The position numbers were made by a program, and so were the translations under genes. A stretch of DNA of 64,000 nucleotides, from assembly GCA_964106645.2 (NCBI GenBank), contig OZ067041.1, one strand, 5' to 3'. Source of the stretch: Podarcis pityusensis (taxonomy: Eukaryota). Numbering within the stretch: the stretch's first letter is position 1; each line of letters opens with the position of its first letter. Of this stretch, positions 1 to 64,000 are shown one piece after another. The notes below the pieces were generated by a model. That model searched no databases and was not told the origin of the DNA. It was given only the letters and a program-made list of their open reading frames with translations.

Positions 1-4
1 GCTT

Positions 5-492
5 CAGTGGTAATCCGTTCTGGAAGTCCGTTCCAAAACCAAAGCGTTTCAAAACCAAGGCGTGCTTTCCCACAGAAAATAATGCAAAATGGATTAATCC
101 GTACCAGACTTTTAAAAACAACCCCTAAAACAGCAATTTAACATGAATTTTACTATCTAACAAGACCATTGATCCATAAAATGAAAGCAATAAATAATGT
201 ACTGCAGTCACACAATCAATCAGTAGCTGAACTGGGTTCCACACTGTCACAAAAACAAAACAAAAAAGAGCTGCAAAAACAAAACCGCAAAATAAATAGC
301 AAAAACAGACAGACCTCAGCATAACACTCAAAACGGAAGTGTGGCACTCAAAACGGAAGCGTAACACTCAAAACAGAGCATGTTCGGCTTCCGGAAAAAA
401 GTTTGCAAACCAGAACACTTAGTTCCGGGTTTGCAGTGTTTGGGTTCCAAGTTGTTTGAGTGCCAAGGTGTTTGAGAACCAAGGTACCACTG
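5..492. mobile_element. Tc1/mariner (Tigger/pogo-like) non-autonomous DNA element, left TIR partly deleted
   Basis: Right end ...ccaaggtaccactg matches the CAGTGGTACC TIR of other copies in the window. Left end reads cagtggta then runs directly into atccgttc. Internal 20-bp triplication (cactcaaaacggaag) at ~320-375. Confidence 0.65.
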
Positions 493-769
493 TTTTAAAG
501 GTTAATTTTCCTCTGATTATAATTTTTGCTCTTCTGCTTTTGTTAAATTTTATGGTATTGCGTTTGATGGTATTATGTTAGCTACCCCTGCTTTATGTTG
601 TTGTGTAAGCCACACAGAGTGGGCATTTTGCCTAGAAAGGTGGGATGTAAATGTATATGCCCCAGCTCCAGCTTTTCTCTCACCTGACACCTCTAAGTAA
701 ACATGCATAGAATTGCACTATACATTATTTAACCTCCTAATTGTGTTTATGATGGGCAGCCTGCCCCCC

Positions 770-888
770 AGCTGGAACTCACCACAACTCAGTTCCGGCA
801 CTTCTCAGGTGCCAATGCCATTATAAGAGAACAAGGGAGGTGTTCGTGGTGAGTTCCAGCACCTCGTTTTTCTAGAAAAAGAGCACTG
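770..888 (+). mobile_element. Short non-autonomous DNA-type repeat (family also at ~30712-30846, ~43685-43822, ~51670-51796)
   Basis: Shared core agttccggcacctc...ttttctagaaaaa(t/g)agcactg recurs four times in the window in both orientations. Confidence 0.6.
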
Positions 889-1039
889 ATAACAGAGTAG
901 TTTAAGGGTGTTAAGGTGTCACTGATCCATCTTTAGCAACCTTGAGAAATGAAAAAGCAGCAGCAGGAGTGATTTCCTTTTCTCCTTTTGAACATTCCCT
1001 GCTGCTTCATCTGACTATATAACACTTTTCTTCCCTTGA

Positions 1040-1231
<192 letters not shown>

Positions 1232-1389
1232 TGAAACTTATCCTACATCATTGTACTTTAAAGTAACCTACAGTGGATTGGTAAGGAATAATAAAGTCAG
1301 GGCCAGCTCAAGACATTTTGCTGCCTGAGGCAAAGGACAAGGTGGCACCCCCCCCAACCAAATGCATACACAGAAGCCGATCTGACTGG

Positions 1390-1512
1390 TAGAATCATAG
1401 AATTGTAGAGTTGGAAGGGACCCCAAGGGTCATCTAGTCCAACCCCCTGCAATGCTGGAATCCCAGATAAAGCATCTATGACAGATGGCCATCCAACCTC
1501 TACTTAAAAATC
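1390..1512 (-). mobile_element. CR1 LINE 3' fragment
   Basis: tagaatcatagaattgtagagttggaagggacccc...gtcatctagtccaacccc is the reverse complement of the CR1 3' end with its ATTCTATG-type tail. Confidence 0.75.
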
Positions 1513-1523
1513 CTACTCCAGTA

Positions 1524-1748
1524 CAGTGGTACCTCGGGTTAAGTAGTTAATTCGTTCCGGAGGTCTGTTCTTAACCTGAAGCACCACTTTAGCTAATGGG
1601 GCCTCCCTCTGCTGCCGCGCCGCCGGAGCACAATTTGTGTTCTCATCCTGAAGCAAAGTTTTTAACCCGAGGTAATATTTCTGGGTTAGCGGAGTCTGTA
1701 ACCTGAAGCGTATGTAACCTGAAACATATGTAACCCGAGGTACCACTG
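1524..1748 (+). mobile_element. Tigger/pogo-like MITE (225 bp)
   Basis: TA target duplication on both sides; TIRs CAGTGGTACCTCGGGTTA / TAACCCGAGGTACCACTG. Strand is arbitrary and is the opposite of the copy at 16631. Confidence 0.9.
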
Positions 1749-2052
1749 TACTACACTTGAGGGCAGCAGGCTAGGAGTGCCACTGAATTCAGTGGGTTTA
1801 CTTCTAAGTGTAGGATTGCACTGTTAGGCTGCGAGTTCATGGACACTAACCTGATAGGAAGCCCCATTGCACAAAGGAGGGCTTACTTCTGAGTAAACAT
1901 GAATGTGATTGCATTATTTTTGCAATCTGAAGAGTTTCCCATTTTGCTGCTATCTCAGCACTAACTGATTTAAATCAGTGTTCATTACGTTGTTGTTTTT
2001 TTACATAGCCCCAAGGAAGTACTGTTGGTTCTGGAGGCAACCACAGCTTCTT

Positions 2053-2228
2053 ACATAGAAAGCTGCCTTATACTTAAGTTACATTATAGGTCCATCTGGC
2101 TCAGTGTTATCTACAGTTGATGAACAGTGACTCTCTTGGATTTAAGACAGGATTGTCTCCCATCCCTTCCTGCAGATGCTGGGGACTGAACCTGGAACCT
2201 TCTGCATTGCAAAACAGATATTCTACGA
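2053..2228 (-). mobile_element. tRNA-derived SINE (Squam3-like), degraded
   Basis: Reverse complement of the SINE at ~22976-23158 (gcagaaggttccaggttcagtccccagcatct ... agctttctatgt). Confidence 0.65.
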
Positions 2229-2676
2229 TCCTCCCCCTACATTCTCATTTAATCTACTTCTGACTATAATGCCTCACTCAGTAATGAAGTATATAATTAT
2301 TTTGATTCTTTATATGCTTTATAAGTTGCCTATAGTTACACGTGTTGATGCGTAAGGGCAGGTTTCTTCCTTGTATGGGCACTATGACCATGTGGGGAAA
2401 GACTGTACTCATTGTATAGTTTTTCAGCAATTCCATATTTGCCTGGGATGCGAAAGGCAAGCCGTCAGGAATTCCTTTTGTAGGGCACTGCGTCCTTTTG
2501 TAAGTTATCTCTGTCCAGTTTAAATGTCTATTTAAAGAGTCTTTGTGCTTGGCACGATGCCTTCTGGTCCAGATTTTTTTGTTCTGGAATTTGTGTTTCT
2601 TTTCAGGAATACAATCTGTCGTGGATCCTTTTAGGGGCCTGCACTAACCTGGACATTTTGTCCATGTAAAGCAAGT

Positions 2677-2924
2677 GTAAGCAAACTTTTTCAGCAGGGG
2701 GCTGGTCCACTGTCCCTCAGACCTTGTGAGGGGCCAGACTATATTGGGGGGGGGGGGGAATGAACGAATTCCTATGCCCCACAAATAACCCAGAGATGCA
2801 TTTTAAATAAAAGGACACATTCTACTCATGTAAAAACATGCTGGATTCCTGGACCATCTGCAGGCCGGATTGAGAAGGTGATTGGGCCACATCCGGCCCC
2901 CCGGCCTTAGTCTGCCTGCCCATG
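2677..2924. mobile_element. hAT-like MITE (second copy at ~35716-35960)
   Basis: Near-identical ~245-bp sequence at both loci (aaactttttcagcagggggctggtcca...gaattcctatg...aaggacacattctac...ccttagt..gcct..ccatg). Confidence 0.7.
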
Positions 2925-3075
2925 ATGTAAAGTAATCTATTTAAACCAAATTGCCTGGGGAGCAAAACAAGGCATATGTGATGCCTCTCAGAGTATGGGC
3001 CGAGACACAACTTCACTGTGGTAGTTATTGTATTATTTAGGCTTCAAATGCAAGTACTGTTTTTGGGGGTACAGG

Positions 3076-3848
3076 GTGTGGGTGGGTGTGGGGGATTCCC
3101 TGGTCCTGAACGGGGTAACTGTGCCCCTGAAGGACCAGGTGCGCAGCCTGGGAGTCATTTTGGACTCACAGCTGTCCATGGAGGCGCAGGTTAATTCTGT
3201 GTCCAGGGCAGCTGTCTACCAGCTCCACCTGGTACGCAGGCTAAGACCCTACCGCCCGCGGACTGTCTCGCCAGAGTGGTGCATGCTCTAGTTATCTCCC
3301 GCTTGGACTACTGCAATGCACTCTACGTGGGGATACCTTTGAAGGTGACACGGAAACTGCAATTAATCCAGAATGCGGCAGCTAGACTGGTGACTGGGAG
3401 TGGCCACCGGGACCACATAACACCGGTCCTGAGAGATCTGCATTGGCTCCCAGTATGTTTCCGAGCAAAATTCAAAGTGTTGGTGCTGACCTTTAAAGCC
3501 CTAAACGGCCTCGGTCCTGTATACCTGAAGGACCGTCTCCACCCCCATCATTCAGCCTGGACACTGAGATCCAGCACCGAGGGCCTTCTGGCGGTTCCCT
3601 CATTGAGAGAAGTGAGGTTTCAGGGAACCAGACAGAGGGCCTTCTCGGTAGTGGTGCCCACCCTGTGGAACACCCTCCCTTCAGATGTGAAGGAAATAAG
3701 CAGCTATCCTATCTTTAAAAGACATCTTAAGGCAGCCATGTTCAGGGAAGTTTTTAATATTTAACACTGTACTGTTTTTAACACTTGATTGGGAGCCGCC
3801 CAGAGTGGCTGGGGAGACTCAGCCAGATGGGCGGGGTATAAATAATAA

Positions 3849-3890
<42 letters not shown>
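3076..3890 (+). mobile_element. L2-clade LINE 3' fragment (ORF2 RT C-terminus, 3' UTR, (TAT)n tail)
   Basis: ORFs 3028-3291 and 3276-3764 give VRSLGVILDSQL...ISRLDYCNALYVG...QNAAARL...DHITPVLRDLHWLP...RAFSVVVPTLWNTLP, with a frameshift near 3250, a stem-loop 3' end and a TAT tail. Confidence 0.9.
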
Positions 3891-6252
3891 TGCATTCTGC
3901 AGAGAGATCACTTTCCAGTCTTTAGTACTAACCATTTAGAAGAGGCATTGTACGTCTTCTTCACTGGCTGCACATGGCCTCACAAGGAAAGTGCAGATTC
4001 CAGGGCCAGCACTGTGTTGATGTGACACTATATCACTGGAATATAGAACCACTCAACACCAGCATCATATATTGATGCAACTTCATGGCATAAACATTGT
4101 AATGCAATACGATGATTATTTTTGTCTCTCTGCAATCAACCTCGTTTGACAGTGCTGCTGCCTCTCTCCCCACTATGTCCTTCTCATGGCAATTGCTGGA
4201 AGAGAAAAGAAAAATACCTGGCAGTTTTAGCTCACTTTCCCCCCTCTGGCCCCGTTCCATGAATGAATAGCAGTTTGGTAGTGAAGCAGTTACAAGCACA
4301 CTGCTCTCATTCATGCATATATCAAATAGAAACTTCAGAAAGTGTTTTGAGGAGGTATGTGTATCTCTCAAAGCAAAATCACAATAGCTATTTGAGATTC
4401 CACGTAGGATCTATATAAGGTGAGTACAACTATAAACCCAATTAAGCCAGACTTTAGGAATGGTGCTGCAAAGGTGGCTGTCTTCTGGAACTGCTTTCTT
4501 AAATGATGTATATGAAGTCATGTGAAGTGAGAAATGGCTATATTCATAGCCACTAGAATGCTAGCAGACATTTGGTTGGTAATTTCTACTTCTATAAAGC
4601 ATGGACTATGGGAGACTTGGGTTTAGAGGTTTTGTCCCTTAAAAAGTCAGCCTCTGCCCCCCACTCTCTTTCCAGCTTCATGTCATACTACTACATATAT
4701 AAATGGGTGGGGGCAACCAATTCAACAGCCAGACACCTTTTGTGTAGCCCCAGGCTTAAAACAAAACAAGCTAAAATATAGAAAAGACTATTGTTAAAAT
4801 GTAATTAAAGGTTACATTGGCTAGGGGATATTATAACAACAACAACAACAACTTTTTTACCTAGTCCCTGCCTATCCCTTGTGAGGTGACAACAGACTAT
4901 GAGGCTCTAACAGCTTAATCTTATTCATAGCTTAACATGCACCAAGCCATTCAGTCGGGTGTGAAGCATTAAACTAATAAGCAAATACCAGGACTAAGTT
5001 CCACTACTAGGATTGAAGCACGTTCCTGTGCCTGACAAGCTGGACACAGCACAGTTGGCATCCCAAACTCCTAAAAACGGCTGGCAGCCACGGTTTCTAT
5101 GGAGAAAAAGGCCTCATAGGCCTAGTGCTGAATTTTGAAAAGGGTCAGGGTTTCAGGTTATCCTGCAACCTTATTCTCCGGCCTGGAAACCTTGTCTCTG
5201 TATCTCTGGTATGGAAATGAACTCTGCTACTTGTTTTCTTTATGTATAACAATGAATGGCTATTTACCCCGTATGAACTTAGGTTGATGACACTTGAGTT
5301 GTCATCAGAGGCCTTGCTTCAGACGCCTGCCCTTTTGAGATACTGAGAGTGGTGATGGGAGACAGTCAGGGCCTCTTCTGTCATGGTCCTGGGTCTTTGG
5401 AAAATCCTCCTCAAAGAGGGCTGCTTGGCACTGACAGTGCTTTCCTCTAGACAGCTAATTATTTAATTGTTATTTATTCTTACCACTGCTTACAATGCTG
5501 CTGTTACAATTTTTTTAAATGTTTTGCTTATCTTGCGACTTTATATGATGGGAGCTATATTATGTTAAGAGGTGGCCTACATGAGTATTTGGATTTTGGG
5601 GTTTTTTTGTATGGTGTTGCTTATTGCTGATGCTTTATATTGTTGTTGTTTAATCTGCTGTTTATTAATTGATGTTTTTTGATTGGGGACTCAGCTATAT
5701 GGCTGCAAATGTAATGTTTTAAGCGCATTATACAAATGTGACACTAGATGGCTCTAGTGAGCTAATGGCAAATTCCACATACTGTATATTTTTAAACTTT
5801 TTTTTAAAGCACTTTCACAGCATTTTTAAAATATATATGTGTAGATTCAGCCTGGCTTTTATGTCTTTATTATTGTTTTAATTTATATTTCCACATTCCT
5901 GCCCTTTAAACACCTCCAAGGTGGCTTGCAAAAGGTCATCTAACAATATCAAGATAAAACTCACTTCAATTAATGTAATAATAATAATAGTCCAGGTAGC
6001 AATACAGCTGGAGGGGTGTGATTGCCTTCCCTTCTGCGGCCTAAGCAATGGACGTTGGTGCTTGGGGAGAGGGAACTCGCTGCTAGGAGCTGTTTCTAGG
6101 CTTGGTGTAAAAGTTGTTGCTTTCCTTCTCTCTGAGATCCCAAATCAGCAACCTCCAGCTTTTAGGATTTTTAGGATTCTTTCAAAATATTGTGTTACTT
6201 CAATGGAATATGGGATATAATAATAATAATAATAAAAATAAAAATAAATAAT

Positions 6253-6690
6253 TTTTATTTATACCCCGCCCTCCCCAGCCAAGACCGGGCTCAGGGCGGC
6301 TAACAAGCAATAATAAAAACAAGTTAAATGAATACAACTGAAAAACAAGATTAAAATACAACATTAAAATATTGAAACATTAAAATATTAAAATGCAGCC
6401 TCATCACAGGAGGAGAAAGGAAAAAGAAAAAGAAAAAAGAAAGAGGGGAGGGGAATCAAATTGGCTCCAAGCCAAAGGCCAGGCAGAACAACTCTGTCTT
6501 ACAGGCCCTGCGGAAAGAAATCAGATCCTGCAGGGCCCTGGTCTCATGAGGCAGAGCGTTCCACCAGGCCAGAGCCAGAGCTGAAAAGGCCCTGGCTCTG
6601 GTTGAGGCTAATCTAACTTCCTTAGGGCCCGGGACCACTAGGGTGTTGCTATTAATGGACCTTGAGGCTCTCCATGGGGCATACCGGGAG
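6253..6690 (-). mobile_element. L2-clade LINE 3' fragment
   Basis: Minus-strand ORF ...RARAFSALALAWWNALP...FRRACKTELF and the characteristic gccgccctgagcc...gggcggggtataaataaa 3' end. Confidence 0.8.
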
Positions 6691-7446
6691 ACAAACAAAA
6701 ATGCACTCAAAATATATTACATATATAACAATCCAGCGAAAGTGAATGTTTTATTGAATTGATTTCATTAGGAAATTCAGCAAGGGAGAACACTGAACAT
6801 GTCTACTGACATGTTTGATGGGACTTACTCCCAAATAAGTGGGGTACAGAAATATATAGTCACACACAGGCTTATGCAAAGCAGGGTGGGGGCAGCTAGG
6901 TACATTCGCCCTGGGCCTTGGAGGGCTTGGCTGGCCGGGGGGCAGGGCACAGGTTGGCCTGCCAAGGGACCACCTGCTTTTTTTGTTTGAGTTTATAACT
7001 TTATTCTAACAAGACTCCCAACTAGGGCCTCAGACAAGCTCTGCACGGGCCCGGTCACACCCTTAGCTCTCATGTTAACATCAAGAGGACTTAAAAGGTG
7101 TTTCATTTTGGATTACCACACCCTATATACATATGTATACAGAATTATAATTACTATCTTCCTCCCAGCTTAGCGATGAGCCACCTGTTGCCCCTGGGCC
7201 GTGCAGCGCTTCTCTCAGGTCCAGGGTGGTTGGGAGGTATGGGGCATTCTTGACATGACAGTTTAAGTCTGGCGTGCCCCTGGTGGAGGGGCCCTGGTCA
7301 GCTTAGCCCCGTGAGGTCTAGGGCAAGTGTACCTGTCTTCCCCCATCCCTCTTCATGGGCCTGCCTCCCTCCTTCAGAGTTCTCGGACTCCAACTACCAA
7401 CTTCCCAGCAGCCTTCTGGCTCCCACACCACTTCAAAATTCACTAA

Positions 7447-7689
<243 letters not shown>

Positions 7690-7874
7690 TGACTCTGGGT
7701 TGCCCTACCCCTTGCAAGACTGCCAGTCCTGCCAAAGTCCTGGTCGATCTGTGTGTGCGGCTTGAGGTCTGTTAACAGCATTTGAAGACAATTGAAAAAA
7801 ATGCAAGTAGCACAGAACGCAGTCGCCAGGTTGTTGACAGAGACAGGGCATTCTCAACATAAAACACCAGTCAT

Positions 7875-8183
7875 GGTGAGCTCCCGTTGCTCTGTCCCAG
7901 TTCCTGCCAACCTAGCAGTCCGAAAGCATGCCAGTGCAAGTAGATAAATAGGTACCGCTGCGGCAGGAAGGTAAACAGTGTTTCTGTCCGCTCTGGCACT
8001 CGTCAGAGTGTCCCATTGTGCTAGTAGCATTTTAGTCATGCTGGCCACATGATCCAGAAAGCTGCCTGTGGACAAATGCCGGCTCCCTCGGCGAGATGTG
8101 TGAGATGAGTGCCGCAACCCCATAATTGCATTTGACTAGACTTAGCCAGCCAGGGGTCCTTTATCTTTTATCTTTTTACCTTA
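7875..8183 (+). mobile_element. Sauria SINE (5'-truncated) inserted into an old L2 fragment (~7790-8500)
   Basis: Core ctgccaacctagcagt...gtgcaagtagataaataggtaccgc...gtcatgctggccacatga with a degenerate (ACCTTT)n tail. L2 sequence (QNAVARLLT... then ...FKVLVL) resumes after it. Confidence 0.85.
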
Positions 8184-10981
8184 CCTGCACTAATTGCCAA
8201 TTTGTTTCCAAGTCAAATTCAAAGTACTGGTTTTGACTTTTCAAAGTATTGCATGGATTGGGAGCCCAGTACCTCGAGGACGACCTTTCCCCATATGAAT
8301 CTACCTCGATTTGAAGAAGGGAATCTCTGTATGTTCCCTGCAAAGATGTTCAGAGGGTGGCAATAGGAAAACAGATGTTTTCTGTGGTAGTCCTATGCTT
8401 ATGGGAGACTCTCCTCTTGAAAGCTTGTCTGCTGCTAACATTGTCATCTTTTCAGCACCAGGAGAAGATGTATTTATTTTTCTGGCATTTACCCAACAAT
8501 AACAGTCTGGCTTTTAGCAGCTATTTCTTTTGGGACCATTCTTGGGTGGTATGGTTGCTTGCAAGTGATTATTGTAGGTGAACACATTTAGTATGTTGCA
8601 TTGTTTTAAATGGACATGTCTCTTCTAGGTTTTTCTTTCTTTTGCAAGTTGCTTCAAGACTTCTTTGATGGTGGGAAGCAACACATAAATTCAATAAACT
8701 AAATTGTATTCAATAAACTACACTTACCCTGTGTTCTCCTCATAATGCAGGGGTGGAGAGACACTTGCAGGGGAAAGCTGGTGGGAGGTGTTTAACCCTT
8801 CTCTGCCCTTCAGTTTCCCCTTGCAAATGGCCCTGTGTAGTTTTTAATAGTTCCCTGTCCCCATCTGGGCTCCTAAACTGGAAGGAAGCCCAGTCAAGGG
8901 GGTGGGGGGTGGTGGATTGTAGTACCATTTGGACAGAGGAAACCTAATACAGTATAGTGTTCAGGTATGAAACAGGAAAGAAATGTGTGTACACACACAA
9001 CAAATTTAACATGTTCACCTTGAAGCTCCTATTGTTTCAGTGGGCATAACTCTCAAATTAGCATACATAGGCCTGTAGCAAACTTAAGGTGCTTTTTGCT
9101 CAGGGCAGTTGTGGCTGGAGCTTTGCCTGTATAAGTGCTTGGGGGCTCTTTCTTGCAAGGATTCTGCAGTGTGCCATATCACAATTGCAATATGTCAGAT
9201 TCAAGTTCTGCACTAAAAGCACACACACCCCAACTGCAATTCTTGATGCATGAAGATAGGAATAGGGGTGTGAGCACTGGAGGAAAAAAGGGGGAGGAGG
9301 AAAGACAATAAAAGCGCTAATGGGATGGCTGGACCAATAGGAAGAAGAAGGAGCAGGTTGGAGAACCACTGGCAGTAAAGACAAACCTCAGCTTGACTAT
9401 ATCTCCTACTTCTGAGATCTGGGGGGGATGAGGAAATGTTGTTTCTCCCAGCCAGCCAGCCAGCCACACTCATTTATGACTCTTCCTCTTTCTCTATCCA
9501 CTAGCCTGGTAAGTGGAACAGCAGTGGTCTGCAATCTGAGAGCCATTGCTTGGGGCACACATCTGTTCTGCAGCTTCACCTGTCATCAGTCTGGGGGGGG
9601 GGGGGAAACAATGCAATATGCCCACCATCAGAATTGCAAAATTACTGTAGGTCAGTAGAAGCAATAACCAGAAACAGTTGCATTCTGAGACCAGGTTAGG
9701 CTGTAGTCCAGTCTGACATGAAAACAGTGTCACCGTGCAAAACCACTGGTTAATCAGAGCAAGAAACTTTTATGGTTAAACTTCTGATCAATCTGTTTTA
9801 GGGCTGTTCATACAGAGTTCAACATGCAACATATTATGAATTCCTTTTAATTTTCAGCAGTTCGTTTTCATGATTTTCATTTTCGGTAGCTCTAAGGGCC
9901 ACAAAAGCAGTTGTTTTAAACCTATGCACCATTCTAATGTTATCCTCATTAAGATCAGTTGGACATGTAAAAGAAGTCATCACCCTGGAATGTTAATCTC
10001 AGCCAACAATCATCACATATCAGATGGCTCCCTCCTAAGTAGAGACACAAGTTGTAAGTCATACGTATTTGCTGAAGTATTCCGTTATGCCAGTTCTCCC
10101 CAATCTTGTTTCATTACTTTAAATGATAAATGCTCACACAATCTTGCTTGTTTTCTAGGTTTTAAAATGGCAAAATAAAGTTGCAGACTATGTGACTTTT
10201 AAGTGTTTGGCACACTACATGAAGGATCTGTATTGAATGCTAAGGATGACAGTAAATCTATCAGAATTGTCACCTTATTTGTTTTTTTAAATTCATGCAC
10301 TTTTATTGGCAGTCTAGCTCTCAGGAATAGAGTAGATGAAGCATCTCCTCCAGTGGAGATTAAATGGTGGAAAAAAGGCTCACATGGTTTCTGTGTTATA
10401 AAGGCACAGTATCTCAACACAATACATCACTAAAATAACAGGCACATTGTAATTAACACAACAGCCAAATCGCTCATTCTTTGGAGGACATCAATGCCAG
10501 AATCAAAAAGGAAAAGTAATTGTCCGAAGCAGTGCCACCAACACTTGACCAGCATTTCATAGGGGAAACCTCCAACTAAAAATCCCCATTTAAAATAAGC
10601 AAATAGAAAAAGAACCTACCCAAGTGAGGCTGGCAGAAACCTCCACACATACCCTCTGTAAAAGAATCAGGCAGAGGGCCTTCTCGGTAGTGGCACCCTC
10701 TCTGGAACGCCTCTCTTTGGTCAGGGGTTGAAAGTAGTGATGAAGGCTGCAATCCTAACTCCACTTGACCTAAGAATAAACCCTTCTGGGTTCAACAGGA
10801 CTTCTGAGTAGGCATTGCACCGGTCAGTTATATACACATACAGTAATGCTATTTGAAGTTCAATACCTGTTTTATAGGGAACAAAAAAATATTCCCGAAG
10901 AAAGGCATATAGCTTGAAATGTGTGCATGTTGTCTTTCTTTGAGCTTAATAAACGTAGTTTCTTATGCATCTGTACGCTGA

Positions 10982-11254
<273 letters not shown>

Positions 11255-11728
11255 TAGCTTAATTTCCCTAACTGCCATTTCAGGTGTCTGTTTCAATCTT
11301 GAACTCAGAAGGTTTTATCATGAGCCTAGAGAAAGAGAGATGCTACTTGTCAAATGAGCAGATAGGGACAAGGACGTTACTGCCCCTGTGGCTTCCTTTT
11401 TAATCTCCATCTTACCCGAAAGGGTTCTTAATGAATCACCCCTGTAGGGAATAGACAGGGTGAAGAAGAACAATCAAGTACCTTCTGATCCTCAACAGCC
11501 TCACTCCTGTCCCTTTTAAATGTATCCTAGTGTTTTGAAATGTTTTAACTCATAATGCCAGTAAAGGTGTTTGTGTTTGTCAATTTGCTACCTGTCCCTC
11601 TTCTCTGAATCCTTGCTCTAGGAATATACCTATATGCACAATTTTAAAAAACGAAACCCATATTTGGATAGCGATGCAGGTGACTACTGACAAATAATAG
11701 GCCCTGTGTTCTTTCTCAGAAGTTCTCT

Positions 11729-11985
11729 NNNNNNNNNNNNNNNNNNNNNNNNNNNNNNNNNNNNNNNNNNNNNNNNNNNNNNNNNNNNNNNNNNNNNNNN
11801 NNNNNNNNNNNNNNNNNNNNNNNNNNNNNNNNNNNNNNNNNNNNNNNNNNNNNNNNNNNNNNNNNNNNNNNNNNNNNNNNNNNNNNNNNNNNNNNNNNNN
11901 NNNNNNNNNNNNNNNNNNNNNNNNNNNNNNNNNNNNNNNNNNNNNNNNNNNNNNNNNNNNNNNNNNNNNNNNNNNNNNNNNNNNN
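11729..11985. other. Assembly gap (257 N) in ADPRHL1 intron 4
   Basis: Run of N. Confidence 1.
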
Positions 11986-13006
11986 GGATTAAGTTGTATA
12001 GGTCTGGTCTGCTTTTGACAGAAGGATGCTGTCACTCTTCTTGCACGATTCCAACCCTGAGTAAAATATGCAAGACTCCTAAAGCATGCATCTGTCATTA
12101 TGGAGTGAAGTGCAATGCTATTTTAGAAATAAATAAAGGGGACGACATTTTAAAAAGCCTGCCTGAAACAAATGTGAGCCCCTTTTCTCAAGGGATCTCT
12201 CCTTTTGAATTATTCAGTCAATTTCTTTTGTTTTTGTTTTCTTTAAAAAAAGCACATTTGTTTAATGTTTCCTGTTCTGCATATTCTCACTCTGTAGTTC
12301 TCAGAGGCAACTTTACTGCTAGGTAGCCACAAGTGATCACCTGTGGTAGCACTTAGTACAGACAGATGTTTGCTATATGCTGCAGAAGATGATGCCTAGA
12401 ACTTCTTTGACAAAAGTCAGCCTTCTGCTCAGGGACAGCATAGTGCAAAGGGTTTCAGGGCTGTAAAGAAGAAAGGAAGGGGAATGAAGCAAGGGAAAGA
12501 TGGGGAGGAAAACCATATGTCTAAGGCCATAGGTAAATAACAAGAGGCTAGTAAGAAGCATCTCTCAAGTGCCTTTGGGGGGAATCCCAAAAGCAGAAAG
12601 CTGAGCAATGTGACTGTGAGGGAACAGGTGTTGGGAGGGAAGATCCTGACGAGCAAATAGTCAGGTAGGTGGATGAAAATGACTGGCAGGTCAAGGATTT
12701 CCAGGATCAGCTGTGATACAGAATGTGCGACATCAGAGTTTCACCTACTTAAAAGGCCTAAGGTATCCCTGGCTCCCTCCGGATTGCAACAAGAGATAAA
12801 GTAACTTTTCAGTCAGCAGGGATCAGTAAGCTATTTGCAGGGGGATAAGAAAATTATGTTTTTGTTCCTGTCTTCAAAGTGCAAGTGGTACACATACTGA
12901 GAAAATGAGCATAGCCTGCCTTTCTCAAACTGAAGCAACTTCACAAATGACTTTTTCATAATCAGCAGCAATCTGGTGTTTAGGAAAAAAAAGTTTTCCT
13001 CCAGAC

Positions 13007-13143
13007 CAGCCTTTCTCAACCTTGAGTCTCCAGATGTTTTGGGACTACAGCTCCCAGCTTCCCTGTCCACTGGTCCTACTAGCTTAAGGATGATGGGAGT
13101 TGTATTCCAACAACATATGAGGACCAAAGGTTGAGAACAGCTG
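13007..13143. mobile_element. Palindromic hAT-type MITE (~137 bp)
   Basis: Fold-back structure; 8-bp TSD ctccagac / ctctagac; same family as ~40162-40304, 45213-45348 and 60021-60156. Confidence 0.8.
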
Positions 13144-13870
13144 CTCTAGACTCAATATATAAACTGTGCTGCAAATGTTTGTTTTGCTACAGATACAGTG
13201 GTTCAGGAAGGTATGCTGAATATTGGTGGCAGAAACAAAGCTACAGCAATGGATGCTGCAGAAGTGGCAGGGATGTTGCTTCCTGTAGGAAAATGTTTCA
13301 TGTGAAGCACCACCAGTTTATAAAGTGCACCCTCTCTAGTTTTAAGCATCTTTTGGGTGCATACTCGGAAAAAGCTGCACAAATGGGTAGAGATGCCCAT
13401 CTTAGTTTATTTGCAGAGGCTGCCTTCTGAAGATCATACTGCAAAAAAAAAAAAAGGTGTTACTGCCAGCTGCCTTATCAGGTAGCATACAGCCTGCACT
13501 CAAAATAGCTCCTGTTGAGACTTGGGAGGGCTTCTTATGCTTTTGCTCAGTATTCAGGACCCAGTAGTAATTGCTGAATGGACTACAGTAAAAGTTTGTT
13601 TGTAGGTTTAATAGACTCTGTGATCTACATTCTGGTTTTCCAAAATGTGTGTCTGGTGGCCCTAATTATTTGTATTTAAATCTATTGTATTAAAATCTAT
13701 CCCCCCCTTTTTTTACATTGTGAAGATAAGCTAATTAGTATTGTTGAGAGGCTAAGAATAGTTGGACAGGTTTTATTTAATTTTCTTCATGAGAGTTCTG
13801 TAAATTGGATTTTGTCATTCATGCTGTTGCACTGAAAGAACCTATTCAAGATTAAATGTACCATAATTAA

Positions 13871-14146
<276 letters not shown>

Positions 14147-16287
14147 TAAGTTTACTGAATGACTCAAGCCTATGGGACAAATATTAGATTGGTGCTAGGT
14201 TGAGTGTAGGGGTGGGCTTCTAGATATGATTGCAATCCAATTCCCATCAGCCCCATTATAGACATTGGCCAGGGATGATGGAAGTTGGGATCCAGCAGCT
14301 CTTGAAGTTGCTGGATCAACTTCATATTCCATGTGAGATGGGGAATAGGAGATCCAAGGGTCACACCATTGCAGCTGGAGGTGAAGGGAAGAGCCAGCAG
14401 TGTAGCTTAAGGCGGTCATAATATTGGGTTCCAGATGTGGCAGCTAATGTGCAGATGGTCTAGAACGACAAACATTGCAGTTCAAAGCAGGAAAAAGATC
14501 AGGTTACAGAGGTAGAATGTGGGAAATGGTGGAAAGCAGACATTCTGGCAGTCTCCTCAACAGAAAAACAGTATGCTTAGATTGGGGAGCAGAATTTAAC
14601 AAAGCTGAGGTTTTATAGGGTCAGATGGAACTGAATTAGCTGTCCAGGTCACCAAGCAGATGCTGAGGTTGGGTAGCAAGGACTGTGAACATGCCTCTAG
14701 CAATCTAATTCTGCCTACCACTCTTTCAGCAGACATGCTAAGTTGGTGGCACAAGAGGTAAGAAGATGTCCATGTCTGTTTGCTGGTGGCTCCAGTTATA
14801 TATCCCAGGCACTCTATAAGAGCTGCAGTTTTTTCAGACCTGTGCGCTGCTGTGCTCTCTTTATTTTCTTAACTGAGATCTGATTCAAATGCTATGACTA
14901 TCGTACTCCTGCATGACAATGACTCCACGGGGTGCCTCTGACATTTGAAACCCCCTCACCACCTGTCTCATCTGGGTTGCATAGATAGTCTTCATTACAA
15001 TGCCAGTATTCTTTAATGCATTATCCCAGTGTACGAAACTCTCCACGAGATCAGGTGACCTACCTCATGAAATGGCTCTCTTGTCACTCATGCAAGCCCT
15101 TTCCTCACCAGTATTCCATACGAAGTTACAATATGCACAATCCATTCTGTTACTTGGAGACTTGCCCCAAACAGATTGCACCCAAGTAAAAGGCAACAGC
15201 ACTTAAATAGGATGCAAATTTTGCCAAGAACATTATGGTAGTATCTACTTACATTTCAGCATTTCACGAAGTTGCAGTACAGCAGAAGCTGCTGTTAGAA
15301 AAACTATTACTAAGAATTCCAGTATCATCACTGGATGTAGATGTGACAATTGCTTAGCGGTCAGGATGTTTGTTTGCTTGTTTACTTGGAGCACCACTTA
15401 TAGTACATTAAGATCTTCTCTATGGCCTTTGCTGCTCATTCTGTGAAGGCTACAGCTTTCAAAAAGCGTTGGCTAACTGTGACCTTCTTCTGTAGAAATA
15501 TACATGTATGCTCAGTATAATGTGATACCCATGCAGGAAACCATCATCTGTGCAATAAGGACCTTCAATCAGCAGATAGGACAAGTCCCGGTTAAAACTT
15601 TCTGGATCACACACTGACTGTCTGTCTCTCTATTTTCTCCACCTCTTTACAGAAAGTGTTAAACGGTCAGTGAATGAAATAAAAAGGTTTGCCAAGAACA
15701 ACAAAAACGGTAACATGCAGTTCCCTCTCTGAGGAAGCAACCTTGTGGGATTCCACATTTTTATAGACTTAAGTGATAAACTGTAGGCAAGTTTTGAAAA
15801 CACATAGGCAGTGTTGCAAATGCCATCATGGTAATGTCAGAGAAGCAAATGACATCATCATCACCATCACCACCATCTTCATCATACAGTAATCTCAGAT
15901 AAACTGATGGAGGCAAATGGAATCCTTATTTGTGAAGGAACCCAAGAAAGATGAGCTATCTAAGAGATTGCCTTAATGTGGTTCCCCCAAAGCCAAGAAA
16001 GGCCATTTTCATCTTGTTTCAGATTAAATATTTTTTTAAAGAAATATTTAATGTATGCTAAAGCAAGGCTTGACTACACACAGAAATAAGGAATGAGCAA
16101 ATGCCACTCCAATATTTTTAAAAATAAACAAAAAAGGGAGTATTTTAAAGCACAATCTGCAATTTACCTCATGTTTCTGTGCCATGCTATGAAAAGAAAA
16201 AGAAAAAAGGCAAAGTAAAAGAGTGGCATTTAAATCTGTATATTCTGGGTTGCGTTGCCATCAAATTCACCCAACCAAACTCATTAA

Positions 16288-16437
<150 letters not shown>

Positions 16438-16630
16438 TAATCTAGTAGTTCCTTCATGTCGGTTCCTTGTAACCATAACAGCAAAATATATTCGGCATAC
16501 AGACCATTATAATTTTTGATTAGGGTCAGTTTGGCTACATTAGGTGACTCACTAATAATTCTAGCTCTTTCCACTTACTACAATCATTGAAGTATCTTGC
16601 ATCTAAAGCACTTGTTGTACTTTCCAATTA

Positions 16631-16856
16631 CAGTGGTACCTCAGGTAACATACGCTTCAGGTTACAGACTCCGCTAACCCAGAAATAGTGCTTCAGGTTA
16701 AGAACTTTGCTTCAGGATGAGAACAAAAATCGTGCTCCGGCGGCGCAGCAGCAGCAGGAGGCCCCATTAGCTAAAGTGGTGCTTCAGGTTAAGAACAGTT
16801 TCAGGTTAAGTACGGACCTCTGGAACGAATTAAGTACTTCACTTGAGGTACCACTG
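16631..16856 (-). mobile_element. Tigger/pogo-like MITE, inverted copy of 1524-1748
   Basis: TA TSDs, CAGTGGTACCTC TIRs; interior is the reverse complement of the 1524 copy. Confidence 0.9.
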
Positions 16857-17363
16857 TAGTAATTATTGCAGTAATGTTGTGCTGGTTGGGAAAAGCTTCA
16901 TTTCTTATTCCCATAAAGGAAGTGGCAATCCTACTATCAAAGAAAAATTAAGCCACAGGAATTGTGAGGTGTGTTTTTTTAATCTACGAAAGATTATATG
17001 GTCTACACCTATGTTTCACAACTAGTTTTACAGCAGGGGTGTTTCAAGGAGATGACAGGCAAAGTGGCAAAGTTTGTTAAAGGCACTGGCCTTAACAAGC
17101 TGTGGTTCCCATAATTCTTTAGGAGAAGTCATGACTGCTAAAGTAGCCTAAGAGTGCTTTAAAGGTAGGATGTGATTGTGACATGAAAGACCAATTGTCA
17201 GCATGGGAATTGGGCATGTCTTCTTTGGGCTGTTTCCACATTAGAGTTGTTCCCCCCCCCCCAGTGACTTTTTTAAATGTTTCTGCCAACCTGATACTTG
17301 TCTCTTGGTGGTGCCAATTTGGACCAGCGCTCAGAGAACTGAGATTGCTCTTAATATAGATGA

Positions 17364-17585
<222 letters not shown>

Positions 17586-18045
17586 AGATGTTTTTGCCAT
17601 TTCATTTTATTTTTAAAAAGATTATATTATACCCTGCAGCCAAATTCCTAAGAAGCAACTCTAAACAGATTTGTAAAAATTCAGGAAAAGAATTGTCTGC
17701 CCCTAAGTCTCAGTGAAGTCACACTGTCTTTAACATGATGTTATTTTATTCATTTACTCTGAAGTACTCCCACTACTCCACAGATAGGAGTTTCTTGACC
17801 CGACATAAGGGCCAGTCCACACATTACATTTTTGTTAGCAAATATAGGGACAGAATTAGCTGCAGCTAAGTGTACATTGGGTTGCAAATCTATATTTCCA
17901 TGTAATGTGTGGAAAACTCCCAAACTATGCCAATATTGTTGCAGGCAGCATTATAAAATGCTGCGCAGAGGTAGAATAGTAGAATTATACTATTAAATTT
18001 ATTGTAAGCCGCTCCAATAATTTATTTGAAGAAAAGGGTATAGTA

Positions 18046-18051
18046 AATAAA
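18046..18051 (+). terminator. Candidate polyadenylation signal for the short ADPRHL1 isoform
   Basis: AATAAA about 460 nt after the exon-7 stop; positional inference only. Confidence 0.3.
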
Positions 18052-18881
18052 ATAGATTAAGGGTATTTAAATTCTGTCAGTATTCAATACTTAAGAATGT
18101 CTTCTAATATTAATTAATATTAATCATACTACTTTAATTATAGCACCTTGGCATTATAATTCTTGGGGGGATGAAGCAGTTTAATAACCCATTTTTGTTA
18201 TAAAATTCTGCATCACATCAAAATGTGACTGCATGTACACATATGCCAATAATATATATGTAAAACTAATGCTGTCTGCACACCTATTTAAGGCAAACTA
18301 ATTTTATCACCCTTTGAAGGAAGTTTATCTGAGATTCTATTTCTTCAGTCCATTTTTATGCACTCTTTCCAGTTTCCTCTCAACTCCGTAATATCGACGT
18401 TTCTGTGATATCACCTAACTGAAAATCAATTAAATGTATATCCTTTTTCAGAACTGTAGTGCCTAAATATTCTAGGAAGTTATCTGAGATTTAGCAGAAC
18501 ACAAATATATATATATATGCAATGTAACAAAACACAACTCTACAACTATTCCTGGCTTCCTATATATTTTTGTGGTGATTCCCCCCCCCAAAAAAACCTT
18601 TACAAACTTTTTAATGATTTGGGTGGCTAAAATACTTGTAAATAAATTAATCTTATGCCTCTTCATAAGCATCATTCATTATTTTGACATTGTGTGCATT
18701 GCATGTTACTGTGTCATTGCTGGAATTCTTGCTTGCAGTTGTCACTAAGTCATTGTTGGTCAAGGTTACAGTGAGTTTCTTGGTGCTGAGAATCTCTTCT
18801 ACTACAAAATCTAGAAAGTGTTGTTCTGGTGTAGAAAGATGTAGGATATATAGTGGCAGATAAAGAGTTTCAAAGTTAGTG

Positions 18882-19323
18882 GGTTGGATCCAGACTGAGG
18901 CTGCAATCTTACATACATTCAACTTGGAGTAAGTTCTGTTGATTTCAATGTGGTTTTCTTCTGAGTAAATATGGAGATGGCTGGTAGTTGTGGCATAAGT
19001 TAAGAGCATTTAGATTCTGTTAAAATCAATATAGAAAGTTAGTAATGACTAATTTAAGTCCTACTGATTTCCATTGGACTTAAAGTGTGACCAAGGTTGG
19101 CACTCAACTAAGTCTTACTCAGAGTAGACCCACTGAAATGAATGGGCCTCACTTAGTCATGTTCATTCATTTCAATCGGTCTACCCAGAGTTGAATCTAG
19201 TTGAATACCACATAAACAGTGCAAGTCTTACCATGTCTACTCAGAAGTAAGTCCTATTCAATTGGGCTTACGAGTTCCAGGTGAGTAGGATGGATTGCAG
19301 CCTAACCTAGTCTAGATGCAACC
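18882..19323. repeat. Composite of nested short palindromic repeats (fold-back)
   Basis: Outer arms ggttggatccagact / agtctagatgcaacc; inner inverted pair aggctgcaatc...ttctgagtaaatatgg / ccatgtctactcagaa...gattgcagcct; central hairpin gtagacc...tgaaatgaatg / cattcatttca...ggtctac. Confidence 0.65.
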
Positions 19324-22300
19324 AAGGCAGCAGATATCCCTGTGTAGATTTTTATTCCCTCCGTTGTTCCTGATGTAGATCTTCACTCATCCCTTCTTCC
19401 GTGGTGGTAGGAGGCATGCCATTTTGTGGTTTACCTCAGGTGCCAAAATGTATTGGGCCAGCCCTTTGTGTAAATTTTGACATACACTGCCAGCTTCCAC
19501 CTTAGTTCTTCACTGTGGTCAGGTCCTTCACTCTCTCCTGAAATTTTAAGGTGTTTTGCCAGTCAGAGGTTGACTCCCAAATGAAAATACACTGCTGGCC
19601 TCTTTCTTCTTCTCCATGTTGAACGTACTCTCTTAAACAGTCACCTTGTACGTTGTAACAGTAACCTTGTAACTATGAATAGTGACTGAGGCAGCCTACA
19701 AAACAATCTCTGTATAATATGATCCAAATTATGAAGCCGCATTTGCTGTTTTATATTATTACCTTTGTTTCAAAGCAGTGCCTTGGGCAGTTTATTTTAT
19801 ATGCCCCCAATCTATTTTAACTTTCTGAGTAAACCGCTTTTAAGTCCGATTGATTTCTGATATCAACTTTGTGCCTCAGTCCCCTTTTACAGTAAATAGG
19901 ATATATAGACCGTTCCTATGTACTTTTACTAAGAAGTAGCCACCACAGTTCAGTGTGACTTTACTTCCTAGTAATCATGCATAGGATTGCATTCCTAACA
20001 CATAACTTTAATTCTTTCCATAGAATACCCATTCCTAACCCTTTGTCAGCAGCTATACTTAGTTGCCCTAAGAGTATATGCAATTTGCTTTCATTTGTTG
20101 AAACTGCTGAAGTGAAGAATATAGGTGCTGAAACATACAAACAGGTCATTCATGACAAGACACTGATTTAATTCTGGCCAGGAAAGAAAAAGGAATTTGC
20201 CATATCATTAGCAAATCTCTAATGTGATCTTTGGGTTCTTATGTTACCACAGCAGCATAGGAAAGTTTCCTCACTGCTGAGGTAACACTGAAGTGAGTCC
20301 TATGGACTCTGACCCACAGTGTGAGTTCTTTGTTTAAGATTGAAATTTTCTGCCTCTTGACACCAGAAGACAATTAAATGAGACCCAGGCCCACAATGCT
20401 GGTTTCAAGACCTCCTGAATATGCCTTTTGTGTGTGGGCGTTGATGAAACAAGGATTTCATATGGGGGAGGGATTGGAGAGGGACTGAAGAAATGGGGAA
20501 CAGATATTTCCCCTTCATTCCCGAAGCTAGATTTATAAATGCATCATAGTCTTTGTTTGAAATAAAACTCTTGATGTGTTCTTCCCATCTGAAGGCTCCT
20601 ATAACTTGAAAGGGCAAATTTTTTAAATCATCGGGTATATTTAATATTCATCCTTGAATTCATACTTCGGTAACGGGAAGAGAATCCAGTGAGTGATATG
20701 GCTTGAGATTAACACCAGTTCCAATAAATCCAAACCTTGAATCAGTGACGTTATCCATTCTTTCATGTGTGCGTCAGGCATGGCCTCAGCAGAAGCTGCT
20801 TTTTATAAAAGTGTTGTATACGTGTGTTGTCGTGCAATGGGGAAAACCCCAAAACACAGTGACATCTAGCTGTTCATCCTTATCCTCATATGCTGCATAT
20901 TGTTTGTTGTATTCAGTGCTGGCCAACTGTCAAAGTTTTCATTGCTTTTTTTCCCATTATGACAATGGTAATTATAAGCAGAACCTGTGATGTTGAGCAC
21001 AACTGTTTCATTCAGATGTTCTTGTGTGCAATGTTTACCTGTGAGAAAAGCTCTGAGGCCTAGATTTTGCCATCTTCATTTACAAGCAGAGGGGTGAGGG
21101 GCAGTCTGCCACTTACATGGGATACTGTTCTTCAGGAACATCTATATTTCTGATTATTGTGAGGTATAAAAAAGTCACCATAACATGTGCTGTTAAAATG
21201 CAACGTTGTTGTGTGTATTTCTGTCTGAAGATCTATCTCTCCAAAAAGCAGTCTTTTGATGCTTGCTGTGAAATCTCTTTCTGCTCCTCCCTCCTTCAAA
21301 CTTGAGCTGGCATCCCTGTTGATAGGACATGACCATTAAAAGTACCTTTTTTTAAAAACCACAAAGCAACAACAACTCTTCATAAAATGTCACAGCTTGT
21401 TGAGAAAGGAAAAAAATAAATAAATGGTTGACTATCTTATAGTGATGTGGATGGCAGAATCTATCTGAATTTAGCAGCTTATGTTGCTTCTCGAAATCAG
21501 AAAAGCACCTTCATTGTATGGTCTGGGCATCTTACGTGGTAAGGATGAACTCCTGATCTGCTGGAATCAAAGCTGGCATTTGCCCTTGCATTCACCAGTG
21601 CCAGGATTTCATCCCAAGGCGATTTGTTGTCTTGCTTTTGCTTGTATATGAAGAGGTATAAAAACTTAATACTGTCCTGGTATGCAGACTGAATCCCATT
21701 CACATACTACTTTATTATTACGTGAATTAACCTTCCAAGTTTTTTTATGGTGCTAGAAAGTTGAAACCTCTGGTGCATTTTCCCCCCTCCGGGCTATTGT
21801 CTATTACTGTTGACTTCACCATGTAGCTTTCACACTGAGTTCACTATTTTATTTAGTAACGGATCCTCACCAGTTAATGCATTTCCTAAATCCTCAGCTG
21901 CCTGTAGGCCTAATTCTTCAAACAGAAGTAGGCTTATAACCATGCCAGACTTCTATCTCTACCCATGTTAATAAATGAAAGGATAGAGAGGTCAATTGAT
22001 ACTGTGTTGGATATCATGGCATACAATGCTTTTATCTCTGGCTTTCCAGATTTCATTGGGATTCAGAAAAGGGATTTTAAGAGAACATTTCCCCGCATAA
22101 TTGATGGGAAAGCAGATCAGATTTTCGCTTAGGACTAGATGGATTTTATTACACAGTGGAATGCTGCAAGCTTTCAAACTTTGCTAGCTCCCTATAGAGA
22201 GCAGGCCAGGCTCCAAAGCGTTCTGTGCATTAAAAAGTAGGATTTGGACTTGCATTTCTCTAACAGTATCTTCATCACATCCTACTATCAGATGACAAAC

Positions 22301-22975
22301 TGCATTAGAAACTGAGGGTTTCAATAGTATGGCATGAGAGTCAGTTGAAATAAAATAAGTTTTTTTGTTTTGTTTTTTAAACCCCACTGAATGAATGAAC
22401 TATGTAATCTTTTGCTAGTATCCTGTTCCTCTCTGTTTTCTGCCCCTTTCAGAAATGCACAGGATTTAAAAAAAAAAATACAGACAGAACCTCACACTAC
22501 ATAGTGTCATGCTCCAGACATGACACATAGTCATATTTTGTTTTCTGGTACTTCAGCTGCATGTTAAGCCACTATGCCATTATTTGGAATGTGCCTGCAG
22601 AGGCGCATCCTGTGTTTCAAAGAAAGTTTAAAAAAACACCACTCTGTGCTAATACTATGTATGCTTACTGTTCATAACAGCCATTCCTGGACAGGTATCA
22701 GCAATCATCTGTTAATAACAGTCATGGCTAAGACAACTGTTGTATATCATCTTCTGCACTGGATAAATGTGCCTGGCACATTAAGAGGAGTGCCGATGTA
22801 ATTTTACTTCTAAAATTAATGCTCATTTTTTATTATGCATATATTATGGTTTTTCACTTTTTAAAAAAACCTGTTGATTTTATCTATATCTTGATACATT
22901 TTATTATGTCTACCTGTTTTTAAGTTTACTTTTCTTGGTAATATGAGTATTTTATACCGTGTGTTTTTTTGAGGA

Positions 22976-23158
22976 GGAGGACTGTAGTTCAGTGGTAGAG
23001 CACCTGTATTTCATGCAGAAGGTCTTAAGGTCAATCCCTGGCAACTCCAGATAGGGCTGAGAGACACCCTTGCCTAAAATTCTGAACAGCCATTTCCTGT
23101 CAGTGTTGACAATCCTGAGCTAGATGGACTTATTGCCTGACTCAGGCAAGTTCCTGTG
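22976..23158 (+). mobile_element. tRNA-derived SINE (Squam3-like)
   Basis: Head tgtagttcagtggtagagca (A box) ... ggtcaatccctggca (degenerate B box), followed by a non-tRNA body ending gagctagatggac...ggcaagttcctgtg. Confidence 0.75.
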
Positions 23159-23290
23159 TAAAAATAAAAAATAAAGCGGTATATAATCTTGTTTAATAAA
23201 TATAAACACATTAAAACCAGTAAGGAAGTAAAAGCAATGTTGATGACTTTCCCTGGACAAAAACAACAACATTCGTTTTCTTTTATGCAG

Positions 23291-26200
23291 CAGAAGTAAA
23301 GGTACAAAGCTGGGCAGTGATAAGGTGCTGGTTGACCCCATAGTGCTGAAGAAGAAGCTCAGTAAGATGTCCACAGAACTAGGTGCATTTGCTGTCCTCA
23401 GCAGCCTTCTACTTTACCTCACAGACCTCCTATCCAGCCGACCCCAGGTCGAGAGCAAGAAGGCCAAGTGGCTCGAAGGGATAGAGAACAAGGTGAACTC
23501 GAGGCGCGAATGCCATAGCGCACATGGCGGCATTCGTCCCACCAAATTCCAGCTTCTGCAATCGAGGTTCATGAACAACAACCGCGAGGCCTACAGGAAA
23601 AGGTCGAGAGAGGTTGGCAAGCTGGTCGTTAAAGAAAAGCAGAACAGAAATGGGCTAAACTCCATTGTAAGCAAGCTGGACAAAAGCTCCTCAAAAGAAG
23701 GAGAAAGCCCAGAGATAACACCCCACGATAAAGTCAAATGGGTCTGCTCAACTGGGAAAAATACTGTGAAGAATATCCTGAAGAAATTCTTAGTTGCTGA
23801 GGAAAAAGAAGCTAAAGAAAGAGAAAAGCAGGTGGCTCCAAAAAAGAAGACCCCAAACGATAACCTGCCCAAGATAATCAACAAAAACTCTGTCTTGTCC
23901 AAACTGAAAGAAAAGTTTGAACAAAGCAGTAATATCTGTTCAGCCATTGAGGTGAAATCTTTGCTGCCGCGCAAAGGCGAGAGAAAGAGCAAAAAAGGCC
24001 CAGAGAGAAAAAAGATTTGCAAACCTGAAATAAGAGTGCTTGAAAGGAAACTAAGGACAACCACAATTGTCAACAGCCCTCAGCCTCAACAGCTGGTATT
24101 CACAACTGTCCCTACACCTAAATTCTGTGTTGCTACTGAAATTAGTCACCCTTGGAGCTGGGCTACAAATGCCAAGTCCGCCACTCAGCCTTCTGAAGTG
24201 GGGAGGCCAAAAGACACCCAGAAAGCACCTGGCATTGGGTCGCATGACAGCAAGATACCAGAAAGCATGACACATAAAGGGCAACTAGGAGGACAGTTGC
24301 AAAACAAGCATCATGAAATGCCTAAGGTGGTGGCTGACAAAAAGGACATTGTCAAGAGTAATGTAACTCCTACAAGCCCAGGTTCTAATCAAGACAGTGT
24401 TCTTCCTTCACGTGAAAATGTGTCCCTTGTTGATTGCATTCCTCCTTTATCTAAGGACAGCTTAGATCACAAAGAGAACATCATACCGCCTGTGGATGAT
24501 ACCTTTTCCAGGTCCAGAGACAAAAATGCAGCAAAAATCATGAGCAGAGAAAACATACCTACTAACGACCTCTCTTCTAATCCAGCTGAAGGAGTTCATG
24601 TACATAGTCACCAGGAAATGAAAGAGGATGGGATTCCTGGCATACCAGAAGGCATGTTCAGGCCAAAGGAGACAGAAATAGAATTAGCAGAGCCTATAAA
24701 AGATCCCCCATTCACCAGCCAAAAATGTTTCTCTGAAAAGAAAGTGTTGGAAAATATTCCACCATTTCTCTCTCCTGTAGCTCAGGCATCTTGTAACAGA
24801 GAGCCTCCAATAAAGGACCAGCAATCAAGTGTTGAACCTGCAGCTGTTCACAAAATGCCTCCGCTTAAGCCAAGTCAAGATAACGCACAAAGTTTGGGGA
24901 GCACATTTTCTGACACGGTTCAGAACAAAGAGAAGCTGCCTGATAAGGAGGAACTATTTCCTAGCCTTAACAAAAGCGACCATGCGGGTAAAGCAAAAAA
25001 GGGAGTGCTACAGCCATCGAGAAGCCAAGGTGAGCCATCTGATCAACAGGCAGAAAGGGAGCATTTGCCCAAGGAGCCACAATCACATCCAAAGCTGAGC
25101 CAACAAAATAACCCTAGCTCAAACATATCAAAACAGACTTTAGATCAACCACACCAAACTCCTACTTCAAATAGGAGCCAGAAAGACAACAATGATTTAA
25201 AAGGAAATGATTTTGAAAAAGAGCTTTGCCCTTTGACTGGCGATTTAGATAAATCCAGCTGTGTTAGAGCAGCAGAGAATACTAGCAAAGCTGAACTGCG
25301 CTCAGATAATGAAAAGACAAATTCTGAAAACAAGAGCAAAAAGGGAAATAGTAGCTTGAGCCATTTGGATACCTCTCAGAGGCTGCCGGAAGAATTCATC
25401 AGACACGAAACTGGCAATCTGGAAAAGAATCCTACACCTCCTTTTCAAAAATCTCACTCATCCTCACTAACCGACTCAGCAAATCCAGAAGGCGATACTC
25501 CAGAAGTCGACAGACCTTGGTGCAGTGTTGGAAACCTCCAAACCCCAACATCAAATGCAGTGAAAAAGAAAGAGAGCTGTATTGTAAGAGATAATGCAGC
25601 CAGTCCTAATTCTGAGAAACACCACTTCCCTTCTCCAGCTGAATTGCTGAAGCCCAAGGGGGCACCTGGGCAAGACAGCAAGCCAACAACAAGCAATTTG
25701 TGCAATGATTTAATTAAGAGTGAAAACCATGCTGTAGAAGTTGAGGGTATGAGTCCCCAGACCAGGAAGTATCAACCAGCCTCAACAAAGGAGACTAGAA
25801 AGCGTGAAATTAGTCCTGTAGGGGAGGCAAGCCCCGCGCACAATGTGGAGAAGCAGCAGGTGCCCTTAGGAAACAAAACTGGGAAGCAGGAAAGCATAAA
25901 AGTGATGGCAGAAGTAAAGCCTGAGAAAAGCGGATTTCCCTCCCCAAATGAAACAGTAAAGCAGGGGAACAGTGAAGGAGGAGAAAGAAATCTACTGAAA
26001 GAAGTACAATGTCTAATTCCATCATCTGTTGACAGAAAGGGGCAAGATGATAAGGTAACAGAAGAGAAAAACTCTATAGTGGGAGGTAAGAAGTTGGTGC
26101 GTAACTCCAATATGCCCCAGAAATTAATAAAAAGTGACCTTGCAGAGGGTGGTGGTGAAAGAGCAGGTTCACAGCAGCTGACCCCACCAAAGCATAAACC

Positions 26201-27707
26201 TAGCAGGCCGGGAGTGTTACCTTCCCCAGATAACTCAAAATGTCAAACACCATCAAGAGATCCAGAAAAAGGTGGAACTGTTGCATCAAAAGATGAAAAC
26301 GCTGCAAAACACCAGCTCTCCACACTCAAAGAACCAGTGAAGTGTGATGATAATGCTAACCAAAGAAATGCCCAGGATAGCCTTAAGACTAAGAGTGACA
26401 AAATACCATTATCTGGCAAGAAAGTGAAACCTGAAAGCAAATTGGGGAAGACGAAAGAGAACACTAGTAATTCTGGGCAAAACCAGTTACCTTTGGAAAA
26501 TGAACTTCCAAAGAGTAAAAAGGCTGAGCCAATGAAACCTGCAGCAGAGAAGTCACAGAAACCATCTTTAGATGACTCTAGAAATGGACTTCCAAAGAGT
26601 AAAGAGACTACTGTAAGCAAATTGGGGAAGACAAAAGAGAACACTAGTAATTCTGGGCAAAACCAGTTACCTTTGGAAAATGAACTTCCAAAGAGTAAAA
26701 AGGCCGAGTCAATGAAACCTGCAGCAGAGAAGTTACAGAAACCATCTTTAGGTGACTCTAGAAATGGACTTCCAAAGAGTAAAGAGACTACTGTAAGTAA
26801 ATTGGGGAAGACAAAAGAGAACACTAGTCATTCTGGGCAAATCCCGTTACCTTTGGAAAATGAAGTTCCAAAGAGTAAAAAGGCTGAGCCAATGAAACTT
26901 GCAGCAGAGAAGAAACCATCTTTAGATGACTCTAGAAATGAACTTCCAAAGAGCAAAGAGACTACTGTAAGGGAGAGAGGTACTTTGTGCAACCTTAAGG
27001 AACATCAGATACCAGCACCAAATGAATCAAAGACTGAGCCAGTAAATCTTGCAGCAGGGGAGCCGCAGAAACCATCCTTGAATGACTCTAGAAACCATGA
27101 GGATATTGCTAAGAATGAAAAACGGGCTTCATGGAATTCTAAGAACCAGCAGCTACCCTTATCAGATGTGAAACAGGAGAGCCATCAATATAGTGTCACA
27201 GCAGGGAAACAGCAGCAGCAACCACAACCACCAAAGGATTATGTCAAGCCTAAATCTAGTATAAGAGATGGAAAGCATATGCATCATAAATCAGAGAAGT
27301 ATCGTCTTCCTGCCTCAGATGAACTGGGAGTGCATGAAAAGAATGCTAGTGAAAGGAAGGGTTCCTTGGCTCCACTTTCAAGTCACGATAGGACCATGCA
27401 AAAGAAGAAAACACTATGTGAGACTGATACTGGTCCCAAATTGGGCTCACCGAACAAGACATGTCCTGCAGAACAGAGAAAACCACAGCGTAGTCCTCCT
27501 GGCAAGTACCAAACTCTGTCAGCAAATGTGCTATCAGAGCAAGGAAGTGGGGAATCTCAAAAGCTCGGGGCTGATGCAATAAGTCAGAAAGCTAGATCAC
27601 TAGCCTTGGAAAAATACATAGCAGAAAGCTACAGTGAAGAACTAGTACCTTTGTCTATTAAACCAATGGTTGTTCGTGTGATTGATACAATTAAGCTTGA
27701 TAACTAA
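23291..27707 (+). CDS. ADPRHL1: ADPRHL1 giant terminal exon 8 (long isoform; 1,471 codons of extension)
   Basis: Polypyrimidine tract plus tgcag| at 23290. Exon-7 AA + C restores the frame of the 1,460-aa ORF (23325-27707). The N-terminal part (AVLSSLLLYLT, RPTKFQLLQSRF, KNTVKNILKKFLVAEEKEAKE, SVLSKLKEKFEQ) matches my recollection of the human long ADPRHL1 isoform. Confidence 0.88.
26436..26969 (+). repeat. Coding tandem repeat, 180 bp (60 aa) x3, plus a degenerate partial fourth copy at ~27030-27095
   Basis: Units start at 26436, 26616 and 26796 (SKLGKTKENTSNSGQNQLPLENELPKSKKAEPMKPAAEKSQKPSLDDSRNGLPKSKETTV). The third has an in-frame 6-bp deletion. Confidence 0.95.
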
Positions 27708-27976
27708 ATGCAGCTCAAATGACTGGAATATAGACCTGAATTTTTCATCCTCTGGCCACTGTTTTACTTCAGAGCTTTAAATGATGGCATTGAAATCACA
27801 CTGAGTTGGCTGTCCATTGATCAGTTTTGGATTTTAGCGGTTTATAAATTGGTGTCACCTGGAACCTCAAGTATATTACATGTCAACCCAGAATAATCAG
27901 AAGCCAATGATTCGTGTATGGTAACTCTTAGATGTAATAACTATGGGAACAAAGGCCCGGTCAAAATATGTGGCAG

Positions 27977-28025
27977 AATAAAGTGGCCTCATGCCGCCAT
28001 AACACTTATTTATATTAGGAATAAA
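27977..28025 (+). terminator. Candidate polyadenylation signals for the long ADPRHL1 isoform
   Basis: Two AATAAA hexamers (27977-27982, 28020-28025) about 270-320 nt after the stop codon. Confidence 0.45.
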
Positions 28026-28629
28026 CAGATAAGCAGCACAGGAGGCAAAGACTAGACTAGAACCTTTCTTCCAGATGTGCTTAACAGAGGCAAGTTTACT
28101 AAAACCTGTGCCCCTCACCTGGGAGATGGAAGTGATTGTGTTTACTCTGCCTCCTCAATATGCTGCCTCCTGTTTCTGCTGTATGGGAACCCTCAGCCAA
28201 AATTAAGCACTTTTAATGGGAGAGGCTTAAACAGTAAAAACAACAAAGAAGTATTGTGGCACCTTAAACAGCAACCAGTTTATTGAGGCATTTCCATGAA
28301 AGCCACAACTTCTTTCTGTTGCTCCAGAGGGCAGGGCGACAACAAATGGGTGGAAATAGCAAGGAAGCAGATTAGAAGACACTTCGTAACAATAAGCTGT
28401 CTGACTGGCGTGGGCTGCCTTGGGAGATGCTTTCCTTCAACGAAGGGGTTGGGTTTTTTGTTGCGATTTTGCGAGGGTATATTACAAGGCAAAACCATAA
28501 AACTACAGAAGAAACACAAAACAGAATACAGAGTGAATGCAGGAAGGATACAATGTTACACCACAAACAAGCATCCTTAGATAAGGTGGAGCTGACAAAG
28601 TAGTAATTATAATTGTTATTCTTTGTAAA

Positions 28630-29135
28630 ATATTTCAGTGGAGGTTTTTCAACAGAGGCTGAATCTGTCAAGGTTGCAGCAGTTCGTTGGGAACCTGTGG
28701 ATACTGCCAGACTACAAATCACCCCAGACCACTGGCCATGCTGCGAGAAGCAAAGTTACAGAGAACAAGGCAGAGGGCCTTCTCGGTAGTGGCACCCACC
28801 CTGTGGAACGCCCTCCCATCAGATGTCAAGGAAATAAACAACTATCTGACTTTTAGAAGACATCTGAAGGCAGCCCTGTTTATTTTTAGTATTTTGTTGA
28901 AAGCCGCCCAGAGTGGCTGGGGAAACCCAGCCAGATGGGCAGGAAACAAACAAACAAACAAACAAATGTTATAATTATTATAATTATAGGGTTCATGTCC
29001 AATACTACCTGGAGGGCCACATATTTCTGTCATGGTTGCATTGTAGGTTCTGCCCTCAGTAGGGGATTAGACAAGACTGAGCAGGAGATTAGACCTCTAA
29101 GATCCTTTTCCAACTCTGAAATTGTATGATTCTAT
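28630..29135 (+). mobile_element. Nested TE cluster: CR1 3' end interrupted by a hAT-type MITE that itself contains an L2 3' fragment (~28740-28945)
   Basis: CR1-like ggaggtttttcaacagaggctg ... cttttccaactctgaaattgtatgattctat; MITE halves (gactacaaatc... / ...cctggagggccaca); L2 RAFSVVAPTLWNALP. Confidence 0.6.
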
Positions 29136-32100
29136 AATAAAAGGTGCCAGACTTTAAGGTTTCACAAGTCTTTGCCAGATAGCTTTCTGGGATTAATCAT
29201 GATGGATGACAGTTTAGAAGGTCTGTCCTTAGGACTTTGCTTTCTTTTCTCCCAGTCTCTCACTTTCTGTGAGGGGCAGCTGGCATCTTACTCTTGGAAA
29301 CAGGATGGTGGGTTAGACAGGTCTTGGGTGCGAAACCAGTGGGGCATAAAAAGTGCTTAACTTCAGCTGCATCGTACCCAAAGTGTGTTTCTCTGCTAAA
29401 GGCTGAGGTCAGTGTATAACTAACTAAAGTGACCCTTTTGAGAGTGCACTTTCTCATTCTAATTACTCATTACTCATTCTAATATAATGCTGTTTATTAG
29501 TGCTCCTGGAAGGCTTTTGACATTGCAGGCTATTCAGCCACTGAAATCATGCCTGTATATACATTTTTGTGTGTGTTTTAATTGTTTTCAAAAAAAAAGT
29601 GAAAACAGTGATGCGTAATAGTGTGCATAAATAAGACAAGCATATAAAGATAGAAGAGGCCTGTAAGAAGGTCTTAACAATGCTACAAAATGTAATAAAC
29701 CGCAAGTCATTTTTGAGTATTGTAATTAAAGGCTCTTTGTGACAATTAAATTACGAATACATCTGCTCTACAGGATGATACAGTAAAATCCTGAATGAAA
29801 TATATTTTATCACGGGGAAAATATTGATCGAATCTCTTGCAGAGGTAATTTGGTATCTTCCATGTGTTCAATGCATTCAGATTCCTGTATAGCTTTATCT
29901 TTCAACGTTTATTACATTCCTCATTGTGATCAACTTATTAATAAAGATTTGGAATGTGGCAAGCATGCCAGATCCTAGCACTTCCTGGAATATGCAGAAA
30001 AGGCGCTGCAGAAAATGATGAAAGTCATTATTGTGAAATCTGAAACAAGAAAAGTCGCCTGAATCCACTGCCTAAAATTATGGGACAGAATAAAGGATCA
30101 TCTTCTTGGTCTCCCTTCTTCCAACTTCTTTGTCCACAAAGAGAGAGTGTCTTGTTTAGGAGCAGAAATAGGCCCATTTTTCCTGAGGCACTTCTGTAAT
30201 GTGAACATACCAGATGGATAAAAATCCAAGACAGGACCCAGGCGTCACATTAAGGTCAAGACTTACAGCAACAGAATTCTGGTCTACAAAATGAAACTTG
30301 ATACTACATAATAAGCAACCAGGATCTCTGCACTGTCTTAAAAGAAGGTGACTTTCACAATTCAAAAAGCAAACACCTGTAACCCCTGTCCAAAAAAATA
30401 CATTTTGTCATGTTCTGGAAGGTTCTGTTTGCTTTTATCTTTTCAGATATTAGTTATTGTCAGATATCACAATATCTCTTAGAGCAGAAATATACTGCAC
30501 TGATTTCAGTTAAATTTGCTTCCAGGTAATAAGTCTAAGGCTGCAGTGGACTTCTCTGCCTGCCTAGAAGGAAATAAAACTCCGTGGAACTTTCACCCTA
30601 GTAAATAAGTTGAGTGCTGGAGGGAGACTCACAGATTGCTTATTGTCAGTCTGTGGGGCAAAACTAGATGTGATGTTAGTCATATGTTTAAACAAGTATC
30701 ATAAAGTTAACCAGTACTATTTTTCTAGAAAGAGAGGTGCCGGAACTCACCATGAATGTCTTCCTTGTTCTCTCATCACGTCAACTGCACCCACCTGAAA
30801 GGTGCTGGAACTGAGTTCCTGTAAGTTCTGGCTGTAAAAAAGCCCTGTAGTTAACCACGTTGCTTTTACTTTGGGATGGGGGAAACAGGGGCACCGATCC
30901 ACAATATGCATGCAATTCGGGGGGGCGGGGGGGTTGATAGTTTTCTGCTGAACATTGATCCCTTCTGGCTGCTTTCTGCACCCCCCCCCCCCAAAAAAGG
31001 TGCTGATTACTGTAAACTACACCTTTGAGATCAAATAGCAGTAAACTGTTTTAGGGGCTGTTTTAGTAAACTGTTTTCAGGATTGGAGTCTTACAAAATA
31101 AAATAAAAGTGGCCAGGTCATTAAATATGTGAATAATGTTCCTTTTAGTTTGGCCCTGAAGCATTTACTACTGATAATATAATGCAATGTTTGTGCACCA
31201 ATATTCTTTTGCTACCTCTCAGGTAAATGTCCTCTGGGAATTCCTAGGACTTTGCTATGATGGTTATTTGTATGAATTATTTGGAATTGCTAGTTGAATA
31301 TAAGACTTAGGGCTCATTCCATTATACTTGGATGTCACTGAAAATGTTTCTAGGTGGCAATGCAATTTTTTTCAGCTATCTGAAAACATGGGGTGGAGCA
31401 ATGATCTTTGAACCAGTCTTCAGGAAACTGCTATGGATGGTCTTTGAGAAACCAACTGGAGACAACCACATACTGTAATTTATTTTGTAAATGCTATGTC
31501 AAAGTAGGTACTTATGTTTAGATACTGTTTTTCAACACTGATGAGCAGGAAATGGACTTTCTGTTGATGGAGAATTTCTGCACGACTACAGTCTCAACTG
31601 GAAGTATTTTTGAAGAACACGACAGTAAGCTCAAAGCAGATACTATTGTGGATATGACAGCAAGTTTTGTATGAACTATGTTATAAATCTGGACTCGTGT
31701 AATATATTTAATTGTAAGTCTTTTGCACAACTTGTTTGTGTAGTTTGGAATGAGACTATTACATGTGTCAGACTTTATAATTTGTCTTGAAACACAAATA
31801 TTTCTTATTTTATTGTATTATATAGTGTATGCGTGTTGTTGTTTTTAAAAAATGAATCCCCTTTTATATGGTACTGTAATGATTTATCTTTGTATGTAGT
31901 TTTGTTTAATAGGAATTTATTTATTTATTCTGAAGTTTATTTCATAGCTATCCAGGCCTAGATAACAATGGGTTCTTGTGGGAATCACATTTAAACTTTT
32001 TTTTTTAATGCTGTGACAAAGTCCACCATTTTGCAGATCATCACAATAAACCACCTCAGTGAGGCCCCATGGTGTTATGTGATGTTTCAGGTGTTTTTCA

Positions 32101-32279
32101 TGATTGGCAGGTGCATAAGTGCAAAGAGATTGGGGAGGCAGGGTTCACAACAAGCTTCACAAAGGTGTACCCTTAGACAGCCACAAGGTACAGCAAATAA
32201 ATAAGTAAAATAATTTATAGGAAAGAGTAAGTCTTAATTTTTGTCACATTTTTTATACTATAAATAAGGATCTAAGGTC

Positions 32280-32548
32280 TAAACCACAGCGAATCCCCAC
32301 AACGGGATGAGCTCCTATTGTTCGGTCCCTGCGGCTGCCAACCTAGCAATTCAAAAGCACGTCAAAGTGCAAGTAGATAAATAGGTACCGCTCCGGTGGG
32401 AAGGCAAATGGTGTTTCATGCTGGCCACATGACCTGGAAGCTGTCTGCGGACAAACGCCGGCTCCCTCAGCCTATAGAGTGAGATGCGTGCCGCAACCCC
32501 AGAGTTGTCCGCGACTGGACTTAATGGTCAGGGGTCCCTTTACCTTTA
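32280..32548 (+). mobile_element. Sauria SINE with internal deletions
   Basis: aaaccacag...ctgccaacctagca...gtgcaagtagataaataggtacc...ggtcaggggtccctttaccttta. Confidence 0.85.
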
Positions 32549-33444
32549 AGGATATAAATATTCATTGCTGTATCAGACCAAGATCTATGCAGTTTTGCCA
32601 GAGTTCAGCATTTTTTGCCAATGGTGTATACAACCAAATGAAATCTGCAGTCTTTTATTAGCTTGTTGTTATTGTTCAAAATGTTGGGACAGCCACTGTT
32701 AAAAGGCAATCAGATTCACCCTTGATCAAAGACTGAAAGAGCAGTTACATATATTACAGCTCTTGGACAGACAAGACAGGAATACTGAAGACATGACACA
32801 GCACACGTTGTTCCCTGGGACGTTAAGTAAGGCGTCAGTTTTACATTTTTTTTCAAAGTCAGAGGATTAGCAGGTCTTCCTGGCATCAGAAAAACATTCC
32901 CCTCCCCTGGCCTACACATCTCATAAACATGGGCTTAATTTAAAACAGGGCTCACTGGGACAGTAGCCTTAGGATCTAGGTCCAATGCCAAGCGGCAAAA
33001 CCTGAATATATGAAGCCAGGATATTGATCCACTGGATTATCTAGAGATAAAGTTATTTCCTAAGTTTGGTACTTCTTAAAAAATGGACAGAGGTTCTGCG
33101 TCTTGGGTATTTAAGGTGGGAGTATAGCTCATCTGTTGTACACACTATTGTTGCCAACAGTTAAAATGAGCTTTGCTAGAAGGTATGTATGCCAAAGGGA
33201 TAAATCCCTTTTATTTGTGGCTAAAGAAGATGATCTGTGTTGACAACCTTGCTGCCATTATTGTGAAGGATAAAGAAGCGTAACAATCCCAAGTGCTCTG
33301 AAAATATTTCTGTCCTCTCTCTCTCTCCCACCACTCCACAATTTTAGCTGTAATGTATCAGTATGCGGAGCTTTCTGCCTCGTTGTGCGTCTTGGTTTGT
33401 TTGTTTTTGGCACACAGATTTGCCATTCCTCATTAAAATATTGA

Positions 33445-33615
33445 TAGAATCATATAATTGTAGCATTGGAAGTGATCCTGAGGATCGTCTATTCCAACTC
33501 CCTGCGATGCACGAATCTTGAATAAAGCATCCATGACAGATGGCCGTCCAACCTCTGCTTAAAAACTTCCAGTGAAGGACAGTCCACAACCACCTGAGGG
33601 AATCTGTTCCACTGT
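33445..33615 (-). mobile_element. CR1 LINE 3' fragment
   Basis: atagaatcatataattgtag...catccatgacagatggccgtccaacctctgcttaaaaacttccagtgaagga, similar to 1390-1512. Confidence 0.7.
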
Positions 33616-34260
33616 ATTCGTTCCACTGATAGCCGTACTCGTTATGACTTGGTTTAAGTCTCTTTTAAAGGTATTCACTACATCTTGTAATATATACCCA
33701 TCGCGCTGGTTGTTGGTTCCTACTCAGGGGAATGTTATATACCGGTATTCTCCATCTTGCCATAGCTAGAACTACACTATAGTAGAATACAACAATTGCT
33801 TAGTTTCAAAGCTCACCAGTGTCAGACCTCAAAATCTGTTTCATACTCCAGCATTTATACAGTGGTGCCTCGCAAGACGAAATTAATTCGTTCCGCAAGT
33901 CTCTTCGTCTTGCGGGTTTTTCGTCTTGCGATGCACGGTTTCCCATAGGAATGCATTGAAAATCAATTAATGCGTTCCTAGGGAAACCGCCTTCAGACCA
34001 GGTCCGGGGACAGTCTGTCCCCGGACCTCTTCTGAAGGCTGGGGGGGGGGATAAGGGCTTTTCTTCCCACCCCCAGCATTTAAAAAAACCCCGGGACAGC
34101 GGAGGACTTCTCCGCTGTCCGGGCAATCTTAAAATGCTGGCGGGCGGCATTTTAAAATCGCCCCAGACAGCGGAGGACTTCTCCGCTGTCCGGGGCGATT
34201 TAAAAGCCCCTGGGAAGGCAGGCAGGGGGGACAAAGACTTTTGCCCCCCGCCAGCCTTCA

Positions 34261-34716
34261 GAAGGTGTTCCCGCCCCCTGCCCCGCTTCGGAGCACCGTT
34301 CCGAAGCGGGGCGGTGGGGGAAGGTGTTCCCACCCCCCCACCCCGCTTCGGAGCACCGTTCCGAAGCGGGGCGGTGGGGGAAGGTGTTCCCACCCCCCGC
34401 CCCGCTTCGGAGCAGCGTTCCGAAGCGGGGCGGTGGGGGAAGGTGTTCCCACCCCCCCGCCCCGCTTCGGAGCACCGTTCCGAAGCGGGGCGGTGGGGGA
34501 AGGTGTTCCCGCCCCCCCGCCCCGCTTCGGAGCACCGTTCCGAAGCGGGGCGGTGGGGGAAGGTGTTCCCGCCCCCCCGCCCCGCTTCGGAGCACCGTTC
34601 CGAAGCGGGGCGGTGGGGGAAGGTGTTCCCGCCCCCCCGCCCCGCTTCGGAGCAGCGTTCCGAAGCGGGGCGGTGGGGGAAGGTGTTCCCGCCCCCCCGC
34701 CCCGCTTCGGAGCACC
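34261..34716. repeat. GC-rich minisatellite, ~60 bp x ~7.6, each unit a hairpin
   Basis: Unit contains ccgccccgcttcgga-(7 nt)-tccgaagcggggcgg, a perfect 15-bp stem. Confidence 0.95.
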
Positions 34717-35325
34717 GGGAGAAGCGATCTCCCCGCAGCCCCTTGCTTCAAAAGAGGTCCGGGGGCAGCGGGGAAGAAGCGCTGCGCTTCGCGCTGCCCC
34801 CGGACCTCTTTTGAAGCAAGGGGCTGCAGGGAGAAGCGATCTCCCCGCAAACCCTTGCTTCAAAAGAGGTCCGGGGGCAGCGGGGAAGAAGCGCTGCGCT
34901 TCGCGCTGCCCCCGGACCTCTTTTGAAGCAAGGGGCTGCAGGGAGAAGCGATCTCCCCGCAGCCCCTTGCTTCAAAAGAGGTCCGGGGGCAGCGGGGAAG
35001 AAGCGCTGCGCTTCGCGCTGCCCCCGGACCTCTTTTGAAGCAAGGGGCTGCAGGGAGAAGCGATCTCCCCGCAGCCCCTTGCTTCAAAAGAGGTCCGGGG
35101 GCAGCGGGGAAGAAGCGCTGCGCTTCGCGCTGCCCCCGGACCTCTTTTGAAGCAAGGGGCTGCAGGGAGAAGCGATCTCCCCGCAAACCCTTGCTTCAAA
35201 AGAGGTCCGCGGGCAGCGCGAAGCGCTTCGCGCTGCCCCCGGACCTCTTTTGAAGCAAGGGGCTGCAGGGAGAAGCGATCTCCCCGCAAACCCTTGCTTC
35301 AAAAGAGGTCCGCGGGCAGCGCGAA
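34717..35325. repeat. GC-rich minisatellite, 112 bp x ~5.5, each unit a long hairpin
   Basis: Units start at 34717, 34829, 34941, 35053, 35165 (103 bp) and 35268 (partial). Stem gcagccccttgcttcaaaagaggtccgggggcagcg pairs with its reverse complement over 36 bp. Confidence 0.95.
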
Positions 35326-35715
35326 GAGAAGACCCGCTGTCCCCGGGGCAAGCTTCGTTTTGCGAAGCAAGCCCATAGGGAAATTCGCCTTGCGAGGCAA
35401 CTCGAAAACGAAAAAACCTTTCGTTTTGCGAGTTTTTCGTCTCGCGAGGCGTTCGTCTTGCGGGGTACCACTGTACTGCCAATTCTCCCCCTACCCCTGC
35501 CCACCTCCCCACAGGTTGGGAGTGCCACATGTACAGAGTGCCTTCCTAACCCTATGGAATAACCACAGCCATAGATCAGGATGGGGGGGGGGGATAGAGG
35601 GAGACCTGTGGTCTGAGTTCAGCACCTCTCAGCTAATTTTATTCAGCTGCAACTCTCTACACCAGGGATAGCAAGTTGCCTGGAAGTGACTCTAGCAAAA
35701 TAAGCTGACATAAAA

Positions 35716-35960
35716 AGACTAAACTTTTTCAGCAGGGGGCTGGTCCATTGTTCCTCAGACCTTGGGGGGGGGCAGACTATTTGGGGGGGGGGGGTACTGA
35801 ACGAATTCCTATGTCCCACAAATAACCCAGAGATGCATTTTAAATAAAAGGACACATTCTACACATGTAAAAACATGCTGATTCCTGGACCGTCCGCAGG
35901 CCGGATTTAGAAGGCGATTGGGCCGGATCTGGCCCCTGGGCCTTAGTTTGCCTATCCATG
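35716..35960. mobile_element. hAT-like MITE (copy of 2677-2924)
   Basis: High similarity to 2677-2924 in the same orientation. Confidence 0.7.
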
Positions 35961-36269
35961 GACTAGTCACTAAGACAGTGTCTCATATTTATCCTTTTTT
36001 AAAAAATGCAAATGTACAATATGGGACAAAATGCTCTTTGTTAAATACACAACACAAACAAATATGCATTGTATAAGGCTCCTCTCCCTGGATCCCAGTG
36101 TTATAGGAATTTATTTTTTAAAAGATAAAATCTGATTTACTGGCTATTAAGGAAGGGAGCAGATTCAGTTCCCCAGGTTCCTTATTTCTGTCCAAACAGC
36201 AGACTGCAGGTGAGACATAGGCCTTTTTTAAAAAAGGCTGCATTTAGCTGTTTTTAAATAATATTTTTT

Positions 36270-36465
36270 TTTAATTTTTTTGTACCCTGTCCATCTGACT
36301 GGGTTGCCCCAGCATATGGCTTCCAGCATATATAAAAAACATAATAAAACATTAAAAAGCTTCCCTATACTGTACAGGGCTGCCTTCAAATGTCTTCTAA
36401 AAGTTATATAGTTACTCATAACATCTGATGGGAGGGCATTCCACTACCGAGAAGGCCCTGTGCCT
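36270..36465 (-). mobile_element. L2 3' end fragment
   Basis: Minus-strand FRRHLKAAL and ...gggcaacccagtcagatgg 3' UTR. Confidence 0.65.
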
Positions 36466-37544
36466 ATATTTCTGCTAGAAAGAGTGTTCAGACCAGAGAA
36501 CTGAGCAACTTTTATTTACATGGCACCTGAAATACCATGTTCCAGTTCTACCACTAAGGTGTGTGTGTGGGGGGGGGAACCTTTTCCATCCCAAGGGCCA
36601 CATTCCCTTGTGGGCAAATTTTCAGGGGGCTCCATGACCATGGCAGATGTGGGCCAGTGCAGCGGGCATGGCAAATGAATGTGACTCTTACCTTTGTAGT
36701 GCTGATGACATTCCAGCCATGGAAAGACAGAAGTTGCTGACTCTCTCTCTCTTCCTCTGTCTCCATCCAGGCATGCATGAGGCATTGTAACAGTTCAAGG
36801 ACACATTCCATCCAGGCAAAAATATTCAAACAGAGTACACAGGTCTCAAAACAAGAAGAGGGAGCTAGACTGCTCCTTCTCAGGGAGGGCTTCCTCTGAA
36901 TTAGCCTTCCATTTTAGGAAGACCTTCAACTTTTGCCTTTCGGTTTTATTGCAGCTGTTTTATTGTTGTTTTACTCCAAGACTGATTTTACTCGCTGCCT
37001 GTAACTCCTGCTGTTGGTTTTAATGTTTCTCGTTGTTTGGAAGCAAATATTTGATGTAGTTTGTTTGGGGATTTTAAACTTATTTTTGTTCATAGTTCTT
37101 GCGGTTGCATTTTGTGCATCCTGGTTAGGAGATTTGAACTGTCGAGAAAAGCGGGGTGTTAATGCGTTAAGCAATAAATAATTATAATAAATGCACAAGT
37201 TTTGTTGCACAGTTTCAGGATTTGAAGAACTGCTACAGCATTGACCTAAGGGAAAGTGTTGTTGTTTTTCGGTTCTAGTTTTCTGAAAGAATTAAAGTGC
37301 TCAAATTGTAAGTGAAGATAACTAAACTAATTTATGTATATTGTAGTCAAATTTCTCTGTAAAGGTTTTCCTAACAAATGTTTCATTAAAAACTCATTTT
37401 CTAGAGCCATTTCAATTGGGGTTTAGCCCTGATTTTGGCAATTAAACTGCTTTGGTTGCCCTGCATGACTGTTGGGAGAGAGACAGGGAAAATACCAGTA
37501 TGTCTTTGTTAATTCTCCTTGCCCACCCAGGGCAAGACAATTTG

Positions 37545-38030
37545 AGTATATTACAGTGATCCTGGCCCGACTACACTGGCTGCCAATTAGCTCCCAGACC
37601 CCAATTCAAAGCACTGGTTTTGACCTATAAAACCTTAAACATCCCAGGACCACAATGCCTCAAGGGACCGTCTCTCCCCATATACAGCAAACTGACCTGG
37701 ACTCTGTGTTCATCATCTCAACCCCTTCTTTGTGTGCCTCCTCCATGTGAGGTCCGGAGGGTGGCAACACGAGAATGGGGCCTTTTCTGCAGTGGCTCCC
37801 CATTTGTGGTATGCTCTCCCCAGGGAGGTTTGTCTGGCGCCTTCATTGTATATCTTTAGGTGCCAGGCAAAAACGTCCTAGGCCTTTGGCCGATTAATAT
37901 TCTACAGCCTTTTAAATGTGTTTGTAGGTTGGGGCATTAGTGTTTTGTTGTTTCTGTTTTAACTATTTATTTGTGCTTTTATCTTGTGTTTTTAACTTGA
38001 CATCTTTTGATGAAGGGCGGTAATAAAATT
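37545..38030 (+). mobile_element. Degraded L2 3' fragment
   Basis: ...LARLHWLPIS...FKALVLTYKTLN...; gggccttttctgcagtggctccc; ends gaagggcggtaataaaatt. Confidence 0.65.
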
Positions 38031-39400
38031 ATTGTTATGTTCATAATTGTGCATTTCTACACACAATGCGTCCACTGTTTATAAGGAAAACAGTATTATT
38101 TATTTGTTCCATTTGCATTCCTTTCTTCCTCCAATGACTTCCCCTAAGGTTATTCCCAACCTAACAAGGTAGGCAGGCTATAGCAATTTGACAAATGCCC
38201 CGCAATGAGCGCCATTGCTGAGTTCTGAATCCGAGTCTCTACGCCTATTAACAACACAAGCTATCCGTTAAACCACCACACTGACTCCAGCACCGAAGAT
38301 ACCTTTGCTGTTTACAGGTTTAACCTTTCGCGTTTCAGTTCCACAGAAACTGTAACAGATACCAGTGGGTATTATTAGTATAAGCAGTCATCCCCCCCCC
38401 CTTTTGCTATGTACAGGAACTATCAGCTGCAGTGGGGAGGCTCCATCATGTGGCTTGATTTATATTGCAGGATATAAGTAAATAATGGAAATTAGCAACT
38501 ACGTACATGTAATTAAGACGTCCAAAACCCAGAGGTACAAATCTTGATTGTGGGGTGGAGGAACACATCGAATTGCTTTTAATGAAAGTTGGTCTATCCT
38601 TTTTTCCCCTTTTTTTTACATAAATAACGAGCTAGCATTCTTATTTTCCTATGTGCACAGCTATGCCTATAATAAAACTTTGCATGTGTCTGAATTGTGA
38701 GTTTCTAATAGAGCAGAGGGCTCTTCCATAATTCCACTTGTTCTGTGCCTAGAAAGCATGGTTCCAAGCAGTTTTCCACTTGGCCAGTGCTGTATCTAGC
38801 AGTTTTGCCTTTGCCCTGCTGTTTAGGCACTAAATCGGAGCAAACGTCAATCCGGAGAAAACCCAATTGGCGTTTGCTCTGATTCAGTCCTAAAGATCAG
38901 GTCTCCCTGGGGGGAAGAGGCAACGCAAGCAGAAGCATGGATGAGCTCCGCTACTTCCCAACATCATTTGACTCAGGTCCACTGCTCAAAAGGGCGGTAA
39001 CAGTTGTGTCAGGGTTGTACCACTTTGGGTAGCTCATATGCTTCTCCTCAGAGTAAAAAATAAATGCTTGCACACAGGTGACTTGGTATCAGGGAACAGG
39101 CTAGCCTTGTCTGGAACCCATTCTGCTGATCACTGTTTTTTGGTTTTGTTTATTTTTACATGCAAGGATTCCTGTATGGATTATGTAAGCAGGATCATTT
39201 AACTAGGCATGGTAAAGTCCTGACACAGGTTTGCCACCTCAGTGAATATGCAACCTTAAATTTCATTTTGTTTGCTTGTCTGGTTGATTTCTTACCAGCC
39301 ATTTACCTCGATGTTCTATGGGTGGTTCCAGCAATTTAAAAATGCAATATTCAAATTTGTTTAAAACAAATGCAATTGAAAGAATAGGGGTGGGTGGGTC

Positions 39401-39401
39401 C

Positions 39402-39454
<53 letters not shown>
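39401..39454. repeat. (ACATAT)n microsatellite
   Basis: Direct observation. Confidence 0.95.
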
Positions 39455-39455
<1 letters not shown>

Positions 39456-39699
39456 CCCCACAGCAGTGACCAGAGGAGGAATGACTGCAGAGAGAAGAAA
39501 CACCGTGGTGCACCTGTAGCAGGAAAACAGGATGTATTCATCTACCCCTGTTGTGATAAAACACTGTATTCCTCTCTACAGTCACAGCAGGTGCAGTAAC
39601 TTTCCAACAGTTTGACTTTACCCCTGAAGGCGCACTCTTCCACTGTCTGTAGGGACAGACGGATGCCAACAATTATATGCAAGGTGTCAAAGAATAGGG

Positions 39700-40110
39700 T
39701 AAATAAGTAGATCTTCAGCTTGCAATGGAAACTGCACAACAAAGGTACCAGACGCACTTCCAGGAAGAGGGGATTCCTCAACTTAGTACCTGCCGCTGAA
39801 GATGCCATCTTCCAGGCTGTCACACGAACCCTCCAAACTTCTGAGGATGGTGGAACTACCAAGAGGTAGGCAAGACCTGCTGATCTTAACACCTGAGGGG
39901 ATCTGTAGGGAAGGAGGCAGTCTTAGAGATTTGGGGCCTGCCTTGTTTAGGGCTTGAAACACAAATGTAGGCACCTTGAACCAGACCTGGAAATGACCTG
40001 GCAACAAATGCAACTGTTTTAAAACAGGGGTTATAGGAGTTCTGAGTTGTCACCACAGCCTGTAATCTGGCTGCTGCATTTTGAACCAGCTGAAGTTTCT
40101 AAGTCATCTT
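39700..40110 (-). mobile_element. Degraded L2 fragment
   Basis: Minus strand: LQLVQNAAARLQ ... FQVWFKVPTFVFQALN ... KLRNPL. Confidence 0.6.
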
Positions 40111-40161
40111 CAAGAGGTCACTGAAGGCTTATTGTGTTTTCTGTATTTGAGGCATGGCTTC

Positions 40162-40304
40162 CAGTAGTTTTCAACCTGTGGGTCCCCAGATGTTGTTGGA
40201 CTACAGCTCCCATCATCCCTGATGGGACGATAGGCCTTGCTAGCTAGGGATGATGGGAGTTGTAGTGCAACAACATCTGGGGACCCACAGATTGAGAAAG
40301 GCTG
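40162..40304. mobile_element. Palindromic hAT-type MITE
   Basis: tcaacctgtgggtccccagatgttgttggactacagctcccatcatccct ... ggatgatgggagttgtagtgcaacaacatctggggacccacagattgaga. Confidence 0.8.
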
Positions 40305-41872
40305 TGACACTCCAATAGGAGCCAAATCCACTGCCTCTCCACCCCCTGACAGAGAGAAGTACCCCTCCCCACATACACAAAAGGAGCATCTTGCTCATTT
40401 CCATCCTCTCTCTGATTCTCTCCCAGTCTGTCTCACTCCCAGACAAAACTGCGGCTTCTATGGAGTTCTTGCATTATTTGTTTGTTTTAAAGGTAAACGC
40501 CTCCTTTCAGGGCAAAGCCCCCTTGTCCCCAGAGCTTGCATCAAAACCATAAAATCTAGCAAATTGCCGGAGAGGGTGTGGGAAGCAGGATACTTTTCTC
40601 CACATGTGGTGGTCATGCAAGGAAACTGCAGAGTACCAGCGAACTGTTTTCGAAGAAATAAATAAGATAAGCAAACGATTCTGCCAAGCCTTCAATTGAC
40701 TTTACATATGATTTCTGGTGGGCTATTCAAACTGTTCCTGCTTACAGCAGCTAGGACTGTAATAGCTAAAAACAGGAATGCTGTGGGGGCAAATATATTA
40801 GAAAGCAGGACTTGGGAGGTTGGTGTATATATAATGCTAATGGGAAAACTTAGAAATAAAATTTAGGCAATGCTGAAAGGAACTGGGGGGAGGGGCTTTC
40901 ATTTTCTCTAGATTTCTCCCATTCTGCCTTACTGCTGGAAGTACTACAATAAACCACTTAACCTTTGAATGGATGACATCCATTTTTTTTCTTTTGTAGG
41001 CAGACTGTTTCCCCCCCCTGCAGTGTAATTTTCTGCCTCTAGATGGTGCATTTTCCATTTAGCAGAACAATCTGGGTGTAGAGCAGGAAAGACGCATCAC
41101 AGGGTATCTAAGTTCCTTAGAACATTTGCATATAGGTAAAGAAAAAGAAATAATTGCACAATATGAATTTTTCAAGCATGTTATCATTTCCCTGCTGTTG
41201 GCAAGCCTATGTTCAGAACCGGTTAGCACAGCACAGCTGTACTCTACAATGTAGCCGCAACTAAATTGTCTGTTCCAGCTGGTTAAAGTTGAGATACCAG
41301 CTCTAAAAAGAGTCCTGTCATACATGTAGCATCTAGGCTATTGATTCAATTATTCCACCTCACTACATTCTCTGAAAACATGTGCTGTGATCTCTGAACC
41401 ATGACACAGGGTCCATTTTGACAGATGTTACCCAGACGTGTGTGTGCATATATACATCTCTAAGTATGTCGATACACAGAGAGATGCATTGTCAAATATT
41501 TTTTAGCTTTGAGAGATCTCATTTTTAGGTATTTGGACCACCTGAGAACCACGATGACAGAGATGTGTTAACAAAAAAGTTTGTTATATTTAGTAGATGC
41601 AACTATAGCTAGCTAGCAGAATGCCAAGGTCAGGCTAGTATTAAAATCTAGCCCTGAAGGGTCTCCAGACTCTTGAGTCTGTGACTCATGAGGTCAGTGT
41701 CTTGAACTAGGAATTGAGCCCTGGAGCCCAGAAAGAAGAAAACATGACTTTCTTGACCACTGACTGGCAGAAAGCCTGCTTCCTTTTATGGATACCAGAA
41801 GCTAATCCACACTTGCTTGATGTTGCATGGCTCAGTTACCTTCTGTGTGATGCCGGTTCTGCAGTCCTCCCA

Positions 41873-42125
41873 ATAAAGGTAAAGGTAAAGGGACCCCTGA
41901 CCATTAGGTCCAGTCGTGGCCGACTCTGGGGTTGTGGCTCTCATCTCGCTTTATTGGCTGAGGGAGCCGGCGTACAGCTTCCGGGTCATGTGGCCAGCAT
42001 GACTAAGCTGCTTCTGGCGAACCAGAGCAGCGCACAGAAACGCCGTTTACCTTCCCGCCAGAGTGGTACCTATTTATCTACTTGCACTTTGACTGCTAGG
42101 TTGGCAGGAGCAGGGACCGAGCAAC
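41873..42125 (-). mobile_element. Sauria SINE (5'-truncated)
   Basis: (taaagg)n tail, then ggacccctgaccattaggtccagtcg...ggtacctatttatctacttgcac. Confidence 0.88.
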
Positions 42126-43134
42126 CATCTATAAAAGCTCACAAGCCTAAGTCTCTGAAGTTTTTGTTTCAAGCCTCTGGATAGCAATGTCTCTTATTTA
42201 CAGAGAACAGTTCTGCATGGGAAGGTCTGTCAGAGGCAAGTCCTGTATTTAAAGGAATCCTTCTATTTGAAGGGCTAAGTCTGGTTTAAAGGTAAAGAAC
42301 TGCATGAAGGGAGATCAGGGGCCTTGAATTTGCCCATCCACAATTAAGAGGCTCATGGTTTCCCCCACTATGGTGAGGTACACCGTGTTCCTGTTAAAAT
42401 TGCAGTACTTATTTCTAAATTTGTGTCTACGTATACATCAGCACGTGCCCATTTTATGCAAATAGGTAGCCTCTTAGGCGGTGGTTTGTTTTGTCTTTTT
42501 GGGTGATGGGTATGATAATTCCAAGTATCAAATTCAAAGGAGAGTTTTTGACAAATTCGCTGTTCCAAAGTAACTCTCAAATGCCGGTACCCTTTGGTCC
42601 AGTTCCTCAAGTGACGAGAATCCCAGGCCTGTGAGAGTTGACCCGTTTTGCTGCCTGCAGACAGACCCTTTCCTTGCTGCAACTACTCAGGATGCTACCT
42701 TTGTTCATACAAGTTCAGTCTGCATATTCCACAGCTGGTGTGGGAGGGAGGGGGACCTAAGAATAAGAAAAGCCCTGCGAGACCAGGCCAAAGACATATC
42801 TGGTCCAGCAGCCTGTTCTTACAGGGACCAACCAAAGGCTTATGGGAAGTTGAAAAGCAGAACCAAAAGCACAACACTCTCCCCACTTGTAATTCCTATG
42901 CAGAGTCAAACTGCCTCCAGAAGTGAATTGGAGGGAGGGTGGAGGCCAGTCCTCTTCCAGAAGCACCTAGCTAGAAAAAGCACTCTTTCATCCACAACAG
43001 TGTTTCTGGTCCTCTTTGCCCTCTTTGTCCTGTCTAAACTCATAGCTAACTCCGCTGGAGGGAAGGCATATCAAAAGTTCATCCAGCATAACCCCCTGAC
43101 CCCACAACAATATATATTCCCCAATTATACAATT

Positions 43135-43488
43135 AAGGTAAAGGGTAAAGGGACCCCTGACCACTAGGTCCAGTCGTGACCGACTCTGGGGTTGCGGCGC
43201 TCATCTCGCTTTATTGGCTGAGGGAGCCGGCGTACAGCTTCCGGGTCATGTGGCCAGCATGACTAAGCTGCTTCTGACGAACCAGAGCAGGGCACGGAAA
43301 GGCTGTTTACTTTCCCACTGGAGTGGTACCTATTTATCTACTTGCATTTTGACGTGCTTTCGAACTGCTAGGTTGGCAGGAGCAGGGACCGAACAACGGG
43401 CGCTCACCCCGTCATGGGGATTCAAACCACTGACCTTCTGATCGGCAAGTCCTAGGCTCTGTGGTTTAACCCACAGCGCCACCCGCGT
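43135..43488 (-). mobile_element. Full-length Sauria SINE with 14-bp TSD
   Basis: tRNA-like head (rc ggacgcgggtggcgctgtgggttaaaccacagagcctagg) and ACCTTT tail; TSD ccaattatacaatt at 43121-43134 and 43489-43502. Confidence 0.93.
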
Positions 43489-45212
43489 CCAATTATACAA
43501 TTGTATTTGATTTAAAAAATGTTTGTGACCAAAGAACAACCAGACAGATTTGAACAAACATTAATGAGTTCAAGCAGAGTAGAAAAACAACAACAATGGG
43601 TGTTGAATATTTGGTTTATGCCCCAGTCTCAAGACATGGCTAGAAGGTAAACAATACAACAACCTTGCTAAAGATAAACAGGTCCAGTGCTGTTTTTTCT
43701 AGGAAAAGAGGTGCAGGAACTCAGTGTGAACGCCTCCCTTGTTGTCTTGTAATGGCAATGGTGCCCACCTGAGAGGTGACGGAACTTATTTCCAGTGAGT
43801 TCCAGATGAAAAAAAAAGCCTTGAGCAGCTCAATTTCTGATCAGTGCCTGAACGGGAGGCTCTCTGGCAACCCTATCTTGTATACCACCTTGATTCATGA
43901 ATGGAAGAAAGGTGGGATCTAAAATAGAATTTTACACTGCAAATCTACCGTCTCGTCATTTACATTTGCAAGCTCTTCTGGGGGCCCTTTTTGGTTGAAG
44001 AACAGGGAAAATAATGCTTTATAAATAAATACTCTTAGCAAGCATTTCAAAAAATAATAATATCCTAATGAGTTCCCCTTCTCCTTTTGCATTTCCCAGT
44101 TTATCCATTCCATTCCTCCAGATCCGGTGCCATCATCCTCTTCCTGTGAAATTATTACTGGATGCCACTTTCCTTAACAATGTAGTTACCCAATTATGCT
44201 TTTGCATATTGCCTGCAAGTACTTAGCAAACCAGTCATTAAAAAAAAAAGGAGCGAATGCCACAAACATTCCACAGTGGAATGTCACAGGACCACGTACA
44301 CACAATTCATAAAATTGCACAGGAACACATTACATCTAATAACAGATGCAGCGTAGTATGGGATTCAGGTAAAGGTGTTTGTTGCACTTCATCTCAATGC
44401 AGTCATTTTTCTTATATACATTATTCTTATTAAACATTCCCTATGAACTAGATCTTCCTGAATGCATTTTTTATTTTCTCTGGATTCTTATGATGAGCTA
44501 CAGATCTTCTTTCTCAAGCACGATATGGTACCACCAGACTGGAATAACTAGCCTTACAGTACTTGCTACTGCAAGGGCCTGAAGGGGGTGACTACTGCTC
44601 CGATGCAAACATCAGCCTCTATAGTCTCCAAGGTGAGCATAGTAATTTAAAAAAAAAAAAAAACTAACACCAGACTTGGGGCATTAAAGCAGATAGCACT
44701 GTTGCACAACTCCAACTCATCATGCATAAGCTTACATAAATACACTGAAATGCCATTTTGACTACCGTAGTCTCCTGGGAACTTGCTGCAAAAAAAGAGA
44801 GAAATAAATAAAAGGAGGGAAGCTGTGAAGTACCATATCTAGTCACAACAGCATCAACAGTTGCTAAAAACAAAGGTGTCTGTGCAGTGGTCAATAACAA
44901 CCCCTCTCCAAAATCCACATCTTCAAAGCACTGTCTAGACTGTGGTCCAGGCAGTTGCTTCCTGTATTCTTGGTGGTCAGCTGTACACACAGCCAGGAAC
45001 ATGTTGTGCATTTAACCTATACTGAGGCTGCAATCCTAGGCACGCTTATATGAGGTAACCCCCCATCTCCCCCGGCACATTTGTAAGTTGCTTCAGGGTA
45101 AACACCCATCTGATCGCATTGCCCATCTGCACTGCAGGAAATCAGACACACTGGAACAAAATTCTCAGTCTTCAAAATGGCAAGCCAACCAGACAAGGCC
45201 TTGTCTTTACAC

Positions 45213-45348
45213 CAGGCATAGGCAAACTCGGCCCTCCAGATGTTTTGGGACTACAACTCCCATCATCCCTAGCTAACAAGACCAGTGGTCAGGGATGATG
45301 GGACTTGTAGTCTCAAAACATCTGGAGGGCTGAGTTTGCCTATACCTG
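45213..45348. mobile_element. Palindromic hAT MITE (136 bp)
   Basis: Long TIR CAGGCATAGGCAAACTC; perfect 8-bp TSD ctttacac. Confidence 0.92.
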
Positions 45349-45349
45349 C

Positions 45350-45352
<3 letters not shown>

Positions 45353-45390
<38 letters not shown>
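45353..45390. repeat. (AC)n microsatellite
   Basis: Direct observation; begins inside the right-hand TSD. Confidence 0.95.
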
Positions 45391-45392
<2 letters not shown>

Positions 45393-45454
45393 CTACTTTT
45401 CATATCATGTACAACATCCACCATTTCTCTCTGATGAGAAAATGTTCGGAGGCA

Positions 45455-45622
45455 GTAAGCTTCTGAATGCCAGTTGTTGGAAAACCACAGGAAGGGAGAG
45501 TGCTCTTGCTATTCAGATCTTGCTTGGGGTCTTCCCATAGGCATCTAGTTGGCCACTGTGAGAACAGAATGCTAGACTAGATGGACAACCGGCCTGATCT
45601 AACAGGCTCTTCTTATGGTCTC
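45455..45622 (+). mobile_element. CR1-like 3' fragment (inverted relative at ~56935-57110)
   Basis: gttggccactgtgagaacagaatgctagactagatggac...ggcctgatctaacaggctcttcttatg. Confidence 0.6.
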
Positions 45623-48251
45623 TTAAGTCTGGCAAAAATAAAATCTGCCACTGATTCCGGTTGAAATCAATATTGCTGAAATAAAATTCTTCTTCTGACA
45701 TATGAAACTGAACAGCTAAAGGCCACAATTAGACCCAAATCAGATCACATGTTAAAGGACTGTCTCCTCTTGTATGACCATTCACCCTCTTGTATGTCCT
45801 GCTCCCAGCTGAACAACCTCAAGGATGCAATAAGGACGCAATAACTTGCTCCAAGAAATACTCTGCCCATAGGTTCCATAGTTTTGTATCTGTGTGTATG
45901 AAATTGGCGGGTGGGGAGACTTTCCTATGTGATGATCCATAGACAGAACTTGCTTGCTTATGCTCGGGGAAACTGTATTGTGTCTTCCAAGTTCTGCCTA
46001 TGAAACCATCTTAAAATAAAAGATGCCCCCTTCAATACAGGCACACTCTTAGGACCTGCCCTAGCTCCCACTCATGGATACGGACTCTCAGCTCAATTAT
46101 TCCAGAAGGCTTTATTCTAAGAATCACTACACAGTTTAAACATAGATCTGATTACTGATTACTGTACAGGGTTCAAGAGTTCAAAGCAGAGCTCTAAGGT
46201 ACATGGTTGGCACAAACTAAGATGCCGTCTCAACACCTGACATGCCCCCTTTGCGCATGTCATTTGTGTATTTCAGGTTCAAAGCAACAGAGGCTGGGGC
46301 AGGTGGCTCTCCCTGTTCTGTTTGTCCAACACTGTTTGGACAAAAATGTCTCCTAGTGTAGTACTTGGTTCTCCCCGTCTTCAAGCACTGCACTGTTTTC
46401 CTATTCCTCCTCTCACTCTGGTACAGCTTCATTAACATATGACCCTGAAATTCTGGATCCTGCCCCCCCCCAAACTGATGCCAAAGTTTTGTGCTGGTTT
46501 CATGGTGTTTCGTGCTGTATTTTGTGCCTCCACCCCCCAAACCACGTAACTGGCAAAGCAAATCGGGGTCACAGGTTAATGCCAAAAAATACAACCTTGT
46601 CTGATGGACTCCAAACAGGTGCCGCTGTTTTGTGCTGCAAACCCCACGTTTTGTGCTGCCCCCTAAACTGAGTCATTGACAATCAAACCAGGGGCCATAG
46701 GGACACCCCCCAACCCAATCTTGTCCAATTGGCTCCAACTGGTGCCAAAGAGGTGTGCTGTTTTATGTTATAAGCCCTGCCTTCTGCGTGGCCCCCCACA
46801 CTGAGCAACTGACATTCAAACTGGGTTCACAAGTAAAGGCCAAAAAAACCTGAAGCAGCTCGGGCAGGGAATCATTGGTGTAGCAGGGTGGACAGTACAC
46901 CAATAGGAATCCCGTACTAGCCCTTTTGCCCAACTTCCAGAACATGCACTCAGAAAACTGGGTTTCCCTAATAGGACTTCTTGAAAATCACTGCAACCTT
47001 GCCTCCCTGCCCACATGACCAGGGCTGCAGTGTTAAGGCAAACCTGGTGGACAAGCAGCGGCAAGAACAGGCCCATCTGCCATGTCCAACCAAGTCTTCT
47101 GTTACACATGCAAGGTCAATTCATCCATCTACGATCAAGTCATGGATGGCGGTGGTCTTGTGAATCATTGACCAAGCATTGCACCGCAGCACCTTAAGGT
47201 CATGTGGGACATCTTTGTTGATACCTGTATCCTTCTCGTCAGGACCAGACCCAGAGGCAGGGACAACGACTAAACTTGCCTCCTCAGTAATGACATGGTC
47301 TGGTCATAGCGTAACTCCTCTTCCTGCCTGGGGTCACTGAGATTGGGTCTCCTGATGCATTCCCCCGCTGTGAAACCTGCCCCAGCCATTCTCTGCTGGA
47401 ACCTTGCAGGGACCTGCCCCAGCATACCCCAAGCCCAAGGTCCATTCAGCTGTCTCTGCTATATTTCATCAGTTAGAACCCTGCTCTCCTCAGGTGCTGA
47501 GCAGCCTTCGTCACAGTCTTTTGTAACTGTGGTCTGCCAAGACCCCGTCGTCCTGGGCCAGATGGAACCGGCCGGCCTACCAGGCAGGAGGCAGGTCCAG
47601 CGAGATTCATAGCTGCTGGTCTCAGGCCAGAACAAACTGACCTCTGAGCAATGGGAGTAACACTCGAAGGCTAAGGCAGGCAAGGACCCAAGTGGGGCTC
47701 ACTAGCCCAGGTGGGGCTCGCTAGCTTGGGGAGGAGGTGAGGGTCGCATGCCTCGTCAAGCCCAGAAGGTATAAAAGGAAAGCCGCCCTGGCCAGGCCTC
47801 ATCTCTAGCATGAAGACAAATAGAAACTAATTTTATCCCTTCCCTTGCAAGTGATACAAAGAGTTGAAGTCCATTGAATAGCTCTGTTTACCATCTTACA
47901 CTACTATTGTATGCATATTAAGTATGCTCAACGTGGCTTACTTAACAGTGACAGTATTCGCCTCATCTTCCGCTTCCTTTCTTACCGTCCCAACGTTGTT
48001 GTTTTTTTTAAAAAAAGCCGCCTTTATATGCATTCTTCTTTTCTACATAGAATGATTAGAGTAATGTTGATGCCCCAGGCTATTCCTTGATTCCAGAACA
48101 ACCTTATATATGCCACAGTACATTAGGAATCTTTGAAGCTCTAAGTCACATGGAGATTAAACTAAATTGCGGAATCAGAAGTATTTTTCAGTAGCAGCTT
48201 TCAAAGTTGCCTTGATAATTCTCATTCCCTGGATATAGCAAATATATAGAT

Positions 48252-48851
48252 CAGGGGTGGGGAGCCTTTGGAACACAGACCTGCCTCTCGCCCCAAATGG
48301 CTGGAATGTGCCTTTGAATGCATTTTGTTTTAAGGTTACCAGACATCCCCGTTTCCCGGGGACAGTCCCCGGATTTACACGTTAGTCAAGCACGTCAAAG
48401 TGTAAGTAGATCAATAGGTACCGCTTTGGCGAGAAGGTAAACGGCGTTTCCGTGTGCTGTTCTGGTTCGCCAGAAGCGGCTTAGTCATGCTGGCCACATG
48501 ACCCGGAAGCTGTACGCCAGCTCCCTTGGCCAATAAAGCGAGATGAGTGCCACAACCCCAGAGTCGGCCACAACTGGACCTAATGGTCAGGGGTCCCTTT
48601 ACCTTTACCCCATACAAAATCCATTGAAGATGAAAAGTGTCCCCGGATTCCTTGAAAAAAATCTGGTAACCTTATTTTGTTTGCCTGGATTGAATATTGG
48701 GCAGAAACTAGCCTCATGTACCAAGGTAAAATTTACTTTCATCGTTCCAACCACTTTTGCCTCTGGCCCTACCCACCACAGGAATGTGGCCCTTTGTAAG
48801 GTTGCCAGGAAGCCATTGTGGCCCCCGGGCTAAAAACTGCTCCCCACTGTG
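48252..48851. mobile_element. Three-layer nest: hAT-like MITE containing a second hAT MITE (48331-48674) containing a Sauria SINE (~48385-48609)
   Basis: Outer TSD atatagat/acatagat; middle TIR TAAGGTTACCAGA/TCTGGTAACCTTA with TSD ttttgttt; inner SINE with ACCTTT tail. Confidence 0.85.
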
Positions 48852-48982
48852 ACATAGATGAAAGAAAGATGGGTTTTAATTTTGTGAGATGTGTTCTGGG
48901 TCTCTCTCTTGCCTTTGATTTCTTGAGTGTATGAAAATAAATGTGTTGTGGTCACACAGAAGTCTCAGTGTTAGCAACAACA

Positions 48983-49200
48983 ATTTATATGCCACCCATC
49001 TGACTAGGTTGCCCCAGCCACTCTGGGCTGCTCCCAACAAAAAAAAACAATAAAAGCACATTGCAATGTCACACTCTGAAAACTTCCCTGAACAGGGCTG
49101 CTTTCAGATGTCTTTTAAAAATCACATAGCTGTTTATCTGTTTGACATCTGCTGGGAGGGCGTTCCACAGGGTGGGCACAACTACCGAAAAGGACCTCTG
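48983..49200 (-). mobile_element. L2 3' end fragment
   Basis: gcccaccatctgactaggttgccccagccactctggg ... gggagggcgttccacagggtggg. Confidence 0.75.
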
Positions 49201-49740
49201 CGTGGTTTTGTTCACGTAAGTGCTTGTGGGGGCGGAGGCCAGAGGGGAGTCTAATATTTTCGTTCAGTGTTGACCCAGAGAACAGAAAACCCTTTTATCT
49301 GTCATGTCCAAGACATTTTGCAAACAATGGTCCCCTTCATGAACTTGAAGTTCATGAGAAAAATATTGAATACTCCCTCTTTGCCTGGGAACTTCTCTGC
49401 AGAGTTAAGTCAATAAATACTCACAATGCAGTGTAATTAGGCTAATACAGTGGTGTAATGAAGTGGTGCTACCACTTCTGAATTTTCTCTGTGGTAAGTT
49501 CAGCATAACTGCACTGTACTTCTGGCTATGTTTGCTATTTTGTTCTAGGTAAACTGTGTGCATTGCATGCAAAACATATCAATATTGATAAGGCGGGAGG
49601 AACTTGGGTGCAGTTGTGCTTTTTTCATTCATGTCATCTTCCTTTAATCTTCATATAGAGAATGGCACAGACTATTCAAGCTTCTCCCCATTTTTTTAAG
49701 CTGGGTTTTTTCCAAGCATTTCTTCTCCCAAAACACATTA

Positions 49741-49982
49741 AAGTCAAACCTTGGTAGTCAAACGTAATCCGTTCCGGAAGACTGTTTGACTTCCAAAACA
49801 TTTGACAACCGAAAACTGAAAGTGGAAGACTCAATACAATAGGTAAACTCAAAAACAGAAGCCGCATAGCATGTTCAGCTTCCGAAAATTGTTTGAAAAC
49901 TGGAAACAGTTACTTCCGGGTTTTTGGGTTCGGGAGGTGAAGCGTTCTAAAATGGAGGTGTTTTGGAACTGAGGTTTGGCTG
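49741..49982. mobile_element. Degraded Tigger-like MITE
   Basis: agtcaaaccttgg...gtaatccgttccggaag ... gaggtttggctg; interior resembles 5-492. Confidence 0.55.
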
Positions 49983-52387
49983 CGTGTTTCTTCTTCTCAA
50001 TGTTTTACAGTAATTAGGAAATTCGTAGTATATTGCATCAGATGACAAGTCTGGAAACTATCTTACTGTTTTCTCCTTCTTGGGTGATGGCTGAAAATTA
50101 TAAGGGAGCAAACACATATCTGCTTAGAGTTCAGCAACTGGCAATCCCAAGGGTCTCCCTGAGATTACTTGTCCCCTCCAGGGTAACATAGCAAAGACAA
50201 AGGTGGGGCCATTGGATTTGCTAGCACCATGCTTTTTTGGGGGGAATATAGAGGAATTGGATTGGCCTACTATCCACCTACTTGCTACAGTCGGTGTGTC
50301 TATGTTGAAGTATTATTTGATTTGTCAGCTCTGCAAACTGCAGGGATAGAGGAATAGAAACATTAATATGTGCTCTTTTTGTATGCAACTTTTACAGAGA
50401 AAAGAGAAACAGATTTACTTCCATCTTGTTAAGCATGCTAGCACGGGCAAGTTCTTTTATTTTAAACATGCCTTCATCAATGAAGCGGCCATTAAAAGGA
50501 AATGCAATACATAATCTGACAGCAACAACATCTGCTCTCTATTTTTGAGGGCTATTTTTGCTTTTGGCCATTCACATTTCAGACATCAAAGACTGGAGAT
50601 CAGAAGTGCCCAAGAGCAAAACAACAACAACAAAAAACAACAAAAAAGCTCAGAAATATATATTTGTTTATTTCTGTGCTTGGAGAATCTTTTGGTGACC
50701 TTTCCTATCACCACTTGCTAGTCCCCAAGCCGGATGCTCAGCTCAGAGAGCATGTTATATAAAGGGAATGGGCATGAGCAGCCAAACTGAGCAGGATTTA
50801 ACCCTCTGCTCGAGTGACAACAGCTGATGGGTGTGGTTTGGGGATAATGGCTTTTTAGGCCAGACTGAACTCCCTGGTAAGGCAAGATTGCGCCATGGGG
50901 CAGAGGCTCTCTACTCCTGCTTTAGCAGAAAGGGCATCTTCCTGTGCAAAACACCTGATTGTTGCTAATTTGCTTAACCCACTGCAACCCCTTGTACCCC
51001 ATGCAAAGCTGCTCCTGAGGGTTGGGGGACCTTTTGCGATAGTATTAGATATGAAGCAAGGGGCTGCAGTAGGCAGGGGGAGAAGGGTAAAAATAACATC
51101 AGGTGCCCAACCCACATGAACAAGTGGAAGTGCTTTCTGACAGGCAGAAGCTGGTGGCCCAGTACTGCCAGTTCATAGTGGTGCAGCAAGACCATAGAAT
51201 TTTACGGCTGACATGGGCATGCAACTGACATTTCTCTTCTGCCTCAAAACCCTTGCCCCAGTCATTCCATTCTTTTACAAACTGTATTCCTTAGGGTAAA
51301 AAAGAAAAGAAAATTTGCCAACTCTGATAAAAAGAAAGAAATGCATTTTAAGCTCACTAAAAAAACAACAACCATGGCATCGCCATGACTGCAGAAATAA
51401 AATGCCCTTCTTACAGTGTTATAAAATGGGGTTTGCTTCCGCTGTCCTGAGTTCCTCAAGAATAAGTGGGTGAATGTCTGAAAAGGGAATGTCTAAACGC
51501 CTGCTTAGAATTTTTAATCTTTGTTGGAAGCCACCCAGAGTGGTTGGGAAGACCCAGCCAGATGGGCGGGGTATAAATAATAAATTATTATTATTATTCC
51601 CTTCACAAAAAAAATAAATAAGAAAGCAAGGATGCAGCATTGGTCAGCATCAGCCCTGGTGGGTCCCACGATGCCTTTTTTTTCATCCAGAACTCAATTC
51701 TGGCACCTGTCAGCTGGGCACCATTGCCATTATAAGAGAACAAGCGATGTGTTCATGGTGAGTTCCGGCACCTCTTTTTCTACAAAAATAGCACTGCTCG
51801 TGGCATGCAGGATTCTGACCATGGGGGGGCACTGTCCATCATCACCTGCCATTCTTTTGAGGGTCGTCTGGGAAGCCCCCCCCCCCCCCCCCCGGAGTAT
51901 AGGATCCTGAATTTTTGTCCCCAGGGTCCAGCCCCAGTTGCACAAGTGAAAAGCCACCACTGGATACAACCCTTTGTGTATGACTAGTTGTGCCATGGAT
52001 GGAGCTGCACATTCAAATAGCACATCCAATTGGAAGCACGTTTACCTGGGAGTAAGTGCCACTGAATACAGTGAGATTTCTGAATAAACATGCATGGTAC
52101 AGCTGTGTTAACCATGTTGTTTTCCTTCTGGCTTTCTTATTCCAACAGGCTTTGGGGAACTGACTGTTTTTAATGAATAAATGCTGTGTTGCATTTATTG
52201 TTAATTATCTGTATGTGTTTATTAGAGCTTTTATATACAGACAGAGTTTTAATTCTATTAATGTTTAATTGTTTTTTTAATTCAGTTTTCGCTTTATTTT
52301 TTAGCTGTTCCTATCTTACCAGTATGCCGCCTTCCCTGCCAAGGAAAAAAGGCAGGATAGAAATAAATATATAATAATGAGTAATAG

Positions 52388-52907
52388 CAATGACAAACCT
52401 AGACAGGATCTTAAAAAGCAGAGACATCACCTTGCCAACAAAGGTCCATATAGTTAAAGCTATGGTTTTCTCAATAGTGATGTATGGAAGTGAGAGCTAG
52501 ACCATAGAGAAGGCTGATCGCCGAAGAATTGATGCTTTTGAATTATGGTGCTGGAGGAGACTCTTGAGAGTCCCATGGACTGCAAGAAGATCAAACCTAT
52601 CCATTCTTAAGGAAATCAGCCCTGAGTACTCACTGGAAGGACAGATCCTGAAGCTGAGACTCCAATACTTTGGCCACCTCATGAGAAGAGAAGACTCCCT
52701 GGAAAAGACCCTGATGTTGGGAAAGATGGAGGGCACAAGGAGAAGGGGACGACAGAGGACGAGATGGTTGGATAGTCTTCTCGAAGCTACCAGCATGAGT
52801 TTGACCAAACTGAGGGAGGCAGTGGAAGGCAGGAGTGCCTGGCGTACTCTGGTCCATGGGGTCACGAAGAGTCGGACACGACTAAACGACTAAACAACAA
52901 CAACAAC
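52388..52907 (+). mobile_element. BovB (RTE) LINE, 5'-truncated 3' fragment
   Basis: RRIDAFELWCWRRLLRVPWTARRSNLSILKEISPEYSLEGQILKLRLQYFGHLMRREDSLEKTLMLGKMEG...HGVTKSRTRLND; (CAA)n tail; 12-bp TSD aatgagtaatag (52376-87, 52908-19); premature TAG at 52498-52500. Confidence 0.95.
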
Positions 52908-52915
52908 AATGAGTA

Positions 52916-52946
<31 letters not shown>

Positions 52947-53912
52947 TGTATTTAACTCTCCCAGTGAAATCAGTAGGACTTTAAAGCAATGTATGATGCA
53001 GTCTTGCAAATTAGACCTCTAATTTGACTATATATTTTTATCTAGGAAACCAGCACTTTCTAAAGCCATATCGTTCACAAGGTGTGTGTCTATCAATAAT
53101 TATCTGAATTAACAGCAGAAAATAAGAGTTATAACAGACCGTCAATGCAAGAGTTTTTAATTGAGCTTGACAAAGGAAAGCGTGCAAGTCAAAACGTTAA
53201 GTCACATTTTGATTTCACTTTTTTAAAAAAAATAAAAATGGCAATAGTAGAGATCTCACTAATCCTTGTTATCGTACAGACCGTTCTGGGTGTGTAAACC
53301 CTCTCACAGAAACATAGCTCAGGGTCCTTAACTTGCCCCACAGAAGCTTAAGCGGCTCTGCTTTTAGTGTTAGTGAAATGCTGTTATTTAGAGGTCATCT
53401 ATTTTAGAGCCGGGGAAATTCTTAAGCTACTTAAAAAAACGATCTTAGCTCTTACTGATCTTGAGACACTCCCTGATCAACCTAATCCCATGTGATTTGG
53501 GCGAGAACCCTGGAGCCGACACTCTGCCAGAAGCATGAAACTTGGATACAAAAACCCCCAAAGCAGTACAGTTCAGCATCTACTGCTAACTACTGGGTCA
53601 ATGACTCACAAAAGGAGGAGGAAGTGGAAAATGGGTTTTCTGTTGAATGAATTTCTTTAGTGGGATCTGTATCTTCTATTCTGCAGGCAGCATCTCTGGT
53701 TCAGACTACAGGCACAGCAACCATTCCAAGCAGCCACTTCCTTCAGCTTCTGCTTCTTATCTGAAGCACTTGTGACTCTGTGGGATCTTGGCTTCGGAGA
53801 GGCAAAGTCCTGTGTTCAAATCCCACCAGGGATTGGCCTTTCTACAAACTGGTCCCCAAAACAATTGAATCCCTATTTGGCTAGCTGTTAGGTGGAAACT
53901 GCATTTAAAAAA

Positions 53913-54041
53913 AAGGTAAAGGACCCCTGACAGTTAAGTCCAGTCATGAATGACTCTGGGGTTGCTGCACTCATCTCGATTTACTGGCTGAGGGAGCCGG
54001 CGTTTGTTCACAGAGTTTTTCCGGGTCATGTGGCCAGCATA
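53913..54041 (-). mobile_element. Sauria SINE 3' fragment
   Basis: aaggtaaaggacccctgacagttaagtccagtc...ccgggtcatgtggccagcat. Confidence 0.8.
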
Positions 54042-54799
54042 AGCAGCCTATTCGGATGAGCAACATAACATCAGAAAGGGGTACTCACAGATAACTGCAC
54101 CTTTGCAGCTCATTCTGTTCAAGGAAGCAGATATACTCAATATTCTTAAGTGATACATCCTTTTCTGAAGTTACGCCACTCAGGTGAGTAGCCACTGATG
54201 TAAGCTTCTTTCATAGAGTGCTCCTCTTCCATAGAAGTGTAGAGTTGGAAAGGACCAACCCCTTGCAATGCAGGAACCCTGTTCTGGGTGGGCTTGAACC
54301 ACCAACCTTCTGGTTAACAGCCCATTTTGCCATATTTCTTAATTACCTGTTTAAAATCTGCAGGAAACCCTCACATGCCACTACAGCCAACTAGTGTATG
54401 ATGATTTATGTTGTGAACTGCCCTGAGATCTATGGGTATAGGGAGGTATACAAATTTAATAACTAACTAAATAGAATAAAATCACGCCAACAGAGTCCCC
54501 AGCAAGGAATCTGGCATGTAGGAACAGACCAACACAGGTTTCCATCCAATTCCTACACAGAAGTAAATGCCTCAAACCACGCCCCCCTTCATTTCAATGG
54601 GGTTTACTTCCAGGGGTGTAAGTGTTTGTTGTTTATAGTGTCCCTAGGGTGTGTGTTGCTTTAAGAGCACAGGTCCTTGACCCTAGGAGCTTACAGTCTA
54701 AAACAAACAGCTGGAGGAAGTGAGGCAGGGGTAAACAAGAAAGCAAAGGTGCAGTTGTTTGCATACGCTCAGACTTGGTTATAGGCTGTGTTACAGTAG

Positions 54800-55820
54800 G
54801 GCGTGCATGGGAATTAGGGAGCTGAGGTCACACCCTTTGCTCTGGCACGTGCGTGGACCGGCTGCGTTGACCCACGAGATGAATGCACGCTGCTGCTTCC
54901 TTTATTCCCACTGCACCTGCTCCAAAACGGAAAACGAGTCCCGGCCCTCCGCCTTGCTGCAAACTGAAACGCTGCCCTCACTGCCCTGGGTGAGGCTTCC
55001 CTCCCCGCTTGGCTCGCCGCCTCCTCTGCCGGCAACACGAACAGCAAGAGGAACGTGGGGAGAGAATTCCTTCTCCTCCCCAAGGTTTTTATGGGGAGGT
55101 GCGCGCGCAACCCGAGGCGAAGAAGGAGCGAAACAGCAGGTTGAGGAGGAGCCAGTCGCGCGCTCAGCCACCCGGAGAAAGGGAGGCTTCTCAGCTGCGC
55201 TCCTAAATCGCTCTACCTCAGGAGCCGTTTGCCCCGGCGCTGTCCTTAAGGAGGCGCAATTCCCAACGCGGCTGGCGGTGGGAGCCGCAAATAAGCTAAA
55301 CTCTCCCACACTGGCGCGGGGGGAGAAAACAGACTGGTCTGAAAAAGCGCAGACAGAAAGGGATAAGCTCCGCGCGCCGCTCTGTTCCCTGTCCTTGAAG
55401 GGCGACGCTGTGGAACTTTGGAGACGCTTCTTTTTCCTCCCACCCCCCTCCAATGTGAACACATTTTCTACTGCAGGCTGCCCTGCTCTGGAAACCGCCC
55501 GCTCCCTTCTCTCCCACCTCGCCAAAGGCACTTTTTCCCCAGACAACTTCGGAGCGTAAGAAGAGGGAGGAGGCGCGCTCTCCTTTGATAAGAGTGGCGG
55601 GACTTTGACTCGTCTCCAGCAAGGGGAGGAGGAGGAGGAGGCGGAGGCGGCAGCGGCGAGGCCGCGCCGGGCCGGGCGGGGGTTCGACCATTCTGTGCTG
55701 GAGAAACCCGGCGTACTCCCTTCCCATGGACGGGGAGGAAGAGCGGCGGGCGAAGCGCGAGAACCGCGAGAGCAACGTCCACAGGTAGGTTGCGCCCTTG
55801 CAGAATAATGGAGAGCGCTC
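54800..55820 (+). promoter_or_regulatory. CpG island: GRTP1 promoter and 5' UTR
   Basis: Sharp rise in GC and CpG, GC boxes (gggcggg near 55674) and a (GGA/GGC)n leader; ends just after the first coding exon. Confidence 0.85.
55726..55784 (+). CDS. GRTP1: GRTP1 exon 1 coding part (59 nt, ends in phase 2)
   Basis: cccATGG start; MDGEEERRAKRENRESNVH-R; donor CAG|gtaggt. Phase fits exon 2 (AG+A = Arg, then VDPYGF). Confidence 0.8.
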
Positions 55821-57359
55821 TTGGCTTGCCCTCCTGCTTTTTGTATGTGTGCCCTTAATATTCTATATAGTAATATTCTCTCTATATATCATGCCACAAA
55901 CGTAAATATATATATATATATCTTCCTGGGTTGGTGTTAAGTGGCCCCTCAGGTGTATCTGTGATACAGCAGGAAGTTAAAAAGAAAAAAAAAAACAGCA
56001 GCAGGATTTGCTTGAGAAAGGCAACCCAGAAAACTTATTTACGTTTGGGGTAAATCGATGCTGGGAGTGCCCCATTCCCTACTGAAAGCTCTTCTTGCGT
56101 GTGGTTTTCAGCTAAAGTTTGTATTGCATGAATTCCCCTTTGGTTACTGAGTACACAGTGGGGCAGTTATTTCTGCCCTTCAGGTTTCAGTTGGCAGTGT
56201 TGGTATGGCTGTTTAATTCACTGGATAAGTTAATTAAGCTAACTACATTGCCCCCCCCCCCAATAATTAAACTTTCAAAACCCTCTTACCAAAGATCTTG
56301 ATTTGTTACTCTTTCAGGTTTTCTTATAATAAAACAAACCTTTCACTGCCAGGATTAGTCGTTTACAGCTGCCACAGTAAACACCTACTCCCTTTGGAAG
56401 GTTACATGGAAAGAATGAACTTGAAAATTTCAATCCACTTGAAAATTAATTTATTTCAGTTCTTTACACTTAGTGGCATCTTAACTTCATAAAATAGCAG
56501 ATTTAATTTTTTAAAAAATCTCTCCCCAATCCCCCCACCCATCATCCCTATTGTTATTGCCACATAGAACTTTAGGAAAATGCTTAATTTGTGAAATAAA
56601 AATTAAAACTATAATAGACTCTGTCCCGAAAGGCTGTCTAAAATACTTTAAACAAGAAGCCCTTGTTATTATAAGAAATATCAAAACAATTTGTGTACTG
56701 TAGTACTCTATAAATACAGAAATATTATAAATATGGGAGCGCAGAGGTTGGTAATCACTGGAGAATATGGAAAGGCTGAATGCTGTCTAGATGGAAGTTA
56801 TGTTTATAAATTTCCTTGTAGCTGGAAAAAAGGCTCAGTGGAATTTCTGCAGAGAGATAGAGACATCAAGGATGGGCTGACCATCATTTCCCTGTTTATC
56901 ACCTGACAGTGGCTAATGGCTATGCAAGGAAGTAACATAAGAAGAGCCGCCCTGCTGGATCAGATGAAAGATCCATAATTGTTCCACATCCTGTTCTCAA
57001 CAGTGGCCAACCAGAGGCTTATGGGGAGTCCACAAGCAGGACTTGAGTGCACCAGCACACTCTCCCCACTTGTGAATCCTAGCAACTGGGATTCAGAGTA
57101 ACACTGCCATTGCAGTATTCTTTGTCCTGGTGCATATTATCAGGCACAGCCGTTTATACAATACAGTAGCAGAGGCAGATTAAGGAGAGCGCAACCAGTT
57201 AGGCGTGGAGCCTTGGGGACGCCATAGCTGCAATTTAGAATGGAGCATGAGAGGTGCTGAATTTTTTAATTTGACACCCCAAGAGCTGCCACTGACTAAT
57301 AAAAGCTTTTCTCCTGAGCTGTACCACTTCAGATTCTATAATGATAATGATGATTTATT

Positions 57360-57672
57360 ATTTGTATGCCTCCCATGTGGCTGGGTTTCCCCAGCCACTC
57401 TGGGGGGCTTCCAACAAAGATTAAAAATACATTAAAATGTCACACATTAAAAACTTCCCTAAACAGGGCTGCCTTCGGATGTTTTCTAAATGTCAGGTAG
57501 TTGTTTATCTCTTTGACATCTGATGGGAAGGCGTTCCACAGGGCGGGCCCCACTGGGTGCCACTACCGAGAAGGCCCTCTGCCCGGTTCCCTGTAGCTTT
57601 GCTTCTCGCAGGGAGGGAACCGCCAGAAGGCCCTTGGCACTGGACCTCAATCTCCGGGCAGAACGATGGGGT
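57360..57672 (-). mobile_element. L2 3' fragment in GRTP1 intron 1
   Basis: Minus-strand LRSSAKGLLAVPSLREAKLQGTGQRAFSVVAP plus 3' UTR; same family as 3076-3890. Confidence 0.8.
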
Positions 57673-59648
57673 TCTAGTTGGAACCTCGCTTGTTTGAATG
57701 CCATCCTCCCAACAAGGCTGAAAAGACCAAATGGAATGTGGAAACATGAAGTCTTAAGTTACAAGGAAACACAGTGCGATACTTTTTTTTTTTTTAACGG
57801 TGCAGCATAGAAACATATTGTATTAGTAGTGCAGTCCAGGAAAGGCTTGCTCACCCACACTGCTGTATGTATAAATTGCGGTTGAGCAATTAGGAGGTAT
57901 TGTGGCCATCTCTTTTGGAAGTGTACTTTTTAAGAATTACATTATTATCCAAAGTCCCATGCGTGCTTTTCTGGGAGGCTTGAGAAAGTTGTGCCTTTTG
58001 CGTTTGAATGCTAAATATACAACTTGTTTGTGCTGAAGCGCTGAGCTTTCCTGAACTTTTGCAGTGATTAAATCTGCACAGTTATGCATGCTTAAGTTCA
58101 GTTGAAACCAATGGCACTTAAGCACATGTCCTGTAGCTGAACATTTCCCTTTATAAGTACATGGTAAAACTGATACAATTTATTGGAAATGTCTTAAGCG
58201 GTGATACTTTATTCTCTCGTTTGTCTGTTTTCAAGCAGCTAATAGCCAGAGGCTAAAGGGAGCAGAAAATGGATTGATTGACCTGCCTTATGTATGCATT
58301 TAGATAAGCAACCATGTAAATCAATATTGGTCCCATTATACAGAGCTTGATGAGGTTCGGAATTTAATGCAAAACACACAAGTGACCTGAAAAAGGCCTT
58401 GTCTACTCTCTGCAAGAGTGTGCTATCACTTGCCTGAGTAAACCATGACTGTAAAACTGAGGTAAAACTCTGGTCACTGAAAAGATTGTTGATTTGTAAC
58501 AAGTACTAATAAAAAGAAAAATAATCAGGATTAAAATTACAAAACATTCAATGATATTACTCTGTATAAATGGTCCATCAATGTCCTGGTTAGATAAAAA
58601 TAATTACCAGGTTATAATGTGCTTTATATACAGTGTAATCTTTACAACAGCCCTATAAGATAGGTTGAAAGTGTTACTTGGAAGGAAAAAATAAGTATGT
58701 AAAAGAATTCCCTGGATGCCAAGATCCACGTTTGGGGCAAGTACTCTTTGGTGAGAGAACTCCAGCAGACATAAAAATCACAAAATACGCAGGAAAGTAA
58801 AGTGTGAAATAGATGATTAAAATATGTCCTTCTAAGTTCCTTCCAAAGTCCCCCTCTTCCCTTAGCATAGAAAAAGTCCACAAACTTGGTAAGTTAAACT
58901 CTCCAAAGGTTAGGTTCATATGCTTTTCCACACAGCATTTAAAAAGCATAGGCAGTAAAACTTGGCTTAGTTACACTGCTGAAAGTTCCTAAATCTCTGG
59001 TATAGAAACTCAGAAGAGGCTTACTAGAGCCATGTGGTCTGATCTTGGAGCAACTAGCTCAGACCTCGCATGTTGAGCTTCTGGGGTCTACTTAGGTACA
59101 GCAGTAGGCCCAATTATCTTCCTCCCAAGGGGAGTGACCTAGCTAAGCCTGGCAGGACCACATACTCTATGGCATTAACCCTTCCATGCATTAATTAGAC
59201 TTAAGCATGTTAGTTATATGAGGCTGGTTATCCCTCAGGGTAGAACCAACTGTAACCTTCCTTAGTGTTGCCATTGTAGACTCAGCAGGGAAGATGATGG
59301 GGGCAAAAATAAATTTGCTCTTCCTCTCATTTGTTCTGGCTCCACCTACTGTTGGCCTCTTTGTCTTCTTCCCTATCAGTCCTAATTAGCATCAACCACC
59401 ACCAAAGCTAATGGGTGTTAGCTGGGTGTCTACAAAAGCAGACACATCTTCTAAACTTCTGGAAGGTTTATTGAGCCCATGTTGGCATTTCCAGTCGATA
59501 AAACATTTTTCATTCTGACATTTTAAAGTCCAGTTTTTCCTCCCTCTAAGCTGCATTTCTGGAAAAAAAAGTTTTAATTTAGGTATGTGAAGTTTATATA
59601 ACTACATAAAACTAATATGTGTGTACAATGATTTCCCTTCTGTTGCAG

Positions 59649-59801
59649 AGTGGATCCATATGGGTTTGAAAGGCCAGCAAACTTTGACTATACATCATAT
59701 GAAGATTTTTTTTTCTAGATACCTAGTGATACTCACTAGGAGGGCAATTAAATGGTCCAAGCTTTTAAAGGGTAACCGCGGTGTACCGAAAAGCTTAAAA
59801 G
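59649..59801 (+). CDS. GRTP1: GRTP1 exon 2 (153 nt as assembled; contains a +1 frameshift in a T9 run)
   Basis: tgttgcag|A GTG GAT CCA... gives VDPYGFERPANFDYTSYED, then after a frame change FFSRYLVILTRRAIKWSKLLKGNRGVPKSLK; donor G|gtaata. Matches recalled human IDPYGFERPEDFD...FFSSYLVTLTRRAIKWSRLL. Confidence 0.93.
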
Positions 59802-60020
59802 GTAATATTCCAATATGAAGCTGTTCCTTGTTTCCTTCTCCTGTATGAAATCTTGCTTGAATCTTTTCAATAGGAGTTTTTCAATAGGGGGAGGTGGACA
59901 TTGTTTTCACATTTATTGTAGTGCCAGTGTCTTACACCTACCCCACTTTAGACCTTACTTTGATTCTTTCTGAACAAACAATGTAATCTATACAAATGTA
60001 CTCTGAAGTATATTCTAGTG

Positions 60021-60156
60021 CAGGCTTCCTCAACCTTGGCCCTCCAGATGTTTTTGGCCTACAACTCCCATGATTCCTAGCTAGCAGAACCAGTAGTCAG
60101 GGATGATGGGATTTGTAGTCTCAAAACATCTGGAGGGCTGAGGTTGAGGAAGCCTG
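60021..60156. mobile_element. Palindromic hAT MITE inserted into an older short palindromic repeat (~59975-60212)
   Basis: TIR CAGGCTTCCTCAACCT; perfect 8-bp TSD ttctagtg; flanks rejoin to tactctgaagta...ttcagtagggcttactcccaggtaa. Confidence 0.9.
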
Positions 60157-61799
60157 TTCTAGTGAATTCAGTAGGGCTTACTCCCAGGTAAACAGGCATA
60201 CAAATTACAGCCCAAATGAATAGAGTTTATGGGGAAACTGCAAGGAGGGTAACCCCTGTTTTTGACAGTTGATCGCTGATTAATTGCTTTCATTTCTACG
60301 TAAATTCTGTCCTTGTAAGAAATAATCTGTTGGCTACTACGGATGTTTGGTAGGAGCAGCTACTTGTTTCAAATGCAGCACAGTGAGTTGCCATGAATAG
60401 AAACACTCTTTTTCTCTCCAGCGTTTCTGTTCCCTCACCATGTTTTAAATATGGCATGTTTGGAAATGTAGGTTTTCAAATGCGTCATTATAAAAGCAAA
60501 TGTAAATGCTGAAAGGAAGTATAGAAGCTTGTTCCTTTAAATGTACATTACTGAAGCTGAAGCAATAAAATAAAGTTTAATTAATTAATCATTCCAAATA
60601 CCTATTGATTCCAAAGTTTCTCCAAGATGAACAACAAGGCACTTCTTCTTAGTCTATGGTTGTTGTTGGTGGGTGGTGGTGGTGGTTGTTGTTGTTGCAG
60701 ATTCCCCCTGTGCTGCCTCTCATACTGTTCTAGAAGGTTCCCCAACACTTGGGGGCAGATTTTCAGGAAATACATAGGGCATTCAGCAGGAAGAGGATAT
60801 GAAAGGGCCCCATTCCTTGGAACAGGACTCTGGTCATGAAGGTGGAATCCAAGCTAATGAGATCAAACTCATTTAGTGAGTTTAGTGAGTAGGACAAAGT
60901 TTGAGGACGAAATCATGACACTGAAGCTAATTAAAATATTTTCACGTTTGCATATTCAAAGCCTTCATGGGCTGAATAGGAAAAGGGGAATTTCACAGTC
61001 AGATATGCGTAACTTATTCCTCTGTGAAGAGAACTGGGCGAGTTCATGACTCGGTGTTTGCACAACAATTGCAGCTTACTGCTGGAATGGTAACAAGTAA
61101 CTTGCAATTATACAGTTTTCCTGTACATACGAAACTGCTATAACCAGTTGGGCGAGTAAGATGCCACTGATTATTAGTGGCTGTTTATCATAATTAGGCC
61201 CAACCACTGGCTTATTGCCAAACTGGAAAGTGATTAAGCTAATCAGAGCTGGCAAAATATTTAAATATTTTCTGCGCCTGTGTCTCTTTAGGTGCTGGCT
61301 CTACACATCTTTTCTAAATTCCAGCACAATATTCTAGGCACCCCAGGTGGCATTGCCCCAGCACCGAGCTAAATTTGTGAAACTTGGCTTCCATTTAAAC
61401 TGAAAGTAAAAAAACACACCATCTCCTTAAAAGATTATTGATAAAGTTTTAATTTTGTAATCCTTAATGGGTGTAGGTAGAAGTTGGCTAAAACCCAAAA
61501 TGGAACAGTTTGAGAGGTATTTTGGGTTCTTCTGCTCTCCCCTACGTATACACACATTTTTCTTTTTTTTAAAAGCACCCTCAAAAGATAGATTATGGAG
61601 GTATACAATAGTATGTCTCCCGGCTGCAGCACCAGCTTCAAAAGCAGAGACTGCTACAATTAACAATTGTTTTAACTGTTTTAAATTTGTGTGGGTTTGT
61701 TTTTGTTGTTTGTTTTTATTGAGGGAAGTCAGATGTGTCTGGGAGGAGAGGAACTGGAGAGAACACAGGGGCCTCCAGTCACAGTGGTTCAGGGTAGGG

Positions 61800-62230
61800 G
61801 GAAGTGGGGCAGGCCAGGTAAGAGGCACACAGCACAGGCCGCTGGTGACTATGCCGTGTGCTAGCCCTTCCTCTAACCTGGGGAATTGCTGTTGTCCCTT
61901 CAGCCAGCCCTTAGGTCTATGACTTCTGTTGCTGAATGCCAGGCTGGCTCTGAGTAAGACCTCCCTCATCCCTCTTCCATGCTCTGATTATAGATGAGGA
62001 AGCTGGTCTGGTCCGTATCACTGAAACCTGGGTAAGCGAGCAGAAGGGAGTTGGTCTCACATAGCTGTGCCCACCTGGATACTCAGGGCAGCATCAGAGC
62101 AGACTTGAGGGCTGGGAAGGGGGAGTTGCTGTGGTTTATAGACATTCTCTCTCTCAACCTTGTGATGTTCAGATGAAGGACAGTATCTGAGAAAGGAATG
62201 AATGGCCTCCATAACTTAAATTTACTTTCC
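61800..62230 (+). mobile_element. Degraded L2/CR1-clade ORF2 N-terminal (APE endonuclease) fragment
   Basis: LLNAR...ITETWVSEQKGVGLT*LCPPGYSGQHQSRLEGWEGGVAVVYRHS motif series with a stop and indels. Confidence 0.7.
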
Positions 62231-63553
62231 CTCATTATAGGCCTCTGCAGGGCTGGCTCAAGGCCTTCTGGCACCTGAGGCATGCCATGGATGCTTCCCC
62301 ATCACCACAGATCCGGACCCACGCCCTGGTGGGGTGGGAGGAGCATGCCGCCTGAGGCGGGTTGTGTCACTGGTGTGTCAGCCATGCTAGGGCAGGAAGC
62401 TAGCTTAGAGGCTGTAGGGCAGACCACATGGCACACCTTTCTAGCCAATGTCCAGCTCTCTGAATTTGCCACCTGAGGCAGCTACCTCACTCTACATCAT
62501 GGTATGGCCGGCCCTGGACTCGTGGCTTTGCTGTCAACAACAACAACATTAAAGAACAATGTAACCTCAGGGTTGCATTCCCCTTCCACTGTCTACCAAA
62601 GTCATGAGGCTATATCCGATTGCAGCATCGGATTGAGCTGTGTTTTAAGCTAGCTTTACTTTTAAAATCAATAGCCATGATGGGAAAGGGTTAGCTGCAA
62701 ATGCAAGAGACATTATGGAAACAATATTCAAATACGGTGCTTTGCTTAGCCATAAATATCCACATACTGTAATATCCATACACTAAAAATGCATGAATAG
62801 ATTCTCCACCCCAATCCTTTTTTGTAGATGGGAATCTTTTGGCTATCGGAATATTGGCAGCATTTTCTGAGCCAGATTTTTAATTTATTTTAGAATTGTA
62901 GGGAGATTTTCATATTCCTGATCGACCTGATCAGTCAATCAAATCTTTATTACAGTCATAGATCAGCACAAGTAGGGTGCGGGTACAATCATTTAGAATC
63001 TGTAAAACGTTTTGGAAAGCTAAAAAGTATTAAAACAGAAGGTATACTAATCAACTTTAAAAACGATTAACCTGGAAAACCCAGGAGTGTTTGGTTGTAC
63101 TAATAGCCCACGTTGAAACAAGTGCTCCTTCCATGGCGGGTATAAATAAAGGAAGGTAGAAAAAGATGAGAATAAATAAACAAATCACCTCCTTTTTGCC
63201 CTCCTCCATGATACACACAAACTACCTCTCTCTCAGGATTTTTGTGGTCATCTGAAAAAGGCACTTGTCTGCTTTTTGTGTCTTCCTCTTGTCACTGAAG
63301 TTTCCTACCTTTCTTACTAAGGTCACACAAATGTTGGTTTCAAGCTCTTGTTTGTGGAATTGCTGGTTAATAATAATAATAATTTCATTTGTACCCCACC
63401 CATCAGTGACTGGGCTGTCCTTGCCACACTAATTACCTTGATGTCCTTTTACTTCCCTTGGAGTTTGTTTTTTTTTTTTTTTTTTTTTTTTTGTATTTTA
63501 AGTATCCAAATATAATGCTTGAAATATCAACTGGTGTGCTTTTTCTTTTGCAG

Positions 63554-63712
63554 TAAAACGCTATATCAGGAAAGGCATTCCAAATGAGCACCGTGCACTG
63601 GTTTGGATGGTGGTGAGTGGTGCTCAGTCCCACATGGAACAAAACCCTGGATACTACCAGAAATTACTTGAAGGAGACAAAAATGAGAAGCTCGTGGACA
63701 CAATTAAGACAG
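63554..63712 (+). CDS. GRTP1: GRTP1 exon 3 (159 nt, phase 1-1; start of the TBC domain)
   Basis: ttttgcag|TA...ACAG|gttagc. Translates VKRYIRKGIPNEHRALVWMVVSGAQSHMEQNPGYYQKLLEGDKNEKLVDTIKTD. The gene continues beyond the window. Confidence 0.96.
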
Positions 63713-64000
63713 GTTAGCATCTCAACATAGATGTGGTTGTCCAATCTAGTCTGCTGTTTACCAAGGAGCCTGTAGCCAAGTATTCCATGGATAGAGAGAC
63801 AAGTGTGGGAATTTGTTTGTTTGTATATTGTATTTCATCTGAAGACCACAGGGTGGTTCACAACATAAATATACAAAATCAGGACACAAAATACGTAATA
63901 AAACAAAAAAACAAACAAACCAGTAGCACCCCTCCCACAAACACATTTAAAATGCCATATAATGTTAATCAGTCAAAGGCCTGGCTTATAGAGAAACGTT

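Follow-up and report, generated by a model that had tools for sequence, protein, structure and literature searches.

The window, that is, the whole 64,000-nucleotide stretch of Podarcis pityusensis DNA analysed here (contig OZ067041.1), carries exons 2–8 of ADPRHL1 (ARH2) of this lacertid lizard, and exon 1 lies beyond the window. The gene is laid out as follows:

1044–17581, plus strand: coding exons 2–7 of ADPRHL1, located by tblastn with the Podarcis lilfordi protein and bounded by AG/GT
1044–1208, 7523–7648 and 11046–11186, plus strand: exons 2–4, ADP-ribosylhydrolase-like (ARH) pseudoenzyme domain
13887–14014, 16300–16432 and 17428–17581, plus strand: exons 5–7, ADP-ribosylhydrolase-like pseudoenzyme domain
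17578–17585, plus strand: splice donor of exon 7 (AA/GTAA), lying over the stop codon that ends the 40 kDa short form
23291–27707, plus strand: coding part of exon 8, a large last exon with an open frame of about 1470 aa, mostly disordered

Joined to the acceptor at 23291, exons 2–7 agree with the P. lilfordi protein at 310 of 311 tested residues, and the first part of exon 8 (hereafter the block) is 98% identical to the ADPRHL1 of P. lilfordi and to P. raffonei proteins. The acceptor is a tandem NAGNAG (23289–23293) usable at 23291 or 23294, both in frame, with N-R or K at the junction, and the spliced frame of exons 7 and 8 is open to the stop at 27707, which gives an in-frame splice onto the ARH exons. 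Left unspliced, exon 7 ends in SSEEK and a stop, and when spliced it continues as SSEEN-RSKGTK; since the donor overlaps the short-form stop, a single splice choice separates the 40 kDa protein from a form of about 1,825 aa. This long form is predicted from the open frame, its conservation and public gene models. The 40 kDa ADPRHL1/ARH2, a PF03747 pseudoenzyme, comes from the same gene and its domain is included in the long form, but the accessible parts of the published functional work cover exons 1–7 and merely note exon 8 as predicted, partly conserved with mammals (Smith et al. 2020, PMC7390403).

A preliminary description of this DNA had picked out a hydrophobic helix and three amphipathic motifs at the start of exon 8 and likened the latter to short helices of actin-associated proteins. 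All four strings lie where it placed them, in one open frame: AFAVLSSLLLYLTDLL at 23385–23432, KFQLLQSRFM at 23544–23573, TVKNILKKFL at 23763–23792 and VLSKLKEKFE at 23892–23921. Its block, set to begin at 23370, in fact starts about 40 bases earlier. The nearest known counterpart of these motifs is the SFM, the F-actin-binding motif of Paraschiakos et al. 2026 (PMC13364712). According to the accessible text of that paper, it is a nine-residue helix whose positions P1, P4 and P8 enter the cleft between actin subdomains 1 and 3 of the filament with a Kd of 2–12 uM; P1 and/or P8 are essential, and P4 and P9 tune affinity. P1 is hydrophobic (V, with I/L accepted), P4 is Leu-like, P8 is Phe, Ser/Thr are enriched at P-2 to P0, and Glu at P9 is regarded by the authors as an affinity modulator that is not essential but whose absence lowers affinity. 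The same text reports filtering for a disordered region and a helix by IUPred, ANCHOR and PSIPRED, followed by AlphaFold-Multimer docking on actin (ipTM >=0.6, ITPKA orientation); docking was passed by just 59 of the 539 sequence hits of the first round, which makes a sequence match a weak predictor. The resulting list holds 124 motifs from 103 genes (PMC13364712, Supplementary Table 3). With SFM positions assigned, the conserved elements of exon 8 are:

23337–23435, plus strand: conserved helix pair (aa 15–24 and 29–47), including the hydrophobic AVLSSLLLY helix with LxxLL
23367–23369, plus strand: in-frame Met, aa 25; many gene models start here or at a nearby Met, giving exon-8-only proteins
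23547–23573, plus strand: motif 1, FQLLQSRFM (P1 F, P4 L, P8 F, P9 M), SFM-like with a non-canonical P9
23607–23624, plus strand: REVGKL linear motif, its R, E, V, G and L unchanged between teleosts and human; no SFM fit
23655–23681, plus strand: degenerate fourth copy, LNSIVSKLD, with L at P8
23766–23792, plus strand: motif 2, VKNILKKFL (P1 V, P4 I, P8 F, P9 L), SFM-like with a non-canonical P9
23895–23921, plus strand: motif 3, LSKLKEKFE (P1 L, P4 L, P8 F, P9 E), canonical SFM sequence
24720–24746: conserved island QKCFSEKKV, aa 476–484 (amniote consensus FAxQKCFPEQKVLENIPPF)
27612–27704, plus strand: conserved C-terminal tail KY..ESYS..KP..R..DT, aa 1440–1470, present in teleosts too

Conservation was assessed in 103 named tetrapod homologues (18 squamates, 5 turtles, 1 crocodilian, 46 birds, 31 mammals and 2 amphibians) among 120 listed of 148, the 17 without a source name being left out; the counts below refer to these listed sequences. 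The core pattern [VILFM]xx[LIMV]xxx[FWY] is present in each of motifs 1–3 in 103 of 103, and the only other core match in exon 8 is kept in 6 of 103. Phe occupies P8 of all three motifs throughout the tetrapods, and P4 is L, I, M or V in every homologue (L, I and L, respectively, in the lizard). Glu at P9 of motif 3 is invariant in tetrapods and teleosts, and the same position is M, L or Q in motif 1 and L, I or A in motif 2. Ser or Thr occurs at P-2 to P0 of motifs 1, 2 and 3 in 103, 99 and 97 of the 103, the mean top-residue frequency of the three is 0.89, 0.93 and 0.92, and the spacings between them range over 68–81 and 33–47 residues. The fourth copy is possibly an SFM-like, lineage-variable element: F stands at P8 (LNSIISKFD or LNSIVSKFD) in 4 of 18 squamates, including snakes and Varanus, and birds are without the copy. 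The human conservation stated in the preliminary description is borne out by NCBI human isoform X2 (P0134), which has FQLLQAKFL, VKNILKIFL and LSKLREKFE.

Among the 80 matches of a profile search across 1.84 billion representatives were ARH-fused orthologues at about 70% ARH identity, and one named teleost among them led to four more. All six divergent matches examined carry the ARH domain; the other divergent ones, many of them 500–800 aa long, may include a paralogous family. In the five named teleosts, 14 of 15 motif copies have the core (5/5 for motif 1, 5/5 for motif 2 and 4/5 for motif 3) at only 25–28% block identity to the lizard. Their exceptions at P8 are Y in motif 1 and L in motif 3 of Pangasianodon, the latter being the sole core miss. 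Between fixed anchors the residues drift, VKNILKKFL becoming VQDMIAKFA and LSKLKEKFE becoming LSSLMEKFE, and these teleost versions shift toward other listed SFMs. Anchors held at such low block identity point, at the protein level, to purifying selection. Thus the orthologue alignment that had been proposed as a check finds the three motifs, with the P1/P4/P8 anchors of the SFM, retained in tetrapods including human and in teleosts.

Recurrence of the core is higher than chance, with qualifications. The first 300 residues contain 3 core matches against 0.67 expected (P=0.028, 5000 sequence shuffles), and the windows in which 90% or more of the homologues have the core number exactly 3, where shuffled alignment columns give 0.09 (P=0.0002), but both values are optimistic because the core pattern was widened with the motifs already in view, and the shuffle P values overstate the case because the homologues are related and their counts are not independent. 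The stricter published SFM pattern finds one match, motif 3 (P=0.044). The amphipathic character ascribed to all three motifs reaches the 95th percentile in motifs 2 and 3 and is only moderate in motif 1 (78th percentile), whose hydrophobic moment is modest.

Motif 3 has every sequence feature of an SFM, including Glu at P9. Motifs 1 and 2 share with it and with the published class a predicted helix, a predicted disordered setting, upstream Ser/Thr and conserved anchors, but they have Met, Leu, Ala or Gln in place of Glu at P9 and are therefore labelled SFM-like only. Close precedents exist in Supplementary Table 3 of PMC13364712: FGD1 VSSLIEKFE is identical at 7 of 9 positions to motif 3 of Osmerus (LSSLMEKFE), and PLEKHG3 VRNLREKFQ, ANK3 LSSIRLKFE, CALD1 VRNIKSMWE and ARHGEF11 VRNIIQHFE are similar. 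The same table offers precedents for the odd positions, namely Phe at P1 as in motif 1 (FYB2 FKELRAKFQ and neurabin-1) and Leu at P9 (SVIL VAQLRSAFL), and it also lists neurabin-1/2, LIMA1/EPLIN and XIRP2, so that all the look-alikes named in the preliminary description turn out to be SFM carriers. Several SFMs within one disordered region, as proposed for exon 8, occur in neurabin-1/2 (PPP1R9A/B), PLEKHG3, SORBS1/2, SHROOM3 and XIRP1/2; no sequence homology was detected between the block and these proteins, and its spacing is long and irregular. Unlike the 103 listed genes, ADPRHL1 is absent from the final table (124 motifs), although a human protein set was scanned (PMC13364712), and its motifs sit in the alternative last exon of a pseudoenzyme. 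It is also absent from the searchable part of the source data, and it was not found in the accessible main text of the preprint (bioRxiv 2025.04.16.649135). The accessible 78 of 769 candidate rows all have ipTM >=0.60, so a docking failure of ADPRHL1 could have gone unlisted; as far as these portions of the source go, the gene could have been removed by a filter, could have fallen at the docking stage or could lie outside the scanned set. Among the records listed by isoform, actin and interactome searches of the ADPRHL1 literature, none describes these exon-8 motifs, and the literature found gives no direct actin-binding site in the protein. The three motifs are real, have apparently gone undescribed, and are candidate additions to a motif class that is itself already known, with binding predicted from sequence. 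The reading we favour, at a probability of roughly 60%, is that the three exon-8 helices form a trivalent F-actin anchor of SFM type.

Basic amphipathic helices are generic, and a different partner has to be weighed. The helices may bind calmodulin or another EF-hand protein, a myosin light chain or an LxxLL-type groove, their likeness to the SFM being what any basic amphipathic helix displays, an alternative that we consider unlikely. In its favour, most SFM sequence matches fail docking in the accessible data of PMC13364712, the LxxLL of the hydrophobic helix is present in 103 of 103 listed homologues, and a 1-5-10 pattern at aa 191 is present in 84 of 103. Against it, aa 1–300 contain no IQ-like or 1-5-8-14 patterns, only 4 of 103 listed homologues retain the 1-5-10 and export-signal patterns overlapping motif 2, the PP1 RVxF pattern is kept in just 15 of 103, and the 1-4-8 spacing occurs three times and persists in teleosts. 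Other actin-related families were sought as well. According to the accessible text of PMC13364712, WH2 resembles the SFM as a short helix in the same actin cleft but differs in binding the monomer and in having the opposite polarity; the LKKT/V-type tail that follows a WH2 helix, sought as L[KR][KR][VTA], is absent from aa 1–300, and Pfam gives no WH2 match in exon 8. A Xin repeat in exon 8 has no Pfam match at E up to 10, and the motif spacing is 33–81 aa, unlike the short tandem period of Xin repeats. Nothing scored above a curated Pfam cut-off in the exon as a whole, the block, 11 aligned members, the helix pair or the tail, so the family search that had been suggested for the block leaves it unassigned.

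The block had been described as ordered, and the structure predictions do not bear this out. AlphaFold2 with a 46-row alignment gives a pTM of 0.19, a mean pLDDT of 57 and five separate helices at aa 15–24, 29–47, 84–93 (motif 1), 157–177 (motif 2) and 201–211 (motif 3), of which the helix pair alone is confident (aa 11–50, pLDDT 73–88). Because the model shows isolated helices, the first ~290 residues of exon 8 are best read as a predicted disordered, basic region (64 K+R vs 30 D+E) with conserved helical motifs. The disorder that the SFM filters demand is likewise read from this AlphaFold proxy, isolated helices at pTM 0.19, in place of IUPred, ANCHOR and PSIPRED. It could nevertheless be argued that the conserved segments pack into a compact fold, together or onto the ARH domain, that was missed for want of a deep alignment, with the F and L residues forming its core. 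Conservation does extend across ~290 aa (mean top-residue frequency 0.66 for aa 1–300 vs 0.33 for aa 301–1440), and a comparably shallow alignment did not recover even the ARH domain, whose folding is established: the prediction for ARH plus helix pair reached pLDDT 45 and pTM 0.38. But the linkers vary in length, are polar and Lys-rich, the segments between motifs align poorly and with gaps in teleosts, and the model consists of isolated helices; a hidden fold is thus quite improbable. A PDB search with the single block sequence found no match, the profile match to exosome Csl4 in the PDB (E~0.9) is taken as chance, VIA-align of the block model reached an uninformative best Z of 4.3 with generic helix pairs, and an Atlas feature search placed XIRP2-like and CRYBG1 clusters at 0.76, below the noise level. 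The helix pair can be aligned in teleosts too. Its hydrophobic helix was also considered as a conserved membrane anchor and rejected, since hydropathy differs between lineages (best 19-residue value 1.7–1.85 in lizard, chicken and turtle, 1.05–1.31 in a caecilian and three mammals). A homodimer prediction for the pair, made with the alignment not used, scored 0.02 and is evidence neither way.

If the three helices do act as an F-actin anchor, each motif would fold upon binding the filament, and three of them in a basic chain could provide avidity and reach neighbouring protomers or two filaments, with motif 3 presumably the strongest. The overlap of donor and stop in exon 7 would then be a switch by which the pseudoenzyme domain gains an actin anchor and a long spacer. 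The long isoform would keep the ARH domain close to filaments, and behind would follow ~1,150 disordered residues and the conserved tail. Splicing at this overlap would toggle the pseudoenzyme between free and actin-anchored states, the three peptides would join the SFM list, and variants in exon 8 would merit attention. Conservation past the motifs (AEEKE, REVG and LPKI) indicates that contacts besides the SFM anchors matter, and REVG, AEEKE, LPKI, the helix pair and the tail are left unexplained by the SFM reading. Ahead of REVGKL, a basic stretch is present in 102 of 103 listed tetrapods.

A broader proposal accommodates some of these elements. Exon 8 as a whole, with helix pair, three SFMs and tail, might be a multivalent F-actin-binding or bundling module found throughout bony vertebrates, whether fused or as a separate product, and in its boldest form it might be a separate protein whose translation begins at a conserved Met inside the exon, which would give the locus a second, hidden product; both versions are possible, if tentative. 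Exon 8 contains the start of human RefSeq isoform X2 and of many models from birds, turtles and mammals, which have no ARH domain. In the listed homologues, 42 of 46 birds and 22 of 31 mammals have a Met in the columns of aa 9–14, and 17 of 18 squamates have one in those of aa 21–28. These exon-8-only entries are predicted models and may reflect either genuine internal initiation or annotation fragments. A search of intron 7 for an alternative first exon, by tblastn with the stand-alone N-terminal extensions, gave only short or gapped matches and no convincing one. If the proposal is true, the fused form would bring the ARH cleft to actin filaments, and a separate product would escape the exon 1–6 lesions of the published work, as far as its accessible parts describe them. 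The exon-8-only models P0020, P0026, P0059, P0070, P0078, P0100, P0106, P0116 and P0117 were misleadingly labelled by automatic annotation (as titin homolog, collagen-like, SRRM2, serine-rich adhesin and NACA-like), and the exon-8 block may have been overlooked because of such names.

What an actin anchor would mean for the heart is a separate question. In the literature, ADPRHL1 is linked to myofibril assembly in frog and medaka and to adhesion in human cardiomyocytes, and separately to actin assembly (PMC4990356); an Icelandic QRS study, as cited in PMC7390403, ties it to a human conduction trait. The literature drawn on also includes PMC10601310, PMC12044080, PMC8427608 and bioRxiv 2023.02.07.527494. 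The preliminary description went on to propose that the long isoform may tie the pseudoenzyme to actin filaments and so offer a mechanism for the known myofibril phenotype; spelled out in full, the tether would be to sarcomeric actin, and loss of the isoform would cause the embryonic myofibril defect. Some findings are consistent with this: in the accessible text of PMC7390403 rescue by a 40 kDa transgene is only partial, the gene structure implies that exon 1–6 lesions would also affect a fused long form, and a partly accessible source gives the chicken gene eight exons, 1,934 aa and expression in heart and muscle, isoform unspecified. The accessible data on the forming heart nevertheless point the other way, as two exon-8 probes showed little cardiac expression in the forming Xenopus heart, tadpole gut contained a large species of ~100 kDa, and the critical residues lie in exon 6, in the cleft loop (PMC7390403). 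Heart blots show species of 40, 25 and 23 kDa (PMC4990356, PMC7390403), and Smith et al. 2016, in the text available, localise the 40 kDa form, which is without exon 8, beside Z-discs and report that it disturbs and branches myofibrils on its own (PMC4990356). The proposed mechanism therefore does not hold up well against little exon-8 expression in the forming heart and a 40 kDa form that gets to sarcomeres without that exon, and we regard it as quite unlikely. The Xenopus exon-8 data, in the parts of PMC7390403 at hand, concern the forming heart and tadpole, with adult or amniote hearts outside their scope, and an SFM-type anchor would more likely act in a post-embryonic or non-cardiac tissue than in the forming heart. 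Thus the tie of the motifs to the embryonic phenotype is weak; for this little-studied long form of ADPRHL1, actin binding is plausible on the strength of its motifs, and an explanation of the myofibril defect is unlikely.

The remainder of exon 8 had been characterised as low complexity. It is indeed mostly disordered, but the islands at aa 476–484 and 1440–1470 are conserved. In teleosts the tail reads KYRT..Y.D....Y.PK.IRFTDTF, while the rest of exon 8 is fast-evolving, and the last 30 residues have a mean top-residue frequency of 0.68 in the listed homologues. The tail has no Pfam match, and an Atlas feature search returned KIAA1210 at 0.77, which is sub-threshold. An in-frame 180-bp tandem repeat lies at 26431–26971 of exon 8 (3 copies, 93% matches), and the repeats in this part of the exon differ in other species.

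Several further observations concern the surroundings of the coding exons. A sequence at 22978–23160, some 130–310 bases upstream of the exon 8 acceptor, is what we take to be a tRNA-like element of SINE type; ARAGORN called no tRNA there. An ORF fragment at 3195–3764 in intron 2 presumably resembles the C-terminal end of a LINE reverse transcriptase, and similar fragments occur near 28738–28974 and 57486–57704. Intron 4 contains an assembly gap, a run of N at 11729–11986, and a GC-rich (62%) tandem repeat array at 33800–35700 is the source of many spurious ORFs. In chicken, the neighbour of ADPRHL1 is GRTP1, and a GC-rich segment at 54700–55900 (52% in the 54001–56000 bin) may be the promoter of the next gene.

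Follow-up and report, generated by a model that had tools for sequence, protein, structure and literature searches.

At positions 33860-35473 of a 64,000-nt stretch of the Podarcis pityusensis genome (assembly GCA_964106645.2, contig OZ067041.1; hereafter, the window) lies a 1614-bp element that is filled with hairpins, which raises the question of what this element is, how its interior was built and whether it serves its host. The element is intergenic and lies between two genes, with the ADPRHL1 stop codon ~6 kb before it and the next CpG island, near 55 kb, ~20 kb after it. We consider it probable that this is a gene-less Tigger-type element of a high-copy lacertid family, recently inserted and moved in trans, with an interior built by fold-back copying followed by slippage or unequal exchange and with no predicted host function. 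Its parts are, from left to right:

33858-33859, no strand: left TA target-site copy; contigs of relatives lose their match one base further on, as an empty TA site predicts.
33860-33882, plus strand: left terminal inverted repeat, 22-23 bp, of Tigger type (20/22 against the right end, 19/23 against the Colletes gigas Tigger end).
33870-33931, no strand: the inner 12 bp of the terminal repeat, present three times (once forward, twice reversed) within nested hairpins (fold z -10.6).
33936-33989, no strand: AT-rich hairpin, from stem search and folding.
33989-34052, no strand: first inverted pair of a shared ~40-bp arm, with a 14-bp perfect stem at 34000-34028.
34029-34264, no strand: tier (a), two hairpin modules enclosed by an outer inverted pair; each of these is a diverged version of the shared arm.
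34261-34717, no strand: tier (b), a 60-bp array of 7.7 units, with 15-bp arms alternating in orientation and spacers of 7 and 22/23 nt.
34717-35321, no strand: tier (c), a 112-bp array of 5.5 units, the last ones 103 bp long, with alternating 36-bp arms and spacers of 21 and 19 nt that carry mini-hairpins.
35322-35352, no strand: remaining piece of the shared arm where the interior meets the right end (0/300 shuffles against tier (a)).
35354-35473, minus strand: right end, whose nested hairpins contain the 12-bp motif five times, terminated by the right terminal inverted repeat (35451-35473).
35474-35475, no strand: right TA target-site copy.

The ends are the main guide to the class of the element. 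Its 22-bp terminal inverted repeats match at 20 of 22 positions and have TA on both sides; an earlier note on this DNA, which had called repeats and duplication intact, was right about the TA, and the repeats are near-perfect, with two mismatches. Twenty of 23 letters of the right repeat are as in the published end of a Radix auricularia Tigger. The inner 12-bp motif occurs eight times in the element, near its two ends, and nowhere else in the window (both at two mismatches or fewer). By established Tc1/mariner-pogo biology, transposase binds terminal and sub-terminal sites, and the sub-terminal copies of the motif are likely to be such binding sites. A reading of this stretch as a coding gene can be rejected: none of the six overlapping frames tested across the element contains a Pfam family, and the one frame compared with proteins has no relative among 724 candidates. 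The window also holds no autonomous partner with the same ends. Given the TA duplication, the ends resembling those of published autonomous Tiggers (at 20/23 and 19/23 letters) and the lack of a transposase gene, the element is, as far as its sequence tells, a non-autonomous Tigger (pogo-type) transposon without coding capacity, as had been proposed. Collections of metagenome, viral and prokaryote sequence contain no match to a 24-letter pattern of the end, which is unsurprising for a repeat from a lizard.

Two other classes of transposon were considered and rejected. Helitrons and Helentrons (of the DINE-1 kind) have no true paired terminal repeats, carry a 3′ hairpin and make no TA duplication; the element has paired Tigger ends and TA on both sides. 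In Foldback-type elements the two halves are long inverted copies of each other; here, end-to-end complementarity is limited to ~60 bases and the inversions are local. At 1614 bp, or ~550 bp without its two arrays, the element exceeds the size convention for MITEs (up to ~600-800 bp), yet it works like a MITE with internal tandem repeats of the miDNA4/Xstir/DTC84 kind.

Other short elements lie in the same window. Three more Tigger-ended non-autonomous elements (1-492, 1524-1748 and 16631-16856) share the outer end of the hairpin element, lack its inner 12-bp motif and have a hairpin cover of 0-3%. The latter two belong to one family and have opposite orientations; near the ends they are distinguished by duplications of 16-17 bp. 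At 40168-40298, 45202-45359, 60015-60162 and 13000-13150 lie small palindromic elements, with arms of 53-69 bp, that are probably members of other MITE families.

Perfect short-range stems take up 49% of the bases of the hairpin element, compared with 1-3% in its flanks and 5% in the CpG island, and the two hairpin arrays (60 bp × 7.7 and 112 bp × 5.5) make up 66% of its 1614 bp. We folded five parts of the element, each against 200 shuffles, together with two controls. The z-scores were -13.5 for the 112-bp unit, -6.8 for the 60-bp unit and -6.1 to -10.6 for the three other parts, with no shuffle (0/200) folding as well in any of the five; both controls gave z ~0.

The three-tier anatomy and its coordinates had been described in the earlier note, and we found every tier in its place, with corrections to some details. 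Tier (a) is indeed a 14-bp inverted pair around two hairpins (perfect stems of 11 and 10 bp, loops of 5 nt), though its true span, 34029-34264, is one base wider on each side than the 34030-34263 reported. In tier (b) (period 60, 7.7 copies, 96% matches), the period and the 7-nt loop are as described; a perfect stem of 15 bp is present in 5 of the 7 full units, and the first two have shorter ones, of 13 and 12 bp. Six four-tract G4 patterns occur on the minus strand of this tier and, by the same patterns, none on the plus strand. Tier (c) (period 112, 5.5 copies, 96% matches) shows all of the features attributed to it, namely 36-bp perfect stems, inner 7-bp hairpins and 6-bp hairpins between units. 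A 103-bp unit of this tier additionally holds a perfect 14-bp palindrome without a loop, at 35211-35238.

A point missed earlier is that most of these tiers are not independent, as they appear to descend from one arm. We compared 35 pairs of segments, each against 300 dinucleotide shuffles, and 8 pairs scored above all 300. Seven of the eight connect the left border hairpin, the tier (a) modules, the tier (c) stem and the right border with one another, and the eighth connects the two ends of the element. For the left border pair (33989-34052) against the 112-bp stem, for instance, 0 of 300 shuffles reached the observed score. Alignment of these segments yields a common G+C-rich arm of ~40 bp, present in both orientations. 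The tie of the 60-bp unit to this arm is weak (2/300 shuffles, among 35 tests). By these comparisons, a single ~40-bp arm underlies tier (a), both inner borders and the 112-bp stem, and the 60-bp unit is weakly related to it.

In both arrays, every 36-bp or 15-bp arm pairs perfectly with either of its neighbours, and the array unit is therefore arm, spacer, anti-arm, spacer. Two variants of the forward arm recur in tier (c), one in units 2, 5 and 6 and the other in units 5 and 6, and neither is mirrored in any of the five reverse arms (0/5). Because the variants are shared between units and unmirrored, the present tier (c) seems to have grown, or to have been homogenised, by copying of whole units, with pairing left unrepaired; iterated fold-back as the amplifier of this tier is rejected on the same ground. 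A perfect loopless palindrome is the kind of product made by template switching, and the one at 35211-35238 fits such an event.

From these observations we propose the following course. A Tigger transposase encoded elsewhere would bind the terminal repeat and the eight sub-terminal 12-bp copies, and move everything between the ends. Inside the element, the ~40-bp arm, whose homology across the tiers is observed, may have been copied several times in inverted orientation by template switching, which would have produced the arm/anti-arm pairs of both borders and of tiers (a) and (c). Together, an arm and its anti-arm would then make up a direct-repeat unit with two possible pairing registers, and such units, as the variant pattern suggests, would be amplified and homogenised as wholes. 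Structure-driven slippage or template switching had been suggested as the builder of the interior, and the shared arm and the array variants do point to structure-related copying as the likely one.

The hairpin element is a member of a high-copy lacertid family. Twenty of the 24 sequencing runs listed hold the element or part of it, 14 of them with at least half of the sampled words, and among these runs family words are found in 9 organisms and 11 studies. Together with the many different flanks at the left end, this bears out the suggestion that the transposon dispersed its repeats. Four of the 24 runs were compared over 32700-34300, a stretch made up of the left flank and 441 of the element's 1614 bases, counted from its left end. 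In both runs that cover the flank (2/2), the interior of the element has a summed contig depth far above the flank median, 6,400-22,000-fold in one and 11,600-26,800-fold in the other, and at the element end the ratio to the flank reaches 52,000-64,000. Such ratios indicate an order of magnitude only and do not count copies. If overlapping contigs are taken to inflate them 31-fold, a floor of ~200-370 copies is left.

Other copies of the family differ in their interiors. The joints, differences and loose ends that we describe are the best supported ones, beyond which there are 35 further joints, 115 differences and 1043 loose ends. Among the listed joints, 33992>34028 drops the 14-bp hairpin, 34109>34184 drops one tier (a) module, 34149>34077 runs backwards and repeats one such module, and others lead from 34259 or 34264 back to 34020-34023, entering another arm after tier (a). 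Past 34264, 56 contigs of the third DNA run, which has no depth on the unique flank, continue differently, and depth falls ~fivefold into tier (b), partly perhaps as an edge effect of the compared stretch. As tier (a) is itself an inverted pair, these short contigs cannot separate a head-to-tail repeat from a further inversion. The expectation that interiors vary is thus confirmed for tier (a), where modules are skipped, repeated or replaced in other copies. We also observed a sister subfamily that has the first 75 bp in common (to 33935) and then continues into a short tandem motif, with 482 RNA reads carrying that loose end. One end type therefore carries different repeat cargos, hairpin arrays in one case and a short tandem motif in the other.

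Such abundance could reflect selection at the level of the transposon, in which folded single strands raise copy number, through aberrant replication, gap repair or better end pairing, and hairpin-rich variants out-replicate plain ones. This would fit the observation that nearly the whole element folds, ends included (49% in stems against 1-3% in the flanks), as well as the size of the family, and a fold-back amplification model does exist for the Angel MITE (PMC12628747). However, the low hairpin cover (0-3%) of the three other Tigger-ended elements in the window indicates that hairpins are not needed by the lineage, the arm variants of tier (c) are not compensated, and the sister subfamily has the same end and continues into a short-motif repeat instead. 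We consider such selection unlikely, and favour structure-related copying inside an element moved by its ends.

The insertion at this locus is likely recent. In the two runs that cover the flank, whose flanks are 2-3.5% different from ours, the match of the flank contigs ends exactly at 33860, and beyond it the contigs run on for 285 and 13 other letters. Because the right flank starts with the same base after its TA, this is the end point that an empty site predicts. Read from the geometry of the match end, the site appears to be empty in two relatives, which is why we regard the insertion as young.

The base composition of the element is consistent with this age. With a G+C content of 0.65 and a CpG observed/expected ratio of 0.88, compared with 0.28 in the rest of the window, it has the composition of a CpG island and is, as had been remarked, CpG-rich in an otherwise CpG-depleted region. 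Decay has nevertheless begun. Of four listed private differences from the family majority inside the element, three are CpG transitions, as are three of the four substitution types in tier (b), where 51 CpGs are left of the 56 expected; in tier (c) the CpGs are complete (9, 9, 9, 9 and 10 per unit). In the flank, CpG transitions account for 6 of 17 and 6 of 20 listed differences, though there are only 15 CpGs in its 945 bases. The earlier note had called the CpGs undecayed, which holds for tier (c), and had suggested a portable CpG island; the first is overstated for the element as a whole, and the second finds no support in a young copy in which CpG transitions are already present. The pattern is what a methylated region with a young insert would give, suggesting that the high CpG content reflects youth and not an unmethylated island, and that this copy is likely methylated like its surroundings.

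In one raw RNA run, of which ~12 in 100 was read (151-nt reads, which do not bear on small RNAs; its species may differ from that of the window), reads fall on the left part of the element in both directions. Ninety-three percent of the matching reads run on unlike the window stretch, which points to family copies carried in many transcripts, and no reads in that run fall on the unique flank. None of 69 Rfam matches reached its family's gathering threshold, and these matches are generic hairpin scores. Directly to the left, 33440-33617 is a fragment of another very high-copy repeat that is strongly strand-biased in RNA (~895 vs 156 at 33510-33563).

These data bear on whether the element has been co-opted as a host regulator, be it an unmethylated CpG island, a G4 or cruciform site or a source of small RNAs, with ADPRHL1 or the gene after it as the target. 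Its CpG-island numbers, the G4 pattern on the minus strand and the presence of family sequence in RNA in both directions would all suit such a role, and MITEs at tissue-specific open chromatin have been reported in Xenopus (PMC12676858). Yet the site is apparently empty in two relatives and CpG transitions have already accrued; the element lies between genes, with ~6 kb separating it from the ADPRHL1 stop and ~20 kb from the CpG island that follows; the RNA reads come from many loci, and none of them falls on the unique flank in that run; and all 69 Rfam matches score below their family thresholds. We judge co-option very unlikely and a host function unsupported, and retain the reading of a recent Tigger-type insertion.

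An origin of the arrays as pre-existing genomic minisatellites captured by the transposon, the model proposed for miDNA4 (PMC12628747), has a slimmer chance still. The weak relation of the 60-bp unit to the rest of the element would agree with capture, but homology connects the 112-bp stem with tier (a) and with single-copy sequence at either inner border, which points to an origin inside the element, and neither unit has a match of more than 18 bases elsewhere in the window. Finally, the arrays can hardly be an assembly artefact (collapsed or inflated repeats, or fold-back chimeras), even though other parts of the window contain an assembly gap and, probably, a homopolymer error: non-array words make up 52% of the distinct 31-mers (60% with junctions) and three organisms hold more than that (0.71, 0.67 and 0.64 of sampled words), so that array words are present in independent runs and the arrays are real in kind, position 34279, within the first 60-bp unit, lies in 61-84 contigs of each run, and the array units carry shared, patterned variants, the number of units at this locus being that of the assembly only.

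The earlier note knew of no description of such an architecture. There are precedents, however, in transposons with internal arrays, palindromic units or several different arrays. One of these, miDNA4 of Xenopus tropicalis, was reportedly described by Scalvenzi and Pollet in 2014. It is likewise a non-autonomous tetrapod Tc1/mariner element with an internal tandem repeat of variable number, and differs in its length of 300-600 bp, its AT-richness, its mostly single unit and its proposed origin by capture (as given in PMC12628747, PMC9659126 and PMC12054243); the lacertid element is 1.6 kb long, has 65% G+C and contains two arrays of self-complementary units that derive largely from its own arm. 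Transposons with internal arrays are reviewed in PMC12628747 and PMC9659126, where the models put forward are fold-back (Angel), stem-loop (Xstir) and capture (miDNA4). In the Xstir/Xmix MITEs of Xenopus and the Angel MITEs of zebrafish, tandem repeats arise from MITE-internal sequence, as here, and the stem-loop and fold-back replication models for Xstir and Angel are the mechanisms that we propose for the lacertid element (PMC12628747, PMC3879986). Their hosts are different, and the models concern whole or neighbouring elements and not the serial inversion of an internal arm. In DTC84, from the clam Donax trunculus, the flanks enclose 1-5 core repeats in the manner of a cassette, the palindrome in each core repeat is the proposed driver of array change, and its ordered variants and distinct edge units are also similar; it differs in its AA target, a possibly Helitron-like nature and a palindrome of 12 nt in a 156-bp unit, whereas the lacertid unit is almost all stem (PMC3879986).

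Two more distant cases share part of this architecture. FEDoR of Rana temporaria is likewise large and non-autonomous, with several (four) internal arrays and nested inverted repeats, but it measures 3.5 kb, is present in 43 copies, has paired inverted repeats at both of its ends and target duplications that vary, and is assigned to no family (PMC12054243). The pithovirus M1/M2 repeats are also tandem palindromic units with TA as putative target, homogenised within a region; they reside in a giant-virus genome, and the units themselves are MITE-like and not cargo inside one pair of ends (PMC10664404). With the Tigger/pogo elements of PMC9219625, the lacertid element shares the TA duplication, short ends and the end matches of 20/23 and 19/23; unlike autonomous Tiggers, it has no transposase, and its interior consists of hairpin arrays. 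That source gives ends of 17-26 bp for Squamata, and its Table S1 records TA for the family and has no row for Podarcis, Lacerta or Zootoca, while PMC7325037 calls 'Tigger' itself polyphyletic.

Our literature search returned no description of this lacertid family; most subscription journals, Dfam, Repbase and the repeat libraries of genome papers lay outside its scope, and an unnamed consensus may well be catalogued already in Dfam, Repbase or such libraries. PMC10058329 describes a different Tc1/mariner fragment in Zootoca, and the available parts of PMC7017282 and PMC9297572 do not bear on the family. The kind of element is already known, and such a degree of nested self-derivation was without description in the literature searched.

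As a single insertion, the hairpin element is ordinary. What is new is its membership in a high-copy family, its young insertion, the shared arm of its tiers, the rearrangement of modules among copies and a CpG decay that has already begun. The origin of tandem repeats inside transposons is still argued from few cases, under fold-back, stem-loop and capture models, and a young family with hundreds to thousands of copies in at least 9 related organisms with long-read genomes would make these models testable on many independent copies. If the interior does trace to one arm, the birth of hairpin minisatellites by template switching could be read step by step. A bolder picture is of a lacertid Tigger lineage that acts as a palindrome-elaborating machine, with one arm repeatedly inverted, units amplified in thousands of copies, each of them a dated insertion, and hairpin content that may raise the rate of copying; we think this doubtful. 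Dispersed in their thousands, such 36-bp interrupted palindromes could be prone to breakage or recombination, and could also hamper genome assembly and the annotation of CpG islands in wall lizards.

The rest of the window is dominated on its left by ADPRHL1, whose exons extend from 1040 to 27704 on the plus strand and one of whose introns contains an assembly gap of 257 N (11729-11985). Its giant last exon (23247-27707, ~1480 codons) includes a 180-bp in-frame repeat in three copies (26431-26971). Part of this frame is 98% identical to Podarcis ADPRHL1 clusters and 96% identical to Zootoca, and one Podarcis isoform aligns at lower identity over the 180-bp repeat, which suggests a difference in repeat number. 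On the right, a CpG island with a short first exon (54900-55900) and a downstream exon (59650-59800) belong to a gene that we take, from synteny, to be probably GRTP1. The frame of the downstream exon changes within a T-run, probably through a homopolymer error of the assembly, and 1-bp differences in the C-runs of tier (b) may for that reason be errors too. Short frames at 3195-3764 and 52497-52893, which resemble the 3′ ends of LINE reverse transcriptases, are probably truncated retrotransposons.
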